A stretch of DNA of 64,000 bases. Origin: an uncultured Planctomycetia bacterium. Lineage in GTDB: Bacteria; Omnitrophota; Gorgyraeia; Duberdicusellales; 4484-171. Under the pieces are notes generated by a model, which saw nothing but the letters and a program-made list of their open reading frames with translations, ran no database searches and had not been told where the DNA came from. This document shows, one piece after another, positions 1 through 64,000 of the stretch; the first letter of the stretch is position 1; each line of letters opens with the position of its first letter. The position numbers and the translations under genes are program-made. The stretch lies in NCBI GenBank assembly GCA_964483625.1, contig CAZABB010000001.1:3222-67221 (forward strand), given 5' to 3'.

Positions 1-615
1 GTAAGAAACATCGAAAAAGCGACGTCGCTGGGACTGCCGGTTCAGATAAATTTTACCGTAACCCGCGTTAATTTCCGTGAACTTCCTTCCGTATACAGAC
101 TCGCCCGGCGTCTGGGCGTCGGGACGTTTTCAGTCGGTTCCCTGAACAGAATAGGATGCGGCATGCAGAATAAGGATATTTTCTCCCTTCCTTACTTCTT
201 TTATATCTGCTGGGTAAAATTCTGGCAGCGCACACTCGCCCCCGGGGGAAAAACGTTATTTTACATAAAAGAACGGTGCGATGCGAATATCTACACGTAC
301 ATAGACCATAAGGGATATCTTCACTTTTGCACGTTAATACCCCGCACAATGCCTCTGGGCAATCTTCTTAAGGAAGATTTACTTACTATCTGGCATTCGG
401 ATACGTACACACGCCTGTTTGATCTTGACTCTGTCAAGGAGCCCTGCCGGTCCTGTTTTTTTGAAAGGGAATGTCCCAAAGGATGCCGGGCGGAGATTTA
501 CGCCAGAGAAAGCGATTTTTTTGCCGGTAACACTGATTGCCTGCGAGGTAAAGTATCCCAGAAAGTGAAAGGTCTGGCTTCCTTTTTGAAAAAATCCCCC
601 TCAGATCTTTCTTAA
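1..615 (+). CDS. radical SAM/SPASM-domain protein, C-terminal part (5' end lies outside the window)
   Basis: Frame 1 is open from nt 1 (VRNIEKATSLGLPVQINFTVTRV...) to the stop at 615. The C-terminus has a Cys-rich SPASM-like signature (GCG..C..GNLLKEDLLTIWHSD..CRSCFFERECPKGC). Confidence 0.75.
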   Translation, partial: VRNIEKATSLGLPVQINFTVTRVNFRELPSVYRLARRLGVGTFSVGSLNRIGCGMQNKDIFSLPYFFYICWVKFWQRTLAPGGKTLFYIKERCDANIYTYIDHKGYLHFCTLIPRTMPLGNLLKEDLLTIWHSDTYTRLFDLDSVKEPCRSCFFERECPKGCRAEIYARESDFFAGNTDCLRGKVSQKVKGLASFLKKSPSDLS

Positions 616-1833
616 AAATTTCTTTCTCTCTCCGGCTTTGACCGATTTTAATAAATTTATCGCGCTAACCCCGCAAAGACCATAGGTAGGCGGAATATCT
701 CCGTTACAGAGAGGATCTTTTTCCCGGCAGGAGCCTTTTTTGAGAAAAGAATACAGATGGCATCCCCCGCCGCACGTACTTCTGCTTTCACACCGCGCAC
801 AGCCCGCCGGCAGCGCATTCCATATCTTCCTTTTCTTTTGAAGTTTCCGGCATATACTGAGAAGGGATTCTTCCCCGATATTACCCACACGCAACGCCGC
901 GGGGGCTTCGGCACAGGGCAGCACGGACCCATCCTGCATGATCGCGGCGCTGTTATTACCAAAACACGTGCACAGATTGGAACGCAAAAGAGCTTTCGCT
1001 TCAATAACATCGTTCAAGCGGGAATACACCGCCTTTACCGATTTCGACAATTCGGACAGTTCTTCTCTCGACAATTCCAGTTCTTCATTTGTCTTCTCAT
1101 CTTTTACAGGGATATACCGTTCACAGACCGGCAAAGCCCCCATTTCAACGACATCATTGATTATCTCTCTGATATGGCCGATATTGAGTTTTGTCACGAC
1201 AACAAACGCAATCACCATAATGCCGTTTTGAACGCAGGCAGTGATATTTCTTTTTATTCTCTCGAATTGATCGCTACCGGTATGCTTTTCATATATCTTT
1301 CGGTTATAATCGTATTTGACACACAGAATAAGATTGCTATTCATTTTCTTCAATCGTTCCAGCCATTCGTCGTTTATATGCGTTCCATTCGTCACTATCG
1401 TCACCCCCATGCCTCTTCGCTGCGCCGCCGTTAAAAGCCGGTACAAATCCTTATACAAAAACGGCTCTCCTCCCATAAGATCGATATGGGAAACGCCTAT
1501 GGCTCCGGCTTCCTGAATAATACGGATCCATCGCTCGGAAGGGAATACTTCGGGCGCATTTTTGGCCGCGTAGCAGTAGATACAGTTGTAATTGCAGGCT
1601 GACGTAATATGCAGCTGAAGGGTCCGGACAAACGGGAATATTCTCCGGTATATCCTTTGCAGGATAAACCTGAGCCAAGAAATCCGGCAGAAACGATTCA
1701 ACAGCCTCCAGAACATCATCCGATGAAATAAACCGTATCTTTCTGAAAACCGTTCCATTATTCCGCCGTTTCCCGTTTTACCGGCATGATTCATCTTTGC
1801 GGCGGGTTTAGATATAACCTGAAAGGCCGGCAC
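601..1833 (-). CDS. radical SAM enzyme with full SPASM domain
   Basis: CNYNCIYC (CxxxCxxC) plus a GGEPF glycine motif. The C-terminus carries 7 Cys in SPASM spacing (CTCFGN...GNIGEESLL..CARCESRSTCGGGC). The true start is probably the internal Met at 1797 or 1758 (MERFSERY...). The 3' end overlaps the convergent gene at 1..615 by 15 nt. Confidence 0.85.
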   Translation of the reverse strand: MPAFQVISKPAAKMNHAGKTGNGGIMERFSERYGLFHRMMFWRLLNRFCRISWLRFILQRIYRRIFPFVRTLQLHITSACNYNCIYCYAAKNAPEVFPSERWIRIIQEAGAIGVSHIDLMGGEPFLYKDLYRLLTAAQRRGMGVTIVTNGTHINDEWLERLKKMNSNLILCVKYDYNRKIYEKHTGSDQFERIKRNITACVQNGIMVIAFVVVTKLNIGHIREIINDVVEMGALPVCERYIPVKDEKTNEELELSREELSELSKSVKAVYSRLNDVIEAKALLRSNLCTCFGNNSAAIMQDGSVLPCAEAPAALRVGNIGEESLLSICRKLQKKRKIWNALPAGCARCESRSTCGGGCHLYSFLKKGSCREKDPLCNGDIPPTYGLCGVSAINLLKSVKAGERKKFLRKI

Positions 1834-2855
1834 ATTATATTCGTATAAAAGACATTGACCAGAAGATTCCGGTACTCAGGAGCCCGTAGCATCTCTCTTA
1901 TCTCTTTCGAATTTTCCCCGAACCATATTTTTCTGAAATTATAATCGCAGTCCCGGAAATTCCCCAGCACGTAATCCCGTGAGTAACTCGCGCATAACTC
2001 CCCGGAAGACATTACGTAACCGGACGCGATCCCTTCGAAGTTGGCAAGAGAATCGTCATTAAGCAGGTGCGCATAAAACGCTTTCCGCAATTTTCCGATC
2101 AAAGCCGGCGTACCGCCGTTCTTGGTAAAATCGCTTTCTTTTAATAGAAATCTGAGGATATCGCGATATTCTTCTTTATCCGGGGTGATATCGAGATCAA
2201 AGTTGTATAAACGCGCTCTGTTTTCGGCCAATTCGGCGATATAAGAGTCCGGCTTTATTTTCCGGACGAATTCATAGATATCCCGGAAAAAAGCGGCATT
2301 GAACTTCGATATAACCGTGTTGACTCCGACCGTTAATTGAGAACTGGGTATCTTTCTGAGCCCATAAAACGTACGCAGAAACCTTTCGAAATTGCCGCTC
2401 AGGCCGCGTATTTCGTCATGCTTCCTGCCGACTCCGTCCAGGGAAAGATTGATGATCACATTCAAACCCGGGCACGTCTTCAGGATCGTCTCCGCGACCG
2501 AATGAATCCGCTCGGTAAGCGTTCCGTTGGTCGCGATGGTTAAAAACTCCGGTTTGGTCTTTTCATACACAACCTGTATAATACACGCCAGGTCGTCACG
2601 AAGAAAAGGCTCCCCGCCCATAATCGTGACGGAAAAAAGACGGCCATACCCGGTGAAAATCTTCTCGTATTCGGCCGGGGTCAGTTCCCGGGCCGGATCA
2701 CCCCGCGCTTTCCAGATATTGCAGGTCCGGCACCTTGAATTACATCGATCGGTAACACAAAGCGTGAGAACGCGCGGAAGCATTTTGGGATGTCCCGTCC
2801 ACCGGAAAAAATTATACCCTATTATGCTCGGTATGTGTTGAAACATAATCGTCAT
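1791..2855 (-). CDS. radical SAM enzyme with twitch/partial-SPASM C-terminus
   Basis: LCVTDRCNSRCRTC motif and a GGEPFL glycine motif. The C-terminal region has 3 Cys (CASY..RDCDY..NIMCRP). An alternative start is at 2783 (MLPRVLTL...). Confidence 0.8.
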   Translation of the reverse strand: MTIMFQHIPSIIGYNFFRWTGHPKMLPRVLTLCVTDRCNSRCRTCNIWKARGDPARELTPAEYEKIFTGYGRLFSVTIMGGEPFLRDDLACIIQVVYEKTKPEFLTIATNGTLTERIHSVAETILKTCPGLNVIINLSLDGVGRKHDEIRGLSGNFERFLRTFYGLRKIPSSQLTVGVNTVISKFNAAFFRDIYEFVRKIKPDSYIAELAENRARLYNFDLDITPDKEEYRDILRFLLKESDFTKNGGTPALIGKLRKAFYAHLLNDDSLANFEGIASGYVMSSGELCASYSRDYVLGNFRDCDYNFRKIWFGENSKEIREMLRAPEYRNLLVNVFYTNIMCRPFRLYLNPPQR

Positions 2856-4308
2856 CTGCCGTCCGTTTTCCCATTGTTCCCGAGAAAACTTTCCGCAAAA
2901 AATTATGAAAAAACCGGGAAAAAGGTCTTATTTTATAATACATCTTTCTATAGTAAGGGTACAGGAGAAGATAGAGAGTCGTATCTTTGATATGAATACC
3001 CGCCAGAATTCTGACAACCGGCAGCAGAAAATTTCTTTTGACTTCCGAATAAAACACATTGTGGTAGTAACAAATCTTCTTTCCCGAGATCGTCGGGAGA
3101 TCCAATATCGTTTTTCCCTCATTGTATGCCTTTACTTTTCTTTCACTTATGAGACCCTGCCGGACACACGTATCGTACAGTTCGGTCCCGGGATAAGGAC
3201 GGAAAACAAACTGAACCGGAAACGTGGGACGAACCTGCCGATTGAGTGCGATCGTCTGGCGCACGGTATGTTCATCTTCCCCGGGAAGCCCGATGAGATT
3301 CAGCCCAAACGTACGTATGCGGTATGTATCGCATAATTGAAACGCTCTCTTTATCTGTCCATCGGTAAGGTTTCTCCTAAGAAGCCGGTTGCGGAGATAG
3401 ACGTTACCGGATTCGATACCTATACATACCGTGTCGCATCCGGCGCGTTTCAGAAGACGCATCACATTCTCGTTCAGAACCTCCGGTCGGGCGTTTATTC
3501 CAAAAGGCATGTTAATTCTGGATTTATATTCTTTACAAAAACGACTCAAATATTCTTCTTCGAGAGTAAAGATGTCGTCATGAAACGTGATACGGTTGAA
3601 TGTATATCGCGCCGCCAGCTGTTCCAGCTCGCCTATTACATGCTCCACACTTCTTCGCCGTAAAAGCCGGCCTTTTCCCCTGTAAAGTTTGTGAAGGAAA
3701 TTATTTACGCAATAAGGACAATTATACAGGCATCCCCGGCTGGACATGACCTCGGCATCCTTAAATTTCCGGTCATTTATTATTTTCTGATAATCGAACA
3801 TTTCTCGATCCGCATACGGCAGTGAATCCAAATCTTCTATAAGCGGCCCGACCTCATTTTTTATCACGTGCCCGTTTTTATTGAACCAGAAGTTTTTGAT
3901 CCGGCTGATATCTTTTTGTCTTTCCAACGCCGTCACTAAATCCCGAACGGCGTATTCTCCTTCGCCCCGGCATATTCCCGTCACTCCTTTAAGCCCGATA
4001 CTTTCATCCGGGGCCGCGGTAGGATGCGGTCCGCCCAGGATCACCGGGAGACCATACCGGTCGTATATGTATCCCGCGTACCGGGCAACGAGCGTCATCT
4101 GATCCGAAGCGGCATATATGCCGATAAGACGAGGGTTCACCCTGTCGATACACGTATCGATGCCGGTAGGATGAAATGCGCGGGCGACGAAAAGCTCGAC
4201 AGCGTGTCCGGCATCCTTCAGGACGGCCGCAATACTCCCCAAGCCGTGATGATACCCTACATCATTGAAACCCGGACATTCAATGGGATATACGAACAGA
4301 ATGTTCAC
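2812..4308 (-). CDS. cobalamin-binding (class B) radical SAM enzyme
   Basis: N-terminal Rossmann-like B12-binding region (MNILFVYPIE...ILGGPHPT) followed by SRGCLYNCPYC, matching the xRGCxxxCxFC pattern of B12-rSAM proteins. Confidence 0.85.
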   Translation of the reverse strand: MNILFVYPIECPGFNDVGYHHGLGSIAAVLKDAGHAVELFVARAFHPTGIDTCIDRVNPRLIGIYAASDQMTLVARYAGYIYDRYGLPVILGGPHPTAAPDESIGLKGVTGICRGEGEYAVRDLVTALERQKDISRIKNFWFNKNGHVIKNEVGPLIEDLDSLPYADREMFDYQKIINDRKFKDAEVMSSRGCLYNCPYCVNNFLHKLYRGKGRLLRRRSVEHVIGELEQLAARYTFNRITFHDDIFTLEEEYLSRFCKEYKSRINMPFGINARPEVLNENVMRLLKRAGCDTVCIGIESGNVYLRNRLLRRNLTDGQIKRAFQLCDTYRIRTFGLNLIGLPGEDEHTVRQTIALNRQVRPTFPVQFVFRPYPGTELYDTCVRQGLISERKVKAYNEGKTILDLPTISGKKICYYHNVFYSEVKRNFLLPVVRILAGIHIKDTTLYLLLYPYYRKMYYKIRPFSRFFHNFLRKVFSGTMGKRTADDDYVSTHTEHNRV

Positions 4309-4312
4309 CGTA

Positions 4313-5359
4313 CTAAAACCAATTGCAGTGCAGGCACGGCTGAGGAGGACGACCGCTCCTCATCCGAATCCTCCAATCGATAAATCGCTCATTATTCCAT
4401 ATGCGCAAAGGATGCTCCGCGAAGATGTTCCCGAAAAACATATTATGCAATACGCAGCAGGGAAGGACAAATCCTTTCGATGTGATCGACATTTCATGCC
4501 AGGGCTGATAACAGCCCGTCCACCGCTGCGGCTGATTGAGTTTCGGCAGGGTGAGTTTTATGCCGTATTTTTCCGCGGCCTGCTCTGTCTCTCGAAAACG
4601 GGAACGGATCTCTGTTTTCTCTCCCGCCGGCAGGGTGCGTAGCGCATGTTCCGCCGTGGAAATGCCCGTTTCATACACATACTGTATATCCTGAACCCCG
4701 ACTTCGGATATCCCCAACCTGCGGGCAAGCTCTACCAACGCCGGTAATTCATGTATATTATTCCTCATCACAATTGAACGCAGACTCAGCCGAATGGAAC
4801 TTTGGCGTTCTTTCTTCAGTCGGATCATACATTCGATATTCCCCAGCAGCACACCAAATTTCACTCCCGCACGGATACTCTCCACGGTCGCGGCGGTTGC
4901 TCCGTCAATGGAGAAGAAAATCCGGTCAACTCCCGATGAAATCAGCCTCGACGATACGTCATTGGTCAACAGCATCCCGTTGGTGAAAAGAGCGACATGC
5001 AGTTTTCTCTTTTTTGCGTAATGGATCATTTTAAAAATATCCTTATGCAGTAAAGGTTCTCCCATGCCCAGCAGGGTAACGGCGTAAAGAAAAGGCATGG
5101 TATCGACTATTTTCTGAAAATGCCCGAAATCCATTTCGCTCAACCCGTCTTTCTTTATCTCCGGAGCAAACCGGGGACACATCCTACAGTTCAGATTGCA
5201 TTGATCGGTCACCCCGATGACGGCAGAGAAAGGGAAACGGGGAGACCGGGGAATTACGACCATCTGCACGGCATATAAAAACAAATGCGCGGCGCGGCGC
5301 AACGTAAGGTTTTGTAACATATATTTTATGGCAAAAATGATCCGGTTTTTTATCTTCAT
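4313..5359 (-). CDS. radical SAM enzyme with SPASM domain
   Basis: IGVTDQCNLNCRMC and GMGEPLL motifs. C-terminal SPASM region reads CYQPWHE..PCC..FGNIFAEHPLRIW...CLHC. Confidence 0.85.
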   Translation of the reverse strand: MKIKNRIIFAIKYMLQNLTLRRAAHLFLYAVQMVVIPRSPRFPFSAVIGVTDQCNLNCRMCPRFAPEIKKDGLSEMDFGHFQKIVDTMPFLYAVTLLGMGEPLLHKDIFKMIHYAKKRKLHVALFTNGMLLTNDVSSRLISSGVDRIFFSIDGATAATVESIRAGVKFGVLLGNIECMIRLKKERQSSIRLSLRSIVMRNNIHELPALVELARRLGISEVGVQDIQYVYETGISTAEHALRTLPAGEKTEIRSRFRETEQAAEKYGIKLTLPKLNQPQRWTGCYQPWHEMSITSKGFVLPCCVLHNMFFGNIFAEHPLRIWNNERFIDWRIRMRSGRPPQPCLHCNWF

Positions 5360-5456
5360 TACGGGAGACTATTCATCGCCAAAATCGCAATTCACCAATA
5401 CACACAAGGGAAAAGATTAACGTGCCGTATACGTTTCTTCCGACATAACGGAAAAT

Positions 5457-6425
5457 TCACGTCGTCGAAGCCGCCGTCTTCATCCGTTCCATCCTTTTCA
5501 GGGTCAGAGGGGGAACAAATCCGAATACCTTTGCCAACCGTTCTATTATCCTCACGGGTATCCTTACCAGTGCCGGGGGGATATGTACGATAAACGGCTT
5601 TTTGCGTAACGATTCCGCTAACAACGAAATCATTTCATTCAACGAATATGACTTTTTATCGCGTATTGCATACGTTTCGTTCCGATACCCCAAGGGCGCC
5701 GCCGAATGAATCGGGAACGGCGGGGAACTTCTATTCTCCCCAGGAGAAAAAACAGAATCGCGCGACGGGCATACGTCCCACTCCCAGGTCCGGGAAGCAT
5801 CGTTTTCAGTCTCTCTGTGGATAAGCGCGAGGGTCGCATCCACCAGATTATGCACGTCCAGAGCGGTAATCTTTCTGGTGCCGTCCCCGATGACAGGAAC
5901 GATACCGAGACGAATAAAGGAAGCCAGCTTCTTCAGTTCTTTATCCGGATTCTGCCAGTCATACACTAACGGAGGACGCACAATGACGTAAGGAACGCCG
6001 GATTTTTTGACGATCAGCTCAGATTCATATTTACTTCTTCCGTACGCCGATTCTCTATATTCGACGGCGGCAAGAGAAGAAAAATGGATAAAAGTTCCGA
6101 TCCGGCCGGCGTATTCTTTACACGCTTCAATAAGGTTCTTCGTTCCTTCTACGTTTACCTTTCTGTATTGTGCGTCGTATGACGACGAGACGGCGTTTAT
6201 CGTACCTATCGCCGCCAGGTGAACCACAATATCGATACCGGCCGCGATATGCCGCAACGTTTCCGGTTCACGTATGTCACCATACCACCGCCCGGCCTGA
6301 TCCGGCAGACCGGCGGTATCACTCGTTCTTCTTATCAGACACCGCACACGATGACCTTTTGCGGCCAACTCTCTCGTCACGTATCTGCCAATAAAACCCG
6401 TAGCGCCCGTTATGAGTATATGCAT
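5457..6425 (-). CDS. NAD(P)-dependent epimerase/dehydratase (atypical SDR)
   Basis: N-terminal ITGATGFIGRYV Rossmann motif and a YGRSK (YxxxK) catalytic motif. Confidence 0.8.
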   Translation of the reverse strand: MHILITGATGFIGRYVTRELAAKGHRVRCLIRRTSDTAGLPDQAGRWYGDIREPETLRHIAAGIDIVVHLAAIGTINAVSSSYDAQYRKVNVEGTKNLIEACKEYAGRIGTFIHFSSLAAVEYRESAYGRSKYESELIVKKSGVPYVIVRPPLVYDWQNPDKELKKLASFIRLGIVPVIGDGTRKITALDVHNLVDATLALIHRETENDASRTWEWDVCPSRDSVFSPGENRSSPPFPIHSAAPLGYRNETYAIRDKKSYSLNEMISLLAESLRKKPFIVHIPPALVRIPVRIIERLAKVFGFVPPLTLKRMERMKTAASTT

Positions 6426-6468
6426 TTCACATTATCTTTGGGAAAACGGAATATCCAAAATATTAGCT

Positions 6469-7515
6469 CTATTTACCGGCTCCGTCAAGATTCACCAAAA
6501 AATCTTTAATCACCCGGGCGATAACCCGATGCGCCTGCGGTCCAAAATGCCCGGTTTCTCTAAATGTCAGCCCTTCTTTTCGGGCCGCCTGAATGTGCGG
6601 CCGTACGAACACGCACGGCACATTCCTGCGTTGCCAGTAGACAGAGAATGCTTTTTCATATTTCAGCGTTTCCTCCGGGACATCTTCGAGAAATATATCG
6701 CTCAAGTATACAAAAACCGGAACCGCGTTCATGTCTCTTACCGTCCTGACGATTTCCTCGAGAATCGCATTGGTCGCTTTTTCTTCTTCCGAAATATCAT
6801 TCATTCGATGCGACAGCTTACAGACACACAGAGTTATCACATCGATAATCTTTGGTTTCCACCATTCGTTCTTCAGCATCGCTTCCGGCGGGAGAACCGG
6901 TGAATGTTCCTTCCTGAGCCGACCGTTCATCAATCTGAATCTTGGTTTCGCGTAATCCCGGAAGTACAGCATATTACGCACCATATCGACTTTCATAAAT
7001 CCCAGGATGACAATATCCGGTTTATATTTCACTCCTTCTTCCTGAAGATAGACCAGCATCTGGTCATGCCCGTATCCGTGTACGCCGAAATTCAGAACTT
7101 CGCTGGAGGGAATCATGCGCTGCAGATAGAAAGAAAACGTCTCCTCATCACTCACCTCTTCGCCGAACGTATACGAATCCCCGAGGATTAGAATCCTCAG
7201 CGTGCCCCGCGGTTTATCGTAGGCATACTCGCGGTTTCCTCTCAGCCCGCGCGAGTTTGAATTAAGAACCTCGCGGTTAAAATAAAGCATATCGTCCAAA
7301 CCGGCCTTCAAAGCCCATCCCCGTGTGGGGTGATATACGTCGAAGACATAGAAAATTTCAATTCCGTCTTCTTGATGGCGCCGTACCCACTTTATTCTCC
7401 AGGAAGCGCTACATTCATCCTGCAAAAATGATTCGTTCCTCAATATCAGACGGGATGAAATTTCAAAAAACAGGAAAAGCCCGATCACATAATACACATA
7501 CCGGTATTTTTTCAT
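6469..7515 (-). CDS. SGNH/GDSL-family hydrolase (possible glycan O-acyl esterase or transferase), N-terminal membrane anchor
   Basis: Hydrophobic N-terminus (YYVIGLFLFFEI), GDSL block I (ILILGDSYTFG), block II Gly, and a C-terminal TGHFGPQAH (DxxH-like) motif. Confidence 0.65.
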   Translation of the reverse strand: MKKYRYVYYVIGLFLFFEISSRLILRNESFLQDECSASWRIKWVRRHQEDGIEIFYVFDVYHPTRGWALKAGLDDMLYFNREVLNSNSRGLRGNREYAYDKPRGTLRILILGDSYTFGEEVSDEETFSFYLQRMIPSSEVLNFGVHGYGHDQMLVYLQEEGVKYKPDIVILGFMKVDMVRNMLYFRDYAKPRFRLMNGRLRKEHSPVLPPEAMLKNEWWKPKIIDVITLCVCKLSHRMNDISEEEKATNAILEEIVRTVRDMNAVPVFVYLSDIFLEDVPEETLKYEKAFSVYWQRRNVPCVFVRPHIQAARKEGLTFRETGHFGPQAHRVIARVIKDFLVNLDGAGK

Positions 7516-7548
7516 AAGCTTTCCGTCTCTTCCGTTAAGTGAACGAAG

Positions 7549-8373
7549 CTAGGTAAACGCGGCGCGGCAAAAAGACAGGCTCGCCCTGATATTACGGGCG
7601 ATCTTTTTTTTATTCCCGACGCCTAAAGCCCGAGAACTCATCTCGAGCGTAACGATCCCCGGATAACGATCCCGCTTCAGGCGCTTTAAAAACCGCTCTA
7701 ACGGCAATCGGCCTTCGGTTATCAGGCTGTGTTCTCTTCCGTTATAATTGGAAAGATGAACATGCGCTATGCGTTTCTTCAGGCATTCGTACGCTTCCAG
7801 GAGGTCTATTCCCCATGTGCCTACGTGAGTTGTATCGAACGCCACGTGATCAAACCTTTTGAGCTGATCGAGGTTATTGAACCGATACGGGTTCAGGCGG
7901 ACATCCCCCCAACGCATATCGGGCAGGTTTTCCAGGACGATGGTAACCGGGGTATTATCCTGGAAAGATTTCAATTCGCGCGTTAACCATCGAGCATACC
8001 GCTTCTGCCCACCGAAAGGAAAATGGAGCAATATGTCGGCAAGCATCTCGGTTGTTCCCACCCGTACCAAGCGCAACGGCGGATGAATCACTGTGACGCG
8101 GGCGCCGACCGCCTCGGCAAGGGCGATCGAATGCTTTACCCTTTCAATTTCATCCACGGGACAGCCGGAGATATATCCGTTAAAAGGGCTATGGATGCTC
8201 AGGATAGGAACTCCGTACTCATCCCGAAGACGATTCAAGTAGCCCGCCGAATACGCCGACCGATACCGGTTGGCCAATATTTCCAGACCGTCAAACCCGA
8301 CATTGTGTGCGAGCTCAAACGCATATCTGAGAGGATAAGGATATACTGAACCCGCTGATAAAGCGAACATCAT
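7549..8373 (-). CDS. sugar phosphate isomerase/epimerase (xylose-isomerase-like TIM barrel; IolE/IolI-like)
   Basis: IAHVHLSNYNG metal-site motif, a VIHPP motif and TIM-barrel-like periodicity, as in the AP endonuclease 2 / xylose isomerase-like family. Confidence 0.65.
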   Translation of the reverse strand: MMFALSAGSVYPYPLRYAFELAHNVGFDGLEILANRYRSAYSAGYLNRLRDEYGVPILSIHSPFNGYISGCPVDEIERVKHSIALAEAVGARVTVIHPPLRLVRVGTTEMLADILLHFPFGGQKRYARWLTRELKSFQDNTPVTIVLENLPDMRWGDVRLNPYRFNNLDQLKRFDHVAFDTTHVGTWGIDLLEAYECLKKRIAHVHLSNYNGREHSLITEGRLPLERFLKRLKRDRYPGIVTLEMSSRALGVGNKKKIARNIRASLSFCRAAFT

Positions 8374-8385
8374 ACATCTCTTTAT

Positions 8386-9477
8386 TTATGTATCGATCCG
8401 GCCGGCGACAAAATCGTCAACCATCCGTTTCGCCTGAAAATCAGAATATTGCACCGGGGGACGCTTCATCGCGTACGCCGAAAGAGAAGTTAAAACCCCG
8501 CCTCGCCTCCTGTCCAGAGCCAATTTGCACCCCCGGATCACATCGATAACAACCCCGGCACTGTTGGGAGAATCTTCCACCGAAAGTTTCACATCGAGTT
8601 CTATCGGCAGCCCCCCGAATCCCCGTCCTTTCAGAGTGATGAAACAAACTTTGTTGTCTTTTAACCAAGATACATAGTCGGTAGGACTTATATGGACATC
8701 TTCTTCCGCGAACGGACTGTCCGATTGCGATTTTACTGATTCGGCTTTTGATATCTTCTTCAGCTTGAGCCTTTTAAAATCGAGCATATTAAGAAAATCG
8801 GTATTCCCTCCGACATTCAGCTGATATGTGCTGTCAACCTTTACGCCTCTTTCGCTGAATAACTTCACTAATGTTCTATGGAGTACCGTCGCGCCTAACT
8901 GAGATTTGATATCATCACCCACCAGAGGAAGGTTCTTATCTTTAAATTTCTCCGCCCATTGCGAATCGGAAGCTATAAAAACGGGGATATTGTTCACAAA
9001 GGCGGTATGAGAATCCAGACAGCATTGCGCATAGAATTTCGTCGCTTGCTCGGCACCAACGGGGAGATAATTCAACAGCATATCGGCTTTACTTTCCTTT
9101 AAAAGCGCAACGATATCACAGGACGGCGCGGCCGAAATCAAGAACGTTTTTTCCGAAGGGTAGTTCTTCATCTGGTCGTTCACTCCATCCCCGACGACAC
9201 CCATATTCACTTTTACGCCGCGGGCGGGTATATCGTTCTGAAAGATGGTACCGCAGTTTGGTCTTTCAAAGATGGCACGCGCGATATCTTTTCCCACTTT
9301 TCGTTCATCGACATCAATCGCGGCGACCACTTCTATATCTTCCGGGGTATATCCGCCCATACTGTAGGACGTCAGCCCCATATCGCTGTTCCTCCTGTTT
9401 CTATAGTATTCTATTCCCTGAAGCAAACTGCTGGCACAATTGCCGACACCGACAATGGCAATCTTTATCCTGCTCAT
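8386..9477 (-). CDS. ino1: myo-inositol-1-phosphate (inositol-3-phosphate) synthase
   Basis: KIAIVGVGNCASSL Rossmann motif plus blocks conserved in bacterial/archaeal MIPS (VNNIPVFIASD..., LVGDDIKSQLGAT, QLNVGGNTDFLN, SPNSAGVVIDVIRGCKLALDR). The start is trimmed to MSRIKIAIVG at 9477; the longest ORF extends to 9513. Confidence 0.8.
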   Translation of the reverse strand: MSRIKIAIVGVGNCASSLLQGIEYYRNRRNSDMGLTSYSMGGYTPEDIEVVAAIDVDERKVGKDIARAIFERPNCGTIFQNDIPARGVKVNMGVVGDGVNDQMKNYPSEKTFLISAAPSCDIVALLKESKADMLLNYLPVGAEQATKFYAQCCLDSHTAFVNNIPVFIASDSQWAEKFKDKNLPLVGDDIKSQLGATVLHRTLVKLFSERGVKVDSTYQLNVGGNTDFLNMLDFKRLKLKKISKAESVKSQSDSPFAEEDVHISPTDYVSWLKDNKVCFITLKGRGFGGLPIELDVKLSVEDSPNSAGVVIDVIRGCKLALDRRRGGVLTSLSAYAMKRPPVQYSDFQAKRMVDDFVAGRIDT

Positions 9478-10220
9478 CCGGCTTCCTCTTTCTTCCGGCT
9501 GTCTTTTACGCATACAAACAGAAAATTACGGGCGAACAGCGCGGGAAGAATTTTGTACAGTCCGGAATAATATATCCCTTCCCCTATTATTCTCAATTTT
9601 TTCCAGGGTTCCTCGCTTATCCGTTGCGGAAAATAATACTTCCGGGAAATACAGACCAGACCGGTTTTCTCAACCAGCTTCTCCAGGACATTCCGGGAAA
9701 AGACACGGATATGTTCCGAAAACAATGCATCCCGCTTGTGATATACGTCCGTTATATCTTTAAATGCCCCGCAGAGAAAATAAAACCTGTTCACTATATT
9801 CAGCATATTGGGAACCGAGATGACCAGAATGCCGTTGTCTTTCACAACCCGTCTACACTCGCCCAGGAGGGATTCCGGATCAAGCGCATGTTCCAATACA
9901 TCCATAATTAAAATAGCATCGAAAGACTTGTCGGTAAAGGGGATTCCCCCGTCAATATCGCCCAAAACAACTTTAACACCTTTGGCCGAAGCCTCCTTGA
10001 GCGCTTTCTCGCACATATCAAGGCCTATGACCGTATGGGCGGCGGTTAAATCTTCGCTCATACTGCCGCGGCCGCACCCCATATCCAGGATAAGAAAATT
10101 ATTCCGCTGTATTTTCTTTTTCACTAACTCTCGTCTCCATTTCTCATAAGGCCCCAGTGCCGTTTCCTGCCAAACTGCGAGACGATGCCAGTAATCTGTG
10201 GAATATTTTTTTATATCCAT
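9474..10220 (-). CDS. class I SAM-dependent methyltransferase
   Basis: Motif I LDMGCGRGSMSE and motif II/III region (VLGDID...ILIMDVLEH). Confidence 0.8.
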   Translation of the reverse strand: MDIKKYSTDYWHRLAVWQETALGPYEKWRRELVKKKIQRNNFLILDMGCGRGSMSEDLTAAHTVIGLDMCEKALKEASAKGVKVVLGDIDGGIPFTDKSFDAILIMDVLEHALDPESLLGECRRVVKDNGILVISVPNMLNIVNRFYFLCGAFKDITDVYHKRDALFSEHIRVFSRNVLEKLVEKTGLVCISRKYYFPQRISEEPWKKLRIIGEGIYYSGLYKILPALFARNFLFVCVKDSRKKEEAG

Positions 10221-10226
10221 ACGTTT

Positions 10227-11249
10227 CTATCCGCCGCTCATAGGGGCGGATTCCTGACCCCGGTAAACCGGCCGGGAAGGCAGTCTCTGTTTGAAAACAA
10301 TTTCGTAGAGAACACCCGTCTTAAATATCAATCTGGTAACAAGCACGACGAAAAATTCACCAAGAGCACGGAAAGGAAGCTGGAATTCTTCCCGGTGTTT
10401 TACCATGGACGCGGCGACGATCAGGAAGGGAGACAGGATAAAAAATACCGTCTTTCTGATCCCTGCGGGAACATTCACATCAAAATGCCTGTTGAAAAAA
10501 TACATCTGCGCATACCCTCTTCCATAAATAAAGTACTGTTTCGCCAGGGCGGCAAACGCAGCCCGGTGATAATGCTTCACGGTGATACCGGGAATGTAGA
10601 GCAGTTTTCTCCCCTCACGGCAAAGAGATAAATGCAGACTAAGATCATCACAATTTATTAAACGTTCATCAAATCTGAATTTTTTGAATATATCTTTCTT
10701 ATAGGAAATATTGCAGCCGCGAAGGTGTACCGCCTCAAAAGGCTTATCTTCCCGCCTGAAATACCGGCGCAGAAATGAGGAATCCGCCGGAGTATTTTCA
10801 ATAATATCATTGTCGTCCCATATGATCTGACTGACACGGTGGAAAAAATTATTTTTTAAAGCGGGGATCGCTTTCCCCCCTATCGCCATGACGCGGGGAT
10901 ACATATTGTGGAATTTCAAAATATTCTCGACCCACATCTTATCGCAAACGCAATCATCGTCGGTTAACGCGATCACATCTCCCGCACAATACCGCAGACC
11001 CGTATTCCTTGCCGTGGCGATATTCCTCCGTCTGCGTTCCGTGACGCATCGAAACGTCGGGAAACGGACCCGGTATCCGGCAACGACCTCCGGAGTGTTA
11101 TCCGTCGAACCATTATCCACAACAATAACCTCTTCGGGCATTCTGGTCTGAACAAGCAGACTGTCCAGACAGTTTTTCAAAAGCTCCGCTCTATTGAGCG
11201 TGACGACCAGCACCGAGATTTTCGGGGGAGAACATGTCGCATTTCTCAT
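10227..11249 (-). CDS. GT2 family glycosyltransferase with C-terminal transmembrane anchor
   Basis: ISVLVVTLNRAELL..VIVVDNGSTDNT..ALTDDDC (GT-A DxD region). The C-terminal ~100 aa are hydrophobic. Confidence 0.85.
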   Translation of the reverse strand: MRNATCSPPKISVLVVTLNRAELLKNCLDSLLVQTRMPEEVIVVDNGSTDNTPEVVAGYRVRFPTFRCVTERRRRNIATARNTGLRYCAGDVIALTDDDCVCDKMWVENILKFHNMYPRVMAIGGKAIPALKNNFFHRVSQIIWDDNDIIENTPADSSFLRRYFRREDKPFEAVHLRGCNISYKKDIFKKFRFDERLINCDDLSLHLSLCREGRKLLYIPGITVKHYHRAAFAALAKQYFIYGRGYAQMYFFNRHFDVNVPAGIRKTVFFILSPFLIVAASMVKHREEFQLPFRALGEFFVVLVTRLIFKTGVLYEIVFKQRLPSRPVYRGQESAPMSGG

Positions 11250-12783
11250 AAAGTTCTACGAAGAGACCATCGAATTCCCTGCTTTCTAATTTCCTGTATT
11301 TTTTTCCTAACCATTCCTTCACTGCCAGAGAGTTCGGTTCCAGAACACCCGTTCTGAACCAGGAAGAAGAAATCAACCATATCCTTTCGAAATTATACTT
11401 TTCGATATCCCGGCTTAAATCAATTACTCCCGGCGGGACTATCCCATCCTGCCTTTCCCGCTCCTCCCACGAACGTATCTCCTTACGCCAATATGTGTCC
11501 TGCTCGGAATAGAATGTGAAATAATACGAACCTACGGGATCACGACAGCCAAAATAGTACCATAAAGAGGGCACACTGCTCGGATGCGTGTGCGCGATGA
11601 TATCATTTTTTTCCAGTTTCCTCTTTAGATATCCCGCCACGGAAACAAAATCCTTCTTAGGACACACTCCCACCGAATGCCGATTGCCGTATCCCAAAGG
11701 CATAAAGCCCGTATAATAATTAGACAGAGATACCACCGTCAACAGAACGACTCCGGCGCCGAGAAGAAACCTCACCCCGTATGCGCCTATACCGGTCACT
11801 CCCGAAGCGACGATAATATAATAAAACGGGGAAACCGCCATATTTTGCCGGTCAAGGTATATGGGTATCCATTGGGAGAAAAAAAAAGAGGCAAAAACAG
11901 GTGCAAATAAAAATACAAGCAGAAACGACACGTTTTGAGCGCGGCGGCGGCAGTAGAAAATACCGCCGATAAACAACAGAGTACATAAAATCGATCCCGG
12001 AAGATAGGCGTGGTTCGGAGCGTTGTACCCCAACGTGAAATTTTCAAAAGTAGCTAAAAGAGAACGAGGAACAGGCGTAGACAGCCAAAACGCATCTTTT
12101 ACCCAGTTGAGGTGGCTGAAAGCCTCCTTAAACCAGGGACTGAAGACAGGGAGAATCACAAGATAACTTATCAACCATTTCCTGACCGGTACTTTTTCTC
12201 TTCGAAAAAAAAGGAAAGGTATACCGGCCAAAATCACCCAGAAGGTAAAATAAGACACATAAAGGCCGAGAATAGCCGAGAGCGCAAAAGAAATCCAAAG
12301 CCACGATTTATCTTCTTTTACGGCGCGTACAAAAAAATACACTATTGCCATTATGAAACAAGGCAACAAAGTGTATTCTCTCACCTCCTGCGCATACCAG
12401 ATATGAAGGGGAGAAATAGCCAGGAGAAACGCGCTGATCAATCCCGTCTTTCTGTCGACAAACAGACTCGCCAATGTATATATCCAGAATATGGAGATCA
12501 CGCCGAACAGCACCGAAAGGGAACGCAGAGCAGCTTCACCTCTGCCAAATACTCTGATCCAGAGGCTCAGTAACGCATAATATAAAGGAGGCTGGGGACT
12601 TGATGAAGAATAATTTTCCACGATACGTACACTCACGGCTTCATCATACCAGAGATCATTGGCATCCAATCTATACATCCTCAGAGCCGTTCCGAGGAGG
12701 ATAATGAGAAAGAGGACAATAATGACCTTTTGATTTCGCATATGCAGGAGAAGTGTCATAAGGATATGCCGGTTTTCATGCAA
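11191..12783 (-). CDS. GT-C fold glycosyltransferase, ArnT/PMT-like (GT39/GT83-type; polyprenyl-phosphate-sugar dependent)
   Basis: About 12 predicted TM helices. N-terminal loop-1 DE motif region (ALRMYRLDANDLWYDEAVS) is typical of the dolichyl-P-mannose protein mannosyltransferase / ArnT family. Confidence 0.7.
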   Translation of the reverse strand: MHENRHILMTLLLHMRNQKVIIVLFLIILLGTALRMYRLDANDLWYDEAVSVRIVENYSSSSPQPPLYYALLSLWIRVFGRGEAALRSLSVLFGVISIFWIYTLASLFVDRKTGLISAFLLAISPLHIWYAQEVREYTLLPCFIMAIVYFFVRAVKEDKSWLWISFALSAILGLYVSYFTFWVILAGIPFLFFRREKVPVRKWLISYLVILPVFSPWFKEAFSHLNWVKDAFWLSTPVPRSLLATFENFTLGYNAPNHAYLPGSILCTLLFIGGIFYCRRRAQNVSFLLVFLFAPVFASFFFSQWIPIYLDRQNMAVSPFYYIIVASGVTGIGAYGVRFLLGAGVVLLTVVSLSNYYTGFMPLGYGNRHSVGVCPKKDFVSVAGYLKRKLEKNDIIAHTHPSSVPSLWYYFGCRDPVGSYYFTFYSEQDTYWRKEIRSWEERERQDGIVPPGVIDLSRDIEKYNFERIWLISSSWFRTGVLEPNSLAVKEWLGKKYRKLESREFDGLFVELYEKCDMFSPENLGAGRHAQ

Positions 12784-12834
12784 AACGTCTTCTCTGTAAA
12801 AATAAATGATCCATGGAAATACCTGCCGTTAAGA

Positions 12835-13854
12835 TTAAACCGGGGGTTTATCTTGCTCGACCTCCCATATATAGGGGTTTTTCTCCCGTATGTAGAAGTC
12901 GCATAAGCCCATTATTCTTGCATACGCCTCAAGAATCACGGCACCCGCCATCCAGAAAAAATAATTGAAGCCGCCTTCCAAATTGCGCACAACCAGGCTG
13001 AAAATGCGCAGATTGCTCAGGCTGGAAACGGCATACCCCGCTGTTTTTTTCAAATGAAGATGCCCGGTATAAACTCTCCTCCTCTGAGCAAGATAGGCCT
13101 TTACGGTACGAGGCCCCCTGTTGTAAACAACCGCTTCAGGAACGTAACATAAACGATACCCTTTCCGTACAACCAATGCCTCGATCGCCGCCTCATCGAC
13201 CGCCGTGTCGCCCGGTATTCTCGTTACCACCGCCTTTCTAAAAGCAACCAGCTCTCCCAATTTGGGATATTTTAACGCTAATTTATGATGCAGCAACCAC
13301 AGCCGATGCACGGCAAATCCCAGGAAATTCTCGGGAGTATCCCGGGGAACGGAACGGCCGCCGACCATTCCTGTATCGGGGATCGTAAAGGGCTTGAGAA
13401 GATTCTTAATCGTGTCTTTACACGGCACGGTGTCGCCGCTCTCTAGAATACAGATATCCGCAGAGGTCTGTTGGAGAAAATAATTTACCGCCGAGGCTTT
13501 TCCCAACCGTTCTTTTTGAACGAAAAGCCGTATTCGTCTATCGCGTTCTTTAAATCTCTTTACAACGTCTTCGGTATTGTCGGTACATCCGCTGGCTATA
13601 ACCACTATTTCATGAATAGTAAAACATCCCGGTTCCTGAGCGATTAATCCCTCTAATAACCGACTAATGTTGGCCTGCTCATTATAAACGGGTATCCCGA
13701 TACTGCAGGTAAGAATCCTTGTTTCCGTATGCGTAGCATCCATGGGCGAAACGAAACAAATCATTGTTAAAAGAAATTCTCCCTCCCTATGAAATATACG
13801 TATTATCTCATAAAAATTACTCAATATGAAGCGTTTCATCGGAATACCAAACAC
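12835..13854 (-). CDS. GT2 family glycosyltransferase
   Basis: IGIPVYNEQANISRLL...VVIASGCTDNTEDVV...ILESGDTV, GT-A fold motifs. The start is possibly the internal Met at ~13743. Confidence 0.8.
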   Translation of the reverse strand: MFGIPMKRFILSNFYEIIRIFHREGEFLLTMICFVSPMDATHTETRILTCSIGIPVYNEQANISRLLEGLIAQEPGCFTIHEIVVIASGCTDNTEDVVKRFKERDRRIRLFVQKERLGKASAVNYFLQQTSADICILESGDTVPCKDTIKNLLKPFTIPDTGMVGGRSVPRDTPENFLGFAVHRLWLLHHKLALKYPKLGELVAFRKAVVTRIPGDTAVDEAAIEALVVRKGYRLCYVPEAVVYNRGPRTVKAYLAQRRRVYTGHLHLKKTAGYAVSSLSNLRIFSLVVRNLEGGFNYFFWMAGAVILEAYARIMGLCDFYIREKNPYIWEVEQDKPPV

Positions 13855-14061
13855 CGAAACAAAAGGCCGGTCTCCCTCCGCATGAGGCTTTCCACAAATA
13901 TTCTTTTTAAAATAATTCTTTTCCTTTTTGAATCTTTTCCGACAGGGATATGTTTTATCTTTACTTGTCTCTCACATTTTGGCATAATTACTTTTACGCA
14001 TAGGAAAAGTTTTTCCCTTATCCGACAGACACCTGCCTCACTCCTGAGGCTTACGGAAAGA
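13855..14061. promoter_or_regulatory. AT-rich divergent intergenic region between oppositely oriented operons (probable divergent promoters)
   Basis: A 207-bp non-coding gap between the minus-strand GT2 gene and the plus-strand B12-rSAM gene. A GGAAAG Shine-Dalgarno-like element lies 7 nt before the ATG at 14062. No specific -35/-10 elements are called. Confidence 0.25.
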
Positions 14062-15429
14062 ATGAATATAAAAGTAGCGTTGATTAATCCGACAATCAAA
14101 GAACTTCAAGCAAGCGAAGTACCCTTGCACTTGGGGTATATCGCGGGACACCTGGAACAAAACGGTATCGAAGTAATAATCATAGACCAGGCGGCCGGGG
14201 ATGATGTGGAGAGAGAAATCGATTCTTATCGTCCCGACATAATCGGCATCAGCAGTATGTCGGCCATGATAGGCGAAGCCTATAGAATAGCGGACATGTG
14301 CCGTAACAGAGGAATCCTCACCGTCATGGGAGGAGAACATGCCAGCGCGTTGCCGGAAGAAGCACAGGAACACGCCGATGTAGTTGTGGCAGGGGAAGGA
14401 GAGATAGCTATGCTGGATATCGTCAGAAAAAAAATCACATCCGGCATCATATCCGGTCCCCAGCTGGAAGATATAGACGATCTGCCGTTATATCCCTGGC
14501 ATCTTATCAACCAGACATACTATCTCAATTTATCAAACGAAACGAAACTGGCCACCCTTGCTTTTCTCGGCTCCCGTCTCTCTTCGGCCAAAACGAGTTC
14601 ATTTCTTACCAGCCGGGGATGTCCCTTTCACTGTACCTTCTGCCATAACAGTCTGAGACAGGTTCATTTCAGATTCCATAGCGCCGAGAGGATAGTAGAA
14701 GAGATGAAACGCCTCAGGGTAGATTACGGCGTTGAAGCCATAGCGTTTTTAGACGAGAATTTTCTGTTGAATAAGACAAGGCTTGAGAAAATTTGCCGTA
14801 CCATACGAAAAGAAAAGCTCAGTGTCCTATGGAGCTGTGCCAGTTCGGCTCATTTCGTCGACGCACAATCTGTCCGGATGATCCGGGATGCCGGATGCCG
14901 GCAGGTATCCTTCGGCGTAGAAAGCGGCTCGCAAAGAATTTTGGACATTCTGAATAAGTCCGTTACGGTAGAACAAAATAAAAAGGCAATCAAAATCTGC
15001 CGGGAAGCCGGATTGATCGTGCACGGTTCATTCATGCTGGGAAATCCCACGGAGACCGTCGAAGATGTAAAATTAACCCAAAAGTTCATTCTCGAGACCG
15101 ACATCGAAAGCTACCGTATCAATATCACCACGCCCTATCCCGGCACGAAACTCTGGGAACTCTACCACGAACAAATTCCCCGGCCTATTGACTGGCATCG
15201 TTTCGAAGCAAGCACCAATATCGAGACATACCCCTATACCCCATTCAGCAGGGAAGAACTCAAACGCCTGTTCTTTGAAACTTCGCTGATAAAGCCGGCG
15301 ATATATAAACGGGACTGGAAAATGGCGCTGCGTTATCCAAAAGAAACGATTTCCTGGGGTATCCGGCATCCGTTGACAGCAACGAGAATTATCGCAGGGA
15401 AATATAATATGAGAAGCATGCAAGACTGA
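14062..15429 (+). CDS. cobalamin-binding (class B) radical SAM enzyme
   Basis: MNIKVALINP..B12-binding Rossmann region, SRGCPFHCTFC. The start is placed at the ATG after the GGAAAG SD. The in-frame upstream ORF from 13789 is probably not translated. Confidence 0.85.
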   Translation: MNIKVALINPTIKELQASEVPLHLGYIAGHLEQNGIEVIIIDQAAGDDVEREIDSYRPDIIGISSMSAMIGEAYRIADMCRNRGILTVMGGEHASALPEEAQEHADVVVAGEGEIAMLDIVRKKITSGIISGPQLEDIDDLPLYPWHLINQTYYLNLSNETKLATLAFLGSRLSSAKTSSFLTSRGCPFHCTFCHNSLRQVHFRFHSAERIVEEMKRLRVDYGVEAIAFLDENFLLNKTRLEKICRTIRKEKLSVLWSCASSAHFVDAQSVRMIRDAGCRQVSFGVESGSQRILDILNKSVTVEQNKKAIKICREAGLIVHGSFMLGNPTETVEDVKLTQKFILETDIESYRINITTPYPGTKLWELYHEQIPRPIDWHRFEASTNIETYPYTPFSREELKRLFFETSLIKPAIYKRDWKMALRYPKETISWGIRHPLTATRIIAGKYNMRSMQD

Positions 15430-15481
15430 AACTGTATTTCAAATAGTCGTTATATATAGAAGGAAAAATTTACCGTACATC

Positions 15482-17230
15482 ATGACTGTAAAAGTAGCAT
15501 TGATATCCATCATCACCGGGAAATATTTTTTCGAAAGCGTAGGAAAACTCAGAAGCCTTGCCCCCCGGCAGCTGAAACTCTACGCGCTCGGCGACGAATA
15601 CATCCGGCGCAACGTCACCATAGAAATAAAAGACTTTATCTCCGAAGACCTCTTTTACAGCGATAAAATATATTATCACGCCTTATGGAACATCACCCGT
15701 CAGATATATGAAATGAAGCCCGATATCGTGGGTTTTTCCTGTTATTTATGGAATATCCGCCACATCCTTTCCCTGACCCGGAATCTGAAAAATATACTGC
15801 CCGGTGTCACGACCATACTGGGCGGCCCGGAAGTCTCTTCACAACCATTTTCCCGGGAGATTATGGAAAAAAACGACGGCATAGATATTATCGTCCGGGG
15901 AGAAGGAGAACAAACGTTCCGCGAACTTGTCTTATCCTGTCTCAACCACACTCCGAAAGATACGATCCCCGGCCTTACCCTGCGCAAAGAAAACGAAATT
16001 CTCGTAACTCCCGACCGAACCGACCGCGTCGACATCAACCATATCCCTTCGGTTTATGAAACAGAAATAACTCAAAGCTATTGTCCGGGAGAGATCGCCC
16101 AGCTGGAAACCGTACGGGGATGCCCCTACCGCTGCCATTTCTGCCTCTGGCCGGGAAAATCAAGCAGTATGCTTACCCGATCCCGGATAGAACACGAATT
16201 GCGCCTGATCAAAAAAGCCGGCTTTCAGGAAGTATATATTTTTGATTCGATTCTGGGATACGCAAGGCAGAGGACGAAAGAAATCCTTCAGCTCCTTTTG
16301 GATATGCAACTTGGGATGCGTTACACATTCTATCTTGACTTGAATTATATCGACGAAGATAGCATCCTGCTCTTAAAAAAAGGGAAGGATACTTTGCATC
16401 TCGCTCCCCTCGGCGTCCAGACTCTGCATGAAGAAGCTCTCAAAATAAATAATATATTTTTCAACAGACACACATTTGAAAAAACACTAAGCATGCTCAA
16501 CGCAAACAAGATCCCCTACAGTGCCAATCTCATTATGGGACTTCCCGGAGATACCCACGCAACGTTCAAACAGTCTTTCAATACACTGTACGGCCTGACC
16601 TGCGATATACACATCCGGCCCCTCTTGGTCAATCCGGGCACACATCTTTTCGAACACGCATCACAATATAAAATCAAACATGTAGGAATGGACGAATGCC
16701 ACAGAGAACTTTCCAATAAATCATACAGCTATGAAGATATGAATAGAACGGTACGCTTTATGATCGGATACCTCGTATTGAAGTACGGCTATGAAACGGC
16801 ACGGCCGTTAAGGGAATGGGTTCTTCTCCTGGACCGTTCTCTACGTTTTGCTTCGCGTCATTTTGAAATCAGCCCGGCAGATCTTATCGATTCTTTCGGT
16901 GAATATCTGGAAAAAGAAATGCCGGTATACTTTTCTCCTACTACCGACAGAATGAATATGTATTCTGTTTCACGTCTTCACCTCCCGCTTTTTATCCGGT
17001 TTTTTCGCACCCTGCCGCGGCGGGGCGGCCGGATACTGCATCGTATTATTCTGTATATTTTTCTCGCGACAGAATATATCACGTGGCGATACAACATCCA
17101 TCTGAGGAACATAATTTACTTCTATCCAAAACTGCAGTGGTATTCGCTCAAAATGAAGGTTGCCGGCAGGTTGGCATCGTATAGGCGTATTTTCCTAGGG
17201 AACAACGACGTGTCGATGAGGGAAAAATGA
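15482..17230 (+). CDS. cobalamin-binding (class B) radical SAM enzyme, tandem paralog A
   Basis: VRGCPYRCHFC motif and N-terminal B12-like domain. Residues ~24-250 are identical to those of the next gene. Confidence 0.85.
   Translation: MTVKVALISIITGKYFFESVGKLRSLAPRQLKLYALGDEYIRRNVTIEIKDFISEDLFYSDKIYYHALWNITRQIYEMKPDIVGFSCYLWNIRHILSLTRNLKNILPGVTTILGGPEVSSQPFSREIMEKNDGIDIIVRGEGEQTFRELVLSCLNHTPKDTIPGLTLRKENEILVTPDRTDRVDINHIPSVYETEITQSYCPGEIAQLETVRGCPYRCHFCLWPGKSSSMLTRSRIEHELRLIKKAGFQEVYIFDSILGYARQRTKEILQLLLDMQLGMRYTFYLDLNYIDEDSILLLKKGKDTLHLAPLGVQTLHEEALKINNIFFNRHTFEKTLSMLNANKIPYSANLIMGLPGDTHATFKQSFNTLYGLTCDIHIRPLLVNPGTHLFEHASQYKIKHVGMDECHRELSNKSYSYEDMNRTVRFMIGYLVLKYGYETARPLREWVLLLDRSLRFASRHFEISPADLIDSFGEYLEKEMPVYFSPTTDRMNMYSVSRLHLPLFIRFFRTLPRRGGRILHRIILYIFLATEYITWRYNIHLRNIIYFYPKLQWYSLKMKVAGRLASYRRIFLGNNDVSMREK
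15548..16233. repeat. 686-bp tract 100% identical to 17287..17972 (copy 1 of a gene-conversion tract inside tandem B12-rSAM paralogs)
   Basis: Direct comparison of the two regions, offset 1739 nt. Six-frame ORFs in all frames are duplicated identically (15742..16038 = 17481..17777, etc.). Confidence 0.9.
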
Positions 17231-18966
17231 ATATATCATTGATATCCATTATTTTCGGAAAAACTTTTTTTGACAGTACGAACTTTCTCAGAAGCCTTGC
17301 CCCCCGGCAGCTGAAACTCTACGCGCTCGGCGACGAATACATCCGGCGCAACGTCACCATAGAAATAAAAGACTTTATCTCCGAAGACCTCTTTTACAGC
17401 GATAAAATATATTATCACGCCTTATGGAACATCACCCGTCAGATATATGAAATGAAGCCCGATATCGTGGGTTTTTCCTGTTATTTATGGAATATCCGCC
17501 ACATCCTTTCCCTGACCCGGAATCTGAAAAATATACTGCCCGGTGTCACGACCATACTGGGCGGCCCGGAAGTCTCTTCACAACCATTTTCCCGGGAGAT
17601 TATGGAAAAAAACGACGGCATAGATATTATCGTCCGGGGAGAAGGAGAACAAACGTTCCGCGAACTTGTCTTATCCTGTCTCAACCACACTCCGAAAGAT
17701 ACGATCCCCGGCCTTACCCTGCGCAAAGAAAACGAAATTCTCGTAACTCCCGACCGAACCGACCGCGTCGACATCAACCATATCCCTTCGGTTTATGAAA
17801 CAGAAATAACTCAAAGCTATTGTCCGGGAGAGATCGCCCAGCTGGAAACCGTACGGGGATGCCCCTACCGCTGCCATTTCTGCCTCTGGCCGGGAAAATC
17901 AAGCAGTATGCTTACCCGATCCCGGATAGAACACGAATTGCGCCTGATCAAAAAAGCCGGCTTTCAGGAAGTGTGTATCTACGATTCGATTCTGGGATAC
18001 ACAAGACAACGGGCGAAGGAGATCATTCAATTGATTTTGGATCTCAAACTGGGGCTTAAGTTTAATTTCTTTCTCGATCTTAACAACATCGACGAATCCA
18101 TTGTAAAACTTGCAAAAAAGCACGAAAACATCCTACGCCCTCTTCCCCTAGGGGTGCAGACGTTACACGACGAATCATTGAAGAATACTAATATTTTCTT
18201 CAACACTGAGCGGTTTGCAAAAGGGATAGAGACTATCGATAAACACCATATGACATATGACGGGATAGACCTGCTTATCGGCCTACCAGGCGACCGCCAG
18301 GCCACCTTTAAACACTCCTTGAATCAACTGTATGCTCTTTCTCCCCGGATACATATCCGGCATCTCTTCGTCAATCCGGGGACTCATTTCTTCGAAAACC
18401 TCGAGAAATACGGGATGGCCCGTTCAGATATCGATCAATGTCACAGGATGCTGTATAATTATTCCTACAGTTACGAAAACGTCCATAAAAGCATACGCCT
18501 TCTCGTGGGATACCTCGTGTTAAAATATGGATACGAACCCGTACTTCCGTTGCGCAAATGGCTGCCGCTTTTGCGCCGCTCATTGTCATTTACCCTGCGG
18601 CATTTTTCGGTAAGCCCCGCCGATCTCTTTGATTTGTTCGGTGAATATCTGGAGAAGGAAATCCCGGCGTATTTTTCTCCCACCACCGACAGGATGAATA
18701 TGTATTCGGCCCCGCGGCTTCATCTTCCGCTTTTTCTCCGGTTCTTTCGCACCCTGCCGCTGCGGCGTAATAGAGGAGTATACCGCGAAATCTTATATCT
18801 TATTACTGCGGCAGAGTACGCCAGATGGAGGTGGAACATCCACCTGAGGAATATGATCTATTTATATCCTCGGCTACAACGCTATTCGTTATTTACAATC
18901 TTTTCCGGAACATGTGCACGATTTTTGAAATTATTCATAAGAAATAGCCGGGCAGATATCCGTTGA
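17227..18966 (+). CDS. cobalamin-binding (class B) radical SAM enzyme, tandem paralog B
   Basis: VRGCPYRCHFC. The start ATG overlaps the stop of paralog A (ATGA), suggesting translational coupling. The C-terminal half is ~55-60% identical to paralog A. Confidence 0.85.
   Translation: MNISLISIIFGKTFFDSTNFLRSLAPRQLKLYALGDEYIRRNVTIEIKDFISEDLFYSDKIYYHALWNITRQIYEMKPDIVGFSCYLWNIRHILSLTRNLKNILPGVTTILGGPEVSSQPFSREIMEKNDGIDIIVRGEGEQTFRELVLSCLNHTPKDTIPGLTLRKENEILVTPDRTDRVDINHIPSVYETEITQSYCPGEIAQLETVRGCPYRCHFCLWPGKSSSMLTRSRIEHELRLIKKAGFQEVCIYDSILGYTRQRAKEIIQLILDLKLGLKFNFFLDLNNIDESIVKLAKKHENILRPLPLGVQTLHDESLKNTNIFFNTERFAKGIETIDKHHMTYDGIDLLIGLPGDRQATFKHSLNQLYALSPRIHIRHLFVNPGTHFFENLEKYGMARSDIDQCHRMLYNYSYSYENVHKSIRLLVGYLVLKYGYEPVLPLRKWLPLLRRSLSFTLRHFSVSPADLFDLFGEYLEKEIPAYFSPTTDRMNMYSAPRLHLPLFLRFFRTLPLRRNRGVYREILYLITAAEYARWRWNIHLRNMIYLYPRLQRYSLFTIFSGTCARFLKLFIRNSRADIR
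17287..17972. repeat. 686-bp tract identical to 15548..16233 (copy 2)
   Basis: As above. Flanking sequence on both sides is clearly diverged. Confidence 0.9.
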
Positions 18967-19022
18967 CCAGAGGACATTCAATCCATGGCGGCGGGATTTT
19001 TCATTCTACCGGAATATCAGAC

Positions 19023-19838
19023 ATGGATTACGCTGTAGAAATAAGTCATTTGACCAAGACCTTTAGACCAAATAAAACATTTTATCGTTTTCTCACTCAT
19101 CCATTTCGTGTCGAAAAACCCATAACCGCTCTTCACGATATCTCACTCCGGATCAAGAAAGGTGAACTACTGACCCTTGTCGGCCCAAATGGCGCGGGAA
19201 AAAGTACGTTGTTAAAAATCCTTTCCTGCCTTATCCTGCCGACCTCGGGAAAAGCCAAAATAGCAGGACACGATGTGGTAAAAAATCCCGGAGAAGTAAA
19301 AATGGCCATAGGTCTGATTTCCGGCGATGAACGAAGTTTCTACTGGCGCCTTACCCTGCGCCAGAATCTTTCTTTCTTTGCCGCCTTATACAACGTCTTC
19401 GGTAATCAAGCAGAAGAAAGGATGAAATATCTTGCGTCTTTTCTCCAATTGACTCCTCACTTGGACCGGCGTTTTCAGGAAACATCCACCGGAATCAGAC
19501 AACGGATGATGATCGCGCGTAGTTTACTCAACAATCCTTCCGTTCTGTTTATGGACGAACCGAATAAAAGTCTGGATATCGCCATAAACAGAGAGCTTTT
19601 CCGGACAATAGAAGAAGAACTGATCAACAAACAGGGGAAAACAATCATCCTGGCCACACATACCCTTTCTGAGATACACACACCTGTGACGAAGATAGCG
19701 ATAATGAAAGAAGGAGAAATAAAAGCATGCGGGACCATCGAAGAGTTAACCCGGTCGTTTAACGTGTCTTCGAAAAATACCGAACATATATATAAAACGG
19801 TGATACAAGATGAATCGTACGGAGACATTCCTACGTAA
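19023..19838 (+). CDS. ABC transporter ATP-binding protein (ABC-2 / Wzt-TagH-like exporter ATPase, no C-terminal carbohydrate-binding domain)
   Basis: Walker A LVGPNGAGKSTLLKIL, signature/Walker B region (..LFMDEPNKSLD). The start is trimmed to MDYAVEISHLTKTF; the longest ORF runs from 18963. Confidence 0.85.
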   Translation: MDYAVEISHLTKTFRPNKTFYRFLTHPFRVEKPITALHDISLRIKKGELLTLVGPNGAGKSTLLKILSCLILPTSGKAKIAGHDVVKNPGEVKMAIGLISGDERSFYWRLTLRQNLSFFAALYNVFGNQAEERMKYLASFLQLTPHLDRRFQETSTGIRQRMMIARSLLNNPSVLFMDEPNKSLDIAINRELFRTIEEELINKQGKTIILATHTLSEIHTPVTKIAIMKEGEIKACGTIEELTRSFNVSSKNTEHIYKTVIQDESYGDIPT

Positions 19839-20634
19839 AGCGTGGGCTTTCATCAAAAAAGATTTTCATATCCAGTCAAGTTACCGTATCTCTTTCCTTT
19901 TCGAATGGTTAGGCATCCTGATCCACGCGGCAACGTTCTATTTTGTGGCAAAGTTGTTCGAACAGAACCTGACGCCTTACCTGAAAGAATACCAGACCGG
20001 ATATTTCCCTTTTGTTCTTATCGGGATAGCCTTTTCCGGATACCTTTCTATTGCCATACGCAGTTTTTCGGGAAATATACGGCGGGAACAAATGATGGGC
20101 ACATTGGAAGCAATGATAACAACCCCCACCCGGCTGCCGATATTGATCGTTTCTCTCTCACTCTGGAACTTCATCTTTACCTCCATCAGCAGTTTTATTT
20201 ATCTGTCCTGCGGCGTACTGTTTTTTGACGTCGATTTAAGCCATATGAACATCGGAGCCACGCTGATTATTCTTCTGCTCACGATCGTCTCATTCAGCTG
20301 TATCGGGATAATTTCCGCTTCGTTTGTGATCGTGCTGAAAAAAGGCGACCCGGTCAGCTGGCTGACGGATACATTCGCTCGATTTTTCGGAGGAGCCCTC
20401 TTTCCCGTAATCATACTCCCGAAGGGATTACGGACGATTTCTTATTTTTTACCGATCACATATTCACTCAAAGCACTGCGCCATTCTCTGCTGCAGGGAT
20501 ATGGATTCAGCATGCTCCGTTTCGAAATCGGGATACTGCTGGCATTCTGTATTATTCTTGGTCCCCTCAGCCTATGGACATTTCGCGGCGCGGTCAGGAA
20601 AGCGAAAAATACGGGAAGCCTGGCCCATTATTGA
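19810..20634 (+). CDS. ABC-2 type transporter permease (Wzm/TagG-like)
   Basis: About 6 TM helices and an N-terminal amphipathic AFIKKDF motif typical of ABC-2 permeases. It overlaps the ATPase gene by 29 nt. Confidence 0.8.
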   Translation: MNRTETFLRKAWAFIKKDFHIQSSYRISFLFEWLGILIHAATFYFVAKLFEQNLTPYLKEYQTGYFPFVLIGIAFSGYLSIAIRSFSGNIRREQMMGTLEAMITTPTRLPILIVSLSLWNFIFTSISSFIYLSCGVLFFDVDLSHMNIGATLIILLLTIVSFSCIGIISASFVIVLKKGDPVSWLTDTFARFFGGALFPVIILPKGLRTISYFLPITYSLKALRHSLLQGYGFSMLRFEIGILLAFCIILGPLSLWTFRGAVRKAKNTGSLAHY

Positions 20635-20679
20635 TATATCCTGCGGCGGCCGGGTATCGCGCATATATCGAGTTGTACA

Positions 20680-21738
20680 ATGTTATTAAGTCGTATTCAC
20701 CGGTATCTACCCAACATCTTCGGGTTCCTCCCCACGAGCATCAAACTCCGCCTTACCTATCGATGCAATCTTACATGTATCATGTGTCCGGTCTGGAAAA
20801 CTCCCGGCTGGAAGCCCGATGCAGATAAAGAGACGACCTTTTCCGAACTCTCGGCAATCGTCAAAGATATTATGGCTTCGTATCAAAAAATTCCCTATCG
20901 CCCCTACGTTTCTCTCTCGGGGGGGGAACCCTTCCTGAGAAGTGATATCATCGAAATCAGTCGTTTCCTCGATGACAGCGATATCCCGGGCTTCTGCATA
21001 AACTCCAACGGAACACAGATAAAAAACGACCAGATCTCGGCTTTACGTAATCTAAGAAAACTTCATATCAACATATCACTCTTAGGCCCGGAACATGTCC
21101 ACGACCGGATAACCGGCAAAAAAGGATCATTCCAGCAAACTCTGACGACAATAAAAAAACTGCGGGAAAACAATTTCAAAGTTACCCTTCAGACAACGAT
21201 CACATCGCTCAATCAAAGCCACCTTCTCGATATATGCAGCATCGCACAAGATCTCCACTGTGCCCTTTGTTATAATTTCGGTCAATTTTCCCGCCTGCAA
21301 GATCATATCCGCCAGAAAGAGATCACAAAAAAAGAATTTTCTGAAGAATTCTTGAATACCAGCTCTGTAGCCCGGACCTTTTTTCATATTAATCCCGACA
21401 TTCTGAAAGAGCAGGTAGCGGCCGTCCGGGAAAAAGCTCTTCGCTCCCGCATTCCCTGCCGCTTCATTCCCGATATCGGTCTCGATGAAATAGAAGATTA
21501 CTACCATGACGCGGCGTATCGCGTCGCAGCCACATGCCCTTATTTTTTTTCCGGGATAACGATTACTCCTTCGGGAGGATTGACACCCTGCGTCCTCCAT
21601 TACGAAATATGCAACGTAAAACACACCGGCTTCGCCGGATCGCTAGGGCATGAACGGTTCAGAAAACTGAGAGCATATATACGGAAGCACGGAATCTTTC
21701 CCGTCTGTCGTCATTGTGGATATCTTACAAAAACATAA
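20680..21738 (+). CDS. radical SAM enzyme with SPASM domain
   Basis: LRLTYRCNLTCIMC and SGGEPFL motifs. C-terminal SPASM region CPYFFSG..PC..C...CRHCGYL. Confidence 0.85.
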   Translation: MLLSRIHRYLPNIFGFLPTSIKLRLTYRCNLTCIMCPVWKTPGWKPDADKETTFSELSAIVKDIMASYQKIPYRPYVSLSGGEPFLRSDIIEISRFLDDSDIPGFCINSNGTQIKNDQISALRNLRKLHINISLLGPEHVHDRITGKKGSFQQTLTTIKKLRENNFKVTLQTTITSLNQSHLLDICSIAQDLHCALCYNFGQFSRLQDHIRQKEITKKEFSEEFLNTSSVARTFFHINPDILKEQVAAVREKALRSRIPCRFIPDIGLDEIEDYYHDAAYRVAATCPYFFSGITITPSGGLTPCVLHYEICNVKHTGFAGSLGHERFRKLRAYIRKHGIFPVCRHCGYLTKT

Positions 21739-21761
21739 CCGTGCGAAAAAGAAGATGCCTT

Positions 21762-23003
21762 ATGAACAAAATGAGTATCGCTATTATTAAATTCAACTAC
21801 CTTCCCTTGAGCGAGACTTTCATCTATGAGGGAATAGCAAGGCTTAAAAAATACCGTCCTGTAATCTTGTGTAAGGTAAAAGAAAATACCGGGGCGTTTG
21901 GATGCGAGACTCTCCATTCTCAATTCTCCTCTCATCCGTTCAGAAAGCTCTGCAACGATTCTCTCAAGGAACGATTTTTCAAAAATACCTGTTTCAACGT
22001 TCTTTTCGGCAACCTTTCTTTTTTTGAAAAATATATCGACCAATACCGTATCCGGCTTCTACACGCCATGTTTCCTCACGAAGGGATTTATACTCTTCCT
22101 TTAAAACGGAAATACGGAATACCGTTGGTCGTATCTTTCCACGGAGGATACTCAAGCTCCGTATCTCCATTTATACATAAGCCATGGTTTGAAAAGCTAT
22201 TCGCTGCCGCAGATCTCTGTACGGTCCCTTCACGCTATACGCAGAACACGCTCGAAAGAGCCGGATGCCCTCCGGAAAAAATACGAATCCATCACTGTGG
22301 AGTAGATATAACAAAAATTCCCTTCAAACCGAGAATATACCGTAATTCAAACGAACCGGTACGCTTTCTTACCGTAGGAAGAATCGTAGAAAAAAAGGGG
22401 CTTGCCGATATAATCGAAGCGTTCTCTCTTTCACACAGAAAACACAGGAATATCCGTCTGGACATTATCGGAGACAGCGCTCCTTACTGCCAGAGAGCAG
22501 GGAAGAATATCCTGAAAAGAATAGGGTTGATTTCGTACGCAGAAGGAAATCCCCTGTATAAAGAAAAAGTAAAAGCAATGGTACAACAGCTAGGTATTGC
22601 TCATGCCGTTCATTTCCACGGAGCCCTGCGGCACCGCGAAGTAATCAAAAAACTCTCGGAGGCGCATATCTTCCTCTTGTCCAGTCACCGTTCCTGCGAT
22701 GGAGATGAAGAATCTCTTCCCGTGGCTCTCCTGGAAGCTCAGGCTAACGGCATGCCGGTTATCGCGACGGATCACGCCGGAATATCCGAGGGTGTGCGGA
22801 GAAATCGGTCGGCGTACCTTGTTGCCGAAAGAAATCCTGCAGAACTCAGCAACAGAATCAATCATTTGATCGAACATCCTTACCTATGGCCGCAGATAGG
22901 AACGGCCGGCCGGGAATATGTTTCGCGAAATTTTCATATAGGCGATTTGACCGAAAAAATAGAAAGCATATATGGCACTCTCATCCAACGATACAATCAT
23001 TGA
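21762..23003 (+). CDS. GT4 (GT-B fold) glycosyltransferase
   Basis: The C-terminal domain motif EAQANGMPVIATDHAGISEGV carries the E-x7-E-like signature of GT4. The start is trimmed to MNKMSIAIIK; the longest ORF runs from 21714. Confidence 0.85.
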   Translation: MNKMSIAIIKFNYLPLSETFIYEGIARLKKYRPVILCKVKENTGAFGCETLHSQFSSHPFRKLCNDSLKERFFKNTCFNVLFGNLSFFEKYIDQYRIRLLHAMFPHEGIYTLPLKRKYGIPLVVSFHGGYSSSVSPFIHKPWFEKLFAAADLCTVPSRYTQNTLERAGCPPEKIRIHHCGVDITKIPFKPRIYRNSNEPVRFLTVGRIVEKKGLADIIEAFSLSHRKHRNIRLDIIGDSAPYCQRAGKNILKRIGLISYAEGNPLYKEKVKAMVQQLGIAHAVHFHGALRHREVIKKLSEAHIFLLSSHRSCDGDEESLPVALLEAQANGMPVIATDHAGISEGVRRNRSAYLVAERNPAELSNRINHLIEHPYLWPQIGTAGREYVSRNFHIGDLTEKIESIYGTLIQRYNH

Positions 23004-23889
23004 AAAAATGATCTCGGTTATTATCCCCACACACAATAGGAAAAACTTGCTCAAACAATGCGTGCGAAGCGTCCTCCGGCAGGACTTCCCTTCCCATGGA
23101 TATGAAATCATCGTAATTGATGACGGTTCCCGGGACGATACGGAAGTTTTTCTTAAAAAAGCCAGCCGGCACATAAAGAATCTTTCTTACCATCGTAATC
23201 CGGTCAATCAAGGGCGGTCTTCGGCCCGAAACAAGGGCATCGACCTGGCACGAGGAGAAATCATTGCTTTCACCGACGATGATTGCGTTCTTCCCCGCGA
23301 GTGGCTGTCCGGCATTATACAAACGTTCCAGCGCCACCCCGATGCCGCAGCCGTGGGAGGCAGTATTATAAACCCGAGCCTGTCGCCGGCAAGCTGGGCG
23401 GAGTACATTTTGATCTTTTCGGCATGGTTTCCCGTCGGCAGGGAACGCTCGGTACGAAACATCCCCACGTGTAACGTCGCCTATCGTAAAATCTGCATAG
23501 AGGGATTGCTGTTTTCCTTAGAAGGAAAGAACTTGAATTATCGTGATACGCTTTTAAATTTTACACTTTCAAAAAAAGGTGGTAGATTAATATTTAACCC
23601 CCGTCTGCCTGTGTACCACTATCGCTGGCATGCGACTTATTCCTTCAACGATTTTCTTGAAACCCAGCGCAAACAGGCCCGCGGATTTATCTGGGAAGGG
23701 TATGAATTCCACGGAAGAGCGGGGAAACTGTTGATACGGTTTCGTTTCCTTAATTTTTTATATCCGGCCTTAATCTTTGCCTTGGTGAGATGTTTGCGTC
23801 GTAAAAAGTATACCTTAATGTTTTTTAAGACCTGTATTCTTATGCTCAAAGGTGAACAGGAAAAGGCCAGAATAATATCGTCATGGTAG
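22972..23889 (+). CDS. GT2 family glycosyltransferase
   Basis: ISVIIPTHNRKNLL..EIIVIDDGSRDDTE..FTDDDC. An alternative start at 23008 (MISVIIP) would remove the overlap with the upstream gene. Confidence 0.85.
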   Translation: MALSSNDTIIEKMISVIIPTHNRKNLLKQCVRSVLRQDFPSHGYEIIVIDDGSRDDTEVFLKKASRHIKNLSYHRNPVNQGRSSARNKGIDLARGEIIAFTDDDCVLPREWLSGIIQTFQRHPDAAAVGGSIINPSLSPASWAEYILIFSAWFPVGRERSVRNIPTCNVAYRKICIEGLLFSLEGKNLNYRDTLLNFTLSKKGGRLIFNPRLPVYHYRWHATYSFNDFLETQRKQARGFIWEGYEFHGRAGKLLIRFRFLNFLYPALIFALVRCLRRKKYTLMFFKTCILMLKGEQEKARIISSW

Positions 23890-24797
23890 CGCAAGGTAAA
23901 AATACCGTCCGGGTTTCAATCATTATTCCCCTGTTCAATGGCGAAAACACCATTGAAGAATGTATGTCTTCTCTACGTTCCTTACAGTATCCGCATCCGT
24001 ACGAAATCATCATTATAGATAATAATTCCAGCGACAGGTCGGTGGAGAAAATCAAACCGTATGTGAATGGACATACCGTCCGGCTATATTCGGAAAGAAA
24101 ACAGGGATCCTATGCGGCGCGCAACAAAGGCATCCGGCTGGCTCGCGGCGCATTCATCGCTTTTACCGACGCCGATTGCATTGTGCAAAAAGACTGGCTC
24201 ACCAATATCACCAAAAGACTGGAAGAACATACGGTAGGAGGGGTGGGAGGAAAAATCGTACCATACCGGCCCGAAACGGACCTGGAACGGTTTGGTGACA
24301 AGTACATATTCAACGAAGAAAAGAAACCATTTCCTTACCTCGGTACCGGAAACTGCGTTTTTCGCAAAGATGTCCTGTGGGAACTGCACTTATTTGACGA
24401 ACGATTTCTCTCGGGAGGCGACGTCGATCTCAGTTTAAGGATTCAGAAACAGGGGTATCGATTATTGTATCAGCCCGACGCGGTAATTTGCCATAAACAC
24501 CGGACATCCCTGAAAGCCTTTTTCTGTCAATATTATACGTACGGTAAAGGGTGGAAGATATTGAGAGGGAAATGGGGAACTCAGAGCTCATTATTTCGTA
24601 ATGTCCACGGATATCGCAAAGGCATGTATGCGCTCTATCATGTCTTACATTTTTTACTGTTATATCCCTATCTTCACCTGAGGCGAAAAAAGGTTACGTG
24701 GGAAGATAGAATGAATGTATTTTCCCAACTTTACCTGGCGATACAGGATGGAGCATTTTTTCTGGGATACACGTATATTCCCGTATCCCGTCCGTAA
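23883..24797 (+). CDS. GT2 family glycosyltransferase
   Basis: VSIIIPLFNGENTI..EIIIIDNNSSDRS..FTDADC. Confidence 0.85.
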   Translation: MVAQGKNTVRVSIIIPLFNGENTIEECMSSLRSLQYPHPYEIIIIDNNSSDRSVEKIKPYVNGHTVRLYSERKQGSYAARNKGIRLARGAFIAFTDADCIVQKDWLTNITKRLEEHTVGGVGGKIVPYRPETDLERFGDKYIFNEEKKPFPYLGTGNCVFRKDVLWELHLFDERFLSGGDVDLSLRIQKQGYRLLYQPDAVICHKHRTSLKAFFCQYYTYGKGWKILRGKWGTQSSLFRNVHGYRKGMYALYHVLHFLLLYPYLHLRRKKVTWEDRMNVFSQLYLAIQDGAFFLGYTYIPVSRP

Positions 24798-24804
24798 AAC
24801 CCTG

Positions 24805-25914
24805 ATGATGAAGAACTATCGCCACATGATCCAGCGCATAAAAATCATCGGAGGAATTCTCAATTCACGCATTCCCTTTACCGGACCGATGGCCTGCATG
24901 ATCGCTCTTACCGATGCGTGTAATATCCAATGTTCTTTCTGTCCGGTCCATTCAAGTTTTCTGACCGAAGAGCGAAAGAATAAGTTTAGGGATTCATTTG
25001 GCCTGGAGGAATTAAAATCACTCCTGCGTCAGTTAAGAGATCTTCACGTATGTAAATTATTTTTTGCCGGGCGGGGAGAACCGTTTTCCTATCCTTACAT
25101 AAGAGAAACTCTGGATTATTGTCGGCATCTGGGCTTAGAGACCAATTTTACTACCAATGGGACATTGATTGACTCTTCTCTAATGCAGGATCTTATTCGG
25201 CTGGGAGTAAAAGAATTGAATGTGAGCATATGCGCAGGGAGTCCGGAACATTATGTACGGGTCCATCCTCATACCAGCGAAGAAACATTCTTGCGCATAA
25301 AAGGATGGCTGCATGACAGCCTAAGGTTCAAACGACGCCCCCGCATCGTCATTACGAATATTATATGCAACAAGAATAGCGATGATATCGAGAACATGGT
25401 TCGACTTGCCAAAGAAGCAAGGGCCCAGGAAGTACGGTTTGAACCGGTTCAGCTATTCGACTACATCAAAGAAGACCTGCGATTATCGCCGCCGCAAAAG
25501 TCAACCCTTTTAGCATCATCACCGCGCATTTCCACCCTTCTGAGAACATACCGGTTAAAAAGCAACTTCTCCGACATGTTAAAAAGACTAACCCATGACG
25601 TGCGGGGAGAAGGAAGATACAATTATCTGGCGGGAAAAATATCGTGTTACCAGGGATGGTTAACGTGTGGGATATTAGCATCGGGAGACGTCATATTTTG
25701 CTGTGAATCAACCCGCCACATCATCGGAAACATCTACCGGTCTCCCTTTAAGGAAATATGGTTCTCAGCCGAATATAACACATTGCGACACAAAGCGCTC
25801 ACTCAGGGCTGCATCTATCCGGACAAACGGCAAACAAGCTGTTTTTACGCACTACAAAATTTAATGCTGCACAGATGTCTCCGCGTGCCGGAAGCCGTAC
25901 GAAAAAATGTTTGA
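24805..25914 (+). CDS. radical SAM enzyme with SPASM domain
   Basis: ALTDACNIQCSFC and GRGEPF motifs. C-terminal region CYQGWLTCG...CC..GNIYRSPFKEIW...C..C. The start is trimmed to the MMKNYRHM Met pair; the longest ORF runs from 24715. Confidence 0.85.
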   Translation: MMKNYRHMIQRIKIIGGILNSRIPFTGPMACMIALTDACNIQCSFCPVHSSFLTEERKNKFRDSFGLEELKSLLRQLRDLHVCKLFFAGRGEPFSYPYIRETLDYCRHLGLETNFTTNGTLIDSSLMQDLIRLGVKELNVSICAGSPEHYVRVHPHTSEETFLRIKGWLHDSLRFKRRPRIVITNIICNKNSDDIENMVRLAKEARAQEVRFEPVQLFDYIKEDLRLSPPQKSTLLASSPRISTLLRTYRLKSNFSDMLKRLTHDVRGEGRYNYLAGKISCYQGWLTCGILASGDVIFCCESTRHIIGNIYRSPFKEIWFSAEYNTLRHKALTQGCIYPDKRQTSCFYALQNLMLHRCLRVPEAVRKNV

Positions 25915-26680
25915 TTGGATACCACGGCCTTTTATAACGAAAATCGATAAAAGCAATTTTATCGTTCCGGCAATTTCATACCATGAAATTTCGCTACGGG
26001 CCGTCTCTTCTCCCTGGGTAACCTCTCTTTCTTCATTCAAAGAACAGATGTATTACCTGAAGAGCATGAAAGTCCATACACTTTCGGTATCTCAATTTTA
26101 TCGTTACTTCACACACTCTTTACCTATCCCCCCTCTTTCGCTAATCATTACCTTTGACGACGGCTGGAAAGGACAATATGATTACGCCTTTCCTCTCCTA
26201 GGGGAACTTCGTTTTAATGCCACTTTTTACATCCCGTCGGGATGCATCGAAAAGAATTTCCGCGTGGCGGAATATGGTGAAGGCATTATGAATTGGGAAC
26301 ATATCCTTGAACTATCCCGCCAGGGGTTCGATATCCAGGCCCATTCTTCATCGCATCGGAACCTGACTTCTCTATCCAGGGAGGAATTAGAAAAAGAAAC
26401 CTCCGGCGCCGGACAGGTAATCGAGCAGAAAACTCACAAAAAAGTCGTTCATTTTGCTTGTCCGTATGACGCCGACGACGAGAATCTTGAATTAACACTG
26501 GTCCGTCATGGCTACGAAACCATCGCGTCACCGCCGTTTCCTACATACCGCCCCCCTTCCGATCTTTTGAGAATAACCCGATACCATATCCGTTCCGGCA
26601 GAGGAATGAACACGCTCAAAAATCTGATTTCCTATGCGAGACAGCGACGCTTCGGTAACATCAGGCATGCTGCCGGATAA
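25907..26680 (+). CDS. polysaccharide deacetylase (CE4 / NodB-homology domain)
   Basis: Motif 1 IITFDDGW and motif 2 HSSSHRNL. Confidence 0.8.
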   Translation: MFDWIPRPFITKIDKSNFIVPAISYHEISLRAVSSPWVTSLSSFKEQMYYLKSMKVHTLSVSQFYRYFTHSLPIPPLSLIITFDDGWKGQYDYAFPLLGELRFNATFYIPSGCIEKNFRVAEYGEGIMNWEHILELSRQGFDIQAHSSSHRNLTSLSREELEKETSGAGQVIEQKTHKKVVHFACPYDADDENLELTLVRHGYETIASPPFPTYRPPSDLLRITRYHIRSGRGMNTLKNLISYARQRRFGNIRHAAG

Positions 26681-26705
26681 AACAATCGGGGAGATAACGA
26701 TTTTC

Positions 26706-27806
26706 TCACTGTAAACGCAGCGTCGTACTCAAACTGACGGGACACCGGCGACAATAATTCATTCTTCTTTTACGGAAATGACGGAAGCGCGCCGAATGCC
26801 AAATGGTATCCAAGTCTTCATCAAATAAATTGCCGAGAACCGGATGTTGTGTGAAATCAACGGCCGGACAAGGAGCAACGTCTCCATTCTTTAAAATCAA
26901 CGCAAAGGAGCAGGGGAGGTCACAGAATAGAGAAGGCTCTATATGCTGTAAATACACACCTCGGGAAAAACTTTCGGGAGAACTCAGGCGGAAATCGTAT
27001 ATATTTTTAATCTTCTTGGTATTAAACTTCCTGTCCCGCGGCTTTATCCCGGGAAAATCCCGGAGACAAACATGAATCTGTTCGCTTATATGCGTACGAA
27101 AATGCCGGATTTGCTGCATATCGAGAAGGAAACGATCTTGTCCAAAATCGTATTCAATATAATCGATATCCAGAGAATCACAGCCCAGCGTTTTCGCCAG
27201 CGTAATCATCCCGGGGACATCCTGAAAGGTATACCGGGAGAGGATCATCCGTATGCCGACTTCGATATTTTGCCCCGGAAGCCTCTTCAACCGAACCAGA
27301 GCCTTGATGCCATGCACAGCTTTATCATACAACCCCACACATCTTCGCAGATCATCGTGGATATCCCTATGAGGGCTATCGATAGAGACAATAAACCGAT
27401 CCACACCTTTTTCCACTAAACACTGCGCCAAAACCTCATCAAGTAAACCGCCGTTGGTATTGAGCGTAACGTCCATGGCTCGCTCCTTTATTTCCTCTAC
27501 TATGACGGAAAGCTTTTCGTACAACAACGGCTCGCCGCCGCTTAGAATAACTTCTTTACACTTCAAGCGTACTAACGCATCAAATAACTTAACATAATCA
27601 TTAATCTCCATTTTCCTGTCCGCATTCTTACTGCGATAATGCTCTCTTCGTGCCGTACACGCCCCGCAACGGGCAAAACAATTCTCCTCTATTTTTAAAA
27701 CGACCCTTTTTAACTTCGATTGACAACACTTCCATTTCACATTCGTTATCTTAGAATGAGAGAAAAGAACGCGCATTGTATGCAGACGAGATAGGATACT
27801 GTTCAT
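26706..27806 (-). CDS. radical SAM enzyme with SPASM domain
   Basis: CFARCGAC (CxxxCxxC) and SGGEPL motifs. C-terminal region CDLPCS...PC...GNLFDEDLDTIW...CRRCPVS. Confidence 0.85.
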   Translation of the reverse strand: MNSILSRLHTMRVLFSHSKITNVKWKCCQSKLKRVVLKIEENCFARCGACTARREHYRSKNADRKMEINDYVKLFDALVRLKCKEVILSGGEPLLYEKLSVIVEEIKERAMDVTLNTNGGLLDEVLAQCLVEKGVDRFIVSIDSPHRDIHDDLRRCVGLYDKAVHGIKALVRLKRLPGQNIEVGIRMILSRYTFQDVPGMITLAKTLGCDSLDIDYIEYDFGQDRFLLDMQQIRHFRTHISEQIHVCLRDFPGIKPRDRKFNTKKIKNIYDFRLSSPESFSRGVYLQHIEPSLFCDLPCSFALILKNGDVAPCPAVDFTQHPVLGNLFDEDLDTIWHSARFRHFRKRRMNYCRRCPVSLSTTLRLQ

Positions 27807-28837
27807 AATCTATGGTCGTGGGGTTTTTTCCATCTTTCAGGCATATACCGTATTTTTTGCCACAGCACATGGACGCCACAGAATAGGAATCCCAATCCAT
27901 AACTGATATGTGTGAGGGGGAAAAGAAAAATGAGCAAAGGGGTCACTACTACGTCCTTTTTTTCCCATGTAATTGCCGCAGTGAATACCAGAAGAAATGC
28001 ACTATAGAGATAGAATGGAATAAGAAACCATACATTTCTATAAAAAGGAAGAAAGACGGCATATCCGACGAACAGGCTTGGCAGAAAGAAGATGCCGGAA
28101 AAAATATCGGGCAGATATATCATGGTTTGAAACCTTCCCTTTCCGTACCTGTATATTTGCGAACAATAGGCTGCTATATTTGCCCGCCGACAATGATACA
28201 CGACGAGATGAGGAACAAAAAGGGCACGGAATCCTCTCTGATACAACTGGTGTAATAAAAGATTCTCCTCCGCACATACCAGATCTTCGTTGAAATAGAT
28301 GAGGGTACGTTCAAATACATCCATCCTTATCGCAAGATTGCATAATATTAAACTTCGCTCCGTTACCACTTTCTCCTGGCCGTATCCTTTATATCGCTGA
28401 CTCATTTGATATGTGCCGAAAAATGAGCTTAAAACGTACCCCTGACACTGCTGAAAACGACTGCTCACCGGTGGAGTTAGATTGGGGCCGCCGACAATAT
28501 GAATATCCGGGTGTTGTTCGAATTTTTCGATTAAGAGTTGTAACGTATCCACCCCAATCACCACATCGTCATCTATAAAGTAGGCAATCCGCCCTCTTGC
28601 CATTTTCAACGCCCGGTTTCGGGCGCAACCCTTTGTCGTTTCATGAAGAATATGGATATGTATATTCTTTTTCTCCCTGAAACGACGGGAAATACTCTGA
28701 AGTAACAATCTGTTGTTATTCACAAGCACAATCACTTCACAATCAGAAAACCGGGCCGCCTCGGTGATACTTTGCAAGCAAGTGTTGACAGAATTACTGT
28801 CTTTAGAAAAAGGGACGATTACCGAAATTACGCACAT
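27803..28837 (-). CDS. GT2 family glycosyltransferase with C-terminal transmembrane segments
   Basis: ISVIVPFSKDSNSV..EVIVLVNNN..YFIDDDV. The C-terminal ~90 aa are hydrophobic. Confidence 0.8.
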   Translation of the reverse strand: MCVISVIVPFSKDSNSVNTCLQSITEAARFSDCEVIVLVNNNRLLLQSISRRFREKKNIHIHILHETTKGCARNRALKMARGRIAYFIDDDVVIGVDTLQLLIEKFEQHPDIHIVGGPNLTPPVSSRFQQCQGYVLSSFFGTYQMSQRYKGYGQEKVVTERSLILCNLAIRMDVFERTLIYFNEDLVCAEENLLLHQLYQRGFRALFVPHLVVYHCRRANIAAYCSQIYRYGKGRFQTMIYLPDIFSGIFFLPSLFVGYAVFLPFYRNVWFLIPFYLYSAFLLVFTAAITWEKKDVVVTPLLIFLFPLTHISYGLGFLFCGVHVLWQKIRYMPERWKKPHDHRL

Positions 28838-28840
28838 AGA

Positions 28841-30622
28841 TTATTTTTTCCGGCCGTCCGAATTCAACAATACATACACAATGACTTTTATGCGGCCGAA
28901 ATCCTTTTTTTCCACTCGAGTAAAATGTGAATCGAAATATGCGAGAAAATCATGATTCTGCGCCCAGGATGTATATATAACATATATTTTTCTGGGTATA
29001 AGGATATTGCCAGCTGTTTCGAAATGATATTTTTCAAGAAAATTACGCAACGATGCAGTCCTGTCGGTATCATACACATCAGGATGCAATTCTCTGATGA
29101 AAGAATGAAGAGCTTCTTGCTTCACCGGAGAAAGCCATCGATCTAGATCCGAGTATAGGCGCCAGTTCCCGCCTATTTCCTGCTTCAGATCTTCTTCTGA
29201 AGCGAATTCGAACGAAATTGCCTCCAGTAAAGTGTATAGTTTCTCGAAGCCGAGGGTCCTGGTTTTTATTTCTTTTCGTGCCTTTTCGTTGAAATTATAC
29301 CATAAGGAACGCACCTGATTATCGGGAAATACGACTATTCGATCGCCGGAAGAGAGATGTTGATCGATCAAATATCCACTCACGGCTTTCCATGGCATTT
29401 TTGTCTGCCGGTGATAAATCTGGTTCAACGCCGGGATCATTAAAAGCATAATGCATAGAAGGATCCCGACAAAAAGACGGGAATTCTTTATGCCGTATAT
29501 ACCTCTGGCGATGAGGATATCAAACGCGGGGAGAACGATGAGAAAATGCCGGATGGTATGAATAGGAAATACCAATATTGAAAAACCGTATGCTGTTACG
29601 ATGGGAAACATAAGCCACAGGATGAGAAAAAATACGCTTCCCGGGTCGGTGAATAGGCTTTTTTTCCTCTTTTTCTGACTTTCGCAGTCATCCGGTACAG
29701 AAATGGATCCCGCCGGCTTCAGACTAGAGAGCAGACCAAAACCACCGATGATAAAGAAAATAAAGATGAGATAGTGCGGCAGGATAAGAGAAGAAAAATC
29801 CATAAGGAAATCCTCCCCTCCCCATCCATAATGTTGTCCTCCGTAAACAAAGGTTTTCCATAAATTCAGAAGAGTATGCTGACGGATCCCTCCCTCCATA
29901 TTCATCCATGACAATATCCCCTTGATACGATCAAAATTGCAGAAAGTGAAAACAAGATATGGAAGACAGGGGAAGACAACACCAATATTGACGAGGATCC
30001 ATCTGAGCCGATACCGCCGTATTTTAAAAATAAAGAATATATTTAAAAAAGCCAGAATAAAAAATCCATAGAAATGGGCATTGAGAAGAAGAAAAGCACA
30101 AAGAGAAAAATAAATATAATCCCGCCAAAGGTGGCCGTCCTGCACGATTCGTAAAAAGAATAAAGCCGTAAGCAGAGTCAGAAAGGTCGCAAATACGAAC
30201 GCCCCGATTTCCTGGGAGTAAAAAATATGGAAGGGGGATATAGCGAGCAAAAAAGCACTGAGTATCCCCGTTTTCTCCCCGTAAAGCCGACGGGCCACAC
30301 AGTATATGAGAAATAAAGAAAACGTGCCGTAGAGGACGGAAGATATCCGCAGCGCCACGATGTTTTCTCCCCAGAAATTGATCCAGATTCTTAAAAAATT
30401 CTTATATAAAGGAGGGAAGGTGTCCCAAGCAAAAAAATACTCAAAAACATCGGGAATGCTCCGAGTCGCTCTCCATATAAGGCTGGCTTCATCGTACCAG
30501 ACACTTTCACTGCCCAGAGCATACGTACGTAAGAGGAATCCCCCGCATAGAATCCCCGCAAGAAAAAGGAACTTACGCAGGGAGAGAGATGAATTTTTTT
30601 TCAAATTTTCGCATTTCATCAT
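28841..30622 (-). CDS. GT-C fold glycosyltransferase, ArnT/PMT-like (paralog of the protein at 11191..12783)
   Basis: At least 12 TM helices. The N-terminal loop motif LRTYALGSESVWYDEASL parallels YRLDANDLWYDEAVS in the other GT-C protein. Confidence 0.7.
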   Translation of the reverse strand: MMKCENLKKNSSLSLRKFLFLAGILCGGFLLRTYALGSESVWYDEASLIWRATRSIPDVFEYFFAWDTFPPLYKNFLRIWINFWGENIVALRISSVLYGTFSLFLIYCVARRLYGEKTGILSAFLLAISPFHIFYSQEIGAFVFATFLTLLTALFFLRIVQDGHLWRDYIYFSLCAFLLLNAHFYGFFILAFLNIFFIFKIRRYRLRWILVNIGVVFPCLPYLVFTFCNFDRIKGILSWMNMEGGIRQHTLLNLWKTFVYGGQHYGWGGEDFLMDFSSLILPHYLIFIFFIIGGFGLLSSLKPAGSISVPDDCESQKKRKKSLFTDPGSVFFLILWLMFPIVTAYGFSILVFPIHTIRHFLIVLPAFDILIARGIYGIKNSRLFVGILLCIMLLMIPALNQIYHRQTKMPWKAVSGYLIDQHLSSGDRIVVFPDNQVRSLWYNFNEKARKEIKTRTLGFEKLYTLLEAISFEFASEEDLKQEIGGNWRLYSDLDRWLSPVKQEALHSFIRELHPDVYDTDRTASLRNFLEKYHFETAGNILIPRKIYVIYTSWAQNHDFLAYFDSHFTRVEKKDFGRIKVIVYVLLNSDGRKK

Positions 30623-31658
30623 CGGACAGAAAATTTCTATTCCGGCACCGCACCGTTTCCCGGGCCTGAGTAATATTCCAGCCGTAGGCCCGTAGATACG
30701 CGGTTATTTTTGATCCTTCCTGAGTATACCCCCTCGCCTGGAATGTTTTTTCTTCTCTGCCTTCTATCCATATCTTTATACGGTATAATCGATATTTTAC
30801 CATACCGTATATTTTACCCAGATCATATATCCATATCCAACACATACACAGGATACTGTGATTCTTTATCAGGAATCGCATCCTGTTACGAGTCACATAA
30901 TAAAATCTATTTTCCTCCTCCTCTTCGGAGCTGAAGGTGTGAAGCGCTCCGGTACGAGAAGTGATGAAATTCCTATACCCTCTTCTCTGCAACCTATAGC
31001 CGAAATCTTTATCTTCGGAAGGATATACGAAATACGGATCAAATCCTCCCGCTTCTAAAACTCTCTTCTTTTCTACCATGCAATTACTCGTGGGGACATA
31101 CGTGCATTGCCGATTCGTTTCCCCGCGTCCGCCTTCCACATTAACATATGTATCCAAGGAATCTCCTCCCCGCGTTACATTGACGCCATGAACCTGAAGA
31201 AGGGCCCCGGCGACGAAAAACGCCTCCCCTCCGACTTCAGCCGTACTATGATGTTTACGCAACCACGCCACCATATTCTCTATCATCTCTGTGCAGATCA
31301 ATTCCGTATCACTGTCAAGGAAAAGAAGGTATTGACCGCGGGACTTTATGATCCCCCTGTTTCGCGAATAGGAGGGACCGTACCTGTATTTATTCCTGTA
31401 TATGACAACTTCAGAGAAGGCCGCTGCGATATATTGGGACGTCCCGTCTTCGCTATGGTCATCAACCACTATGATCTCGCTCTGCCGATACGACTGCTGT
31501 TTCACAGAAGCGATACACCTGCCCAGCAGATACTTTCTATTTAATGTAACGACGATAACCGAAACCAATCCTTCAACGTATTCCATACACGAATCTCCTC
31601 CCCGTAAAACCGGAAACGATTCCTTATCAGCGAATGAAGATATACTCCCTGGGCACAA
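30573..31658 (-). CDS. GT2 family glycosyltransferase
   Basis: VSVIVVTLNRKYLL..EIIVVDDHSEDGT..LFLDSDT. The likely start is the internal Met at 31586 (MEYVEGL). Confidence 0.85.
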   Translation of the reverse strand: MCPGSISSFADKESFPVLRGGDSCMEYVEGLVSVIVVTLNRKYLLGRCIASVKQQSYRQSEIIVVDDHSEDGTSQYIAAAFSEVVIYRNKYRYGPSYSRNRGIIKSRGQYLLFLDSDTELICTEMIENMVAWLRKHHSTAEVGGEAFFVAGALLQVHGVNVTRGGDSLDTYVNVEGGRGETNRQCTYVPTSNCMVEKKRVLEAGGFDPYFVYPSEDKDFGYRLQRRGYRNFITSRTGALHTFSSEEEEENRFYYVTRNRMRFLIKNHSILCMCWIWIYDLGKIYGMVKYRLYRIKIWIEGREEKTFQARGYTQEGSKITAYLRAYGWNITQARETVRCRNRNFLSDDEMRKFEKKFISLPA

Positions 31659-32662
31659 CGGCAGTTCTTTGTCTCTTTGAGGGTTAATTTTGCCGCATCC
31701 GTCCCCATTATTTCGGAAAACGTGTGAGCCTTCAAGTTGCCTACCGGACGGATGAACTCACACAGACTCATGTCTCCGTTGGGAAAAATCACTATGGTAT
31801 CCAGACGGGCCCGGCAGGCACGAGTAAGTTTTCCTTCCATCAACCTTAGATAGAGCTCATTCCTGATTCTGTCTTCTTTTGTCCAGAACCGAAATCCTGA
31901 TTTTCCGGATAAAGACTCCAGCCTCCGCAGGAAGCTTTCGTATTCGGGAATGGATAAAAACAGGTCGCGACGAAGAACGGTCAGATCACGCAACAGGGAT
32001 ATGTCGGCGTGAAAGACGGAAACATCGGCACTTTTCAAGGGAGAAAATTTTGCTCTGACCTTTTTCTTTCCCAGATAGCGAACCACGTTATCTATATCAG
32101 TATAGTTTGCCTTCATAACCGGGAAGCATACGGTAACACGGAGATTTTTATAGCGGCGTCTGAGCTGAACCAACCGGTCCAGAGTACGATCCATCTGTAA
32201 AAATGAATCACCCACTCCGCTTATTTTATTATGTACCTTTTCCGTCCCCAAGAGAGAGACCTGAATGAACATGGTATTACGGGGAAAATCTTCCATAACG
32301 TTCCTTACGGTTTCCTCAACCCGGCGAGGGAAATATCCGTTGGTATTAATTTCGATCGTTCTGGCTCCCGTGCCTGCGAGGAAATGCTTACAGATGGCAG
32401 AGATATCCGTCCGTACAAAAGGTTCGCCTCCCGTTAAACTTACGAACCTCACCCGGGGCAGCGCCCGAATTATTTTCTTAATATCTTCCCTAGGAGGATT
32501 GAACCCACCCAGCTGTTTTTGATAAAAACAGTGGATGCACCGGCAGGCACATTGATTTGTGACGTAAAAAATCACATCCTTGGGACGATGTATCCAAAAT
32601 TTCTTCAACACCTTCATCGTGAAACGAAAACACCGCAGATGCCTCTTTGGGAAAAATGACAA
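31541..32662 (-). CDS. radical SAM enzyme with SPASM-like C-terminus
   Basis: YVTNQCACRCIHC and TGGEPF motifs. C-terminal Cys cluster (LCEF..GNL..EIM...CRC). The likely start is at 32617 (MKVLKKFW). Confidence 0.8.
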   Translation of the reverse strand: MSFFPKRHLRCFRFTMKVLKKFWIHRPKDVIFYVTNQCACRCIHCFYQKQLGGFNPPREDIKKIIRALPRVRFVSLTGGEPFVRTDISAICKHFLAGTGARTIEINTNGYFPRRVEETVRNVMEDFPRNTMFIQVSLLGTEKVHNKISGVGDSFLQMDRTLDRLVQLRRRYKNLRVTVCFPVMKANYTDIDNVVRYLGKKKVRAKFSPLKSADVSVFHADISLLRDLTVLRRDLFLSIPEYESFLRRLESLSGKSGFRFWTKEDRIRNELYLRLMEGKLTRACRARLDTIVIFPNGDMSLCEFIRPVGNLKAHTFSEIMGTDAAKLTLKETKNCRCAQGVYLHSLIRNRFRFYGEEIRVWNTLKDWFRLSSLH

Positions 32663-33901
32663 TTATTTTAATGCCAGCTTACAACAACGATGACAGACCG
32701 AAAAAAAATCATTCTTGGCAAGAACGTTTCTGAATAATCTCATGTTCTTGCCTCCCCATATATCTTTAAGCGATTCCTGCACGGCATTGCCTATTTTGAA
32801 CGAAATACCGCAAGGGTACACGTCTCCGCCGGGAGAAATTTCCAGCTCCCGCCAGGGGACACGGCATTTTCCGGCGTACGAGACGCTATCGTAATTATAA
32901 TAATATTCATGTATTTCCTCTTCTCCTATTTCGGGACGGAAGAATATTCTTTTATCATACTTATTTTTTATTGTGACGACGATACGAGCCAACTTTCGCG
33001 TATCTATCTGAACTTCCTCAACGCTTACGTTGTCTCTCGTAACAACTTTCCCAAAATATTGATGTGTGACAAGACAAAACTGTTTCTGGGCGTTACGGGT
33101 AGTAAATCCAAGGTGCTCGAAATAAATATCCACCGCCGGATGGGATCGTCGTATCTGGCACACGAAATCCTCCAACGTCTCGTAATTTTTATCCGAAATA
33201 ACGCAGTTCACCGAGATATTGCCGACGGGAACTCCGGATTCGAGCAACGCCCGCATAGTATCGGTCGTTTTCGCGAAAGCCCCTTTATACCCTCTGATAC
33301 GATCATGCACATCGGAGAGGCCGTCTAAGGAAAGAGAAAACCGTATATCCTTCAGAGTGGCAATTCGGGAAATCATTGACCGGGACAGAAGAGTCCCGTT
33401 GGTCCGAACCGTAATCGGGAAACCTGATACACTCAAAAACCGCAAGATTTCTCCCATATCCTCACGACAAAACGGTTCTCCTCCCGTAATCGTCACGGTA
33501 GGCAACGCGAAAGAAAACCGGTATTCGTGTCTTATGCGGGAAAATACTTTCTTCATCATTCCCAGGGGCAACTCTGTAGCGACAATGGTTCGGGAAGAGC
33601 GACTGTTGACGAAAGGGCACATGGCGCAATGGAGGTTGCACCGATAGGTAACTCGTAATATTATCGAGGAAGGCAAACCGCCGATGCTCTTATTCCAGAG
33701 GACAGAAATTTCTTTTCGCGAGAAGGGCTTTACGAGTTTTACGTTCACGGTATATTTACCGATACACGGCCGGTAGAAAAGAACGCCGTACTCATCCGCA
33801 TGAGGTTTTCTCGATAATATAATCTTCCAATACCATACAATCCATCCCGCTTTCCTGAAAACAACGCACTGCATCGTCGGGAGTACAGACGATCGGTTCA
33901 T
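32663..33901 (-). CDS. radical SAM enzyme with SPASM domain
   Basis: LRVTYRCNLHCAMC and TGGEPF motifs. C-terminal region CRVPW..PCG...GNAVQESLKDIW...CHRCC. The longest ORF overlaps the upstream gene by 110 nt. A GTG start at 33748 would remove the overlap, but no good SD was seen. Confidence 0.8.
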   Translation of the reverse strand: MNRSSVLPTMQCVVFRKAGWIVWYWKIILSRKPHADEYGVLFYRPCIGKYTVNVKLVKPFSRKEISVLWNKSIGGLPSSIILRVTYRCNLHCAMCPFVNSRSSRTIVATELPLGMMKKVFSRIRHEYRFSFALPTVTITGGEPFCREDMGEILRFLSVSGFPITVRTNGTLLSRSMISRIATLKDIRFSLSLDGLSDVHDRIRGYKGAFAKTTDTMRALLESGVPVGNISVNCVISDKNYETLEDFVCQIRRSHPAVDIYFEHLGFTTRNAQKQFCLVTHQYFGKVVTRDNVSVEEVQIDTRKLARIVVTIKNKYDKRIFFRPEIGEEEIHEYYYNYDSVSYAGKCRVPWRELEISPGGDVYPCGISFKIGNAVQESLKDIWGGKNMRLFRNVLAKNDFFSVCHRCCKLALK

Positions 33902-35483
33902 CTCTCAGATTGAAAGACGTGTTTAACACAAGAGGAACCCCGCTCAAACGGAAAAACGCGTCTATCAAACCCCAGAACCGAGGCGACGTTCCCCGACTCA
34001 CCGTCTGAACCCGTGCCGTTCCATCGACATGAGTGACCGCAGGGATGACCGGCCGTTTTTCCGACAAAACGCTTGCCGTCAACAACATAAACGGTGAATT
34101 CTGTTGTATGGCAAAATAATCCGTTGCCTTTTCTTCCAATACCGCAGGCGCATACGGCCGGAAGGGTTCCCGTTTCTTTACTTTTTCATTCAACAGTCTT
34201 TTCATGTGAGGATGGCAGGGATTTGCCAGAATTGATCTGTTTCCCAATGCCCGGGGACCGAACTCCATTCTCCCCTGGAACCAACCTACGATTTTATTCT
34301 TGACTAATAATCTGGCGACATATTCCTCCCGAGTCGTTTTCTCCATCTCTCTAAAAGCGATATCGTGAGAAGACAAAACCCTCCGTATCTGACGTGATGA
34401 ATACCGCGGCCCCAGATAGGCATGGTTCATGATGTGTTTCCTTCGCCCGCCGAAAAGATTATAGTAGAGGTAAGACGCCGCTCCCACGGCGCCGCCGCTA
34501 TCCCCGGCCGCCGGCTGTATAAACACCTTTTTGAACGGAGTCTGTTCAAGGATTTTCCCATTCAGAACACAATTGAGAAAGATTCCGCCGGAAAGGCACA
34601 GAGAATCTATTTTTATCTCCTCGTAAAGATTGCGGATAATCTTTATCATTGTCTCCTCCAGAAATACCTGCAGACTCGCCGCGATATCACAATGACGTTC
34701 TGTAATCGCATCTTCCGGTAAACGTTCGGGGCCGAAGACCTCTGTGAATTTTTTGCCGTACATTTTCGTACCCCGGACAAAATTGAAATACCGCAGGTCC
34801 AGCCGGAAACTACCGTCGTCTTTTGCTCTTACCATGTTTCTGAATGTATCGGTATAGCACGGTTTCCCATAGGCGGCCAACCCCATTACTTTACCTTCTC
34901 CGCGCAATGCGGCAAATCCCAGATATGTGGTTACCGTCGTATACAGCAGACCCAAAGAGTGAGGATACTTTATTTCTCTCAGAATCTTAATCTGGTTGCC
35001 TCGTCCGACGCCGCAGGTCGTCGTCGTCCATTCACCTACCGCATCAGCGGTAAGAATAGCGGCCTCAGCAAAAGGTGACGGGAAAAAACTACTGGCGGCG
35101 TGAGACAGATGATGTTTGACAAATCTGACTTCTCGTTCGAAGCCGAATTCTTTTTTTAGCATGAGCGGTAATGCCAACCTGTCCTGCAACCACGCCGGCA
35201 TGGTATTGAGAAATCTCTCCAGTGAGAACGGATAGGCATGTATATGGTCGACGACCGTCCGATAAAATTTCAAGAAGGGTTTTTCGTAGAATGCTACACA
35301 GTCGATATCCGAGAAGCCTATGTTTCCTTCCTGAATACAGTAGTGTATCGCCTGCGTGGGGAAATCGGAAGAATTCTTGTTGCGGTTAAACCTCTCCTCC
35401 TGGGCGGCCGTAACGATTTCTCCCTCTCTCAGGAGACAAGCAGCCGCATCGTGATAATGACATGAAATACCTAAAATATTCAT
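33792..35483 (-). CDS. carbamoyltransferase, NodU/CmcH/TobZ family (Kae1-like + YrdC-like domains)
   Basis: N-terminus MNILGISCHYHDAAACLL..EERFNR (ASKHA fold, HxH metal motif). The ~560 aa length and C-terminal domain are typical of O-carbamoyltransferases. Confidence 0.85.
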   Translation of the reverse strand: MNILGISCHYHDAAACLLREGEIVTAAQEERFNRNKNSSDFPTQAIHYCIQEGNIGFSDIDCVAFYEKPFLKFYRTVVDHIHAYPFSLERFLNTMPAWLQDRLALPLMLKKEFGFEREVRFVKHHLSHAASSFFPSPFAEAAILTADAVGEWTTTTCGVGRGNQIKILREIKYPHSLGLLYTTVTTYLGFAALRGEGKVMGLAAYGKPCYTDTFRNMVRAKDDGSFRLDLRYFNFVRGTKMYGKKFTEVFGPERLPEDAITERHCDIAASLQVFLEETMIKIIRNLYEEIKIDSLCLSGGIFLNCVLNGKILEQTPFKKVFIQPAAGDSGGAVGAASYLYYNLFGGRRKHIMNHAYLGPRYSSRQIRRVLSSHDIAFREMEKTTREEYVARLLVKNKIVGWFQGRMEFGPRALGNRSILANPCHPHMKRLLNEKVKKREPFRPYAPAVLEEKATDYFAIQQNSPFMLLTASVLSEKRPVIPAVTHVDGTARVQTVSRGTSPRFWGLIDAFFRLSGVPLVLNTSFNLRDEPIVCTPDDAVRCFQESGMDCMVLEDYIIEKTSCG

Positions 35484-35676
35484 ACTTTACCCTCTCCGCA
35501 GGCCTAAATTCCGGCGTAAATGAACGTAACGACAACCGCCGGCCCCAGATAATAGGCTAACAATACCAGAAGAATCAACAGAAAAAAGAGCGGAGTTAAA
35601 AAGTACACCTTATGCCGCCTAATCATATATATCGTTTCTTTGAATATATATATCATTTTTCCCATATTCGCATTCT

Positions 35677-35895
35677 TTACGATTGCCGCAGACTATTGTC
35701 GGCATCAGGCTCATAACCGTGGGGAGAACACCAGAACGTATTTTCCGGACGTTCTCTCCTGCGCCCGATAAGAAAATAATATATACACATGCACACAGCG
35801 GTTATCCCCACACCGATGATGTACACAATGACCAACGCCATCTTAAGACAAGTTTTCCGCACGGATTGCATCAGACTCCGCAATCTCCGTTTCAC
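35677..35895 (-). CDS. small hypothetical membrane protein (72 aa, one TM helix)
   Basis: The ORF sits directly between the amidotransferase and carbamoyltransferase genes and has a hydrophobic core (LKMALVIVYIIGVGITAVCMCIYYFLIG). A second 40-aa hydrophobic ORF lies on the minus strand at 35515..35630 (MIRRHKVYFLTPLFFLLILLVLLAYYLGPAVVVTFIYAGI). Confidence 0.35.
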   Translation of the reverse strand: MKRRLRSLMQSVRKTCLKMALVIVYIIGVGITAVCMCIYYFLIGRRRERPENTFWCSPHGYEPDADNSLRQS

Positions 35896-35898
35896 GTT

Positions 35899-36912
35899 CT
35901 AGCTCTCCCCCGATAACGGCGGATATCCTTCGCAGCCTATTCCTTTCAGTACGTTTCTGACGGTTTCTTCTCCGAAATTCATTGCTAATTTCTTCTCCGC
36001 TTCCTCCCGGCTGAACTCTCCCAGCCGTATGCGTTTACTCAGTTCGATATGGTAATGCGTGTATCCATAATATTTCATCGTCAGGTATACACTCACAAAA
36101 TTCATAAGACAATTCGTCGAACCCGCCGGATAACTGAGACGGAGCGCCCTCCACTGAAGTTCTGACTGAATGCAGACGATGATCTTCTCTTCATCCCACG
36201 GTAGATACCAATGAGGTGAGATCTCTCTCCCTTTGAACTTCTTTCTCCCCCTGCATATTGCCTCCTTCATGCTAAGAGGAAAATTTTTATAGCGGGAGGT
36301 CTTTCGCATATGCCGGGCGACGAAATCGGCCGTTGCCTGCGACATGGAACGGTACTCCTCACCACTTTCACCTCTTTCTATAGTTTGACCTTTTGTCCAG
36401 CCCCCGATTATCAACGGGATTTTATACTTTGCCGCAAGATCATACGTACTCTGCATATACCAGATCGCACACACGTGACAAACAGGCGCTTTCGTCTGTG
36501 TGCGTATCATACGGGAAAATATATCTTTCATGGAATCGCTTCTGAAATAGATCCAATCGACTCCCAGGATACGCACGGCTCGTTTTACGTTCTCCAGGGC
36601 TTCCTCGTTTTCAAATCCATGGTCAAACGTAAAGGCGAGAGGATTCATCTTATATCTTTTTTTCATACAGTAAAGACTGAACACGCTGTCTTTGCCGCCG
36701 CTGCACATGACCAGACAATCATAAGCGGCGCGGCCTTTGTATTTTTTGAGCAGTTTCAGTAATTGCGATTCTTGAAAATCAATGCGGGATCGCTGAGATT
36801 TCATGTGTTCAAATTCACGGCATATATTACATACCCCCGCCTCATTCAGCCGGATGTCCGGCGTATATTCCGGTAATACACATTTTTTACACCATTTGAC
36901 ATGCCTATTCAT
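35899..36912 (-). CDS. N-acetyl sugar amidotransferase (WbpG/PseA-like PP-loop ATPase)
   Basis: N-terminal zinc-ribbon (CKKC...CNIC) and PP-loop motif CSGGKDS, in a glycan-cluster context. Confidence 0.75.
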   Translation of the reverse strand: MNRHVKWCKKCVLPEYTPDIRLNEAGVCNICREFEHMKSQRSRIDFQESQLLKLLKKYKGRAAYDCLVMCSGGKDSVFSLYCMKKRYKMNPLAFTFDHGFENEEALENVKRAVRILGVDWIYFRSDSMKDIFSRMIRTQTKAPVCHVCAIWYMQSTYDLAAKYKIPLIIGGWTKGQTIERGESGEEYRSMSQATADFVARHMRKTSRYKNFPLSMKEAICRGRKKFKGREISPHWYLPWDEEKIIVCIQSELQWRALRLSYPAGSTNCLMNFVSVYLTMKYYGYTHYHIELSKRIRLGEFSREEAEKKLAMNFGEETVRNVLKGIGCEGYPPLSGES

Positions 36913-38572
36913 ACTGCTTCTTTTTCCCGGACAAGAGCTTTAGTTCTAAAATCTTTGCAGTCACATTCCTAGCCATAATTCCATACCCCCGGCCGTTACA
37001 ATGATTGTCGAACACAAAATAGTCTTTGGGGCGTTCCCCTTGGTTCCAAAGTTCCTGAAAGGTACTTTCCTGATCGACCAAAGGCACGTCGTATTCCTTA
37101 GCGACCTCTCTCAAGATCCCGTTAATGGCATGGAAGACCGGGTAATTCTGCAGGACCAATTTCACTTTTTCCCGGCGGCATATCTCTACGAACTCTCCCA
37201 AATCAGAACGGATCCAACGACGAACGATCTCATCTTCATCTTGCCTCCGGAATGACCTGACATAAGCCGCCGCGTCCGGAGAGAGACGTTCGAGAAAAGC
37301 TCTCATCTCATCATTATCTGTTTCTCTTGTGGTGTAAATTCTCAGAATACGATAATAGTTCAACCGGTTCTCAGGATCGGCTTCTATCCCTTTTTTAAAA
37401 TAGGCGACTGCCTTCCCGTAATCTCCCTTTTCTTCATAGATTTGCCCCAAATACGTATAACTGCTGCCTTCGGAAGGATCCGCCTTCAAAGCCCGTATGA
37501 ACCACCGTATTGCCTTTTCATTATCTCCCTGCTCCCTGAATACCCGAGCCAGTTCAACGTAATTCTGAGCGTTGCCGGGATCATTACGTATTCCTTTGTG
37601 AAACCACTGACAAGCCCCCTTATAATCTTCCTGATCTTTATGTACCCAACCGAGACCGCTGTACAGATTCCCGTTACCGGAGTCTATATGCAATCCTTTT
37701 TTGAACCACATTTCTGCAATATCATAACGCCCCTGGTCTCTATATACCCATCCCAGCCCGTTATAATTACGACTATTGCCGGGATCGATGTCTATTCCTT
37801 TACGAAACCATTCGATTGCTTTCCGATAATCTTCCTGATCTTTACATACCCAGCCAAGACCGTTGTAGAGATTGCTATCTCCAGGACTTACCGCCAAACG
37901 GTCTCTAAACCATATCCTGGCCTTTTGATACCTACCTTCTTCGTGATATCTCCATCCATCACGCGAACCAGAAAGATCACGTTGCCCCGCTGGATTACAA
38001 CGGCGAGAGATCCGACCGACTGCTTTGGGAATTTTATCTTTTTCTGCGACTCTATCCCGGACTATCCTGCCTTCTTTATTATACCATAACAGCTTTACCA
38101 GCCTATATATTCTGATGCGGTAAAGCTGATCGTTAATCCAGGAACCGAGAGTCTGCCTCTTCTCGTATCTGCGATACCCCCAATAATTCCAATAGTTGGC
38201 GCCGCCGGCCAGAAGGACAATAACGTCCGGCCTCAGAGTATCTATGGTACGTGGGAGTTCATGTAAAATCTGAGCAGTATTGTGCGCGGAAACCCCTTTA
38301 TTCAACACCTGAATTTCTTTATGCGGAAAGTAGGTCGTAATGATGCTGCTTGCCTGCCGCGGCATGGTTTGAGACGAAGAAGCTCCGACCCCGTAGGTAA
38401 AAGAATCTCCCAAAAACACGATAGTATAGGCCGTCTTCCCGCCCTGAGTCACCTCAGGAGAGAGAGAGGGTCTGGCCCGGCGATGGGCATCTCCTACCAG
38501 ACGCAATCCTATTTCCCACAGGAAAACAGCAATACATACCCCAAGAAAAAGTACTTTTAACCGCTCCTTCAT
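36905..38572 (-). CDS. membrane-anchored SGNH hydrolase with ~6 TPR repeats inserted within the catalytic domain
   Basis: N-terminal TM helix. SGNH block I IVFLGDSFTYG and block III region (LLAGGANYW). Then ~6 x 34-aa TPR units (GLGWVyrDQGrYdiAemWFkKGl...). C-terminal block V FVFDNHCNGRGY (DxxH). Confidence 0.7.
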   Translation of the reverse strand: MKERLKVLFLGVCIAVFLWEIGLRLVGDAHRRARPSLSPEVTQGGKTAYTIVFLGDSFTYGVGASSSQTMPRQASSIITTYFPHKEIQVLNKGVSAHNTAQILHELPRTIDTLRPDVIVLLAGGANYWNYWGYRRYEKRQTLGSWINDQLYRIRIYRLVKLLWYNKEGRIVRDRVAEKDKIPKAVGRISRRCNPAGQRDLSGSRDGWRYHEEGRYQKARIWFRDRLAVSPGDSNLYNGLGWVCKDQEDYRKAIEWFRKGIDIDPGNSRNYNGLGWVYRDQGRYDIAEMWFKKGLHIDSGNGNLYSGLGWVHKDQEDYKGACQWFHKGIRNDPGNAQNYVELARVFREQGDNEKAIRWFIRALKADPSEGSSYTYLGQIYEEKGDYGKAVAYFKKGIEADPENRLNYYRILRIYTTRETDNDEMRAFLERLSPDAAAYVRSFRRQDEDEIVRRWIRSDLGEFVEICRREKVKLVLQNYPVFHAINGILREVAKEYDVPLVDQESTFQELWNQGERPKDYFVFDNHCNGRGYGIMARNVTAKILELKLLSGKKKQYE

Positions 38573-38601
38573 CCCTTCGTCACTGCCGGTTTTATTTGCC
38601 C

Positions 38602-39354
38602 TTATTCGTGATCCCCCTCCTCACGTTTCCTACGAAACCATCCCGGTAACATCAAAGCCTTAAAGTACTCAACATACACTCTGGGAGTCAGTTTCGACGC
38701 TCCCTCATGACGCATATCAATCATATAGGGAATATTTTGTATAGATGTGTGCCGGGGCATTACTTTTAAAAAATCGAAAAGGATTTTGTACCCCCGGGGA
38801 CGAAACAAACGATCCCCTTCGCTTTCAAACACGATCTTTTTCCAGAAAGACGTGCGCACGCCGAAAAAACCGCTGAGCACATCCAGAAAAAACAAACGTT
38901 TATAGTGTGCGCATAAACACATTCTTCCCAAAGCGTTTCCCAGAAGAGAAATCGCTCTGCGCTGCACAGGCCAATACCCCTGAATGGATGTCCGAGAAGC
39001 GATTGTCAATTGCATCCCGCTCTCCAGAGCAGTCACAATCTCTTTTACTTTTTCCGGGGGATGCTGTCTATCAGCGTCCATGACGATAAAATACTTTGTC
39101 GCCACATGCGCGCTGGCAGCTAGTACGCTTGCCGTCAGGCCATGTATTCTCTCCCGTTTCCGGTCGAGAAAAAAAATATTTTCGCAGTCTTTCTGAAAAG
39201 AACGAACAATTGCACCGGTACCATCAACTGAACCATCGTCACTTACCATCAGGCAGATTCCCGGATAATACTGTTTCAATGCTATCATGACCCGGCCGAT
39301 ATTATGTTCTTCGTTTAATGTGGGAAGGATGATTGTGAAATCAGAATGGCCCAT
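38602..39354 (-). CDS. GT2 glycosyltransferase, polyprenyl-phosphate sugar synthase-like (DPM1/ArnC/GtrB-type)
   Basis: FTIILPTLNEEHNI...LMVSDDGSVDGT...IVMDADRQHPP. The short (~250 aa) soluble GT-A form is typical of dolichol/undecaprenyl-phosphate sugar synthases. Confidence 0.75.
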   Translation of the reverse strand: MGHSDFTIILPTLNEEHNIGRVMIALKQYYPGICLMVSDDGSVDGTGAIVRSFQKDCENIFFLDRKRERIHGLTASVLAASAHVATKYFIVMDADRQHPPEKVKEIVTALESGMQLTIASRTSIQGYWPVQRRAISLLGNALGRMCLCAHYKRLFFLDVLSGFFGVRTSFWKKIVFESEGDRLFRPRGYKILFDFLKVMPRHTSIQNIPYMIDMRHEGASKLTPRVYVEYFKALMLPGWFRRKREEGDHE

Positions 39355-39401
39355 AAGAAAGCTGCCCCCTCTGGAAATATTCAAGAAGCGGAATCATCGG
39401 T

Positions 39402-40289
39402 TCAAATCACCCTGTCGGCGATAAGGGATAATGCCCGTGCGTACTTCTGCGTTGTCTTGACAACAACATCCTGAGGTAATTCGGGGGCGGGAGGACTTTT
39501 ATCCCACTTGATATCTTCCAGATAATCCCGGACAAACTGTTTATCAAAACTCATCTGCGTCCGGCCGGGCTCATAGGTATCCTTAGGCCAGAAGCGGGAA
39601 GAATCGGGGGTCAGAATCTCATCAATCAGGATGATCCGGTTATCAACCAGACCGAATTCAAATTTCGTATCGGCGATAATAATCCCTTTTGATTCGGTAT
39701 ACCGGGTTGCTGCGGTATAAAGCTTAAGGCTGATCTCCTTAACGGCATTCAGTATTTCATCACCGACAATGCCGGCGGCGTGCGTTTGCGAAATATTCTC
39801 ATCATGGCCTGATGTCGCTTTGGTCGAAGGAGTGAATATCGCCTCGGGCAGTTTATCGGCTTCTTTGAAGCCGGAGGGGAGTTTGATCCCGCATATCGAC
39901 CGCGTCTTCTTATATTCTTTGAATCCCGATCCGGCCAGATAACCGCGTACAACACATTCGATCGGTAACGGTTGGACTTTCTTTACGATCATGATCCGGT
40001 CGGCAAGAATCTCTTGGTAGGGCAGGTACTCCGCGGGTAAATCATTCACGTTACTGCTTACCAGATGATTTTCAATGATATCTTTGAGGAAATCGAACCA
40101 GAACAGAGAAATCCGGGTAAGGACAACGCCTTTCCCCGGAATCGGAGTAGGCAGTACCACGTCGAAACAGGAAATGCGGTCACTGGCAACAATCAGAAGA
40201 TGATCGCCCAGATCGTAAAGGTCGCGTACTTTTCCCCGCCTCAGGAGAGGGATCTGTTCGAACTCAGTGTGGTAAAGAATTTTTTCCAT
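39402..40289 (-). CDS. purC: phosphoribosylaminoimidazole-succinocarboxamide synthase (SAICAR synthetase)
   Basis: GKVRDLYDLGDHLLIVASDRISCFD signature and the long-form (~295 aa) PurC architecture. Confidence 0.9.
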   Translation of the reverse strand: MEKILYHTEFEQIPLLRRGKVRDLYDLGDHLLIVASDRISCFDVVLPTPIPGKGVVLTRISLFWFDFLKDIIENHLVSSNVNDLPAEYLPYQEILADRIMIVKKVQPLPIECVVRGYLAGSGFKEYKKTRSICGIKLPSGFKEADKLPEAIFTPSTKATSGHDENISQTHAAGIVGDEILNAVKEISLKLYTAATRYTESKGIIIADTKFEFGLVDNRIILIDEILTPDSSRFWPKDTYEPGRTQMSFDKQFVRDYLEDIKWDKSPPAPELPQDVVVKTTQKYARALSLIADRVI

Positions 40290-40304
40290 CGGGGTTTGAG
40301 GATT

Positions 40305-42164
40305 CTAAAACGATTCCGGCGGAATAACATCACCGTATTTTTCTTTTGCCTGCATCAGGCGGTCTTTTTGAGCCGAAAGCGTATCGAATAAGATATCAGG
40401 CACTTCGTTTAATTCCCGATAAATCTGTATGATTCTTTCTATCTTTGCCAGATTCTGCGGCACACGAATGCTGAACTGTTTGGTATATTCATCCTGGGTA
40501 TACTCTTTACTCAATACTTCTTGAAAAAGCTTCTTTATATCCTCATAGCGGGGAATTGCGCCTAACGGAGTCGTGATCCCTTCGGCTTCACCATGGACAC
40601 GCAAATCCATCCACTTGATCCATACGTGTTTATCCATCTTGGAATTCAGGAATTTCCCTCCCCCATCGCGCAGGAAATAATTCACGGTAAATATCTTCGG
40701 GGCCGGGTTCAGTTTTTTTCCGAAATCAAGATGCATCGAAATGTACCGGCCGATAGGGATCGCGAGAAAATCAAGATTGGAAAACGGATTGAATTTCCTC
40801 TGTCCTTCCCCTTTGAGCGTTGCAAAAGTGAGTTCTGATTCCAGAGATGCCCCGCAGGTAATCACCCCATGCGTCCAGTCGAAACTCTCAAGAACCGGCG
40901 GGCAGGTATCGGAATCCCGGCCGCCATAAATAATCCCCGCGACGTTCACGCCCCCGGCGTCATCTAACGCCGGATCACAATTACTGAGTGATTTTAAGGC
41001 TACCGTATACCGGGCATTCTTATGGGCATAGGAAATGTCTTTGCCGGCGGCGTCTTTTTTCCCGGAGTACCACTGGCCGCTGAAATTAACACCTTTCTCC
41101 GGCATCGGTAACCCGTCATTGAGCCACCGGATATCATTGTCGGAAGTAAGTAAGATATTTGATACGATGAGTTCGGGAGCATTTTTGATTGCGTCCCATA
41201 TCAACGGATCACTTTCTTTCGTTACATCCTGAATAATACCGAACATTCCCACCTCGGTATTGACCGCATAGGCTTTTCCATCCCGTAACCGCACATAGGC
41301 GATATCATCACCGATAATTTTCTCATCGGGCAGCATTGCCGTCGAGGTCTTGCCGCATCCGGAAGGGAACGCTCCAGTAAAATACGTCGTCCTCCCTCCC
41401 GGACCGGTTATCCCGGTAACAAACATATGCTCGGCCAGCCAGTCTTCGCCAGCGGCCTTTTTGATGGCAAGACGCAGAGCCAGCTTCTTCAAGCCCACGG
41501 TATTTCCGGCGTACTGAGTATTGGTACTGAAGACCGTGTTTTCAGCCAGATCGATGTAGACCCTTCGTTTATCAATGTTCTTACTTACCGCGTTCTCCAA
41601 TTCGCCGGCCGAGTGGATAAATTTAAAAAAGGCGTTCGGTTTCTGCTTCTTGAATAATTCATAGGCGCGGCGGTACAAAATCATCTCCGAATGCGCGACA
41701 TAGTATGAATCGGTAATCTGAAGAGCGGGAAGGGAAAATTGCGAATCAAGCGGCCCGAGACAGAAAAAACAGATGATCATCTCTTTGTCCTGCATGCTGT
41801 TACGCAAAAATTCCAGGACTTCTGCCTTGCCTTTTTCTTTATCGATACTGTTAATGTGTTTGCTTAAAAATTCGCCCGGTGAGAGCAGATATTTCGTCGC
41901 GGTTTTATCCCGGGCCTGATCGAAATATCCGTCAAAATGGATAGTACGCCCCTCTGCGTCCAGGGTGCGTTCTTCGCCCTTGACAACAGCCTGCCGGCGA
42001 ATATACAGGTTATCTTCGGCCGAATCGGTACAGACAAAAATACTTTTGGGATTACAGAGTGAAACGTAGGTACAAACCACCTCCAGAACGGCGGGGTTAT
42101 CCAACCTTTCCAGCTTGTGAAAACTGTCAGCAATACAAAGGGTTTTGATGGTTTCTATGGTCAT
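40305..42164 (-). CDS. pckG: phosphoenolpyruvate carboxykinase (GTP)
   Basis: Kinase-1a motif AFPSGCGKTSTAM (FPSACGKTN in GTP-PEPCK) followed by IGDDIAYVRL. Length ~620 aa. Confidence 0.9.
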   Translation of the reverse strand: MTIETIKTLCIADSFHKLERLDNPAVLEVVCTYVSLCNPKSIFVCTDSAEDNLYIRRQAVVKGEERTLDAEGRTIHFDGYFDQARDKTATKYLLSPGEFLSKHINSIDKEKGKAEVLEFLRNSMQDKEMIICFFCLGPLDSQFSLPALQITDSYYVAHSEMILYRRAYELFKKQKPNAFFKFIHSAGELENAVSKNIDKRRVYIDLAENTVFSTNTQYAGNTVGLKKLALRLAIKKAAGEDWLAEHMFVTGITGPGGRTTYFTGAFPSGCGKTSTAMLPDEKIIGDDIAYVRLRDGKAYAVNTEVGMFGIIQDVTKESDPLIWDAIKNAPELIVSNILLTSDNDIRWLNDGLPMPEKGVNFSGQWYSGKKDAAGKDISYAHKNARYTVALKSLSNCDPALDDAGGVNVAGIIYGGRDSDTCPPVLESFDWTHGVITCGASLESELTFATLKGEGQRKFNPFSNLDFLAIPIGRYISMHLDFGKKLNPAPKIFTVNYFLRDGGGKFLNSKMDKHVWIKWMDLRVHGEAEGITTPLGAIPRYEDIKKLFQEVLSKEYTQDEYTKQFSIRVPQNLAKIERIIQIYRELNEVPDILFDTLSAQKDRLMQAKEKYGDVIPPESF

Positions 42165-42228
42165 CTCGTGAATTATTATATGGGAAAAAGGTCTGATTGC
42201 AAGAAGAAATTAGAAGTGGGAAGAGAAA

Positions 42229-42312
42229 TGCGAGGGAGGGGATTTGAACCCCTACAGTATCGCTACCGCTAGCCCCTCAAGCTAGTGCGTCTGCCAGTTC
42301 CGCCACCCTCGC
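42229..42312 (-). tRNA. tRNA-Leu (anticodon GAG), class II tRNA with long variable arm
   Basis: The reverse complement GCGAGGGTGGCGGAACTGGCAGACGCACTAGCTTGAGGGGCTAGCGGTAGCGATACTGTAGGGGTTCAAATCCCCTCCCTCGCA folds as a cloverleaf. It has a 7-bp acceptor stem, an anticodon stem CTAGC/GCTAG with loop TTGAGGG (anticodon GAG), a TPsiC arm GGGGTTCAAATCCCC and discriminator A. CCA is not encoded. Confidence 0.85.
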
Positions 42313-42560
42313 GTTACCTTCTCAGGTTACATGCTATTCTTATCAAAAAAACAAAACGTACTATTCTTTGCCTGTCCTATGCGGGAACAACGCTTGAAAA
42401 TATCGCTCTCGCGATCGTTGTTTCCGCCACCCTCGCGTTACCTTCTCAGGTTACATGCTATTCTTATCAAAAAAACAAAACGTACTATTCTTTGCCTGTC
42501 CTATGCGGGAACAACGCTTGAAAATATCGCTCTCGCGATCGTTGTTTCCGCCACCCTCGC
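42313..42560. repeat. perfect tandem direct repeat, 2 x 124 bp, each unit ending with the first 15 nt of the adjacent tRNA-Leu (TTCCGCCACCCTCGC)
   Basis: Units 42313..42436 and 42437..42560 are identical. The 15-mer at 42298..42312 (tRNA 5' end) recurs at 42422..42436 and 42546..42560. Confidence 0.9.
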
Positions 42561-42803
42561 GTGGGAGATAGCGCTGTCGCACTATCTCGTAACGCGTATT
42601 ACGTTATGCGTCCTGCGTAAAAATCTAAAAAGATAAAAATACTCTTTGCCCGGCGCGCAATACGCAATACGTATATTCATGAGACGCCCTCTGTGTCGCT
42701 GTCACTCCTGAAGAATTTCAAAGAAAAAATCTTTCACGTATGTCATGTGACTTTTATTTATACCATAATGTAGTACCGCGGACAAGTATAAGTTATCACG
42801 CAA

Positions 42804-44924
42804 TCATTTTCTCTGTAATTCCTTGATAAGCTGAAAAAACCGTTCTCCCGCCGGTTTTATCGCCCCATCTCCCCGCGTACAAAGCCCCAATTCATCGTCC
42901 CATCGTTCATCTTTATATATATTCCACAGCCTGGCCTGATGTGTCCATTGCCAGGGGATAAATCCTACGGCATCAGTGTCTAAAAATGATTGGAAATCTT
43001 TTTCCAGTTCCTTTGCTTGACGAACATCTTCCCGATAGCCGCAGCTGGCAGGATTCCAGACTTCCTGAAAGATATACGGCTTAGCGAGCTCCGGTGGTTT
43101 CTGAAAATCACCGGGGGAATCCGTATGAACGCAGACATAGTCAAGAATATCGGCAACATCTATACTTATATTGCCGCCGATGGTGATCGGATGCATGTCT
43201 CCGCTTTTTCTGAACTCATCTACCATACCTTGAGCCCAGTCCTTTAAAGAGGAAATATCCGCATCATCAAGACGTGGTTCATTCCATAAATCCCAGGTAA
43301 TTCCGGGCACACCTTTATATCGGTCGGCAATCAATCGTATAAATTGTTTCTGATATTCAATCTTATCCTGATCAAGCATCCGCTCACGTAACCCCAGCCA
43401 TCCGATGGGATCACCCATCTCCTGCGGCACCAGGGAAAAAAGATCAATACAGAAAATAAGTCTATACTTTTGCGCCAATTGAATAACAGCATCAAGAATC
43501 CGGAGCGAACGTTCCGAAGGTAAAACCGTCGTATCGGCATCGGCAAGATAGGCCGGAAGCTCCTCTTTGATGCGTGAGAAATAGTCACGAAACCATTTGG
43601 AATGATGATAATGAATACGGACATAATTCATCCCCCTCCGATGCATCATCGCAAAATCTTTTTGTATCTGTGAAACATCCGGCATCACCCACATCAATTC
43701 ACCCCGGCGGCTTTCATAGTAATTGACACCTAAGAAATAGGCATCTTCTCCGTCGATCATAATACCCGTATCGCCGACTTCTACCACCGGTCCATCGGAA
43801 AGAACCGCCTCATCAATAACGACAAACCCATTCTGCTGGCAATCATACACTCGATCCTGGTATTTCAGGCGGACTTCGACCCGGTAGAAATCGTCAGCGA
43901 AAGAGTCTGGCTTCCATTGTGTCCTTACTGATATTCCTTCCCTGGTATCAACTACCACAGGAATTATTTTACTCCAGGTAATCCGCTTTTTCTCATCAAT
44001 AATTTCTATTTCGATATCAGCCTCTCTTTTTGTTTCTGCCTGATTGAGTATCACGAAAGATATCTTTACTTCCTCACCCTGCCGGTACGCGGCAAAATTT
44101 GTCCTTACATCATGCAGAATAAGCGGAAAAGAAAGCCGGTCAATAAGTCGTGACATGTATCCGGTTGACGATGGGGCAGAAAGAAAAGGATGCTCATATC
44201 CTGTGGCGCCGATCAGACACCATTTCTTTGCCCGCCGGGAATTTATATTACCGTAAGGATTCTGCCAGGTTTTCACAAACGTAACCGCATCATCTGCTGG
44301 ATTATCAGTTAAAATAGAAAATGGATAGAAATCTCTCGCCGGTATACGGTAAGGGAACACATTCCCGTGAGTCGGCGTTACGGGACTGTATTTGAGACTT
44401 GTCGTTACATTGAGAATAACATCATCGGAAGCCTCCGGCTGGTAATATGTTATTCCCAGAGGAATAAGAAAATCCTCATAGGGATCACCGGTTTCAACTT
44501 TCTCCCAATGATCCCGGTTTCTGACGACCGGCTGCCAGAAGGGCCGGCCGCCGGTGTGAATCAACCCGCCACCGGCATACAGATAGCGGCAGATAGCATC
44601 AAATCCTTCAAGAGGAAATGTCTCTCCGTAGGGCAGCAAAAAGAAGTCAAATCTCTCTGTGTTAAAATATTTTTCATCCACTAACCGGGCGAAATTCACG
44701 TATTCGACCAAGCAGTGTTTGTCAAATAATCCATAGAGATACTGCGGACTCAAAGAAGGAGGTATCGCTTGAGACGGGAACCCTTCTTCTTTGAATATCG
44801 CAATGCGGATATCCCGCACGGCCGAAACTTTCTCTGCCTCCTGACGCGAAAAATGACAGCCGGCGAGAAAAATACCGACTGCGATCAGAAAACCTGTTGT
44901 GACTTTAAAAAAGTACCTGTCCAT
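42804..44924 (-). CDS. secreted lipoprotein with C-terminal clan GH-A (GH5-like) TIM-barrel glycoside hydrolase domain
   Basis: Lipobox FLAGC after the signal peptide (start trimmed to MDRYFFKVTTGFLIAVGIFLAGC at 44924; the longest ORF runs to 44975). C-terminal motifs GVNYYES..MNYVRIH and WDLWNEPR (acid/base NEP) are typical of GH5-like enzymes. Confidence 0.6.
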   Translation of the reverse strand: MDRYFFKVTTGFLIAVGIFLAGCHFSRQEAEKVSAVRDIRIAIFKEEGFPSQAIPPSLSPQYLYGLFDKHCLVEYVNFARLVDEKYFNTERFDFFLLPYGETFPLEGFDAICRYLYAGGGLIHTGGRPFWQPVVRNRDHWEKVETGDPYEDFLIPLGITYYQPEASDDVILNVTTSLKYSPVTPTHGNVFPYRIPARDFYPFSILTDNPADDAVTFVKTWQNPYGNINSRRAKKWCLIGATGYEHPFLSAPSSTGYMSRLIDRLSFPLILHDVRTNFAAYRQGEEVKISFVILNQAETKREADIEIEIIDEKKRITWSKIIPVVVDTREGISVRTQWKPDSFADDFYRVEVRLKYQDRVYDCQQNGFVVIDEAVLSDGPVVEVGDTGIMIDGEDAYFLGVNYYESRRGELMWVMPDVSQIQKDFAMMHRRGMNYVRIHYHHSKWFRDYFSRIKEELPAYLADADTTVLPSERSLRILDAVIQLAQKYRLIFCIDLFSLVPQEMGDPIGWLGLRERMLDQDKIEYQKQFIRLIADRYKGVPGITWDLWNEPRLDDADISSLKDWAQGMVDEFRKSGDMHPITIGGNISIDVADILDYVCVHTDSPGDFQKPPELAKPYIFQEVWNPASCGYREDVRQAKELEKDFQSFLDTDAVGFIPWQWTHQARLWNIYKDERWDDELGLCTRGDGAIKPAGERFFQLIKELQRK

Positions 44925-45001
44925 GAGCGTTGAAAGTATCTTAACATCGTTACCGCCGATAATCAACGGGCTCAAACCGCCAGTCTTGACGAAGAGGAAA
45001 A

Positions 45002-45970
45002 ATGAATGTATTCTTTAGGTACCATATGGAAAACCACCCGGCCAAACAAAAAATCGCGACCGTACAGATCGATGTTGACGGAGAATGGGTTATTTTTCAG
45101 CACTTTGGCTATGATGTCCATAATCCGGTAGACCGGATGTATGAATCATCCCTGCCGCGATTTCTTGATCTGTTCGACCAATACGGCATTAAAGCGACAT
45201 TGTTTGTGGTTGGCAGAGATTTGAAAATCCAACGCCGGGTACACCTTTTGAAAGAGGCCGTCGCCAGAGGACATGAGATTGCTAATCATACCATGAACCA
45301 TGCCGAAGGATTCTCCTGTCTGCCTCTTTCGAAAAAAAAAGCTGAAATATACGAGGCCGATACGATCATAAAAGATACCCTCGGTATCGCCCCCAAAGGA
45401 TTTCGCGCCCCTTCCAACGATGTGGATACCGAAACCCTGGGCATACTCCAGGATTTCGGCTATCAATACGATTCGTCCCTGATGGCAACCTACTGGGGTC
45501 CCTTGATACGATGGGTAAAATTTTTCTCACTGCGCACCGGTCGTAAAGACCATTATTTAGGAAGATTCTTTCATGGACGCGCGCCGCTTTTTCCCTACCA
45601 TCCCGATCCCGACTGCATCTTCAAGAAAGGCTCGATGGATATCATCGAGGTGCCGATTACAACCATGCCGTTTTTCCGCATCCCCTTCCATGTCAGTTTC
45701 ACCTTTGCCACCTACGCTTTGGGATTGGGATTAGCTCTGTTTAACACCGGCTACTCACTGCTGAAGCACACGTCTCTTCCGCTCAATCTGATATTTCACA
45801 CCAATGAGCTTGCCGATCCGTTCTCTGACAAACGGATCAGAAGACAATTGGGCCTGAACTTGCCGCTTAAAACCAAAGAAATGATCTGCCGCCATATTTT
45901 AGACCACATAACGAAAGATTTTATACTCCTGCCTACACGTGAATACGCCACCTCCCTTGACGTTCAATAG
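45002..45970 (+). CDS. polysaccharide deacetylase-family protein (CE4 / NodB-homology)
   Basis: Motif 1 variant QIDVDG, then KATLFVVGRD, motif 2 HEIANHTMNH and an RAPS motif. Confidence 0.7.
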   Translation: MNVFFRYHMENHPAKQKIATVQIDVDGEWVIFQHFGYDVHNPVDRMYESSLPRFLDLFDQYGIKATLFVVGRDLKIQRRVHLLKEAVARGHEIANHTMNHAEGFSCLPLSKKKAEIYEADTIIKDTLGIAPKGFRAPSNDVDTETLGILQDFGYQYDSSLMATYWGPLIRWVKFFSLRTGRKDHYLGRFFHGRAPLFPYHPDPDCIFKKGSMDIIEVPITTMPFFRIPFHVSFTFATYALGLGLALFNTGYSLLKHTSLPLNLIFHTNELADPFSDKRIRRQLGLNLPLKTKEMICRHILDHITKDFILLPTREYATSLDVQ

Positions 45971-45993
45971 GCGTATGATAGAATCAGTTTACC

Positions 45994-46701
45994 ATGCAAG
46001 ACAAAGAGGTTTCCCTTATGTTTTCCGGCGGTGTCGATTCAACGATCACCGCGATCACTCTTGCCGAACAATACCGTCACGTGCATCTTCTTACCTACGG
46101 GAATGCTCACGGCCATTACCATATGGAACGAAGCGCGAAAAGAGCAGAGGAACTGAATGCGAAATTCGGCAATAAGTTCACTCACCGGCTTATTCCTATC
46201 GAAGACCTTTTCCGGCAAATGGTATTAGATACCCTCGAAGAAGATTATAAAAAATACGGTTCGGGTTTCATCTGGTGTCTGGGATGTAAAATGACCATGC
46301 ATACCCGCAGTATTATGTATGACCTTACATATGGCATACAACATGCCTGCGACGGCTCGTCTCAGGATACCGATGAGATGGTCGAACAGATGGTCGTAAG
46401 CATTACGCTTATAAAACAGTTTTATGAAAAAAACGGCATCGATTTTTCCGTCCCCACCTACACACAGCCCCGCAGTGAGAAGAGAAAGATGCTTAAAGAA
46501 CTGAAATTCAACATGGGCATCCCGGTGGGTGATCGGTATATAGGTATCCAGCCCCGCTGCATTCCCGGAGAACTGTATTATCTACCCTACCTTATTTTTA
46601 ACAAAGCCCTGGGACACGATCGGAATAAAGTCATACAATTTATCGAAGAAAAACAGCAGATCGCCGAAAGGTATCTCAAGGAACATCTTAATCATGGGTA
46701 A
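45994..46701 (+). CDS. PP-loop ATPase (adenine nucleotide alpha-hydrolase superfamily; QueC/ExsB-like)
   Basis: SLMFSGGVDST PP-loop at the N-terminus, a CxxC pair (WCLGCK) and ~235 aa length. The exact subfamily is uncertain. Confidence 0.5.
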   Translation: MQDKEVSLMFSGGVDSTITAITLAEQYRHVHLLTYGNAHGHYHMERSAKRAEELNAKFGNKFTHRLIPIEDLFRQMVLDTLEEDYKKYGSGFIWCLGCKMTMHTRSIMYDLTYGIQHACDGSSQDTDEMVEQMVVSITLIKQFYEKNGIDFSVPTYTQPRSEKRKMLKELKFNMGIPVGDRYIGIQPRCIPGELYYLPYLIFNKALGHDRNKVIQFIEEKQQIAERYLKEHLNHG

Positions 46702-48412
46702 ATGTTGCGACGGTAAAAACGCGTATAAACCGATATCGAAACTGCGTTACTGGGCCGGGATGCTATTTTTCTGCGTTCTTCATCTGCATTTCAGATGTAA
46801 AATGTTCCTGCGACATCTTCTGGTAAAGAAATACACTCATTATCCTGAACTTTCCCGGTTCCATGCGCGTTATTTCAAAGAAACCCTGCAGAGCGTCCTG
46901 AAAAAAGAAGGGCTCAACGTAAACACGTCGCTTTCATTCATGAAGGTATTATGGAAGGCATTCGTTGCGATTGTTTTCTGCGTCATATTCACTCTCTCCC
47001 TTTTTTATTTCAACGGGCCGGCAAAGGGATACTGGGATACCTACATTACCCTGCCGGCAATGTTTATGGCCGATGAGCCGGCTCAATTGACGACGAAAGA
47101 AGGAGAAATCCTCTATGAATACACGTTACCGGGTACCTTACCCGATAATTTAGTGGACAAAGAGACGTACGGGATCATCTCCAAAGACCAGCGTCTGGGG
47201 ACGGCGATCCTTTTTGCTCCGTGGTTTTCCCTTTTTCACCAATTCGGTTTTCGCCTGCTTTTTGCGATGATTGCCACGCTGACCGCCGGGCTTGTATTCC
47301 TTACCCAGAAGGAGGTCGGTTCCCGAAAATCGATAGCGCTGTTCATCGGTGCATCTTCTGTTCTCAATGCCTATGTCTTGTCTATCGAGACGCTCAATCC
47401 CAATATTGCCGGAATGCTTCTCATATCCCTGCTTCTTTACCTTATGGTAAGAAAAGATCCGCCCTGGTTTCTCGCGGGACTGCTGTACGGCGTTTTGGGA
47501 GGCACCCGCAATATTGCCATTCTCTTTACTCCGGCACTTTTGTTTGCGCTCATCGCGTGGTCGCCGCACAAGAAAAAAGACGGCCTGTTTTTCTTTCTGG
47601 GATCTCTTCTTGCTATCGCCCCCATACTTTACTGGAATCATTTTGCCTTCGGCAATCCATTGATACATCCTTCTCAATTTGCCGGGCTGGAAGGATTCCG
47701 TCCTACGTTTGAACACACGTTTCTTTTCTGGAAATTCGACTTTAACGGTATGTTTAATTTTCCTCTTTATCACGAAATTGTCCGGACTCCCTATTTTGCG
47801 TTCCCCACGTTCTTAACTCTTCCCCTTACCATCCTCAGCACGTTCGGCGTCATTCTTTCTGCCCTTATCGGCACCGGCATCATCTCTCTTTGGCGGAATC
47901 AACGACGACAATGCGTCTTCCTTCTCCTCTGGCTGATACCGATATATGCGATGCTGTCGATCCAGGAAAACTGGAGCGATATGAAGATGACGTTTCTTTT
48001 CCTGTGTTTCCCCTCCCTGCTCATTTTCATGGGATACGGCCTGGAGAGCTTATTCGTTACAAAGGACCTGAAAAGGAATATTTTTTCAACCATCACGTTG
48101 AGCATCATTCTTTTTTGCCTCGTCCGCGCGGCTTTTGCGCTTGAATGTCCCGTGGACGAGCGGTGGTACGTCCGTTTCCCCCGCGCGCGCGGTCAAGGAG
48201 ACATTTGCTATATTGGCGATGATCTGAGGACGGAAAAAGAAGATCCGCAAGAACTTCATGAACAAAAGAAGAGGTTAACGCAAGGGAATCTGCTTCCCCG
48301 AATATCTATTCCTGATATTGATCCGGAAGGAACAGGAGCGGTTATGCACCGGGAGATGCGACAAAGAAGAATAAGGGTCGTAGATTTCTGGAAATATATT
48401 TACGAAGAATAA
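46694..48412 (+). CDS. polytopic membrane protein, putative GT-C-like glycosyltransferase (paralog of 55890..58121)
   Basis: About 12-14 TM helices. Conserved blocks are shared with the protein at 55890..58121 (NAYVLSIETLNPNIAGMLL vs NPYVLSIEVLDRNVINLAL; GLLYGVLGGTRNIAILFTPALLF vs GLMFGIMAGTGLRFLSLLCLIPVLF). Confidence 0.55.
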   Translation: MGKCCDGKNAYKPISKLRYWAGMLFFCVLHLHFRCKMFLRHLLVKKYTHYPELSRFHARYFKETLQSVLKKEGLNVNTSLSFMKVLWKAFVAIVFCVIFTLSLFYFNGPAKGYWDTYITLPAMFMADEPAQLTTKEGEILYEYTLPGTLPDNLVDKETYGIISKDQRLGTAILFAPWFSLFHQFGFRLLFAMIATLTAGLVFLTQKEVGSRKSIALFIGASSVLNAYVLSIETLNPNIAGMLLISLLLYLMVRKDPPWFLAGLLYGVLGGTRNIAILFTPALLFALIAWSPHKKKDGLFFFLGSLLAIAPILYWNHFAFGNPLIHPSQFAGLEGFRPTFEHTFLFWKFDFNGMFNFPLYHEIVRTPYFAFPTFLTLPLTILSTFGVILSALIGTGIISLWRNQRRQCVFLLLWLIPIYAMLSIQENWSDMKMTFLFLCFPSLLIFMGYGLESLFVTKDLKRNIFSTITLSIILFCLVRAAFALECPVDERWYVRFPRARGQGDICYIGDDLRTEKEDPQELHEQKKRLTQGNLLPRISIPDIDPEGTGAVMHREMRQRRIRVVDFWKYIYEE

Positions 48413-48681
48413 TGGACATGATTGTTTCTCTTTTTATCGCGATATACGCGTTCTTTCTTCCCGGCTACCTGGTCACAAAAACCAGTCGTATCGGCAATGG
48501 TCTGTTTACTACGATAATTCTCAGCATTGCCATAAGCATAACACTGATTCCTATTATCGCCTTCTCGCTCGCAATGATTTTTCATACGGTCATACATTAC
48601 GCAACAGTTACGATCGCGGCAACTCTCGTCAACCTGATCTGCATCGGCCACCGCTATCTTAAAAAGGTCAAAACACAATGA
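48412..48681 (+). CDS. small membrane protein (89 aa, 3 predicted TM helices)
   Basis: Start and stop codons overlap both neighbours. Almost entirely hydrophobic (IVSLFIAIYAFFLPGYLV...IILSIAISITLIPIIAFSLAMIF...). Confidence 0.5.
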   Translation: MDMIVSLFIAIYAFFLPGYLVTKTSRIGNGLFTTIILSIAISITLIPIIAFSLAMIFHTVIHYATVTIAATLVNLICIGHRYLKKVKTQ

Positions 48682-50342
48682 ATATTCTCGCTCTGCATGA
48701 AGACAGCAATGCCAATATTACCTTCCTCGCGAATACCGAAATCGTGTTTTCGGTTGCCGAAGAACGGTTTACCCGTAAAAAACATCAGGGAGGATTCCCT
48801 CGGGAATCGCTTGCCTACCTGTTCAAAAAATACGATCTTGCGCCGAACGATATCGATGTTATCGTCTGCGGGAACCGTTATCATCCCTTACCCCGTCTCC
48901 TGGGACCTTATTTCCCCAGTCATGAGCACGCTTTTTTAGGATGGGGACAAAAAGTATCTCTTTACTACCAACATGCCCTCTCTAAAAGCCTTCTCCTCCG
49001 CTCTGCCGTAGAAAAACTTAACCATTGTCTCCTTACCCATAAGTTCAAAAGAAGCATATTTCTCGTCGACCATCACACCGCTCATGCCTATGCGACATAT
49101 CTTACTTCAGGCTTTTCCGAAGCACTTATTATCAGCGCCGACAACTATGGAGACGGGGTGGCTGCGGCGGTATTTACCGGTAAAGAGGGAACATGCACTA
49201 TGCTCTACTCTTCTTCGGCACTCCATTCTCCGGGACAGTTCTATGGTGAACTGGCTCAGATTCTCGGATTTCACCCTCTCATGGCCGGAAAAATGACCGG
49301 TCTCTCGGCCTACGGAGACCCCGGCCGGGCGTATCCGCTTGTAAAAGAATTGTTCGGGTTGACGCCCGACAAGAAAGATTTTGTATTGCCGTCTCTCTTC
49401 TTTAAATCACCGAACCGGGGCATTTTTCAGAAACTGCGGGCGTATAAAAAAGAAGATGTTGCTGCGGCGGCACAAAGAAGGTTTGAAGAAGTAATCGTCT
49501 CCTACGCCAGAGAAGCGTTGAGGACGACCGGCTTAAGAAAAATTGCTCTTGCCGGCGGTATTTTCGGTAACGTCTGTCTCAATAAGAAAATCGCTGAGCT
49601 TGAAGAAGTAGATGAGATCTTTATCCATCCGGGGATGAGTGATCAGGGAATCAGCCTGGGAGCGGGTTTGGCATACTTGGCTCAAGAAAAAGCCATACAG
49701 CCTTTTCGGATAGAAAACGTGTACTGGGGACCCCAGTACAATGGCGACCAAATCAAACAGACACTTACCCAACAGAATGTTGCTTTCCTCTATGACCCTC
49801 ACATCGAACAGACCGTGGCTGATCTCCTGGCTCGCGGTAAGGTGGTAGCTCGGTTTAACGGACGAACCGAATACGGTCCGCGGGCCCTGGGCAACCGCAG
49901 TATCCTCTACCGGACGACGGACGGAACCGTAAATGACTGGCTGAACCGAAAACTGCGCCGTTCTGCATTCATGCCGTTTGCTCCCGTAACTCTGGAGGAA
50001 GAAGCTCAACGGTGTTACAACCATATCCCTAAGATAGCTTATACGGCAAAATTCATGACGATTGCCTGTGAATGCACCGAATGGATGAAATCGGTATCGC
50101 CGGGAGTGGTGCATATCGATTCAACCGCCCGGCCGCAGATTCTTTCGCAAACCGATAACCCTTCCTATTACGCGATCCTTAAAGAATATCATCGTCTGAC
50201 CGGCATTCCCAGTCTGATCAATACCAGCTTTAATATGCACCACGAACCGATTGTCAACACTCCGGCTGAGGCGCTCGAGGCATTTTTACAAGCCGGAATT
50301 GACTACCTGGCGATCGGCAACTATCTTGTGGAAAAACAATAA
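48678..50342 (+). CDS. carbamoyltransferase, NodU/CmcH/TobZ family
   Basis: MNILALHEDSNANITFL..EERFTRKKH. Length 554 aa. Same architecture as the proteins at 33792 and 54126. Confidence 0.85.
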   Translation: MNILALHEDSNANITFLANTEIVFSVAEERFTRKKHQGGFPRESLAYLFKKYDLAPNDIDVIVCGNRYHPLPRLLGPYFPSHEHAFLGWGQKVSLYYQHALSKSLLLRSAVEKLNHCLLTHKFKRSIFLVDHHTAHAYATYLTSGFSEALIISADNYGDGVAAAVFTGKEGTCTMLYSSSALHSPGQFYGELAQILGFHPLMAGKMTGLSAYGDPGRAYPLVKELFGLTPDKKDFVLPSLFFKSPNRGIFQKLRAYKKEDVAAAAQRRFEEVIVSYAREALRTTGLRKIALAGGIFGNVCLNKKIAELEEVDEIFIHPGMSDQGISLGAGLAYLAQEKAIQPFRIENVYWGPQYNGDQIKQTLTQQNVAFLYDPHIEQTVADLLARGKVVARFNGRTEYGPRALGNRSILYRTTDGTVNDWLNRKLRRSAFMPFAPVTLEEEAQRCYNHIPKIAYTAKFMTIACECTEWMKSVSPGVVHIDSTARPQILSQTDNPSYYAILKEYHRLTGIPSLINTSFNMHHEPIVNTPAEALEAFLQAGIDYLAIGNYLVEKQ

Positions 50343-50344
50343 TC

Positions 50345-51745
50345 CTACGAAAGCCGCAAACAGATTTTTACGGCGGTTTTGAAAACCTGCAGATAATCCA
50401 GCCGGATACGCGTGAGAAAAAAGATCGTCAATTCCAGAAGCTTACGGGGACGGAAATAAAACTGTTTAAGGATCTCGCGGTGCAACCGGGTAAGTTCATC
50501 GGTGCTTAATGTATCGTTACGGATAATAGATTTACGTAAAAACACGTAATCATCCCAGTTGTCGGAAAGAATACGGTTTTCTTTCAGGCACTCGGCATAT
50601 AATTGCGTTCCCGGCAGAGGCGCGGCAAAAGAAAGCTGTAAAGTGTGGGGATTCAATGTGAAGATCTTCTTCTTGGTATAAAGGATATCTTCTTTTGTCT
50701 GATGGGGAAAACCGATAATCGCATAGCCCATGGCGATAATCCCCTGTCGTTTGATGCGGTCGATTGCTTCGGCGATCTGCACCTCGGTAATATCTTTCTT
50801 AAGGATCGAAAGATTCCGATCATGAGCACTCTCGATACCAATACCAATCTGGAGGCAGCCTGATCGTTTCATCACCTTAAGGGTATCTTCATCTAAAAGA
50901 TCGACACGGGTGTTACACACCCAGCGGATACGCCGATTAAGGTTATGCTGAATGATGCCAGTACATACTTGCCGGACAAAATCCGGCTGGACGGTGAAGG
51001 TATGGTCGATAATCGCAAAATAAGAGGTATTAAACGTGTGAATGCATTGTTCTATTTCCCCGACAATCGCCTCCGGTTTCCTTAGACGCGCCGCGCCGGG
51101 ATACAACAAATGGCTGTCACAAAATACGCACCTTCCCGGACACCCGCGGCTCGTACGCAAAGCGGTTACGTGACGCCGATAAGGAGATGAATATAAATCA
51201 TTAGGCAGCAGGTCCCGGGCCGGATAAGGTAACGAATCAAGATCCGCAATCACAGGATGATTTTCGGTAGAGACAATCTGGCCGTGTTCACGATAGGTGA
51301 TACCTTTGATCGACGCCAATGATGCTCTCTGTGCTGCCGCTTCGATAACCTGGGCAACGACCCGTTCCGGCTCTCCCCGGACGACGACATCCAGCCCCTC
51401 GATCTCCTTCAGCGTCTGGTGAGACAGAGCCGAAGCATGTGTCCCGATCAGAACAGTCATTACATTATTTTTTTTAAGCAGGTTGATCAGACGCTTGACA
51501 GAATTGACCGAATAGGTTTGTGCGGTAAATACGGCAACGTTAGGCCTCACCGCCAGAAGACGTACCCCTTGGGCACTTTCATGCAATTTAAGTACATTCG
51601 CATCAAGTATCGATATATCGAAATCGGGATTACGCCGGCGCAGAAAAGACGCGCAATAGGCGAGATCCAAAGGAGGAACAACACTGAGCAGAGAAGTATG
51701 TTCTACCTTTCGCTGATAGTATGTATTGGAAAAAATTACTCTCAT
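50345..51745 (-). CDS. cobalamin-binding (class B) radical SAM enzyme
   Basis: TSRGCPGRCVFCDS and an N-terminal B12-like Rossmann region (DISILDANV...VLIGTHAS). Confidence 0.85.
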   Translation of the reverse strand: MRVIFSNTYYQRKVEHTSLLSVVPPLDLAYCASFLRRRNPDFDISILDANVLKLHESAQGVRLLAVRPNVAVFTAQTYSVNSVKRLINLLKKNNVMTVLIGTHASALSHQTLKEIEGLDVVVRGEPERVVAQVIEAAAQRASLASIKGITYREHGQIVSTENHPVIADLDSLPYPARDLLPNDLYSSPYRRHVTALRTSRGCPGRCVFCDSHLLYPGAARLRKPEAIVGEIEQCIHTFNTSYFAIIDHTFTVQPDFVRQVCTGIIQHNLNRRIRWVCNTRVDLLDEDTLKVMKRSGCLQIGIGIESAHDRNLSILKKDITEVQIAEAIDRIKRQGIIAMGYAIIGFPHQTKEDILYTKKKIFTLNPHTLQLSFAAPLPGTQLYAECLKENRILSDNWDDYVFLRKSIIRNDTLSTDELTRLHREILKQFYFRPRKLLELTIFFLTRIRLDYLQVFKTAVKICLRLS

Positions 51746-51749
51746 ATGA

Positions 51750-52895
51750 TCAGAATCCGCCTAAAGAAGACACCCAGTTAGGACTCACTTCACACCCCAG
51801 CCAGCACTTCCCGCAATGAACGACCTTGCGCAATTTATTTTTCGCGATCGGTTTATTCAAGATATCCGAATATGATTCCCGTTTAACATTTCCCAAAACT
51901 TCGGTATCATAGCTACAAGTGATTATATCACCATTGGGATGAAGACGGAAATGCGTAAATAAATTCATACAGCGATGCTGCGGCATACGTCCCGTCTGAA
52001 GCACATTCATTTGTCCCTTTAGATAGTGAGCCAGAATGATGCGTTCAAGGATATGTCGCCACGAGCCGCTTCCCTTTACCCCAAGAGAAAGGATATCCGT
52101 AGTAAGATTTTGGCGAATATAATCCCGAACCGGAGCGCTGAATTCTATCAGACCATAATCAGCCCGTTCGATTCCTCCCTCTTTCAACCCGACAAAACCG
52201 CGGTAGTCTACGTCCAAATCATCGGCAAGTTTTTTCACCCGAGGGATTTCATGTACATTCTCCGGAAAAACAGTCTGATTGACGGCAAGGAAAAGTTTTT
52301 TCCGGCTGAAACGGCTCCTGAGACGCCGGAGAGTATCTACGGCACGGGAGAAACTTCCTTCCTTCCCGCGTAACGCATCGTGTGTCGTGCTCATGCCATC
52401 GATACTGACTTTGAGATCGAGTGAAACCCCTCGCTTCTTTAACAACATGATCTTCCCGACAATGTCCTCGGTAGCATATCCGTTGGTTGTAATATGAAAG
52501 ATGCGCGGTTTGATGCGGGAATGAAACGCTAAAAGGATTTCGGTTAAATCTTCTTTCAAGAAAGGTTCACCTCCCGTGATCACCACGGCATCAATATTAT
52601 GTAACATATTGTCTTCAAGCATGTTACGAATATCCTTCTCCCGGAGTTCTTCATGATTTTTTTCGGCAGGAGAGCGCCAAGCTCCGCAATGTTTACAGGC
52701 GAGATTACAGCGGAACGTAACCGCATAATTAACCAGAAACGGCCGGGACGGTCTATTCAAGCCGCGGCGCACATTCGCACGAAGAAAACGAAAGAGATAA
52801 GAAGCCATCATACGCATTTTTTTCTCAGCAGATAGAGAACAATCCTTTTTAAACGCCGGGGGGGAAGATAAAACAGTAAAGGAGCAACGCAACAA
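51750..52895 (-). CDS. radical SAM enzyme with SPASM domain
   Basis: VTFRCNLACKHC and TGGEPFL motifs. C-terminal region CSYDTEVLGNV...ILN...CGKCWLGC. The start is probably at 52817 (MRMMASYLF). Confidence 0.85.
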   Translation of the reverse strand: MLRCSFTVLSSPPAFKKDCSLSAEKKMRMMASYLFRFLRANVRRGLNRPSRPFLVNYAVTFRCNLACKHCGAWRSPAEKNHEELREKDIRNMLEDNMLHNIDAVVITGGEPFLKEDLTEILLAFHSRIKPRIFHITTNGYATEDIVGKIMLLKKRGVSLDLKVSIDGMSTTHDALRGKEGSFSRAVDTLRRLRSRFSRKKLFLAVNQTVFPENVHEIPRVKKLADDLDVDYRGFVGLKEGGIERADYGLIEFSAPVRDYIRQNLTTDILSLGVKGSGSWRHILERIILAHYLKGQMNVLQTGRMPQHRCMNLFTHFRLHPNGDIITCSYDTEVLGNVKRESYSDILNKPIAKNKLRKVVHCGKCWLGCEVSPNWVSSLGGF

Positions 52896-54208
52896 GATAA
52901 ACCAACGAAATATCTTCCCAGCCCTTTATATTGAACAATATCGGAAACCCCGTGGTAATAGCGGTTCCAGGATACCTGAGGGAACCGGTTGAAATAGTCG
53001 GTCCCGGGATAGGGAGTTAACGAATAGAAGTGCGCGAAATCAAGGGAAGAACATACCGTCTGAAATATCGTATTAACGACGGTTTTCTTTGTCTGCCCTT
53101 CCAGTCCGAAAATGAAATATCCATATGTCATTATGTCGTGCTTTTTTAAAATATCAATACCTCTCAATATATCCGGGCCTTTGATATATTTCCGATTACG
53201 ATGCAAAACCCTTTCGTCAAAAGATTCAATTCCCAAAGACAGCAACATGCAACCGGATTCTTTCATCAAAGCCGCCGTCTCTTCATCCACCACATCAACC
53301 CGCGAGTTAGAGACCCATCGGATATCGAGCCGCTCATCAATAATGCGCCGGGTAAGATTTTTCACGAAATCCTTATCGGCATTGAACGTATCGCACAGGA
53401 AGAGAAACGTATCAATGCCGCAAGTTTCTTTTACCTCGCGGATTTCGGCGATGATATTGCCGACCGAGCGGGCGCGCCAGCCTCGTCCGTAATAGGACCG
53501 GGAGGTACAGAATGAACAGGCCGAGTCGCATCCACGCGAGACTTTCACCACAGAAAATTTCTTCCCCGTAAAGGGCATAATATACCGTTCATTTTTCAGG
53601 AGAGACCGGTCGGGAAGAACCGGATAGTCGTAGCTGACGCGGGACTTCCTTCTTTCGTTTACTTTAATCACCCCGTTTCGGTACGCCAGCCCCCGGATCT
53701 CACCCAGAGGTCTCCCTTCTCCCGAGAGCGATTCCATCAGCTCACATATCGTCTCTTCCGGTTCGCCCTGTACGGCAAAATCAACGGCTTCTTCTTCCAA
53801 TAATTTACGGGGGAAAACCGTGGCGTGAAGGCCGGTAAAAATGATACGCAGATCCTTATTCTTTTGCTTTAACCGGCGGGCTAAAAAGACATCGTCCTCG
53901 ATTGTCGGCGTGGTCGCCTGAATAATCACAGTCGACGGCTCTCGGCATAATATCTCCTTGACCAATTCCTCAAAAGAGAATCCTTCGATTTCTCCGTCAA
54001 GAATATCTATATTATGAAAGCCCCGATGCCGGAGATAAACGGCGATCTCCAAAAGGGTAATCGGCGGCCATAATCCTACGGCAGGCAGAACTTTCTGCTG
54101 ACAGCGTTCAACACGCAGGACTTTCTTACCGGACCGCGTAACCGGATTGCATAAAAGAATCTTCTCTTTTTTTGTCATTGCGTTTATCGAACAAAGGATT
54201 TGTAACAA
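52808..54208 (-). CDS. cobalamin-binding (class B) radical SAM enzyme
   Basis: SRGCDSACSFCTS and an N-terminal B12-like region. The start is possibly at 54178 (MTKKEKILLCNPV). Confidence 0.85.
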   Translation of the reverse strand: MLQILCSINAMTKKEKILLCNPVTRSGKKVLRVERCQQKVLPAVGLWPPITLLEIAVYLRHRGFHNIDILDGEIEGFSFEELVKEILCREPSTVIIQATTPTIEDDVFLARRLKQKNKDLRIIFTGLHATVFPRKLLEEEAVDFAVQGEPEETICELMESLSGEGRPLGEIRGLAYRNGVIKVNERRKSRVSYDYPVLPDRSLLKNERYIMPFTGKKFSVVKVSRGCDSACSFCTSRSYYGRGWRARSVGNIIAEIREVKETCGIDTFLFLCDTFNADKDFVKNLTRRIIDERLDIRWVSNSRVDVVDEETAALMKESGCMLLSLGIESFDERVLHRNRKYIKGPDILRGIDILKKHDIMTYGYFIFGLEGQTKKTVVNTIFQTVCSSLDFAHFYSLTPYPGTDYFNRFPQVSWNRYYHGVSDIVQYKGLGRYFVGLSCCVAPLLFYLPPRRLKRIVLYLLRKKCV

Positions 54209-55880
54209 GGAAATTTTCCATGATCAGATAATCCAGACCGGCCTGGAAGAACGTATCCAGAGCTTCTCGCGGCGTACAGACAATCGGTTCGTGGTGCATA
54301 TTAAAGCTGGTATTGATCAGACTGGGAATGCCGGTCAGACGATGATACTCCTTAAGTATGTCATACAATAAAGAATTATCGTGCTCTTTTAAAATTTGAG
54401 GCCGGGCCGTCCTGTCCCGATACACGACCCCCGGAGATACCGCTTCCATCCACGGGGTACACTCAAGACTAATGGTCATAAACCGCGCCGCCGTCTCTGC
54501 TCCAGAAACATTCTTATAACACGCGTCTTTATATTCAAAAAGCGTAACGGGCGCGAAGGGCATAAATTCGGACCGGCGCAGTTTTTTGTTCAGCCAGTCA
54601 TTTACGCTTTTATCGGTTGTCTGATAAAGAATACTGCGGTTACCCAGCGCCCGCGGGCCGTATTCGGTCGCCCCCTGAAAAACCGCTACGGTAGCTCCGC
54701 GCGATAATAATCGGGCCGCTTTTGCTTCGAGACGTTTTTCTTTTTGATATCTCAGATGGTTTTGTTCGAGCATTCCTGCGATATGGGCATCCGAATAGCG
54801 GGGCCCCAGATATACATGAGAAAGACGGACGGAGGAAGAAAAAGAAATCCCCGAGTATTCGCTCTCTCCTTTTTTTTCCTGTGACGCCGCGGCAAAAGAA
54901 AGCCCACCGTCGCCCATATGGGGGAAAACAAAAATTTTCCCGAACAACCCGGTTGCGTGTAACCGCTGGTTTACTTTGACATTGGCAAAAAGCCCTCCGG
55001 CCAGGAAAAGATCGGGACCCTTTTTCTCTCCGACGCAGTTTTTTATCAGCCCTACCACGGTATGTTCAACCGTCCTCTGTAAAGAAAAAGCAACGTCTTT
55101 TTTTCTGTATCGTTTGAGCATTTTGAAAAAACGCCGGGTGCGGTAGAAAGGATCGACGAAAACGTCCTTCCCTTCTATCGTGAACAGCGATTTAAATATC
55201 TTCCCCAGAGAAGTGGCACTTCCGTATTCGGCCAGGGCGACCACCTTGCCTTCTTCTCCTTCTCTAAACCCCAGAGCAGCAGTAACATAGGCATACACCA
55301 GGGCAATGCTGTGTTTATACGATATCTCCTGCCGCAAGACTACCCGGTCGTCTCTGACCCGGACAATCAGCCCCGCTTTCCCGTCGCCATACGCATCCAG
55401 AGATACTGCCAGATAATTCCGGGAAGGAATCCCGGTACAGGCGGAAATAATATGCGCCTGGTGATGATCGACCAGATGAAGGCTGCCGAAAGAAATCCCC
55501 ATCCGTCTCAACCGGACGGCAAGGATCCACCGGCTGAATGTGGATTCCATCTCTCTTAAAAGGGGAAGAGAAGCTGTTTTATTTTCATACTGGTAGACGG
55601 CACGGGAAGGGAAAGAAAGAATATTCTTTTGAGGCGAACCTGTACGATACAAATTATTCAACAATCGAAACGGCGCCCGGCCGTAGCGGCCTCCGATATA
55701 TACGGCATCTATCGTCTTTGTTCCGATGATTCCTTTGATATATTTTAATGAACGGTAAGGGAACCCCTGTTGTCGTTTACGGCGGCTAAAGCGTTCTTCC
55801 GAACATGCAATCACAACATTCCCATTCTCGATGAGAATGGCGGAGGCATCATGGCTATCGTTTATTCCTAACGCAATCAT
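54126..55880 (-). CDS. carbamoyltransferase, NodU/CmcH/TobZ family
   Basis: MIALGINDSHDASAILIENG..EERFSRRK. Length 584 aa. The C-terminal region (ATEYGPRALGNRSILY...IPSLINTSFNMHHEPIV) is nearly identical in motif to the protein at 48678. Confidence 0.85.
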   Translation of the reverse strand: MIALGINDSHDASAILIENGNVVIACSEERFSRRKRQQGFPYRSLKYIKGIIGTKTIDAVYIGGRYGRAPFRLLNNLYRTGSPQKNILSFPSRAVYQYENKTASLPLLREMESTFSRWILAVRLRRMGISFGSLHLVDHHQAHIISACTGIPSRNYLAVSLDAYGDGKAGLIVRVRDDRVVLRQEISYKHSIALVYAYVTAALGFREGEEGKVVALAEYGSATSLGKIFKSLFTIEGKDVFVDPFYRTRRFFKMLKRYRKKDVAFSLQRTVEHTVVGLIKNCVGEKKGPDLFLAGGLFANVKVNQRLHATGLFGKIFVFPHMGDGGLSFAAASQEKKGESEYSGISFSSSVRLSHVYLGPRYSDAHIAGMLEQNHLRYQKEKRLEAKAARLLSRGATVAVFQGATEYGPRALGNRSILYQTTDKSVNDWLNKKLRRSEFMPFAPVTLFEYKDACYKNVSGAETAARFMTISLECTPWMEAVSPGVVYRDRTARPQILKEHDNSLLYDILKEYHRLTGIPSLINTSFNMHHEPIVCTPREALDTFFQAGLDYLIMENFLVTNPLFDKRNDKKREDSFMQSGYAVR

Positions 55881-55889
55881 TATCCTCTC

Positions 55890-58121
55890 TCACAGGTAGC
55901 TTTCCGGCTCGCCATAGAAAAAATGTATGGAGAATTCTCCCCCTTTGTCTCTCTGGATACACCAGGAATCGCGACGATAGGAAGCCCCGTCTTCTCCGTT
56001 CACAAACCAATTATGTATGAGCACTTTCATGTCGTCGGGGATGCGAATAACAATAGACTGTTGCTGATGCAAAAGAGGAAAGGCGGGAAGGGCGGGTTGA
56101 CGCGCGCTATGCCGAGGAGAATCCGGCGAATGCACACGGATGGGACTCACGACATCGAGTCCGAACGAATTATTGCCAGAGGAAGAAAAGGCATTCAGGT
56201 CTATCGTGCAGGTTTTTAGATAATCGATTTTTTTCGGATCGATAAAAACGCAAACGGGAAGAGACTCCGCCTGCCACGTCACCTCAAGATCAGTATAATA
56301 GAGATCGTACAGCTCCTCACGGTTCACAAGGTCAATTGCCGGCAGTTCTTCATGAGGGATTATACGAATCGCATCCTGAATATCATTACAGAGTTTTTCA
56401 AAGTTAATCTTAATATAAACCTCTCTCGGCTTTGAATCTTTTCCCGGAGAAGAAAACGGACATTTATGGTTACCGAGAACATCCCATTGAGAATAAAACT
56501 CTTTAAATCGGGTATAACGCGGTAGGTTATGCGGGGGAAACAGCTGATTCAGCGCAAGCTGTTCTTTTTTTCGTTTATGTGTGAAATCCAATTTGGTGAA
56601 AAGTCTCCGGTAGTTCGGGAGAAAAGGGGTTTGCGATACCGTACCCCTTGCCAGCCGATAATACGCGTGGCTCTCTGTCTGATAGAGCGGATAACGTTCG
56701 TAAAAACTCTTGTCCTGAGGAAAATCAAGAGATGCGGCAAAACGGATGCACCCAAAAAGAAACAGCAGGTTTAAAGCAAAAAGTCCTATCTTTTTCATGT
56801 TCATTCTACGAATGAGGCTTTCGGCCCCGCAGGCAAAAAACACATAGAGAGGCAAAAAGGCCGTCACGATGATCCGATACTTATCGCTCTGGATCCAGTT
56901 GCGCTGAACCGAAAGCACTCCCAGTACCGCAAGGAAGAAGGAAAGAAGAAACAACGCTTTTTTACGATCCCGGCCAAAAACGGAACCCAGCCCGAACAGA
57001 ATAATTGCCGAAATGAGATAGCCAAAGTAATTAATTATATTCACAGTGTAGAAAAGTAAGTTCGGAAAAGGCACAAAGGGCGTCCTCATCCATCGCGTAA
57101 AAGACTCCTTGAGCAGGCTCAAGGAAGAACGCGTTTCCCCCAGACTCTGAAATCCATGGTGCATAAGATGGGGGATGTTAAAAGAAAACGTGAACAGCCC
57201 GGCAACAAAAAAAAGCATATAGTCCTTTGCGCCCTTTTCCTCCCGATAGTACCAGAATAGCACCGGGATGAGGCAGAGAAGAGAAAGAAAGCGCAAGCCC
57301 GTGCCGGCCATGATGCCGAACATAAGACCGTGAAGGATGACTTTATTTTTATGGAAAAATATCGTATAAATAAAAACAGCCGACAATGCGAGATTGATAA
57401 CGTTGCGGTCCAAAACCTCTATCGATAACACATAAGGGTTGAAAATTGCGAAACAGGCGCCAAGGCAGGCAATAATATCGGGCAAGAACATTCTTTGGAG
57501 GATAAGATAAACAAATATAAAAAGGAGAATCGCAAAGGATATATATACCGCTTTAAACGTGGCCAACTTAAGAAGGGGAAGAAAAGGTGCGGTAAAAAGA
57601 GTATTGCCCGGGGTATTAATAATCGCTGAAACCGCGGGCACAAGTCTCTCTGAATACCCTTGAGGATTTAAGAGTCCATAGAGACGGAACGTCTGCATCG
57701 CAAAACAATCCGCTTCTCCTCGGAGAACATACGAACCAAGTGATAAAATAAATGCTTCGTTGGAATAATAGAAAAAAGAAACCATGCCCGTTAGTAAAAT
57801 CAGAAACAAAAATAACCAGCGACGTTTTAACTCAGAACATATGCGTTCAAAGGTTAAAGTTACTCTGTTTATTTCGTGGCGGAAATATACCAGGCAAAAA
57901 AATACGGTGACATAGAGACAGGAGAACGAAAGGATAAGCCAGAGGTTGATATAATAGTTGAGCCAGAGTGAAAGGTTGACGGCCAAAAACGGGAGGCAGG
58001 TAAGACTAAAAAAGACGGTAAAACCTGTTTTTTCCGGCAGGGGGGCATGTTGAAAAAAATATTCTGTGGTTAAAAAACCCGCAGCGAGGATAAGCAATAA
58101 CAGAGCTGTTACCAGTAACAT
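55890..58121 (-). CDS. polytopic membrane protein, putative GT-C-like glycosyltransferase with large C-terminal periplasmic domain (paralog of 46694..48412)
   Basis: About 14 TM helices in the first ~470 aa and a ~270-aa soluble C-terminal domain. Blocks are shared with the protein at 46694. Confidence 0.55.
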   Translation of the reverse strand: MLLVTALLLLILAAGFLTTEYFFQHAPLPEKTGFTVFFSLTCLPFLAVNLSLWLNYYINLWLILSFSCLYVTVFFCLVYFRHEINRVTLTFERICSELKRRWLFLFLILLTGMVSFFYYSNEAFILSLGSYVLRGEADCFAMQTFRLYGLLNPQGYSERLVPAVSAIINTPGNTLFTAPFLPLLKLATFKAVYISFAILLFIFVYLILQRMFLPDIIACLGACFAIFNPYVLSIEVLDRNVINLALSAVFIYTIFFHKNKVILHGLMFGIMAGTGLRFLSLLCLIPVLFWYYREEKGAKDYMLFFVAGLFTFSFNIPHLMHHGFQSLGETRSSLSLLKESFTRWMRTPFVPFPNLLFYTVNIINYFGYLISAIILFGLGSVFGRDRKKALFLLSFFLAVLGVLSVQRNWIQSDKYRIIVTAFLPLYVFFACGAESLIRRMNMKKIGLFALNLLFLFGCIRFAASLDFPQDKSFYERYPLYQTESHAYYRLARGTVSQTPFLPNYRRLFTKLDFTHKRKKEQLALNQLFPPHNLPRYTRFKEFYSQWDVLGNHKCPFSSPGKDSKPREVYIKINFEKLCNDIQDAIRIIPHEELPAIDLVNREELYDLYYTDLEVTWQAESLPVCVFIDPKKIDYLKTCTIDLNAFSSSGNNSFGLDVVSPIRVHSPDSPRHSARQPALPAFPLLHQQQSIVIRIPDDMKVLIHNWFVNGEDGASYRRDSWCIQRDKGGEFSIHFFYGEPESYL

Positions 58122-58291
58122 ACACGTGATAGGTTAAAACGCAATAACGACGTTCCCCGTAAATAATATCGCTGGGATGCACCGGCGGATAAAAACCTCT
58201 CAGACAGAAAGAGATGTCACCCCATGGGCGTCTATTATGCGAACTTTTTTCGAAATATTTTCACCGGGGAAGCCCGTTGTTTTCGTAAAAA

Positions 58292-61200
58292 CTACTGCTC
58301 GTCACTGTCCTGTTCTAATTCTTGCAATAACTCCCGTGCTTCTTCACCAGCAAACTTCAACCCAATAATCGTCTCCAACATTCGTCTGGCTTCCTCAGGA
58401 TTATCTGTTTTGCGATAGAGTCTCCCCAACGCCACATAACTTTCATATTGGGAGGGTTCTAATTCAATACTTTTTTTAAGAACGTCTATTGCCTGTTCAT
58501 AATTTTCCTGTGCCTGATAAACCTCAGCTAATCCGGTATACAGAGATATCTCCTCTGGATATATCTGAATTCCCTTCCGATACCACCGTACAGCTTCCGC
58601 ATAATCCCCTTGCTGGGAAGAAACCATCCCCAACCCCCGATAAATGTCGGCGGCGGGATCAAATTCTAAAGCCTTTTTAAACCACTTCTGTGCTTCACTA
58701 TTATTTCCCTGAACCTGATATATCCACGCCAACGCTCCGTAGTTATCGCTCACATCGGGAGTCGACACAATCCCTTTTTGATACCATTTGATTGCTTCGG
58801 CATAATTTCCCTGACCGTAATAAATGCTGCCAAGACCATGATAGCCATAGGGATCTTCGGAATCTATCTGGATTGTTTTCTTAAACCACTTGGTTGCTTC
58901 GGATACATTTTCTTTTTCCCGGGCGATCCATCCCAACCCGACATAATGATTACTGTTTTCGGGGTCGCATTCGATAGCTTTCTCAAATAACTCAGAAGCT
59001 CGGGTAAAATCTTTTTGGTCAAGAAAAATCCAGGCCAATCCATTATAGCTCATTCCATCGTCGGGATTGCTTTCCAGAGCACGCTGGAACCATTCTTTTG
59101 CTTCGTCATAATCACCCTGCTGACGATAAATTTCACCAATACCTCTATAGCCGGTGACTGACGTGGTATCACGGGAAATCCCTTGTTTGAACCATTCTAT
59201 CGCCTCATCGTATTTACCCTGAGCTGATGCGATATGAGCAAGCCCCATATAATTTTCCGGAAATTCCGGGGCAACTTCAACCCCTTTTTTATACCATTTC
59301 GCCGCCTCATCCCGATCTCCCCGGCGATGATAGATTCCCGCTATGCCAACATAGCTATCTCCTATCTTGGGAGCCTTTTCGATCGCACGCATAAACCATT
59401 CTATCGCCTCATCGTATTTACCCTGCTCCGAAACAACATGCCCAAGATACACATAGTGATCCGGGACTTCTGGATCGACTTCAATTGCCTTCCTGTACCA
59501 CCGCTCTGCTTCATCCCATTTTCCCCGCCGGCGATAGACATCGGCAATGCCCCTATACACGTCTTCTCCTTCATACCCTTTTTCTAGCGCGCGTTGAAAT
59601 AATTCTATCGCCTCATCGTATTCGCCCCGGGTTAAAGCACTATACCCGAGACCCACATAGTTTGATACCGACTCCGGCGCGATTTCAACCGCTTTCTTGT
59701 ACCACCGGGCCGCCTCATCCCATTCCTCCCTCTGACGATAGATATCGGCAAGCTCAGCGTATCCCTGTTTTTCTTCGGGATTTTTTTCTATGGCACGCAT
59801 AAACCATTCTATGGCTTCATCATGCCTGTCTTGAGCAGAAGCGATTTGCCCCAGCCGCACATAATAGGCCGCCTGCGGTACCACAGCGATCGCTTTCTTA
59901 TACCATTCGACAGCCTTCTCCAGGTTTCCCTGCTGGAAATATACTTCAGCGGTATCCCGATAAATTTCCCCATCCTGCCGGTCTTTTTCTATCGCGCTTT
60001 CAATCCATTTCTCAGCTTCGGCATATTCCCGTCGCTGCAAAAACATCAACCCAATCAACCTGTAAGCTATACTATTCTCAGAATTTATCTCTATCGCCCT
60101 GCCCCACTGTTTCTGTGCCAATGCAGATTGACCCATCTGTTGGTATGCCATACCAAGCTGTACATAAATGTAATAATTATCTGCTCCGGGAGTGATATAG
60201 TTGAGGCCTTTTTCAAACGATTCAACCGCTTTTTCATATTCTTTCTTCTGCAAATAGATTCTCCCTATCCCTTCGTACGCATCGTAAGGATTGATTTCAA
60301 TTCCTTTTTTAAACCATCCCATGGCTTCGTCATACTTATTCTGAGCAAAAAATATATCTCCCAAAAGCACATAGGCTTCGGGGCTATCCCGATCATTCAT
60401 TTTGACAGCTTTATCCAACCACGTGAATGCCTGTTCATATTTGTTCTGCCTAAAATATATCCGCCCCAGACCAACATACGCACGGGTATCGTTTTGATCG
60501 TCTACTGCCAATGCCTTCTGAACCCATTGGATCGCTTCGTCATACTTACCTTGGTTCTCTTTTATCGCCGCGAGTCTCAGATAACTATTGCTATGGGAAG
60601 GATTGATGTGTAGTGATTTTTGATACCATTGGATCGCCTGGTCATATTTTCGTAGAGCCGCAAAACTTCCCCCAAGCTGATCCATACTCTCGATATCATC
60701 CGGTTCCTTTTCTATCGCGCGTTTAAACCACTCTATCGCTTCCCGGAATTCTCCGCGCGACTTATATACCAATCCGATGCCATGGTACCCCTGAGCATTA
60801 TCCGGCTCTATTTCGGTTGCCGTGCGAAAAGCTTCCATTGCTTTTTCGTCTACCCCTTGCGAAAGATAACTATAGCCTTTTCCCACATACAGATCGCTAT
60901 CATCGCGAATCCCCATGGATAAACCTTTCTCAAACCACTTTAAAGCATTCTCGTAATCTGCCTGCCCATGGTATATCCAACCGAGAATTACATATGCATC
61001 GCGCTGTTTGGGATCATTCTCTGCTCCTTCTTTAAGCCATTCGATCGCTTCTTCAATATTTCCCTGATCACGATAGGCCTCTCCCATCCCCACATAATTC
61101 TCCGCAACCGAAGGCGCAGCCTCAATCCCCCGTCTGTATAATTGCATCGCCTGATCAAGCTCTCCCTGAGAATAATAGGCCCACCCGAGGGCTCGATATA

Positions 61201-61609
61201 TCTCACCATCACCGGGATTTTTATCCAGAGCCTTTTTTAACCAGGAAATTGCTTCTTCAAGTTTGTTTTCTCTTAAAAGAATAAAGGCAATTTGCGCGTA
61301 GTTGCCATAAAACTCGGGCACAGCGGCTATCCCTTTCTTAAGTAATTTGATCGCTTCTTGATAATTACCTTGCTCTGCATACAGGCGTCCCAGCTGACGA
61401 TAATAATTCCCCTCCCCAGGAGTGCTGATAATCTGTTGTCTAAACCATTCAATAGCCTCATTTATCCTGCCCTGCTGAATAAGCTTAGTTCCCTTGTCGG
61501 GATTTTGGGCGGCGATACTATGCGGCACCGGAATCAAACTCAACATACTCACAAAGAGAAGGAAAACAACATGTCGACAACTGAACATTATATTTTCTTT
61601 ACGCCTCAT
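58292..61609 (-). CDS. secreted giant tetratricopeptide-repeat protein (~30 TPR units, 1105 aa)
   Basis: Signal peptide (MFSCRHVVFLLFVSMLSLIPVPHSIAAQ) followed by uninterrupted 34-aa repeats of pattern ..Y..LG..Y..QG.YdEAIeWfkKAle.dP. Confidence 0.85.
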   Translation of the reverse strand: MRRKENIMFSCRHVVFLLFVSMLSLIPVPHSIAAQNPDKGTKLIQQGRINEAIEWFRQQIISTPGEGNYYRQLGRLYAEQGNYQEAIKLLKKGIAAVPEFYGNYAQIAFILLRENKLEEAISWLKKALDKNPGDGEIYRALGWAYYSQGELDQAMQLYRRGIEAAPSVAENYVGMGEAYRDQGNIEEAIEWLKEGAENDPKQRDAYVILGWIYHGQADYENALKWFEKGLSMGIRDDSDLYVGKGYSYLSQGVDEKAMEAFRTATEIEPDNAQGYHGIGLVYKSRGEFREAIEWFKRAIEKEPDDIESMDQLGGSFAALRKYDQAIQWYQKSLHINPSHSNSYLRLAAIKENQGKYDEAIQWVQKALAVDDQNDTRAYVGLGRIYFRQNKYEQAFTWLDKAVKMNDRDSPEAYVLLGDIFFAQNKYDEAMGWFKKGIEINPYDAYEGIGRIYLQKKEYEKAVESFEKGLNYITPGADNYYIYVQLGMAYQQMGQSALAQKQWGRAIEINSENSIAYRLIGLMFLQRREYAEAEKWIESAIEKDRQDGEIYRDTAEVYFQQGNLEKAVEWYKKAIAVVPQAAYYVRLGQIASAQDRHDEAIEWFMRAIEKNPEEKQGYAELADIYRQREEWDEAARWYKKAVEIAPESVSNYVGLGYSALTRGEYDEAIELFQRALEKGYEGEDVYRGIADVYRRRGKWDEAERWYRKAIEVDPEVPDHYVYLGHVVSEQGKYDEAIEWFMRAIEKAPKIGDSYVGIAGIYHRRGDRDEAAKWYKKGVEVAPEFPENYMGLAHIASAQGKYDEAIEWFKQGISRDTTSVTGYRGIGEIYRQQGDYDEAKEWFQRALESNPDDGMSYNGLAWIFLDQKDFTRASELFEKAIECDPENSNHYVGLGWIAREKENVSEATKWFKKTIQIDSEDPYGYHGLGSIYYGQGNYAEAIKWYQKGIVSTPDVSDNYGALAWIYQVQGNNSEAQKWFKKALEFDPAADIYRGLGMVSSQQGDYAEAVRWYRKGIQIYPEEISLYTGLAEVYQAQENYEQAIDVLKKSIELEPSQYESYVALGRLYRKTDNPEEARRMLETIIGLKFAGEEARELLQELEQDSDEQ

Positions 61610-61662
61610 GTACCCCTCCTTTTATCTTATACAATCCTCTTTTCAATATCTCATCTCAACTC

Positions 61663-63414
61663 TCATTTTACTCCTTTGCAATGGTTTTGAAATAGTTCTT
61701 TTCCTTTACCGTTATCAGGGTATTTTTTTATCAATTTGTTGAGCAATTCGCAGGCTTCTTCCCGACGACCCTGGTACAGGTAAATTCTAGCCAGTCCGTT
61801 ATACTGCTTATAACCAATACCTGACACCATGTCAATTACCACCTTGCCATTTTCCCTTTCCTTTTGAGATTCCTTTTCTTTTAAAGCGATGAGCGCCGAT
61901 AATTTCTGCGGCCAGGGTGTTTTCTCCTTACCTTTACCGACCCTTTCTAATTTTCTGAGAACGTAAACGCACCGTTGGTTAATCTTTAATAGTTCTAAAG
62001 AGCATTTTTCAGCTTTATCATATTCTCCCATTTCTCGATACGCTTCGTATAAACCTAAAAGGGCAAAAATATTAAAAGGTTTTCTCTTCAAAACACCCCT
62101 GTAAAGATCCTGCGCTTCGCGATAACGGTGTTCATTGGCATTCACCCAGCCTAATCCCAGTAATGCGGTAGTCATATCGTTGACTTTACAGCTCAATGCT
62201 TTATTAAAATATCTGCGGGCTTGATTGTACTGTCCTTCGGCATTGGCCAAGTGTCCTAACCCGGAAAGCGTAATAAAACTTTCGGTATCCTCGGTTATCT
62301 GCATGTATGCCTTACGGGCTTGAGCGTATTCTTGACGTACAAGGAATATAAATCCCTGTAACGATAACTTTTTCCACTTCTCCTCTTCGGTTAAATGAAG
62401 CGCTGAAACTTGACGAATAATGTCTTCCGCCCGGGTAAATGAACCAGTTTCAATATAGTATGCAATAAGATTGAAATACATTTCAGACCGCCGAGGATTT
62501 TCTTCTACCGCCTTCAGAAGAGCATCTTCTGCCAAACCTGACTTGCCCATCATTTGATAAGCAATGCCCAATCCCTGATAAGGACAACTATAGGTAACTC
62601 GCGAGGAACGATCAATTGATGCAGTGAAAACCTCAACGGCCTTTTCATAATCTCCTAATCGCAAAGCGGTTCTCCCCAGCCCCTCAAGACTATACGCATC
62701 GTCGGGATTAATTTTTATCGCTTTTTCAAACCATATATTTGCTTGAGCATATTCCCCCTGATCCCAATACACTCTCGCCATACTTTCATACGCCCGGCTG
62801 TTGCGGGAATTTATTTCTATTGCTTTCTGAGCCCATTTACGTGCTTTAGAATAATCGTGGTTTTCCCGGTAAATCCGGCTCAGTCCCATATAATTAAAGA
62901 CTTCCTGAGGATTATATGATATCGCTTTTTTAAAAAACAGAGTTGCTTCTTCGTAATGTTTTTGCTGCAAATGAATTAGCCCTAATCCTTTATAGATATC
63001 GGCAGTTATACCATTATCTTTTTTTCGGGAATTCAATTTCAGGCTGTGTTCAAAATATTTCGTAGCCTCCGGCCATTGCCATAAATCGATATATCTCCAA
63101 CCTAATGCTATATAACTGAATATATCATTCTCATCTTTTTCAACAGCTTTTTTAAACCATTGGATCGCCGTTTCCGTTTCACCCCGCGCCCGATAAACTT
63201 CTCCTATTCCCCGATAATTCTCTGATAAATAGGGTGCCATACTTCTCGCTTTTTTAAACCATTGCATTGCTTCGGCGTATTCTCCGCGATCATAATGTTC
63301 CAGGCAACAGAAGTGTAATATTCCGCAATTTTTCGGATCAAAACGCTGAGCGACGGAGAAACTGCCTGTAACTGTATATATCGTCACGAAAACCAAAATT
63401 CTAAGCTTATCCAT
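61663..63414 (-). CDS. secreted TPR-repeat protein (583 aa)
   Basis: Signal peptide (MDKLRILVFVTIYTVTGSFSVAQ) then at least 12 TPR units (YRGIGEVYRARGETETAIQWFKKAVEKD...). Confidence 0.8.
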   Translation of the reverse strand: MDKLRILVFVTIYTVTGSFSVAQRFDPKNCGILHFCCLEHYDRGEYAEAMQWFKKARSMAPYLSENYRGIGEVYRARGETETAIQWFKKAVEKDENDIFSYIALGWRYIDLWQWPEATKYFEHSLKLNSRKKDNGITADIYKGLGLIHLQQKHYEEATLFFKKAISYNPQEVFNYMGLSRIYRENHDYSKARKWAQKAIEINSRNSRAYESMARVYWDQGEYAQANIWFEKAIKINPDDAYSLEGLGRTALRLGDYEKAVEVFTASIDRSSRVTYSCPYQGLGIAYQMMGKSGLAEDALLKAVEENPRRSEMYFNLIAYYIETGSFTRAEDIIRQVSALHLTEEEKWKKLSLQGFIFLVRQEYAQARKAYMQITEDTESFITLSGLGHLANAEGQYNQARRYFNKALSCKVNDMTTALLGLGWVNANEHRYREAQDLYRGVLKRKPFNIFALLGLYEAYREMGEYDKAEKCSLELLKINQRCVYVLRKLERVGKGKEKTPWPQKLSALIALKEKESQKERENGKVVIDMVSGIGYKQYNGLARIYLYQGRREEACELLNKLIKKYPDNGKGKELFQNHCKGVK

Positions 63415-63497
63415 CTTCTTCCTACAACACTGTCAATTTTTAAACAATTTTACCCCTGTTCTTTCTATTTTCGATCACTATCTCATCAGGATTCATC

Positions 63498-64000
63498 CTA
63501 CCTGGTTTTTGTGTAAGCAGATAATATCTGCTGAGCAGTCGTCGTCCAGTTATACCTCTCCTGAGCCCGCCGACGCGCTTTTACGCCTATTTGTCGTTTA
63601 TATTTTTCATTGTCAATAATCTTGCATATGCCCTGCGCCAGAGACTCGATGCTTCCGGGCTCGGCAAGAACTCCGCCGTCGCCGAGCATAGTGCTTATTT
63701 CTCCTACTTCACTGGCCACGATAGCTTTGCCGGAAGCTAAATATTCGGCGATCTTAAGAGGGCTTTTACAGCGAGTCACGTCGTTGTCCTCAAAACATGC
63801 GACGCAGACATCTGCGGCAGCGACATAATGAGGTATCTGATTATGGGTGACCGCTCCGGTAAAAATAACCCGGGATTGAATGCCTAATTCTTCGGCACGT
63901 TTTTTTAAACGGCCTGACTGATATCCTTCTCCGACAATCATAAAATATATATCTTTCTCATACTTACGAAGCACATGCTCGGCGGTATCGATAAAAAGAT
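63498..64000 (-). CDS. GT4 (GT-B) glycosyltransferase, C-terminal domain only (5' end beyond window)
   Basis: The C-terminal GT-B domain (VIFTGAVTHNQIPHYVAAADVCV..SPLKIAEYLASGKAIVASEVGEISTM) is encoded here. The N-terminal ~200 aa domain must lie past nt 64000. Confidence 0.7.
   Translation of the reverse strand, partial: LFIDTAEHVLRKYEKDIYFMIVGEGYQSGRLKKRAEELGIQSRVIFTGAVTHNQIPHYVAAADVCVACFEDNDVTRCKSPLKIAEYLASGKAIVASEVGEISTMLGDGGVLAEPGSIESLAQGICKIIDNEKYKRQIGVKARRRAQERYNWTTTAQQILSAYTKTR

Follow-up and report, generated by a model that had tools for sequence, protein, structure and literature searches.

Organization of the locus

We analysed a 64-kb stretch of DNA from Candidatus Omnitrophota, which is called the window throughout. 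Three co-directional genes on its minus strand, here named trio 1, encode a GT-C glycosyltransferase between two GT2 enzymes:

A1, 10227-11249, minus strand: inverting GT2 of the GT-A fold, anchored in the membrane by two C-terminal helices (PF00535, E 5e-33)
B1, 11191-12759, minus strand: PMT_2 GT-C, ArnT/PMT-like (PF13231, E 2e-18; longest ORF reaches 12783)
C1, 12835-13743, minus strand: PcManGT/PgaC-like GT2 (PF00535, E 9e-21; longest ORF to 13854)

A1 and the end of B1 share 59 nt. The open reading frames and the Pfam families (Glycos_transf_2, PMT_2, Glycos_transf_2) agree with the arrangement that a preliminary description of this DNA had placed at 10227-13854. The genes in this interval are real, but its end at 13854 is that of the longest ORF of C1 and not of the likely gene, since public gene calls start C1 at M38 (302 aa, 12835-13743); they start B1 at M9 (522 aa, 11191-12759). 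The same family order was found by Pfam at 27803-31658, as had also been described (E 1e-15, 2e-12, and 8e-25 for GT2, PMT_2, and GT2, respectively). This second trio comprises:

A2, 27803-28837, minus strand: GT2 with three C-terminal TM segments by hydropathy, downstream of B2
B2, 28841-30622, minus strand: second PMT_2 GT-C, with a VWYDE motif
C2, 30573-31658, minus strand: soluble GT2 upstream of B2

In gene-order shuffles, which ignore operon clumping, two GT-Cs each flanked by GT2s on both sides were obtained with p ~0.0007 when the whole window was shuffled and 0.0014 when only the cluster was. The two trios had been regarded as copy 1 and copy 2 of one module. The GT-Cs are only 26% identical, C1 and C2 are unrelated beyond the family level (E 0.7), and each flanking GT2 has its closest paralog in the GT2 at 22972 or in that at 23883. 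Judged by their sequences, the trios are not duplicates. The best database relative of B2 shows only 32% identity.

A third GT-C gene lies elsewhere in the window:

B3, 46694-48412, plus strand: divergent PMT_2 GT-C with no GT2 flanks (PF13231, E 3e-6)
45002-45970: PF01522 deacetylase preceding B3

B3 has ten hydrophobic segments. An ATP-PPase-like gene also precedes it, and an unassigned ORF of 89 aa with three TM segments follows it.

B1 is an ArnT/PMT-like GT-C

All three GT-Cs exceeded the PF13231 cut-off of 26.1 bits (B1, 67.5; B2, 47.9; B3, 27.8), so that the profile check proposed for PMT_2 was positive for B1. The AlphaFold (AF2) model of B1 (pLDDT 92.3, pTM 0.92) was compared with known structures by Foldseek. 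The top match was ArnT (5EZM; E 8e-9, TM 0.61), at ~13% sequence identity, followed by STT3, PglB, AglB, Pmt4, ALG9, and DPY19, and all significant matches were GT-C enzymes. B1 had no Pfam match to Wzy_C (PF04932), and neither WaaL nor Wzy was found among the structural matches, which rules out an O-antigen ligase or polymerase, the alternative that the preliminary description had itself named. Thus, we assign B1 with confidence to the ArnT/PMT-like membrane GT-Cs.

A helix-by-helix reading of the predicted model gave ~11 TM helices with the N-terminus inside and the C-terminus outside, and a C-terminal periplasmic α/β domain after the TM region. B1 had been called a 12-TM GT-C; the profile and the fold bear out the class, whereas the helix count would be 11 by this reading. 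The motif LWYDEAVS lies in the loop after TM1, and its counterpart in B2 is VWYDEASL. D39 and E40 (522-aa numbering), which directly follow TM1 in the model, are invariant together with R79 in an alignment of 46 GT-C sequences, in which the DE region of B3 is unreliable because it was aligned only via an 11-residue insertion. No exception to the LW(Y/F)DE motif was found in B1, B2, and 43 homologs. Under the 11-TM reading every conserved motif falls on the periplasmic side, in keeping with the DE-bearing first periplasmic loop proposed previously. It is reasonable to infer that B1 acts in the periplasm and depends on a polyprenyl-phosphate sugar.

B1 might instead glycosylate proteins, transferring a hexose from a polyprenyl phosphate, supplied by the GT2 at 38602 described below, to Ser/Thr-rich envelope proteins as a PMT-like O-glycosyltransferase, with its GT2 neighbours being unrelated glycan enzymes. 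Yeast PMTs have 11 TM helices, the number read for B1. PF13231 is the PMT_2 family, the DE pair lies in loop 1 as in PMTs (GT39), relatives of B1 are publicly annotated as GT39 or 'mannosyltransferase', and Pmt4 and Pmt1/2 were among the significant structural matches. However, B1 lacks a MIR domain and did not match PF02366, the PMT profile that had been suggested as a check and that some distant relatives carry, so that it was rejected as a protein O-mannosyltransferase proper. ArnT also scored above all PMTs (TM 0.61 vs ≤0.51), the genetic context is of the polysaccharide type, and the genes beside B1 encode no obvious Ser/Thr-rich target. Protein glycosylation by B1 is therefore unlikely.

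The similarity to ArnT, which acts with ArnC and ArnD in the aminoarabinose modification of lipid A, extends to the neighbourhood, where deacetylases of PF01522, the family of ArnD, adjoin B3 and overlap the GT-C gene in one related locus (L090). In contrast, B1 had no ArnT equivalog match in NCBIfam, no ArnC equivalog was matched, and ArnA/ArnB-type genes are absent here. ArnT has 13 TM helices, whereas 11 were read in B1.

The flanking GT2s resemble glycan-building transferases

In the AF2 model of A1 (pLDDT 87.7), a GT-A domain is followed by an amphipathic helix and by two C-terminal TM helices (residues 263-284 and 292-319), which hydropathy also indicated; the membrane anchor previously noticed on one flanking GT2 was thus confirmed. 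No clear TM segment was found in C1 by hydropathy. The best NCBIfam matches of A1 were MftF, EpsD, and HpsE, all under the cut-off. When the PDB was searched with phmmer, A1 matched K4CP (E 4e-19) and DPMS only at E 0.007, C1 matched PcManGT best (6YV7; E 1e-14) and ArnC only at E 0.004, and A2 and C2 had no DPMS or ArnC match. The nearest folds of A1 in Foldseek were PcManGT, TarP, AvpGT, GalNAc-T, and K4CP, which have been grouped as inverting GT2s using nucleotide sugars (PMC12595478), and DPMS, GtrB, and ArnC were absent from its best 50 matches. PcManGT, TarP, K4CP, and PglI/AvpGT, all membrane-anchored inverting GT2s, are the closest solved relatives of A1 by structure and of C1 by sequence, and have in common with them the GT-A fold, the DxD motif, and an ED-type catalytic base region, but at an identity of only 15-23%.

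The synthase signature, (M)DADxQxPP or DADxSHxP, is absent from A1, C1, A2, and C2. The proposal that the flanking GT2s are DPM1/ArnC-type synthases was not borne out: sequence similarity and signature both place the four enzymes outside the DPM1/DPMS/GtrB/ArnC clade, and the best matches are glycan-building GT2s. A1 is predicted to be a nucleotide-sugar-dependent transferase of this kind rather than a DPMS-type enzyme.

A candidate donor synthase lies outside the trios

One GT2 gene in the window had the features that the flanking GT2s lack:

38602-39384, minus strand: DPMS/ArnC/GtrB-type GT2 of 260 aa (PDB phmmer, signature motif)

All seven of its PDB phmmer matches were polyprenyl-phosphate-sugar synthases, the best being PfDPMS (5MLZ; E 8e-20, residues 16-244), and its sequence VMDADRQHPPE aligns to VMDADLQHPPE of DPMS. 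The best NCBIfam matches (PgfS, AglJ, ArnC, and PpgS) did not reach an equivalog cut-off, and no TM helix was found. A profile of A1 homologs gave it only 24 bits, whereas the other GT2s of the window scored 83-230 bits. It is the sole candidate polyprenyl-phosphate-sugar synthase in the 64-kb window; trio 1 is 25 kb away from it and trio 2 is 7 kb away. This GT2 probably makes the donor of the GT-C, although it may serve a single GT-C of the three, or have an altogether different role. No flippase of the GtrA, SMR, or MATE type was matched among the annotated genes or small ORFs, including those in and beside either trio.

Trio 1 had been taken for a self-contained periplasmic glycosylation unit. 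Since the flanking GT2s are not of the DPM1/ArnC/GtrB type, the trio is not self-contained. Three-component systems (GtrA/GtrB/Gtr*, CsbB/GtcA/YfhO, and the pentofuranose systems of PMC11127046) likewise have a GT-C with an acidic first periplasmic loop in a glycan locus, a DPMS/GtrB-type GT2 in the same region, and the logic of periplasmic decoration after export. Here, however, 7-25 kb separate the candidate synthase from the GT-Cs and no flippase gene was matched, so that a unit encoding synthase, flippase, and GT-C together was rejected. The locus further differs in that the GT-C is flanked by Leloir-type GT2s, that three GT-Cs accompany one synthase, and that 15 radical-SAM genes are present. 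A system whose parts are distributed over the cluster is possible.

Gene neighbourhoods of related GT-Cs

None of ~79 related loci showed the full trio, their neighbouring genes vary widely, and C1 was beside the GT-C in no other locus with a readable upstream gene. The sole recurring adjacency, confined to the closest clade, was a GT-C followed by a TM-anchored GT2 (L008/L009, L005/L004, L007, and L010). Orthologous B1-A1 pairs are found in L008/L009, and in L005, L007, and L010 the B1 orthologs are followed by A2-like GT2s; the B1-A1 pairing persists at 46-69% GT-C identity. No GT2 adjoins the closest B1 ortholog, which is 63% identical. Downstream of B1-A1 lies a conserved block, assigned by Pfam and NCBIfam:

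7549-10220, minus strand: conserved block
9474-10220, minus strand: SAM methyltransferase
8386-9513, minus strand: inositol-3-phosphate synthase
7549-8373, minus strand: xylose-isomerase-like TIM barrel

In L008/L009 these three genes follow the B1 and A1 orthologs with the order kept, at 67-73% identity. Where a donor-synthase-like gene adjoins the GT-C in relatives, it is of the canonical Dpm1 type, separated by a 6-nt gap in L032 and immediately upstream in L043, reminiscent of PMTs with Dpm1/Ppm1; such genes are also near the GT-C in L044 and L063. The loci of relatives also encode pyruvyl transferase, GT9, DegT, and Wzy_C proteins.

These neighbourhoods bear on two other explanations. One keeps the trio self-contained, with the membrane-anchored A1 (A2 in trio 2) as a divergent, dedicated polyprenyl-phosphate-sugar synthase feeding the adjacent GT-C. 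The GtrB, ArnC, and DPMS enzymes have an architecture that the GT-A domain, amphipathic helix, and C-terminal TM hairpin of A1 resemble. The conserved adjacency and the overlap of B1 with A1 also speak for such a role, and three GT-Cs with only one DPMS-type gene in the window leave room for additional donor synthases. We consider it doubtful, since A1 and A2 lack the signature, DPMS similarity is marginal in A1 and undetected in A2, the best 50 structural matches of A1 hold no such synthase, and the closest paralogs of A1 and A2 are the GT2s at 23883 and 22972. Moreover, the closest B1 ortholog dispenses with a GT2 neighbour, and the adjacent synthases of relatives are canonical.

The other explanation denies the adjacency any mechanistic meaning: glycosyltransferase genes would simply gather in a surface-glycan locus that is hypervariable, and B1, with no link to A1 and C1, would modify an unrelated target in an ArnT-like manner, for instance lipid A or core. 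Capsule and LPS glycosyltransferases are typical cargo of hypervariable Omnitrophota loci according to a preprint (10.64898/2026.06.07.730766). The variable neighbours, ArnT as the best structural match of B1, and a GT9 gene (heptosyltransferase family) near a relative in L092 fit this explanation. It is nevertheless quite unlikely, given the double flanking (shuffle p ~0.001), the overlap of B1 and A1 and their pairing across diverged GT-Cs, and the conservation of the block from B1 and A1 through the methyltransferase and inositol-3-phosphate synthase to the TIM barrel.

The wider cluster

Trio 1 most likely belongs to a long operon on the minus strand, within a surface-glycoconjugate supercluster of ~40-55 kb. 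The cluster has three GT-Cs, seven GT2s, 15 radical-SAM genes, three carbamoyltransferases, and the inositol-phosphate synthase. Other glycan genes of the window include a GT4, four further GT2s, deacetylases, a WbuX-like amidotransferase, the carbamoyltransferases, and an exporter:

18963-20634, plus strand: ABC-2 exporter, with ATPase at 18963-19838 (PF00005) and permease at 19810-20634 (PF01061)

The exporter is DrrA/DrrB-like by NCBIfam, and is a candidate for the export of a lipid-linked glycan later decorated by the GT-Cs. An initiating phosphoglycosyltransferase, WaaL, and Wzy were not found in the window.

Of 48 loci that are mostly from Omnitrophota, 30 have a radical-SAM gene no more than 7 kb from the GT-C, vs 3 of 31 mostly Chloroflexota loci, and GT2-radical-SAM fusion proteins exist. 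Trio 1 itself is an ordinary part of a surface-glycan cluster, because its GT2 neighbours are ordinary and the probable donor gene is 25 kb away; what stands out more is its radical-SAM-rich context.

Discussion

In the account that we favour, to which we give a probability of about 0.55, B1 decorates an exported surface glycan in the periplasm. It would move one sugar from a polyprenyl-phosphate-sugar to an acceptor at the periplasmic face, using the invariant Asp-Glu pair of loop 1. The donor would come from the DPMS-type GT2 at 38602-39384 rather than from the flanking GT2s, and would then be flipped by a separate flippase. The membrane-anchored A1 and the soluble C1, as inverting nucleotide-sugar-dependent GT-A enzymes, would act at the cytoplasmic face on a lipid-linked glycan, the acceptor, which the GT2 and GT4 enzymes of the cluster would assemble and the ABC-2 transporter would export. 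The coupling of B1 and A1 would then reflect consecutive steps on one glycan, a cytoplasmic addition and a subsequent periplasmic decoration. That GT-C enzymes decorate ABC-transporter-dependent O-polysaccharides in the periplasm is established (PMC11127046).

More speculatively, the Omnitrophota GT-C clade could be part of a pathway for envelope glycoconjugates that has yet to be described. Its radical-SAM enzymes (B12-dependent, SPASM) would modify sugars or their lipid-linked forms, perhaps on a moiety derived from inositol, and outside the cytoplasm the GT-Cs would then attach the products or decorate them. The radical-SAM enrichment, the GT2-radical-SAM fusions, and the conserved block of GT-C, GT2, methyltransferase, inositol-3-phosphate synthase, and TIM barrel point in this direction. 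In a bolder variant, the TM-anchored GT2 may serve the GT-C specifically, as a new type of lipid-phosphate-sugar (or lipid-inositol) glycosyltransferase.

The stakes of the trio itself are modest, but it corrects a shortcut: a GT2 beside a GT-C need not make the lipid-linked donor of that GT-C. The DADxQxPP signature together with similarity to DPMS/GtrB/ArnC offers a simple sequence test by which donor synthases can be told from ordinary GT2s. Of greater consequence may be the locus as a whole. The Omnitrophota are nanobacteria that have not been cultured, and the gene content of the cluster points to a heavily tailored surface glycan; if confirmed, the cluster would extend the known use of radical-SAM enzymes in bacterial glycan biosynthesis.

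Gene organization of the two trios

Two groups of three glycosyltransferase genes have the same family order (A, downstream GT2; B, GT-C; C, upstream GT2).

Genes of the two trios
10227-11249, minus strand: A1, Pfam Glycos_transf_2 (E 5e-33)
11191-12783, minus strand: B1 (longest ORF), Pfam PMT_2 PF13231 (E 2e-18, above the curated cut-off)
12835-13854, minus strand: C1 (longest ORF), Pfam Glycos_transf_2 (E 9e-21)
27803-28837: A2, GT2
28841-30622, minus strand: B2, GT-C
30573-31658: C2, GT2

The ORFs and Pfam confirmed the GT2/GT-C/GT2 arrangement and its recurrence at 27803-31658. The A1, B1, and C1 ORFs are co-directional, those of A1 and B1 sharing 59 nt. In public gene calls of the identical proteins, B1 starts at M9 (522 aa, 11191-12759) and C1 at M38 (302 aa, 12835-13743); B1 and A1 are present as exact database entries on a 137-kb NCBI contig. 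Hydropathy and a structural model placed two C-terminal transmembrane (TM) helices in A1, A2 has three hydrophobic segments, and hydropathy detected no TM segment in C1 or C2. When the 48 genes of the window were shuffled randomly, ignoring operon clumping, two GT-Cs each flanked by GT2s on both sides were obtained with p of about 0.0007-0.0014. The double flanking is therefore a real pattern and not chance within this genome.

The preliminary description regarded the trios as two copies of one module, which the sequence comparison contradicted. B1 and B2 are each other's best match but only 26% identical, and no other pair of counterparts showed such reciprocity. The closest paralog of A1 is the GT2 at 23883 (31%, E 9e-33), that of both A2 and C2 is the GT2 at 22972, and C1 and C2 are related only at the family level. 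Since the flanking GT2s are closest to other GT2s and the GT-Cs are so divergent, duplication of a three-gene block is unsupported and was rejected as the origin of the trios. A protein database search with B2 returned seven distant relatives (best 32% identical) and not B2 itself; its synteny was read from two loci.

B1 is an ArnT-like GT-C

No PDB relative of B1 was detectable by sequence, and a profile of the GT-C alignment matched only a 42-residue TM stretch of AglB among PDB sequences. The AlphaFold model of B1, built with 46 homologs, was of high confidence (pLDDT 92.3, pTM 0.92). Its top solved structural matches were ArnT (5EZM and 5F15, E 8e-9, TM 0.61), followed by STT3, PglB, AglB, Pmt4, ALG9, DPY19, and AftA, all of which are GT-C enzymes. 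O-antigen ligases and polymerases were absent from the structural matches, and this identity was ruled out by Pfam as well. D39, E40, and R79 (522-aa numbering) are invariant in the GT-C alignment, and an LW(Y/F)DE motif is common to B1, B2, and 43 homologs. Thus, the GT-C assignment of the middle gene, including its DE loop, held. The presence of Pmt4 among the matches would accommodate B1 as a PMT-like protein O-glycosyltransferase; with ArnT ranking first and a polysaccharide-type genomic context, we consider this improbable.

Model helices, hydropathy, and loop charge together suggest 11 TM helices with the N-terminus inside and the C-terminus outside. This topology would place the DE, QExR (124-127), ENFxLGYN (239-246), and YxDR (301-304) motifs on the periplasmic side and the RREK and RRRAQN loops in the cytoplasm.

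The flanking GT2s do not resemble donor synthases

The flanking GT2s had been proposed to be DPM1/ArnC/GtrB-type synthases that supply the GT-C with a polyprenyl-phosphate sugar, and the evidence points away from this function for A1, C1, A2, and C2. Among PDB sequences, A1 best matched the chondroitin polymerase K4CP (E 4e-19) and DPMS at just E 0.007; C1 best matched PcManGT (E 1e-14) and ArnC at E 0.004; A2 and C2 matched neither DPMS nor ArnC. The nearest folds to the A1 model (pLDDT 87.7) were PcManGT, TarP, AvpGT/PglI, GalNAc-Ts, K4CP, and processive synthases, and DPMS, GtrB, and ArnC were absent from its top 50 structural matches. PcManGT, TarP, TarS, SpsA, and K4CP form one group of inverting GT2s that use nucleotide sugars (PMC12595478). 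The overlap of A1 with B1 would be in keeping with A1 being a non-canonical synthase dedicated to B1, which its fold makes unlikely.

The one DPMS-type GT2 of the window is the 260-aa protein encoded at 38602-39384 (minus strand). All seven of its solved relatives are polyprenyl-phosphate-sugar synthases, with PfDPMS the best match (E 8e-20 over the catalytic domain) and ArnC and GtrB next. Its MDADRQHPPE aligns with VMDADLQHPPE of DPMS, and no other GT2 in the window carries the D.D..Q.PP signature. A profile of A1 homologs scored it at 24 bits, as compared with 230 for the GT2 at 23883, 206 for that at 22972, 137 for C2, and 83 for C1.

Conservation of the locus in relatives

The closest named relatives are annotated as Candidatus Omnitrophota. 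A profile of 14 close GT-C sequences detected 550 relatives in species-representative genomes, which do not include the source species (best match 46%); the best 80 of the 550 were mostly from Omnitrophota, then Chloroflexota. The full trio was found in no other locus among about 79, a GT2 lay directly downstream of the GT-C in one and directly upstream in seven, and the closest B1 ortholog (63% identity) has a GT2 on neither side. One related organism (loci L008/L009) retains the exact order of the window: B1 (69%), A1 (67%), a SAM methyltransferase (68%), inositol-3-phosphate synthase (73%), and a xylose-isomerase-like TIM barrel (67%). The last three genes occupy 7549-10220 in the window and 1487-4153 in L008. 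The window inositol-3-phosphate synthase matches the mycothiol INO1 model at E 4e-123, below the cut-off, and the block hints at an inositol-derived component. In L005/L004, L007, and L010, the next gene after the B1 ortholog (46-50% identity) is an A2-like GT2 that reads in the same direction. The sparse pairing elsewhere would suit an incidental adjacency of the genes, with B1 acting on an ArnT-like target; given the shuffling result and the order kept in L008/L009, we regard this as very improbable.

The upstream GT2 in L032 (6-nt gap) and L043 is a canonical Dpm1-type synthase of ~240 aa (IIPTYNE...VDDNSPDGT...MDADxSHxP), so that where a donor synthase adjoins a GT-C of the B1 type, it is of the canonical kind. 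Such a synthase also lies near the GT-C in L044 and L063. Homologous NTP_transf_5 proteins (PF14907, ~400 aa) directly follow the GT-C, often overlapping it, in eight loci (L018, L023, L025, L026, L032, L046, L049, L054), and one occurs in L003 (11772-12935); the window contains no homolog.

Gene content of the cluster

Features of the window around the trios
163-615: SPASM fragment at the window edge
601-5359, 13789-18966, 20680-21738, 24715-25914, 26706-27806, 31541-33901, and 50345-54208: 15 radical-SAM genes (8 SPASM type, 6 B12-binding, 1 plain)
7549-10220: inositol block (methyltransferase, inositol-3-phosphate synthase, TIM barrel)
33792-35483, 48678-50342, and 54126-55880: three NodU/TobZ-type carbamoyltransferases
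46694-48412, plus strand: B3, a divergent PMT_2 GT-C lacking GT2 neighbours
Glycosyltransferases in total: 7 GT2, one full GT4 and a second truncated at the end of the window, 3 GT-C
Export: ABC-2 exporter
Other sugar tailoring: 2 PF01522 deacetylases, WbuX-like N-acetyl-sugar amidotransferase, SDR, 2 GDSL proteins

For a glycan cluster, radical-SAM genes are extraordinarily dense here, with fifteen in 64 kb; none of the ten enzymes scanned reached curated NCBIfam cut-offs. A hopanoid-type reading was set aside, as matches to HpnA, HpnB, and HpnJ were weak and far under cut-offs, and a cyclase is absent from the window. The cluster is interrupted at 39402-44975 by housekeeping-type purC and GTP-dependent PEPCK and a 723-aa GH5-domain protein; from 45002 onward the genes are again of the glycan and radical-SAM kinds. 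A promoter and terminator scan of 5000-14500 remained at background level.

The alignment of B3 at the DE motif is unreliable. B3 lies in the region 45002-48681, where two genes precede it, one for a PF01522 deacetylase and the other for an ATP-pyrophosphatase/Asn-synthase-like protein; the deacetylase-then-GT-C order is similar to ArnD/ArnT and recurs in L090. An 89-aa ORF with three hydrophobic segments follows B3 (48412-48681), possibly a small flippase-like protein. Two tiny single-TM ORFs (35504-35665 and 35677-35895), one weakly DUF5989-like, follow the first carbamoyltransferase. A 743-aa protein with ~12 hydrophobic segments (55890-58121, minus strand) had no Pfam match even at E 1 and was undetected by the GT-C profile; the cluster may thus encode a novel polytopic enzyme or transporter of the membrane here. 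A 1105-aa protein composed of ~28 TPR repeats, with one N-terminal hydrophobic segment (58292-61609, minus strand), is followed by another TPR protein, of 583 aa (61663-63414, minus strand).

Radical-SAM and glycan genes in relatives

Of the 48 top-ranked loci, mostly from Omnitrophota, 30 have a radical-SAM gene no more than 7 kb from the GT-C, as against 3 of 31 lower-ranked loci, mostly from Chloroflexota. Related loci encode a 681-aa fusion of GT2 with radical SAM, a 973-aa double B12-radical-SAM protein, and a ~1450-aa protein with three radical-SAM/SPASM units; fusion proteins are located at L090 698-2743, L092 3157-6078, L003 21108-end, and the upstream ORF of L035 (1331 aa). These fusions suggest that radical-SAM enzymes may act on the same substrates as glycosyltransferases.

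In L090, the GT-C has as neighbours the GT2-radical-SAM fusion and a PF01522 deacetylase that overlaps its start; L092 has GT9, DegT, and a methyltransferase in this neighbourhood, L017 a polysaccharide pyruvyl transferase, L003 Wzy_C, and L004 UbiA. In other Omnitrophota (L001/L002 1-9577, L003 2479-8496), YcaO, PqqD, ScmC (PF27840), 57-58-aa ORFs, and SPASM radical SAMs lie beside GT-C orthologs. Because the neighbours are mostly of the polysaccharide type, the relatives support a surface-glycan role over a peptide-modifying one despite PqqD, YcaO, and ScmC near some of them. A RiPP reading was rejected for the window, where neither these three genes nor precursor-like ORFs were found.

The UbiA-family gene of L004 (4332-5255) is divergent from the GT-C (5727-7268), a 50%-identical B1 ortholog. 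In pentofuranose three-component systems, UbiA-family enzymes make polyprenyl-phosphoribose donors (PMC11127046), so some members of the B1 clade may use pentofuranose donors.

A proposed distributed glycosylation pathway

The trio had been described as a self-contained periplasmic glycosylation unit. The gene arrangement is confirmed, and this reading of it finds partial support: the GT-C identity of B1 stood, the donor-synthase role of the GT2s and the two-copy module were not supported, and the trio was not conserved in relatives. In the best-supported reading (probability about 0.55), A1 and C1 would build an acceptor at the cytoplasmic face, the DPMS-type GT2 at 38602 would make the donor, and B1 would use this polyprenyl-phosphate sugar in the periplasm to decorate the glycan built and exported by the cluster. 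The logic is that of the three-component systems (PMC11127046), although here it is distributed and no flippase was found in the window. The feature belongs to an already known kind, with a PMT_2 GT-C encoded among glycan genes, and the unusual element is its radical-SAM-rich, inositol-linked context, which is specific to Omnitrophota.

Follow-up and report, generated by a model that had tools for sequence, protein, structure and literature searches.

The best described relatives of the enzymes considered here act on small molecules. CysS (cystobactamid) and TokK and ThnK (carbapenem) are iterative cobalamin-dependent radical SAM C-methyltransferases, CysS and TokK being two such enzymes with solved structures, and their substrates are pantetheinylated antibiotic intermediates of actinomycete or myxobacterial clusters. 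Two tryptophans stand out in them: one lies beneath the cobalt, in the loop after Rossmann strand 3 (TokK W76, CysS W75), and the other, TokK W215, is a catalytic active-site residue two positions past the last cluster cysteine. According to the TokK paper, both are conserved solely in TokK, ThnK and CysS among characterised methylases. In CysS, Trp271 acts as a gate residue that controls the switch between two uses of SAM. GenK, GenD1, Fom3 and MoeK5, which we compare by description, are class-B radical SAM methylases of sugars or nucleotide-activated substrates and set a precedent for methylating carbohydrate carbons through cobalamin-dependent radical chemistry. Their substrates are again small antibiotic intermediates, and no member of this set is known to be encoded in a polysaccharide or ABC-2 exporter locus; polysaccharides are missing from the substrates given in a 2026 review of B12-dependent radical SAM enzymes. 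Class B also includes HpnJ, HpnP and HpnR (hopanoid) and BchE.

Here we describe three radical SAM genes, hereafter genes 1, 2 and 3, that lie within a 64-kb window (the whole stretch of DNA analysed) in the company of glycosyltransferases and an ABC-2 exporter.

Three class-B-type radical SAM genes and their relatives

Genes 1 (14062–15429), 2 (15482–17230) and 3 (17227–18966) lie on the plus strand. Gene 1 encodes a radical SAM protein of 455 aa that has a B12-binding-type domain and belongs to a widespread uncharacterised family, gene 2 a 582-aa B12-binding radical SAM protein that resembles CysS and TokK, and gene 3 a 579-aa tandem paralog of gene 2. A preliminary description of this DNA had placed three class-B radical SAM genes head-to-tail ahead of an ABC-2 exporter, and coordinates and Pfam matches confirm that all three are class-B-type radical SAM genes by domain content, co-directional with the exporter. 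The ATGA overlap that it reported between the gene 2 stop and the gene 3 start (17227–17230, plus strand) is equally real when the sequence is read directly, with a Shine-Dalgarno-like element, GAGGGA, 5 nt upstream. A start/stop overlap of 4 nt is a very common arrangement in bacterial operons, and tandem duplication accounts for the adjacency of genes 2 and 3. The gene 1 frame could alternatively open at 13789, with the same end at 15429. We favour the start at 14062 because the homologs, 450–457 aa long, start at the identical KVALINP, and because the longer form would overlap a divergent GT2 glycosyltransferase gene (12835–13854, minus strand; Pfam). The 207-nt gap between the two genes (13855–14061) is the presumed divergent promoter region; a promoter scan performed no better than chance.

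Do the three proteins bind cobalamin? All of them exceed the Pfam gathering cut-offs for the B12-binding domain PF02310 (74, 60.7 and 60.8 bits for genes 1, 2 and 3; cut-off 32.1) and for the radical SAM domain PF04055 (98.8, 43.4 and 35.4 bits; cut-off 29.5). Each carries one CxxxCxxC motif, at C187/C191/C194 in gene 1, C214/C218/C221 in gene 2 and C212/C216/C219 in gene 3, and these cysteines are invariant across the three homolog alignments. The N-terminal domain is predicted by the AF2 models to alternate beta strands and alpha helices, so that both Pfam and the models point to a Rossmann-type B12-binding domain kept in all three, as the preliminary description had expected. The DxHxxG motif, whose loss it had proposed as a refuting test, is absent from the three proteins in a motif scan. 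That test does not discriminate, since OxsB, TsrM and TokK bind cobalamin base-off/His-off without DxHxxG, and the motif is therefore no defining feature of class B. Of the cobalamin supply that the preliminary description took to be required, the 64-kb window gives no sign: we found in it neither a cobalamin riboswitch nor a recognisable cobalamin gene.

Genes 2 and 3 have the same layout as CysS and TokK, namely a Rossmann cobalamin domain, a radical SAM barrel and a helical C-terminal domain. TokK (2.9e-26) and CysS (7.5e-23) are the best matches of gene 2 in a PDB sequence search, and Foldseek aligned its AF2 model with CysS (E 2.5e-29, TM 0.73 over 568 columns), TokK (TM 0.66) and TsrM (TM 0.51). 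The model appears to match the whole-protein fold of CysS and TokK including the C-terminal domain, where confidence is low (pLDDT 82 overall and below 70 for much of residues 440–582). The likeness extends to the SCYxWN motif with its cobalt-side tryptophan: W90 of gene 2, in FSCYLWN, aligns with W76 of TokK (LSCYVWN) and W75 of CysS (ISCYVWN). Similarly, W223 (C221-L-W223) aligns with TokK W215 (C213-D-W215) and CysS W206. Both genes 2 and 3 retain the equivalents of TokK Trp76 and Trp215; of 79 aligned homologs, only 5 have the W223 equivalent. The gate Trp271 of CysS is not kept; the triad W271-L272-S273 aligns to Y284-L285-D286 in gene 2 and to F282-L283-D284 in gene 3, which places Tyr and Phe, respectively, at the gate position.

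These resemblances span a considerable distance. Identity to CysS and TokK is only about 20% for genes 2 and 3, whose scores against the NCBIfam KedN5 family NF033712 (154 and 146.7 bits) fall far under its cut-off of 700. Apart from each other, they have no relative above 37% identity among 1.84 billion representatives, and for the last 150 or so residues of gene 2 the sole detectable homolog is gene 3, exhaustive HMMER matches ending by about residue 435–480. Distant gene 2 homologs occur in unrelated contexts. Neither protein has a transmembrane segment. Whereas CysS and TokK belong to clusters for small antibiotics, genes 2 and 3 are found among glycosyltransferases and an ABC-2 exporter, and the ORFs scanned in the window include no carrier protein, PKS, NRPS or beta-lactam gene. 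By analogy, genes 2 and 3 most likely encode methylcobalamin-dependent C-methyltransferases working like CysS and TokK.

Gene 1 shares only 21–22% identity with genes 2 and 3 and has 2186 homologs, the best of them 73% identical and those from Omnitrophica 60%. Its best PDB match, with an AF2 model of pLDDT 90, is AprD4 (6FD2), the radical SAM 1,2-diol dehydratase of apramycin (sequence 1.4e-22; fold TM 0.73; 21% identity), in an alignment whose sequence part spans the radical SAM domain only. AprD4 acts on a sugar and, like gene 1, is about 455 aa long; gene 1 differs from it in having a strong PF02310 match (74 bits). AprD4 is not known to use cobalamin, so a PF02310-type domain may exist without this cofactor. 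The NCBIfam model for AprD4, NF033070, gives gene 1 98.7 bits against a cut-off of 500, and the top NCBIfam matches, HpnJ (TIGR03471, 143.2 bits) and BchE (TIGR02026, 129.8 bits), likewise miss their cut-offs (577.6 and 481.35); hopanoid or bacteriochlorophyll genes were not found in the 64-kb window. One member of the gene 1 family is directly followed by a gene with a DUF4430 domain, a domain also present at the C-terminus of transcobalamins, and this neighbour hints at cobalamin handling. Gene 1 encodes an enzyme separate from genes 2 and 3, whose radical chemistry may be methylation, dehydration or rearrangement.

It is in this light that the chemistry suggested in the preliminary description, methylation that might be iterative, has to be read: it is reasonable for genes 2 and 3, given their best matches and their two tryptophans, and it should not be assumed for gene 1, nor should cobalamin use, because its closest structure is that of a diol dehydratase not known to use cobalamin. 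Could at least one of the three enzymes catalyse a dehydration, ring contraction, cyclisation or epimerisation instead, with gene 1 possibly free of cobalamin? None of the three proteins reaches any NCBIfam family cut-off, several members of class B have roles other than methylation according to reviews, and the best matches of gene 1 are AprD4, the non-methylases HpnJ and BchE, and OxsB. However, the nearest relatives of genes 2 and 3 in sequence and fold are methylases whose two group-specific tryptophans are kept, no group of the superfamily, according to a review, is nearly as well studied or represented as the methylases, and the DUF4430 neighbour hints at cobalamin in the gene 1 family, so that we consider a non-methylating role for any of the three to be unlikely.

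The exporter and the glycan locus

The trio opens a block of 11 co-directional genes (14062–26680), all on the plus strand. Directly downstream of gene 3 lie an ATPase of the DrrA/NodI-like type (18963–19838; Pfam ABC_tran, 98.1 bits, above cut-off) and, adjacent to it, an ABC-2 type permease (19810–20634; Pfam ABC2_membrane, 51.2 bits, above cut-off). From direct reading of the sequence, the true start of the ATPase is likely the ATG at 19023; its NCBIfam DrrA subfamily score, 202 bits, lies below the cut-off of 312, and no NCBIfam model matches the permease. The block continues with a radical SAM/SPASM protein (20680–21738; Pfam, below every NCBIfam cut-off), a GT4 glycosyltransferase (21714–23003; Glycos_transf_1, 110 bits; best NCBIfam matches EpsE and WcaL, both below cut-off), two GT2 glycosyltransferases (22972–23889, Pfam 123 bits; 23883–24797, Pfam 114 bits and best NCBIfam match MftF with 162 bits against a cut-off of 280) and a second radical SAM/SPASM protein (24715–25914; Pfam), and closes with a polysaccharide deacetylase with a NodB/PgaB-type domain (25907–26680; Polysacc_deac_1, 79 bits). 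As in ABC glycan export of the Wzm/Wzt, NodIJ and DrrAB types, an ATPase is paired here with a permease; in contrast to those systems, the ATPase has no carbohydrate-binding extension and the pair no family-level match. Completion of the product in the cytoplasm before export would suit enzymes that depend on Fe-S clusters.

To judge from gene content, a glycan-building locus rich in radical SAM genes extends over at least 55 kb and the trio forms a minor portion of it, a setting that the preliminary description overlooked. Radical SAM genes account for 15 of the about 48 genes in the window, a density that clearly exceeds chance. The window further encodes 12 glycosyltransferases (seven GT2, two GT4 and three GT-C of the PMT_2 type), three NodU-like carbamoyltransferases, two polysaccharide deacetylases, a WbuX-like sugar amidotransferase and an inositol-3-phosphate synthase (8386–9513; 411 bits against the mycothiol INO1 model). 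A sugar nucleotidyltransferase, Wzx/Wzy and a priming transferase were not found in the 64-kb window.

Members of the gene 1 family also occur in glycan loci of three other contigs, with a Wzx flippase adjoining in two of the three. These loci contain sugar nucleotidyltransferases, dehydratases/epimerases, GT4 and GT2 glycosyltransferases and radical SAM/SPASM proteins, together with one to four further B12-type radical SAM genes. The pairing of B12-type radical SAM genes with nucleotidyltransferases recalls the nucleotide-activated substrates of GenK, GenD1, Fom3 and MoeK5. In an Omnitrophica contig, three 60%-identical gene 1 paralogs surround a GT2-radical SAM-SPASM fusion protein, and similar loci, with many B12-type radical SAM genes, are met repeatedly in Omnitrophota. 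The neighbours in the window are not orthologous to the genes of the related loci, and the likeness is therefore only at the family level.

Instead of a cell-surface polymer, the product might be a small secreted natural product of the pseudo-oligosaccharide, cyclitol or Nod-factor-like kind, the radical SAM enzymes tailoring a sugar- or inositol-derived core that a DrrAB/NodIJ-type pump exports. Such a product would account for the inositol-3-phosphate synthase and for the structural proximity of gene 1 to AprD4, whose substrate is paromamine, an aminoglycoside intermediate. It would also suit the three NodU-type O-carbamoyltransferases with the NodB-type deacetylases, the weak NodC-like GT2 matches, the NodI/DrrA-like ATPase, a SAM methyltransferase, and a window in which Wzx/Wzy and a priming transferase were not seen. 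Yet the Nod-type scores are all far below cut-off (NodC, for example, 48 bits against 550), and both an aminotransferase and 2-deoxy-scyllo-inosose synthase are absent. The three ArnT-like GT-C membrane glycosyltransferases and seven GT2 enzymes, the O-antigen-type amidotransferase and the TPR/GDSL envelope-type proteins better fit an envelope glycan, and Wzx flippases are present in related loci. We accordingly give a small product a low probability.

An exact repeat within an old duplication

The preliminary description spoke of three distinct enzymes, which does not hold for genes 2 and 3: they are paralogs, 74% identical as whole proteins and 100% identical over residues 23–251 of gene 2. 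The identity is exact at the nucleotide level over a block of 686 nt, present on the plus strand as copy A in gene 2 (15548–16233) and copy B in gene 3 (17287–17972), which spans, by AF2 secondary structure, the cobalamin-type Rossmann domain, the Fe-S cluster loop and the first barrel strand and helix. Past the block, identity drops to 57% in amino acids and about 62% in nucleotides, and third codon positions are 100% identical within the block vs 42% outside. In gene 2 the diverged half (16234–17227, plus strand; residues 252–582) comprises beta2 to beta6 of the radical SAM domain and the C-terminal helical domain, and the equivalent of the CysS gate triad falls just outside the block in both genes. 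Synonymous sites in the diverged half are saturated (pS 0.76) and pN/pS is 0.35, so both copies are under purifying selection. An exact repeat of 686 nt far exceeds what chance would give in genes that elsewhere share about 62% identity (log10 P about -142). The window also contains a second exact tandem repeat, of 124 nt, at 42298–42545.

This mosaic paralogy indicates, as far as sequence comparison can tell, that an old duplication gave rise to genes 2 and 3, that their cofactor-binding halves became identical only recently, and that recent gene conversion is the source of the 686-nt block, an assembly artefact being less likely. If assembly or polishing had created the identity, the true state would be two ordinarily diverged paralogs or one intact gene. 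The source is a metagenome-derived contig of 137 kb, and genes 2 and 3 are recorded only in the NCBI assembly, gene 1 and PEPCK being in the independent Logan assembly too, so that the repeat has no second witness; the 124-nt repeat also counts on this side. A real repeat of 686 nt would, however, itself cause absence from a short-read assembly, and assemblers generally merge or split repeats and are not known to write the sequence of one paralog into another. Both reading frames are intact and in frame across sharp block boundaries, and the diverged halves are under purifying selection, all of which makes an artefact improbable.

Proposed radical tailoring before export

What would such a locus do? 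Maturation of a ribosomal peptide by the trio is highly improbable. It would resemble the work of the three class-B methyltransferases in bottromycin or polytheonamide biosynthesis, the SPASM enzymes serving as peptide maturases and the ABC-2 pump exporting the peptide. In its favour, SPASM proteins are typical of peptide maturation and several here match NCBIfam maturases weakly, the mycofactocin glycosyltransferase MftF is the top-scoring model for the GT2 enzymes, and with BotRMT1-3 and PoyB/C there are known cases of several B12-dependent radical SAM enzymes modifying one peptide. Against it, a precursor gene would not fit near the trio, where the sole gap (13855–14061) has no separate ORF; the window yielded no protease, YcaO, lanthipeptide or RiPP-recognition element; the character of the locus is set by twelve glycosyltransferases along with several enzymes that modify sugars; and the related loci are plainly sugar-nucleotide/polysaccharide loci.

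Our preferred explanation, which we hold with about even confidence, is cytoplasmic radical tailoring, probably C-methylation, of a surface or secreted glycan before its export. In the host, an uncultured anaerobe that is probably Omnitrophota-like, GT2 and GT4 enzymes would assemble a sugar chain on the cytoplasmic side, soluble radical SAM enzymes would tailor it in the cytoplasm, and the DrrAB/NodIJ-type ABC-2 exporter encoded directly downstream would move the product out. For genes 2 and 3, the order of steps would be the following: i) a first SAM methylates cob(I)alamin; ii) cleavage of another SAM by the [4Fe-4S] cluster yields a 5'-deoxyadenosyl radical; iii) this radical abstracts hydrogen from an unactivated carbon of the substrate; and iv) the substrate radical takes the methyl group from methylcobalamin. 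The product of gene 1 would contribute its own radical chemistry on the same or a precursor sugar. In CysS, the barrel strands and the C-terminal domain line the substrate pocket. Since genes 2 and 3 have an identical cofactor module and differ in the pocket-lining parts, we infer that they differ in the position or the residue that they act on, or in how many successive methylations they perform. If this explanation is true, this bacterium would use radical chemistry to methylate a sugar chain that is displayed on its surface or secreted.

The radical SAM trio and its locus

Three genes lie head-to-tail on the plus strand at 14062-15429 (gene 1, 455 aa), 15482-17230 (gene 2, 582 aa) and 17227-18966 (gene 3, 579 aa), as seen both in the ORF listing and by direct reading of the sequence. 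A preliminary description had presented them as B12-binding radical SAM genes upstream of an ABC-2 exporter, the last two joined by an ATGA overlap, and this anatomy was borne out: all three proteins score above the Pfam gathering scores for the B12-binding (PF02310) and Radical_SAM (PF04055) domains, each carries one CxxxCxxC motif, the gene 2 stop and the gene 3 start overlap at 17227-17230 just downstream of a GAGGGA element, and genes for an ABC ATPase and an ABC-2 permease follow. The ABC ATPase probably starts at ATG 19023, rather than at TTG 18963, which overlaps the gene 3 stop. Gene 1 could also be read as a longer ORF from 13789, called in the public record as a 546-aa protein, but this would run into the divergent GT2 gene (12835-13854); the start at 14062 is preferable because 73 homologs of 431-488 aa begin at the same 'KVALINP'. 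The same description had taken loss of a DxHxxG-like element to mean that cobalamin is not bound. This motif is absent from all three proteins, but the rule is not valid, since OxsB, TsrM and TokK bind cobalamin base-off/His-off, with Asn (via a water network), Arg or Trp beneath the cobalt. Among NCBIfam models, none of the BchE, TsrM (tryptophan 2-C-methyltransferase) and PhpK families reached its cut-off for the trio. The 64-kb window contains no cobalamin riboswitch above threshold and, among the ORFs scanned, no recognisable cobalamin-related gene. We consider it very likely that the products of genes 1-3 are radical SAM enzymes of the class-B type and that their locus is a glycan-related one.

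These three genes make up only a fraction of a far larger system. Scanning the ORFs of at least 150 aa across the window against Pfam and NCBIfam gave six B12-type radical SAM genes (the trio, 2812-4308, 50345-51745 and 52808-54208), nine other radical SAM genes, eight of them with a SPASM domain, and one SPASM-only fragment, a 150-aa ORF at 163-615. The glycan-related inventory comprises seven GT2 and two GT4 glycosyltransferases, three GT-C (PMT_2) membrane glycosyltransferases, three NodU-like carbamoyltransferases, two polysaccharide deacetylases and one WbuX-like sugar amidotransferase (175 bits against a cut-off of 203), together with one inositol-3-phosphate synthase, one SAM methyltransferase, one GH5-like hydrolase and several GDSL and TPR proteins. 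The density of radical SAM genes, 15 among about 48 genes in 64 kb, is unusually high. Genes 2 and 3 apart, they share only 20-32% mutual identity and are therefore distinct enzymes and not the outcome of a recent amplification.

The trio heads an 11-gene co-directional block (14062-26680) in which gaps are small or genes overlap, and which runs from genes 1-3 through the ABC ATPase, the ABC-2 permease, a radical SAM-SPASM enzyme, a GT4, two GT2 and a second radical SAM-SPASM enzyme to a deacetylase. Pattern scans for promoters and terminators gave results at chance level. The two downstream SPASM enzymes have weak PDB matches only (SkfB, an archaeal tetraether lipid synthase and an unnamed radical SAM protein). 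Farther along the window, SAICAR synthetase, GTP-dependent PEPCK and tRNA-Leu genes at 39402-42312 interrupt the glycan locus, and because these housekeeping genes sit mid-locus it may represent two adjacent clusters and not one. Identity to the PEPCK relatives falls from 85% to 66% and then to about 60%, and these relatives are spread across Omnitrophota, Margulisiibacteriota and other groups. Next to the tRNA-Leu(GAG) gene (42229-42312, minus strand) a 124-nt unit is perfectly duplicated in tandem (42298-42421 = 42422-42545), with a third partial copy from 42546; the 16 nt of the tRNA 5'-end open each unit, and the repeat may have arisen in assembly or may represent a tRNA leader or attachment-like site that was duplicated.

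A second radical SAM trio occupies the minus strand, with B12-type genes at 50345-51745 and 52808-54208 and a SPASM gene at 51750-52895 between them. It is flanked by inverted carbamoyltransferase paralogs at 48678-50342 (plus strand) and 54126-55880 (minus strand), whose DNA arms are 76-77% complementary, and a 743-aa ORF with no Pfam match (55890-58121, minus strand) lies between a carbamoyltransferase gene and that of a 1105-aa TPR protein. At 7549-10220, on the minus strand, the inositol-3-phosphate synthase (411 bits against the mycothiol INO1 cut-off of 638) adjoins a xylose-isomerase-like TIM-barrel protein and the SAM methyltransferase, a hint that the same locus uses a building block derived from inositol and possibly methylated.

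Genes 2 and 3 and their relatives

By sequence, the best PDB matches of genes 2 and 3 are the C-methyltransferases TokK (carbapenem pathway, 2.9e-26) and CysS (cystobactamid pathway, 7.5e-23). By fold, the AF2 model of gene 2 is closest to CysS (E 2.5e-29, TM 0.73, 568 columns) and then to TokK (TM 0.66), with TsrM, AprD4 and OxsB ranking behind. Of the cobalamin-dependent radical SAM enzymes with characterised structures, TokK and CysS are the two that repeatedly methylate one carbon, and the study of TokK reported that among characterised methylases both of its tryptophans, W76 and W215, occur only in TokK, ThnK and CysS. Genes 2 and 3 keep both. The Trp beneath the cobalt (TokK W76, CysS W75) corresponds to W90 in the motif FSCYLWN, and the active-site Trp two residues past the last cluster Cys (TokK W215, CysS W206), whose replacement in TokK strongly slows methylation, corresponds to W223. 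Among 79 aligned homologs, W90 is common, with 54 carriers, and W223 is rare, being present in five including genes 2 and 3 themselves. The likeness stops short of the KedN5 family (NF033712), whose cut-off of 700 bits lies far above the 154 and 147 bits that the two proteins score. At the gate position, Trp271 in CysS, gene 2 has Tyr284 and gene 3 has Phe282; in CysS the adjacent Leu-Ser hydrogen-bonds the substrate.

Apart from each other, genes 2 and 3 have no relative above 35% identity in a word-indexed search of 5.8 billion proteins and none above 37% in an exhaustive HMMER search of 1.84 billion cluster representatives. Because nearly all of the latter matches stop by about residue 435-480, the last ~150 residues have no detectable relative except the paralog. 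The distant homologs at 29-35% identity belong mainly to the DUF4080-type proteins of Bacillota, and Omnitrophota and Planctomycetales contribute others; the nearest homologs (29-37%) sit in unrelated gene contexts, and an assignment of function by synteny was rejected. Several distant relatives of gene 2 (P0362, P0365, P0379, P0387, P0395, P0482 and P0502) are 1000-2279 aa long and match the query in two to four separate stretches, so that each polypeptide seems to be a fusion of several B12-type radical SAM modules. The proteins add new members, not assigned to a family, to a known superfamily, and the lineage of genes 2 and 3 is an orphan branch closest to the iterative methylases.

The two genes are 74% identical overall, and this identity is very uneven along their length. 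Positions 15548-16233 equal 17287-17972 base for base, an exact repeat of 686 nt that covers gene 2 residues 23-251, whereas the first 22 codons show 50% protein identity and residues 252-582 show 57% protein and 62% DNA identity. At third codon positions the identity is 100% within the repeat and 42% beyond it. Across the diverged part synonymous sites are saturated, with a proportion of differences of 0.76, and pN/pS is 0.35 in both the barrel part (252-435) and the C-terminal part (436-582). Genes 2 and 3 are therefore old paralogs, each under purifying selection; the N-terminal module of one would have been made identical to that of the other very recently, and gene conversion between the tandem copies would be the simplest cause. 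In the AF2 model of gene 2 (mean pLDDT 82), the identical block takes in the Rossmann-type domain and the cluster-binding loop and reaches into the radical SAM barrel as far as its first strand and helix, and the diverged part spans barrel strands 2-6 and the helical C-terminal domain. The gate position and the neighbouring Leu-Ser map just outside the block, which fits shared cofactor handling and differing substrate handling by the two predicted enzymes.

Could the 686-nt identity have arisen during assembly? The sequence comes from a metagenome-derived 137-kb contig, and genes 2 and 3 are on record from the source assembly only, without a counterpart in an independent short-read assembly that does contain gene 1 and the PEPCK gene. 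However, a true 686-nt repeat would equally cause such an absence, and we regard an artefact as quite improbable. Were it one, the paralog story would change and the identity of the enzymes would not.

Gene 1 and its family

With genes 2 and 3, gene 1 shares only 21-22% identity; it belongs to a family with 2186 matches, the best at 73% identity and several of about 60% from Candidatus Omnitrophica. These best named relatives of gene 1 are what alone suggests, tentatively, that the source organism belongs to Omnitrophota. Its AF2 model is confident (pLDDT 90), and the nearest solved structure is AprD4 (TM 0.73), followed by OxsB, MgmA and TsrM. To our knowledge, AprD4 uses no cobalamin. It is a radical SAM 1,2-diol dehydratase acting on the aminoglycoside intermediate paromamine, and MgmA is a methyl-coenzyme M reductase glutamine methylase. 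The top NCBIfam models, HpnJ, BchE and PhpK, all fall far below their cut-offs. With AprD4 as nearest structure and every family model below cut-off, the chemistry of gene 1 could be methylation, dehydration or rearrangement. Non-methylating chemistry would concern gene 1 especially, and for the trio we judge it unlikely.

The relatives of gene 1 are found among sugar genes. On the Candidatus Omnitrophica contig JAQTNB010000063.1, three 60%-identical paralogs surround a 708-aa protein (2853-4979) in which Pfam confirmed a GT2 glycosyltransferase domain fused to a radical SAM-SPASM enzyme, a link between glycosyl transfer and radical SAM chemistry at the level of gene fusion. Three further contigs carry the family beside sugar nucleotidyltransferases, NDP-sugar dehydratases/epimerases, GT4, GT2 and radical SAM-SPASM genes, each with one to four additional B12-type radical SAM genes, and two of the three also encode a Wzx-type flippase and a DegT-type aminotransferase. 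Orthology between the neighbours in the window and those conserved around gene-1 homologs was rejected: no match had E <1e-20 except weak ones to the SPASM gene at 4313-5359, and the likeness is at the family level only. On one of these three contigs (L089, 11370-12383), a DUF4430 gene lies directly downstream of the gene-1 family member, and a gene for a DUF6580 membrane protein comes next. Transcobalamins have DUF4430 as their C-terminal domain, and this neighbour is a lead for cobalamin handling, short of proof; the two proteins may form a pair for cobalamin capture or uptake. PDB sequence searches with both proteins gave no informative match, and the window contains no homolog of either.

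Radical tailoring of an exported glycan as a candidate function

What might the trio act on? Its anatomy is real and suggestive: domains, motifs, fold, mosaic paralogy and gene context were shown here, and from these we infer cobalamin binding, methyl transfer, a glycan substrate and the order of events. Our overall reading, in which we have about even confidence, is that genes 2 and 3 perform a cytoplasmic radical tailoring, probably a C-methylation, of a glycan before its export. The GT2 and GT4 enzymes would build the sugar chain in the cytoplasm, where the radical step is also placed because soluble Fe-S enzymes act only there and neither gene 2 nor gene 3 encodes a membrane segment. The adjacent downstream ABC-2 pump would export the finished or near-finished product, and GT-C enzymes encoded elsewhere in the locus may attach further sugars outside the membrane. 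For TokK and CysS two SAM per turnover are established; the products of genes 2 and 3 would each likewise spend two, the first methylating cob(I)alamin and the second giving a 5'-deoxyadenosyl radical that activates a substrate C-H bond, so that the substrate radical would capture the methyl group from methylcobalamin. The diverged barrel strands and C-terminal domains suggest differing target positions, residues or methyl counts for the two enzymes, by analogy with ThnK and TokK, which are 79% identical and carry out two and three methylations, respectively.

The product could instead be a small secreted pseudo-oligosaccharide, cyclitol or Nod-factor-like compound. In favour of it are the inositol-phosphate synthase, gene 1 with its AprD4-like fold, and the parts resembling NodU, NodB and NodI; against it stand the three GT-C and numerous GT2 enzymes, the enzyme resembling WbuX and, in related loci, the Wzx flippases, and we find such a product improbable. 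That the trio acts in a ribosomal peptide (RiPP) pathway is very improbable, given that there is no precursor ORF, nor room for one, near the trio, that no peptide-processing enzyme was found and that glycosyltransferases dominate the locus.

The reading of glycan tailoring can be carried further, in a form that we advance tentatively and with low confidence. Some 15 radical SAM enzymes, including six of the B12 type, would decorate an exported or cell-surface glycan, to whose sugar carbons genes 2 and 3 would add C-methyl or, by repeated methylation, longer alkyl branches. Their mosaic would then reflect concerted evolution, with gene conversion holding the cofactor module identical while the substrate-binding modules diversify. 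The substrates of the characterised cobalamin-dependent radical SAM enzymes known to us are all antibiotics, cofactors, lipids or peptides. No polysaccharide or glycan substrate is mentioned in a review of B12-dependent radical SAM enzymes from 2026, and our literature search found no characterised member in polysaccharide biosynthesis; the context of genes 2 and 3, with glycosyltransferases and an ABC-2 exporter, is without a characterised counterpart. If true, a polysaccharide or oligosaccharide would here be seen for the first time as the substrate of a cobalamin-dependent radical C-alkylation.

Genes 2 and 3 offer a natural experiment, their cofactor halves being identical and their substrate halves diverged, and the pair could serve to map the residues that set regioselectivity or methylation count in CysS/TokK-type enzymes. 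Loci pairing several B12-type radical SAM genes with glycosyltransferases and exporters recur in uncultured anaerobes. If these enzymes do tailor glycans, C-branched or otherwise radically modified sugars would join the known chemistry of bacterial surfaces, and this would help to explain the large numbers of radical SAM genes in such genomes.

Follow-up and report, generated by a model that had tools for sequence, protein, structure and literature searches.

Probable gene conversion between tandem cobalamin-dependent radical SAM genes: a 686-bp identical tract between saturated flanks

Why two adjacent genes should be identical base for base over 39% of their length, and yet be saturated with synonymous change beyond it, is the question raised by this locus. 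The genes lie in tandem on the forward strand of the window, which is the whole stretch of 64,000 nucleotides analysed here, taken from a metagenome-assembled contig of 137 kb that is present once in the protein collection. The PEPCK of this genome, about 58-60% identical to entries from Omnitrophota, Margulisiibacteriota and WOR-1, points no further than to a deep-branching uncultured bacterium; a relative whose PEPCK is 85% identical occurs in Logan. The first gene, g1 (15482-17230), encodes a cobalamin-dependent (class B) radical SAM enzyme of 582 amino acids, and the second, g2 (17227-18966), a paralog of 579 amino acids that is 74% identical to it overall. Both products match the Pfam B12-binding (1.6e-16 in g1 and 1.4e-16 in g2) and Radical_SAM (5.2e-11 and 1.5e-08) families. 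The N-terminal Rossmann-type cobalamin-binding domain (PF02310) is recognised at 60.7 and 60.8 bits, above the cut-off of 32.1, and the radical SAM core (PF04055) also scores above its cut-off and carries a CX3CX2C motif, whose cysteines C214, C218 and C221 are invariant in 60 sequences. Residues D255, G311, G353-L354-P355 and G386, invariant in the family, occur in g1 and g2 alike. With a dN/dS far below 1 between them, neither gene is disrupted and purifying selection still acts on both.

Among proteins in the PDB the sequence of g1 matches TokK (2.9e-26) and CysS (7.5e-23), and these two are the nearest solved relatives of both enzymes, which are presumed to be methyltransferases. Neither belongs to the NCBIfam KedN5 family (NF033712), where they score 154 and 147 bits against a curated cut-off of 700. 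The neighbouring genes suggest that the pair sits in a radical-SAM-rich cluster for glycan modification. Upstream lies another B12-radical SAM gene (13789-15429, forward strand), which belongs to an unrelated subfamily and is about 25% identical to the other such genes in the window. Directly downstream is an ABC-2 type exporter, ATPase plus permease (18963-20634, forward strand; Pfam ABC_tran 8.8e-28, ABC2_membrane 1.5e-13).

The identical tract and its diverged flanks

Positions 15548-16233 and 17287-17972, both on the forward strand, agree in the assembled contig at 686 of 686 bases at an offset of 1739, and the run cannot be extended by a single base on either side. The coordinates and the offset given in an earlier note on this DNA are thus exact, as is, to within a codon or so, its statement that residues 24-250 or thereabouts are covered: the first copy spans codons 23-250 of g1 and the second codons 21-248 of g2, each in frame and in register. 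By the NG86 method the tract shows no difference over 157 synonymous and 527 non-synonymous sites (dS = 0), which places the 95% upper bound on its divergence at 0.44%. The sequence on either side is of a different kind. In the unique segment between the two copies (16234-17286, forward strand), the last 332 codons of g1 and, beyond the ATGA junction, the opening 20 codons of g2 are diverged, and so is the C-terminal half of g2 (17973-18966, forward strand), which encodes the rest of the radical SAM barrel and a helical C-terminal domain restricted to this pair. Protein identity between g1 and g2 is about 45-50% over the N-terminal 22 codons and 57% over the C-terminal 330 or so, the latter in keeping with the 55-60% estimated earlier for the flanks. 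Nucleotide identity in the flanks is about 0.5-0.65, and at third positions about 0.2-0.5; in the C-terminal flank pS reaches 0.76, a saturated value beyond Jukes-Cantor correction, with a dN of 0.33. No 20-mer is common to the two genes outside the tract. At residues conserved between g1 and g2 the same codon is used in all 222 cases within the tract, as against 87 of 184 (0.47) in the C-terminal flank (P ~1e-72). Since a dS of zero adjoins a saturated dS, duplication followed by drift is ruled out, as the earlier note had argued, and non-reciprocal recombination fits.

The locus has the properties expected of gene conversion: two homologous genes reside in tandem in one genome and align end to end, a segment of them is far less diverged than its flanks, synonymous sites included, and that segment occupies the homologous position in both copies with no mobile insertion. 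Indeed the tract is ordinary enzyme sequence, its B12 domain being 36-45% identical to other members of the family, and therefore not an inserted or mobile element. We consider it very probable that this is a real gene-conversion tract, whether it arose through recurrent conversion or in a single event. GC3 is 0.575 in the tract, compared with 0.50-0.53 for the flanks and 0.45-0.55 for genes nearby; the excess is marginal, and too weak to argue for biased conversion.

It is conceivable that the repeat is a GRINS. Repeats of this type, known from polyketide synthase clusters, show intense nucleotide skew, recode biosynthetic genes and promote conversion; they are defined as duplicated regions of more than 500 bp and more than 80% identity in which mean |GC skew| and mean |TA skew| both exceed 0.15 and are usually correlated (PMC8256042). 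In length and identity the tract qualifies (686 bp, 100%, within one biosynthetic cluster), and its mean |GC skew| of 0.169 lies above the threshold. Its mean |TA skew| of 0.135 does not, the two skews are uncorrelated (r = 0.07), and skews at least as high occur in some 27-32% of 686-bp segments drawn at random from the window, which makes an element of this type very improbable.

Relatives of the pair and the place of the tract in the fold

Could selection alone, acting on an embedded RNA or regulatory element or through extreme constraint on the protein, have held the two copies identical without any recombination? The most recognisable motifs of the family do reside in the tract, namely the G114-G115 loop, E141-E143 and CX3CX2C. 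However, residues 251-420 are just as conserved as the tract region among 58 homologs (2.21 bits in either case), so that protein constraint does not explain the identity, and residues 151-180, the most variable block among the homologs, are nevertheless identical in g1 and g2. Rfam has no match in the tract and reports only a tRNA elsewhere, matches to promoters and terminators are no better than in shuffled sequence, and we know of no constraint that freezes 686 consecutive bases. The perfect agreement of degenerate codons effectively refutes this explanation, to which we give a negligible probability.

To find relatives, 5.8 billion protein clusters were queried through a word index, 1.84 billion representatives were searched exhaustively with HMMER using the C-terminal half, and the GTDB representative genomes were scanned. 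Nothing among 1.8-5.8 billion proteins is closer to the C-terminal half of either gene than that of the other: the two are 57% identical, whereas the next best reaches 34% at most and, in the case of g2, covers the barrel part only. This points to duplication of a whole gene and speaks against a chimera of foreign parts; a chimeric or horizontally transferred origin of the C-terminal halves, also considered, was rejected because these halves are sister sequences. Apart from the paralog, nothing above about 33-36% identity was found in the 5.8 billion clusters, the 1.84 billion representatives or the GTDB representative genomes, and hence no orthologous locus from which the conversion could be dated.

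The AlphaFold2 model of g1 (pLDDT 82.9), whose cobalamin-binding domain is folded with high pLDDT, has the three-domain fold of the known enzymes, with Foldseek matches to CysS (9n1d, E 1.1e-29, TMq 0.71) and TokK (7kdx, E 6e-28). Across CysS and TokK/ThnK (PDB 9n1b-d, 7kdx/7kdy) both the order of the domains and the fold agree with g1 (Foldseek 1e-29 to 6e-28, TMq 0.64-0.71), and in the alignment each of two TokK tryptophans has a counterpart: Trp76, which lies under the corrin, aligns with W90, and the active-site Trp215 with W223. Identity over the fold alignment is only about 19-20%, though, and beyond the g1/g2 pair no relative of the helical C-terminal domain was detected. The settings differ as well, for CysS and TokK act in cystobactamid and carbapenem synthesis, whereas the surroundings of g1 and g2 point to glycan or sugar modification.

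Placed on the model, the tract accounts for most of the Rossmann cobalamin domain and for the linker, together with strand 1, the CX3CX2C loop (C214/C218/C221) and helix 1 of the radical SAM domain. The earlier note was therefore right that the B12-binding domain and the cysteine motif are covered. It had further proposed that the cofactor-binding half is homogenised and the substrate-binding half left to diverge, and this holds only approximately. In the AlphaFold model the tract begins past Rossmann strand 1 and stops at strand 2 of the radical SAM barrel, and the remaining SAM-binding strands are located in the diverged part. Since its edges fall inside both domains, the tract does not coincide with a clean cofactor module.

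Evidence from an independent assembly

Simple loops are resolved by convention in de Bruijn assemblers, which can also pop a small number of SNP bubbles. An assembly artefact might therefore be envisaged, in which copies that are merely similar were collapsed to one consensus used twice, or a loop was traversed the wrong number of times. The metagenomic origin of the contig leaves room for this, as does a perfect tandem duplication of 124 nt on the same contig. An independent assembly of the same read set (Logan, k=31, run SRR7048225) bears directly on the matter. Its contigs are exact substrings of the window; one (L003) ends at 15577 and another (L004) starts at 17943, so that both breaks fall k-1 = 30 nt inside the outer edges of the tract, on the left of the first copy and on the right of the second. 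This is the pattern expected of a repeated graph node with different flanks. It supports the repeat at read level at both outer edges, where the tract would have two alternative neighbours on its left and two on its right. A Logan contig for the unique middle segment (16234-17286) was not found, which favours the artefact. By the logic of the graph, however, that segment should have a copy of the tract on both sides, because it starts with a C-terminal half and ends with the start of a gene, and so would fit only between two copies. Moreover, the stop of g1 and the start of g2 overlap in an ATGA, with a good ribosome-binding site (GAGGG, 7-11 nt upstream of the g2 start), a native-looking junction, and the popping of bubbles hides only a few SNPs, so that the contrast with the saturated flanks would persist. 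We thus regard an artefact as improbable. The warning that the locus is prone to assembly collapse was nonetheless well placed, the Logan assembly breaking at both tract edges.

One conversion or many

The earlier note had read the mosaic as the footprint of a recent recombination or conversion. Non-reciprocal recombination is indeed supported, but a single recent event is only one reading of it. We lean towards the other, that the tract is the latest of repeated conversions, that is, concerted evolution; the recombination mechanism, the recurrence and the role of selection are all what we infer from the two sequences. One old tandem duplication of a whole CysS/TokK-like gene would have given rise to g1 and g2, and homologous recombination between the tandem copies would then have let the sequence of one overwrite that of the other with no reciprocal exchange. 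Repeated conversions may have kept codons 23-250 near-identical ever since the duplication, while the first 22 and the C-terminal 330 codons escaped and diverged, so that they would now act as barriers to heteroduplex extension. Selection for different substrate handling may have contributed to the divergence of these flanks. Two enzymes would result that share their cobalamin/[4Fe-4S] front end and differ in their back ends.

It is possible instead that the N-terminal halves had by then become as different as the flanks, and that a single recent replacement took place between the two copies, through a template switch during replication or a patch guided by short homology. Both edges are very sharp, with 10 of 10 bases mismatched directly before the tract and mismatches dense within 10 nt past it. 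Recurrent conversion is expected to leave a zone of intermediate divergence at the edges, and the gradient on the right is only weak: third positions match at 17 of 30 sites against 121 of 300, a difference that is not significant (one-sided p ~0.06-0.07). Nor is there a clear older tract; in the C-terminal half, codons 461-515 are equivocal in this respect, with a p of 0.0002 for the run of identical codons and 0.12 for that of third positions. Edges of this sharpness are equally well accounted for by one recent event or by strong selection acting there. However, neither junction disturbs the register or the reading frame, which speaks for guidance by homology, and yet the present flanks have no 20-mer in common. 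RecA-type exchange at about 60% identity is extremely inefficient, owing to minimal processing segments and mismatch-repair barriers, and illegitimate events are rarely in register twice. Thus the lack of a common 20-mer renders RecA-type conversion between already diverged copies implausible and argues that the tract never diverged far. A single replacement is accordingly a rather unlikely alternative to recurrent conversion.

A second, smaller mosaic occurs in the window, where inverted carbamoyltransferase paralogs that are 43% identical contain 69 nt of perfect identity; ectopic exchange may be at work in this genome.

Gene conversion and concerted evolution are known inside biosynthetic clusters from the KS and AT domains of polyketide synthases and the A and C domains of non-ribosomal peptide synthetases (Medema et al. 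2014, PMC4256081; Nivina et al. 2021, PMC8256042), and in a published model for paralogous cluster domains internal recombination erases small divergence until regions escape (PMC4256081). As in g1 and g2, homogenisation there acts at the nucleotide level over 0.3-1.4 kb next to specificity-determining parts that have diverged; those domains are modules of megasynthases, whereas g1 and g2 are free-standing tandem radical SAM genes with a single, fully identical tract and no GRINS skew. In the classical bacterial cases, tufA/tufB and the rRNA operons (Santoyo and Romero 2005, as cited in PMC4256081), non-reciprocal homologous recombination likewise keeps duplicates identical within a genome, but in those cases whole genes of the same function are homogenised, as opposed to 39% of a gene whose remainder is synonymously saturated. 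In E. coli, manB/cpsG deletions create chimeric genes by recombination between paralogs in polysaccharide clusters (PMC13626634). These too are paralogs of a surface-glycan locus with sequence in common, and the 686-bp direct repeat would permit the same deletion, to an in-frame g1/g2 hybrid; the manB/cpsG deletion is reciprocal and leaves one hybrid, whereas here both genes are kept and the exchange is non-reciprocal. A full-text literature search found no paper on conversion between radical SAM paralogs. The event is of a known kind in a new gene family, and not a new mechanism.

A more adventurous proposal is that the direct repeats constitute a recombination switch, and that their perfect identity is maintained because it serves switching. 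We think this improbable. Were it true, RecA-mediated unequal exchange would reversibly yield either one in-frame hybrid (the g1 start, the tract and the C-terminal half of g2) or three genes, and the population would carry heritable variation in the radical SAM modification of an exported glycan. Variants with a single or a triple copy make no new k-mers and would consequently be invisible to assemblies.

Read as recurrent conversion, the locus offers a clean natural case of radical SAM genes that evolve in concert over part of their length. Short-read assemblies will break or collapse here, and gene trees built from N-terminal halves would mislead. The pair also amounts to a natural chimera experiment, in which one front end works with two back ends that are 43% different in the remainder of the barrel and the C-terminal domain, and as such it may be of use in engineering class B radical SAM methylases and in locating the determinants of their specificity.

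A tract of perfect identity in two tandem radical SAM genes

Two tandem genes on the forward strand, g1 (15482-17230, 582 aa) and g2 (17227-18966, 579 aa), share a tract that lies at 15548-16233 in g1 and 17287-17972 in g2 (offset 1739). The earlier note described the copies as identical at every nucleotide, and this was borne out: 686/686 bases match, and at the same offset the bases on either side (15547 and 16234) mismatch, so that the run is maximal. The start of g2 overlaps the stop of g1 (ATGA) and GAGGG lies 7-11 nt upstream of it, so that the junction looks native and translationally coupled. In a codon alignment, codons 23-250 are 100% identical, while identity outside the tract drops to 0.5-0.65 over all nucleotides and 0.2-0.5 at third positions; no 20-mer is common to both genes there. 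By the Nei-Gojobori method, the tract shows no difference at 157 synonymous and 527 non-synonymous sites (0 differences in 686 bases, hence divergence ≤0.44%, 95% upper bound), as against dS ~1.0 and dN 0.49 in the 22 N-terminal codons and a saturated, uncorrectable pS of 0.76 with dN 0.33 in the C-terminal flank. Where both proteins carry the same residue, the codon is identical at 222/222 sites in the tract versus 87/184 in the C-terminal flank (P ~1e-72).

It could be argued that constraint on the protein preserves this region. However, residues 23-250 and 251-420 have the same column entropy over 58 homologs (2.21 bits each), and the block in which the family varies most (residues 151-180, 2.87 bits) falls within the tract. 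Thus, constraint on the protein does not account for the identity. Synonymous identity, in register and in frame, beside saturated flanks is instead read as the footprint of gene conversion, in support of the intergenic recombination or conversion proposed in the earlier note: non-reciprocal homologous recombination between g1 and g2 would have left a real, sharply bounded tract. The residues bordering it differ radically (VGK versus TNF directly before, Y252C and F254Y after), which is compatible with selection against conversions spreading further.

Both outer edges of the repeat are also reproduced in Logan, which assembles public runs independently with k=31 and in which the product of the gene upstream of g1 was found as well. 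The contig bearing that gene, SRR7048225_76348, matches window 10097-15577 exactly and ends 30 nt into the tract; SRR7048225_310949, located by looking up the predicted cut product of the contig leaving copy 2, matches 17943-21045 just as exactly, its first 30 nt being the end of the tract. An offset of k-1 = 30 at either end marks a graph node that has two entrances and two exits. Although Logan contigs break elsewhere too, every 2-5 kb and from unrelated causes, it is no coincidence that both of these breaks fall on the very bases predicted. Since the unique middle segment (16234-17286) has a C-terminal half at its beginning and a gene start at its end, we infer that it can only sit between two tract copies; its contig was not found in the Logan look-up. 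The tract interior could conceal a few popped SNP bubbles, and the copy number could exceed two.

Nature of the encoded enzymes

Both proteins score above the Pfam cut-offs for B12-binding and radical SAM domains, and the nearest solved structures by sequence are TokK (2.9e-26) and CysS (7.5e-23). An AlphaFold model of g1 built from a 60-sequence alignment (mean pLDDT 82.9, pTM 0.82) best matches CysS (E 1.1e-29, TMq 0.71) and TokK (E 6e-28). C214, C218 and C221 do not vary across the family alignment, and W90 and W223 align to TokK Trp76 and Trp215, which lie beneath the corrin and in the active site, respectively. The closest NCBIfam family is KedN5, comprising methylcobalamin-dependent C-methyltransferases, with a score (154 bits) far below its cut-off of 700. 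From these matches, g1 and g2 are assigned to the class B radical SAM enzymes, outside any named subfamily, and are probably methylases.

On the model, the tract begins directly behind Rossmann strand 1 and stops where radical SAM strand 2 begins; it takes in most of the cobalamin domain, the linker, the cluster loop and helix 1. Its description in the earlier note as the cofactor-binding half is fair but loose, since its edges cut inside both domains. Residues contacting the substrate in TokK include, at the entrance of the tunnel, Glu19 and Tyr20; in the radical SAM domain, Arg280, Leu383 and Tyr410; and in the C-terminal domain, Asn515 and Tyr652 (10.1101/2021.07.10.451909). By rough analogy, the equivalent positions would fall where g1 and g2 differ. 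A C-terminal helical domain occupies residues ~421-582 of g1 (16742-17227) and 419-579 of g2 (18481-18963), its last ~40 residues being modelled with low confidence.

Origin and proposed homogenisation of the pair

Among 5.8 billion clusters, the closest protein besides the paralog is 33% identical. When 1.84 billion representatives were searched exhaustively with HMMER, the sole match to the g1 C-terminal half below 1e-30 is g2 (57%), the next (33%) covering the barrel only. Searches that included this one detected no relative of the helical domain outside the pair, local BLAST matched the last 160 residues to the paralog only, and a scan of GTDB representatives returned only relatives 22-23% identical. 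None of these searches yielded an orthologous locus from which the conversion could be dated or given a direction. The host PEPCK is ~58-60% identical to named Omnitrophota, Margulisiibacteriota and WOR-1 entries. A foreign graft as the origin of either half is rejected, the C-terminal halves being 57% identical to each other versus 33% for the next match. Since the C-terminal half is nearest to its paralog and far from all others, both genes appear to derive from one whole-gene duplication within this lineage. All other radical SAM pairs in the window are ≤29% identical, so g1/g2 is its only young pair.

The present flanks are too diverged for RecA-type exchange, which suggests that divergence in the tract stayed small throughout, repeated conversion having restored its identity since the duplication. 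However, the abrupt edges count against recurrence: all 10/10 bases directly before the tract mismatch, and third positions after it show only a weak gradient (17/30 matches versus 121/300, p ~0.06). The evidence for older, decayed tracts is equivocal. Recurrent conversion would resemble the model of escape from concerted evolution put forward for PKS and NRPS domains (PMC4256081), for which concerted evolution within biosynthetic clusters is well documented (PMC4256081; PMC8256042). By the GRINS criteria (PMC8256042), the tract has the required length and identity, but its mean |TA skew| of 0.135 lies below the threshold of 0.15 and its skews are uncorrelated (r 0.07) and ordinary for the window; it does not qualify as a GRINS. 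A full-text literature search combining gene conversion with radical SAM paralogs returned unrelated work only; the tract is new for this gene family, the event itself of a known kind. Recombination-mediated deletion to an in-frame hybrid is reported for cpsG/manB in E. coli (PMC13626634), and, on a speculative reading, the 686-bp direct repeat could likewise mediate deletion to an in-frame g1/g2 hybrid.

Other repeats and the surrounding cluster

A 31-mer census of the window found few exact repeats besides the tract: a 124-nt tandem, a 69-nt inverted and a 32-nt TPR repeat. The tandem is perfect (42298-42421 and 42422-42545), followed by a 17-nt partial third copy (region 42298-42562), and each unit opens with 15-16 nt forming the 5' end of a tRNA-Leu(GAG) gene (42229-42312, minus strand). 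Possible explanations are duplication by slippage, a scar left by integration or an artefact of assembly; the Logan contig, which breaks at 42214, gives no information on this. The inverted repeat, a perfect identity (50187-50255 and 54279-54347), is shared by two carbamoyltransferase paralogs (48678-50342, plus strand; 54126-55880, minus strand) that are only 43% identical in protein and also show two patches where third-position identity is raised (0.63 and 0.73 versus ~0.2-0.35 elsewhere). The contig may thus hold another, small conversion tract here. Large TPR-repeat proteins (555, 1105 and 583 aa; 36905-38572 and 58292-63414, minus strand), one with a GDSL lipase domain, account for 60-nt and 158-nt direct-repeat families.

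The window holds six B12-radical SAM genes and nine further radical SAM genes, seven of the nine with a SPASM-domain match, their density being exceptional across 601-35483 and 48678-55880. Three sizeable ORFs within the cluster (55890-58121, minus strand, 743 aa; 35899-36912, minus strand, 337 aa; 45994-46701, plus strand, 235 aa) have no Pfam match at E ≤ 1e-5. Interleaved in the cluster are a myo-inositol-1-phosphate synthase, GT2, GT4 and PMT_2 glycosyltransferases, three carbamoyltransferases, two polysaccharide deacetylases, an ABC-2 exporter, a xylose-isomerase-like TIM barrel and an epimerase. The likely product is an exported glycan or glycolipid that has been heavily modified by radical chemistry, and this radical SAM-dense cluster may be of more interest than the conversion tract.
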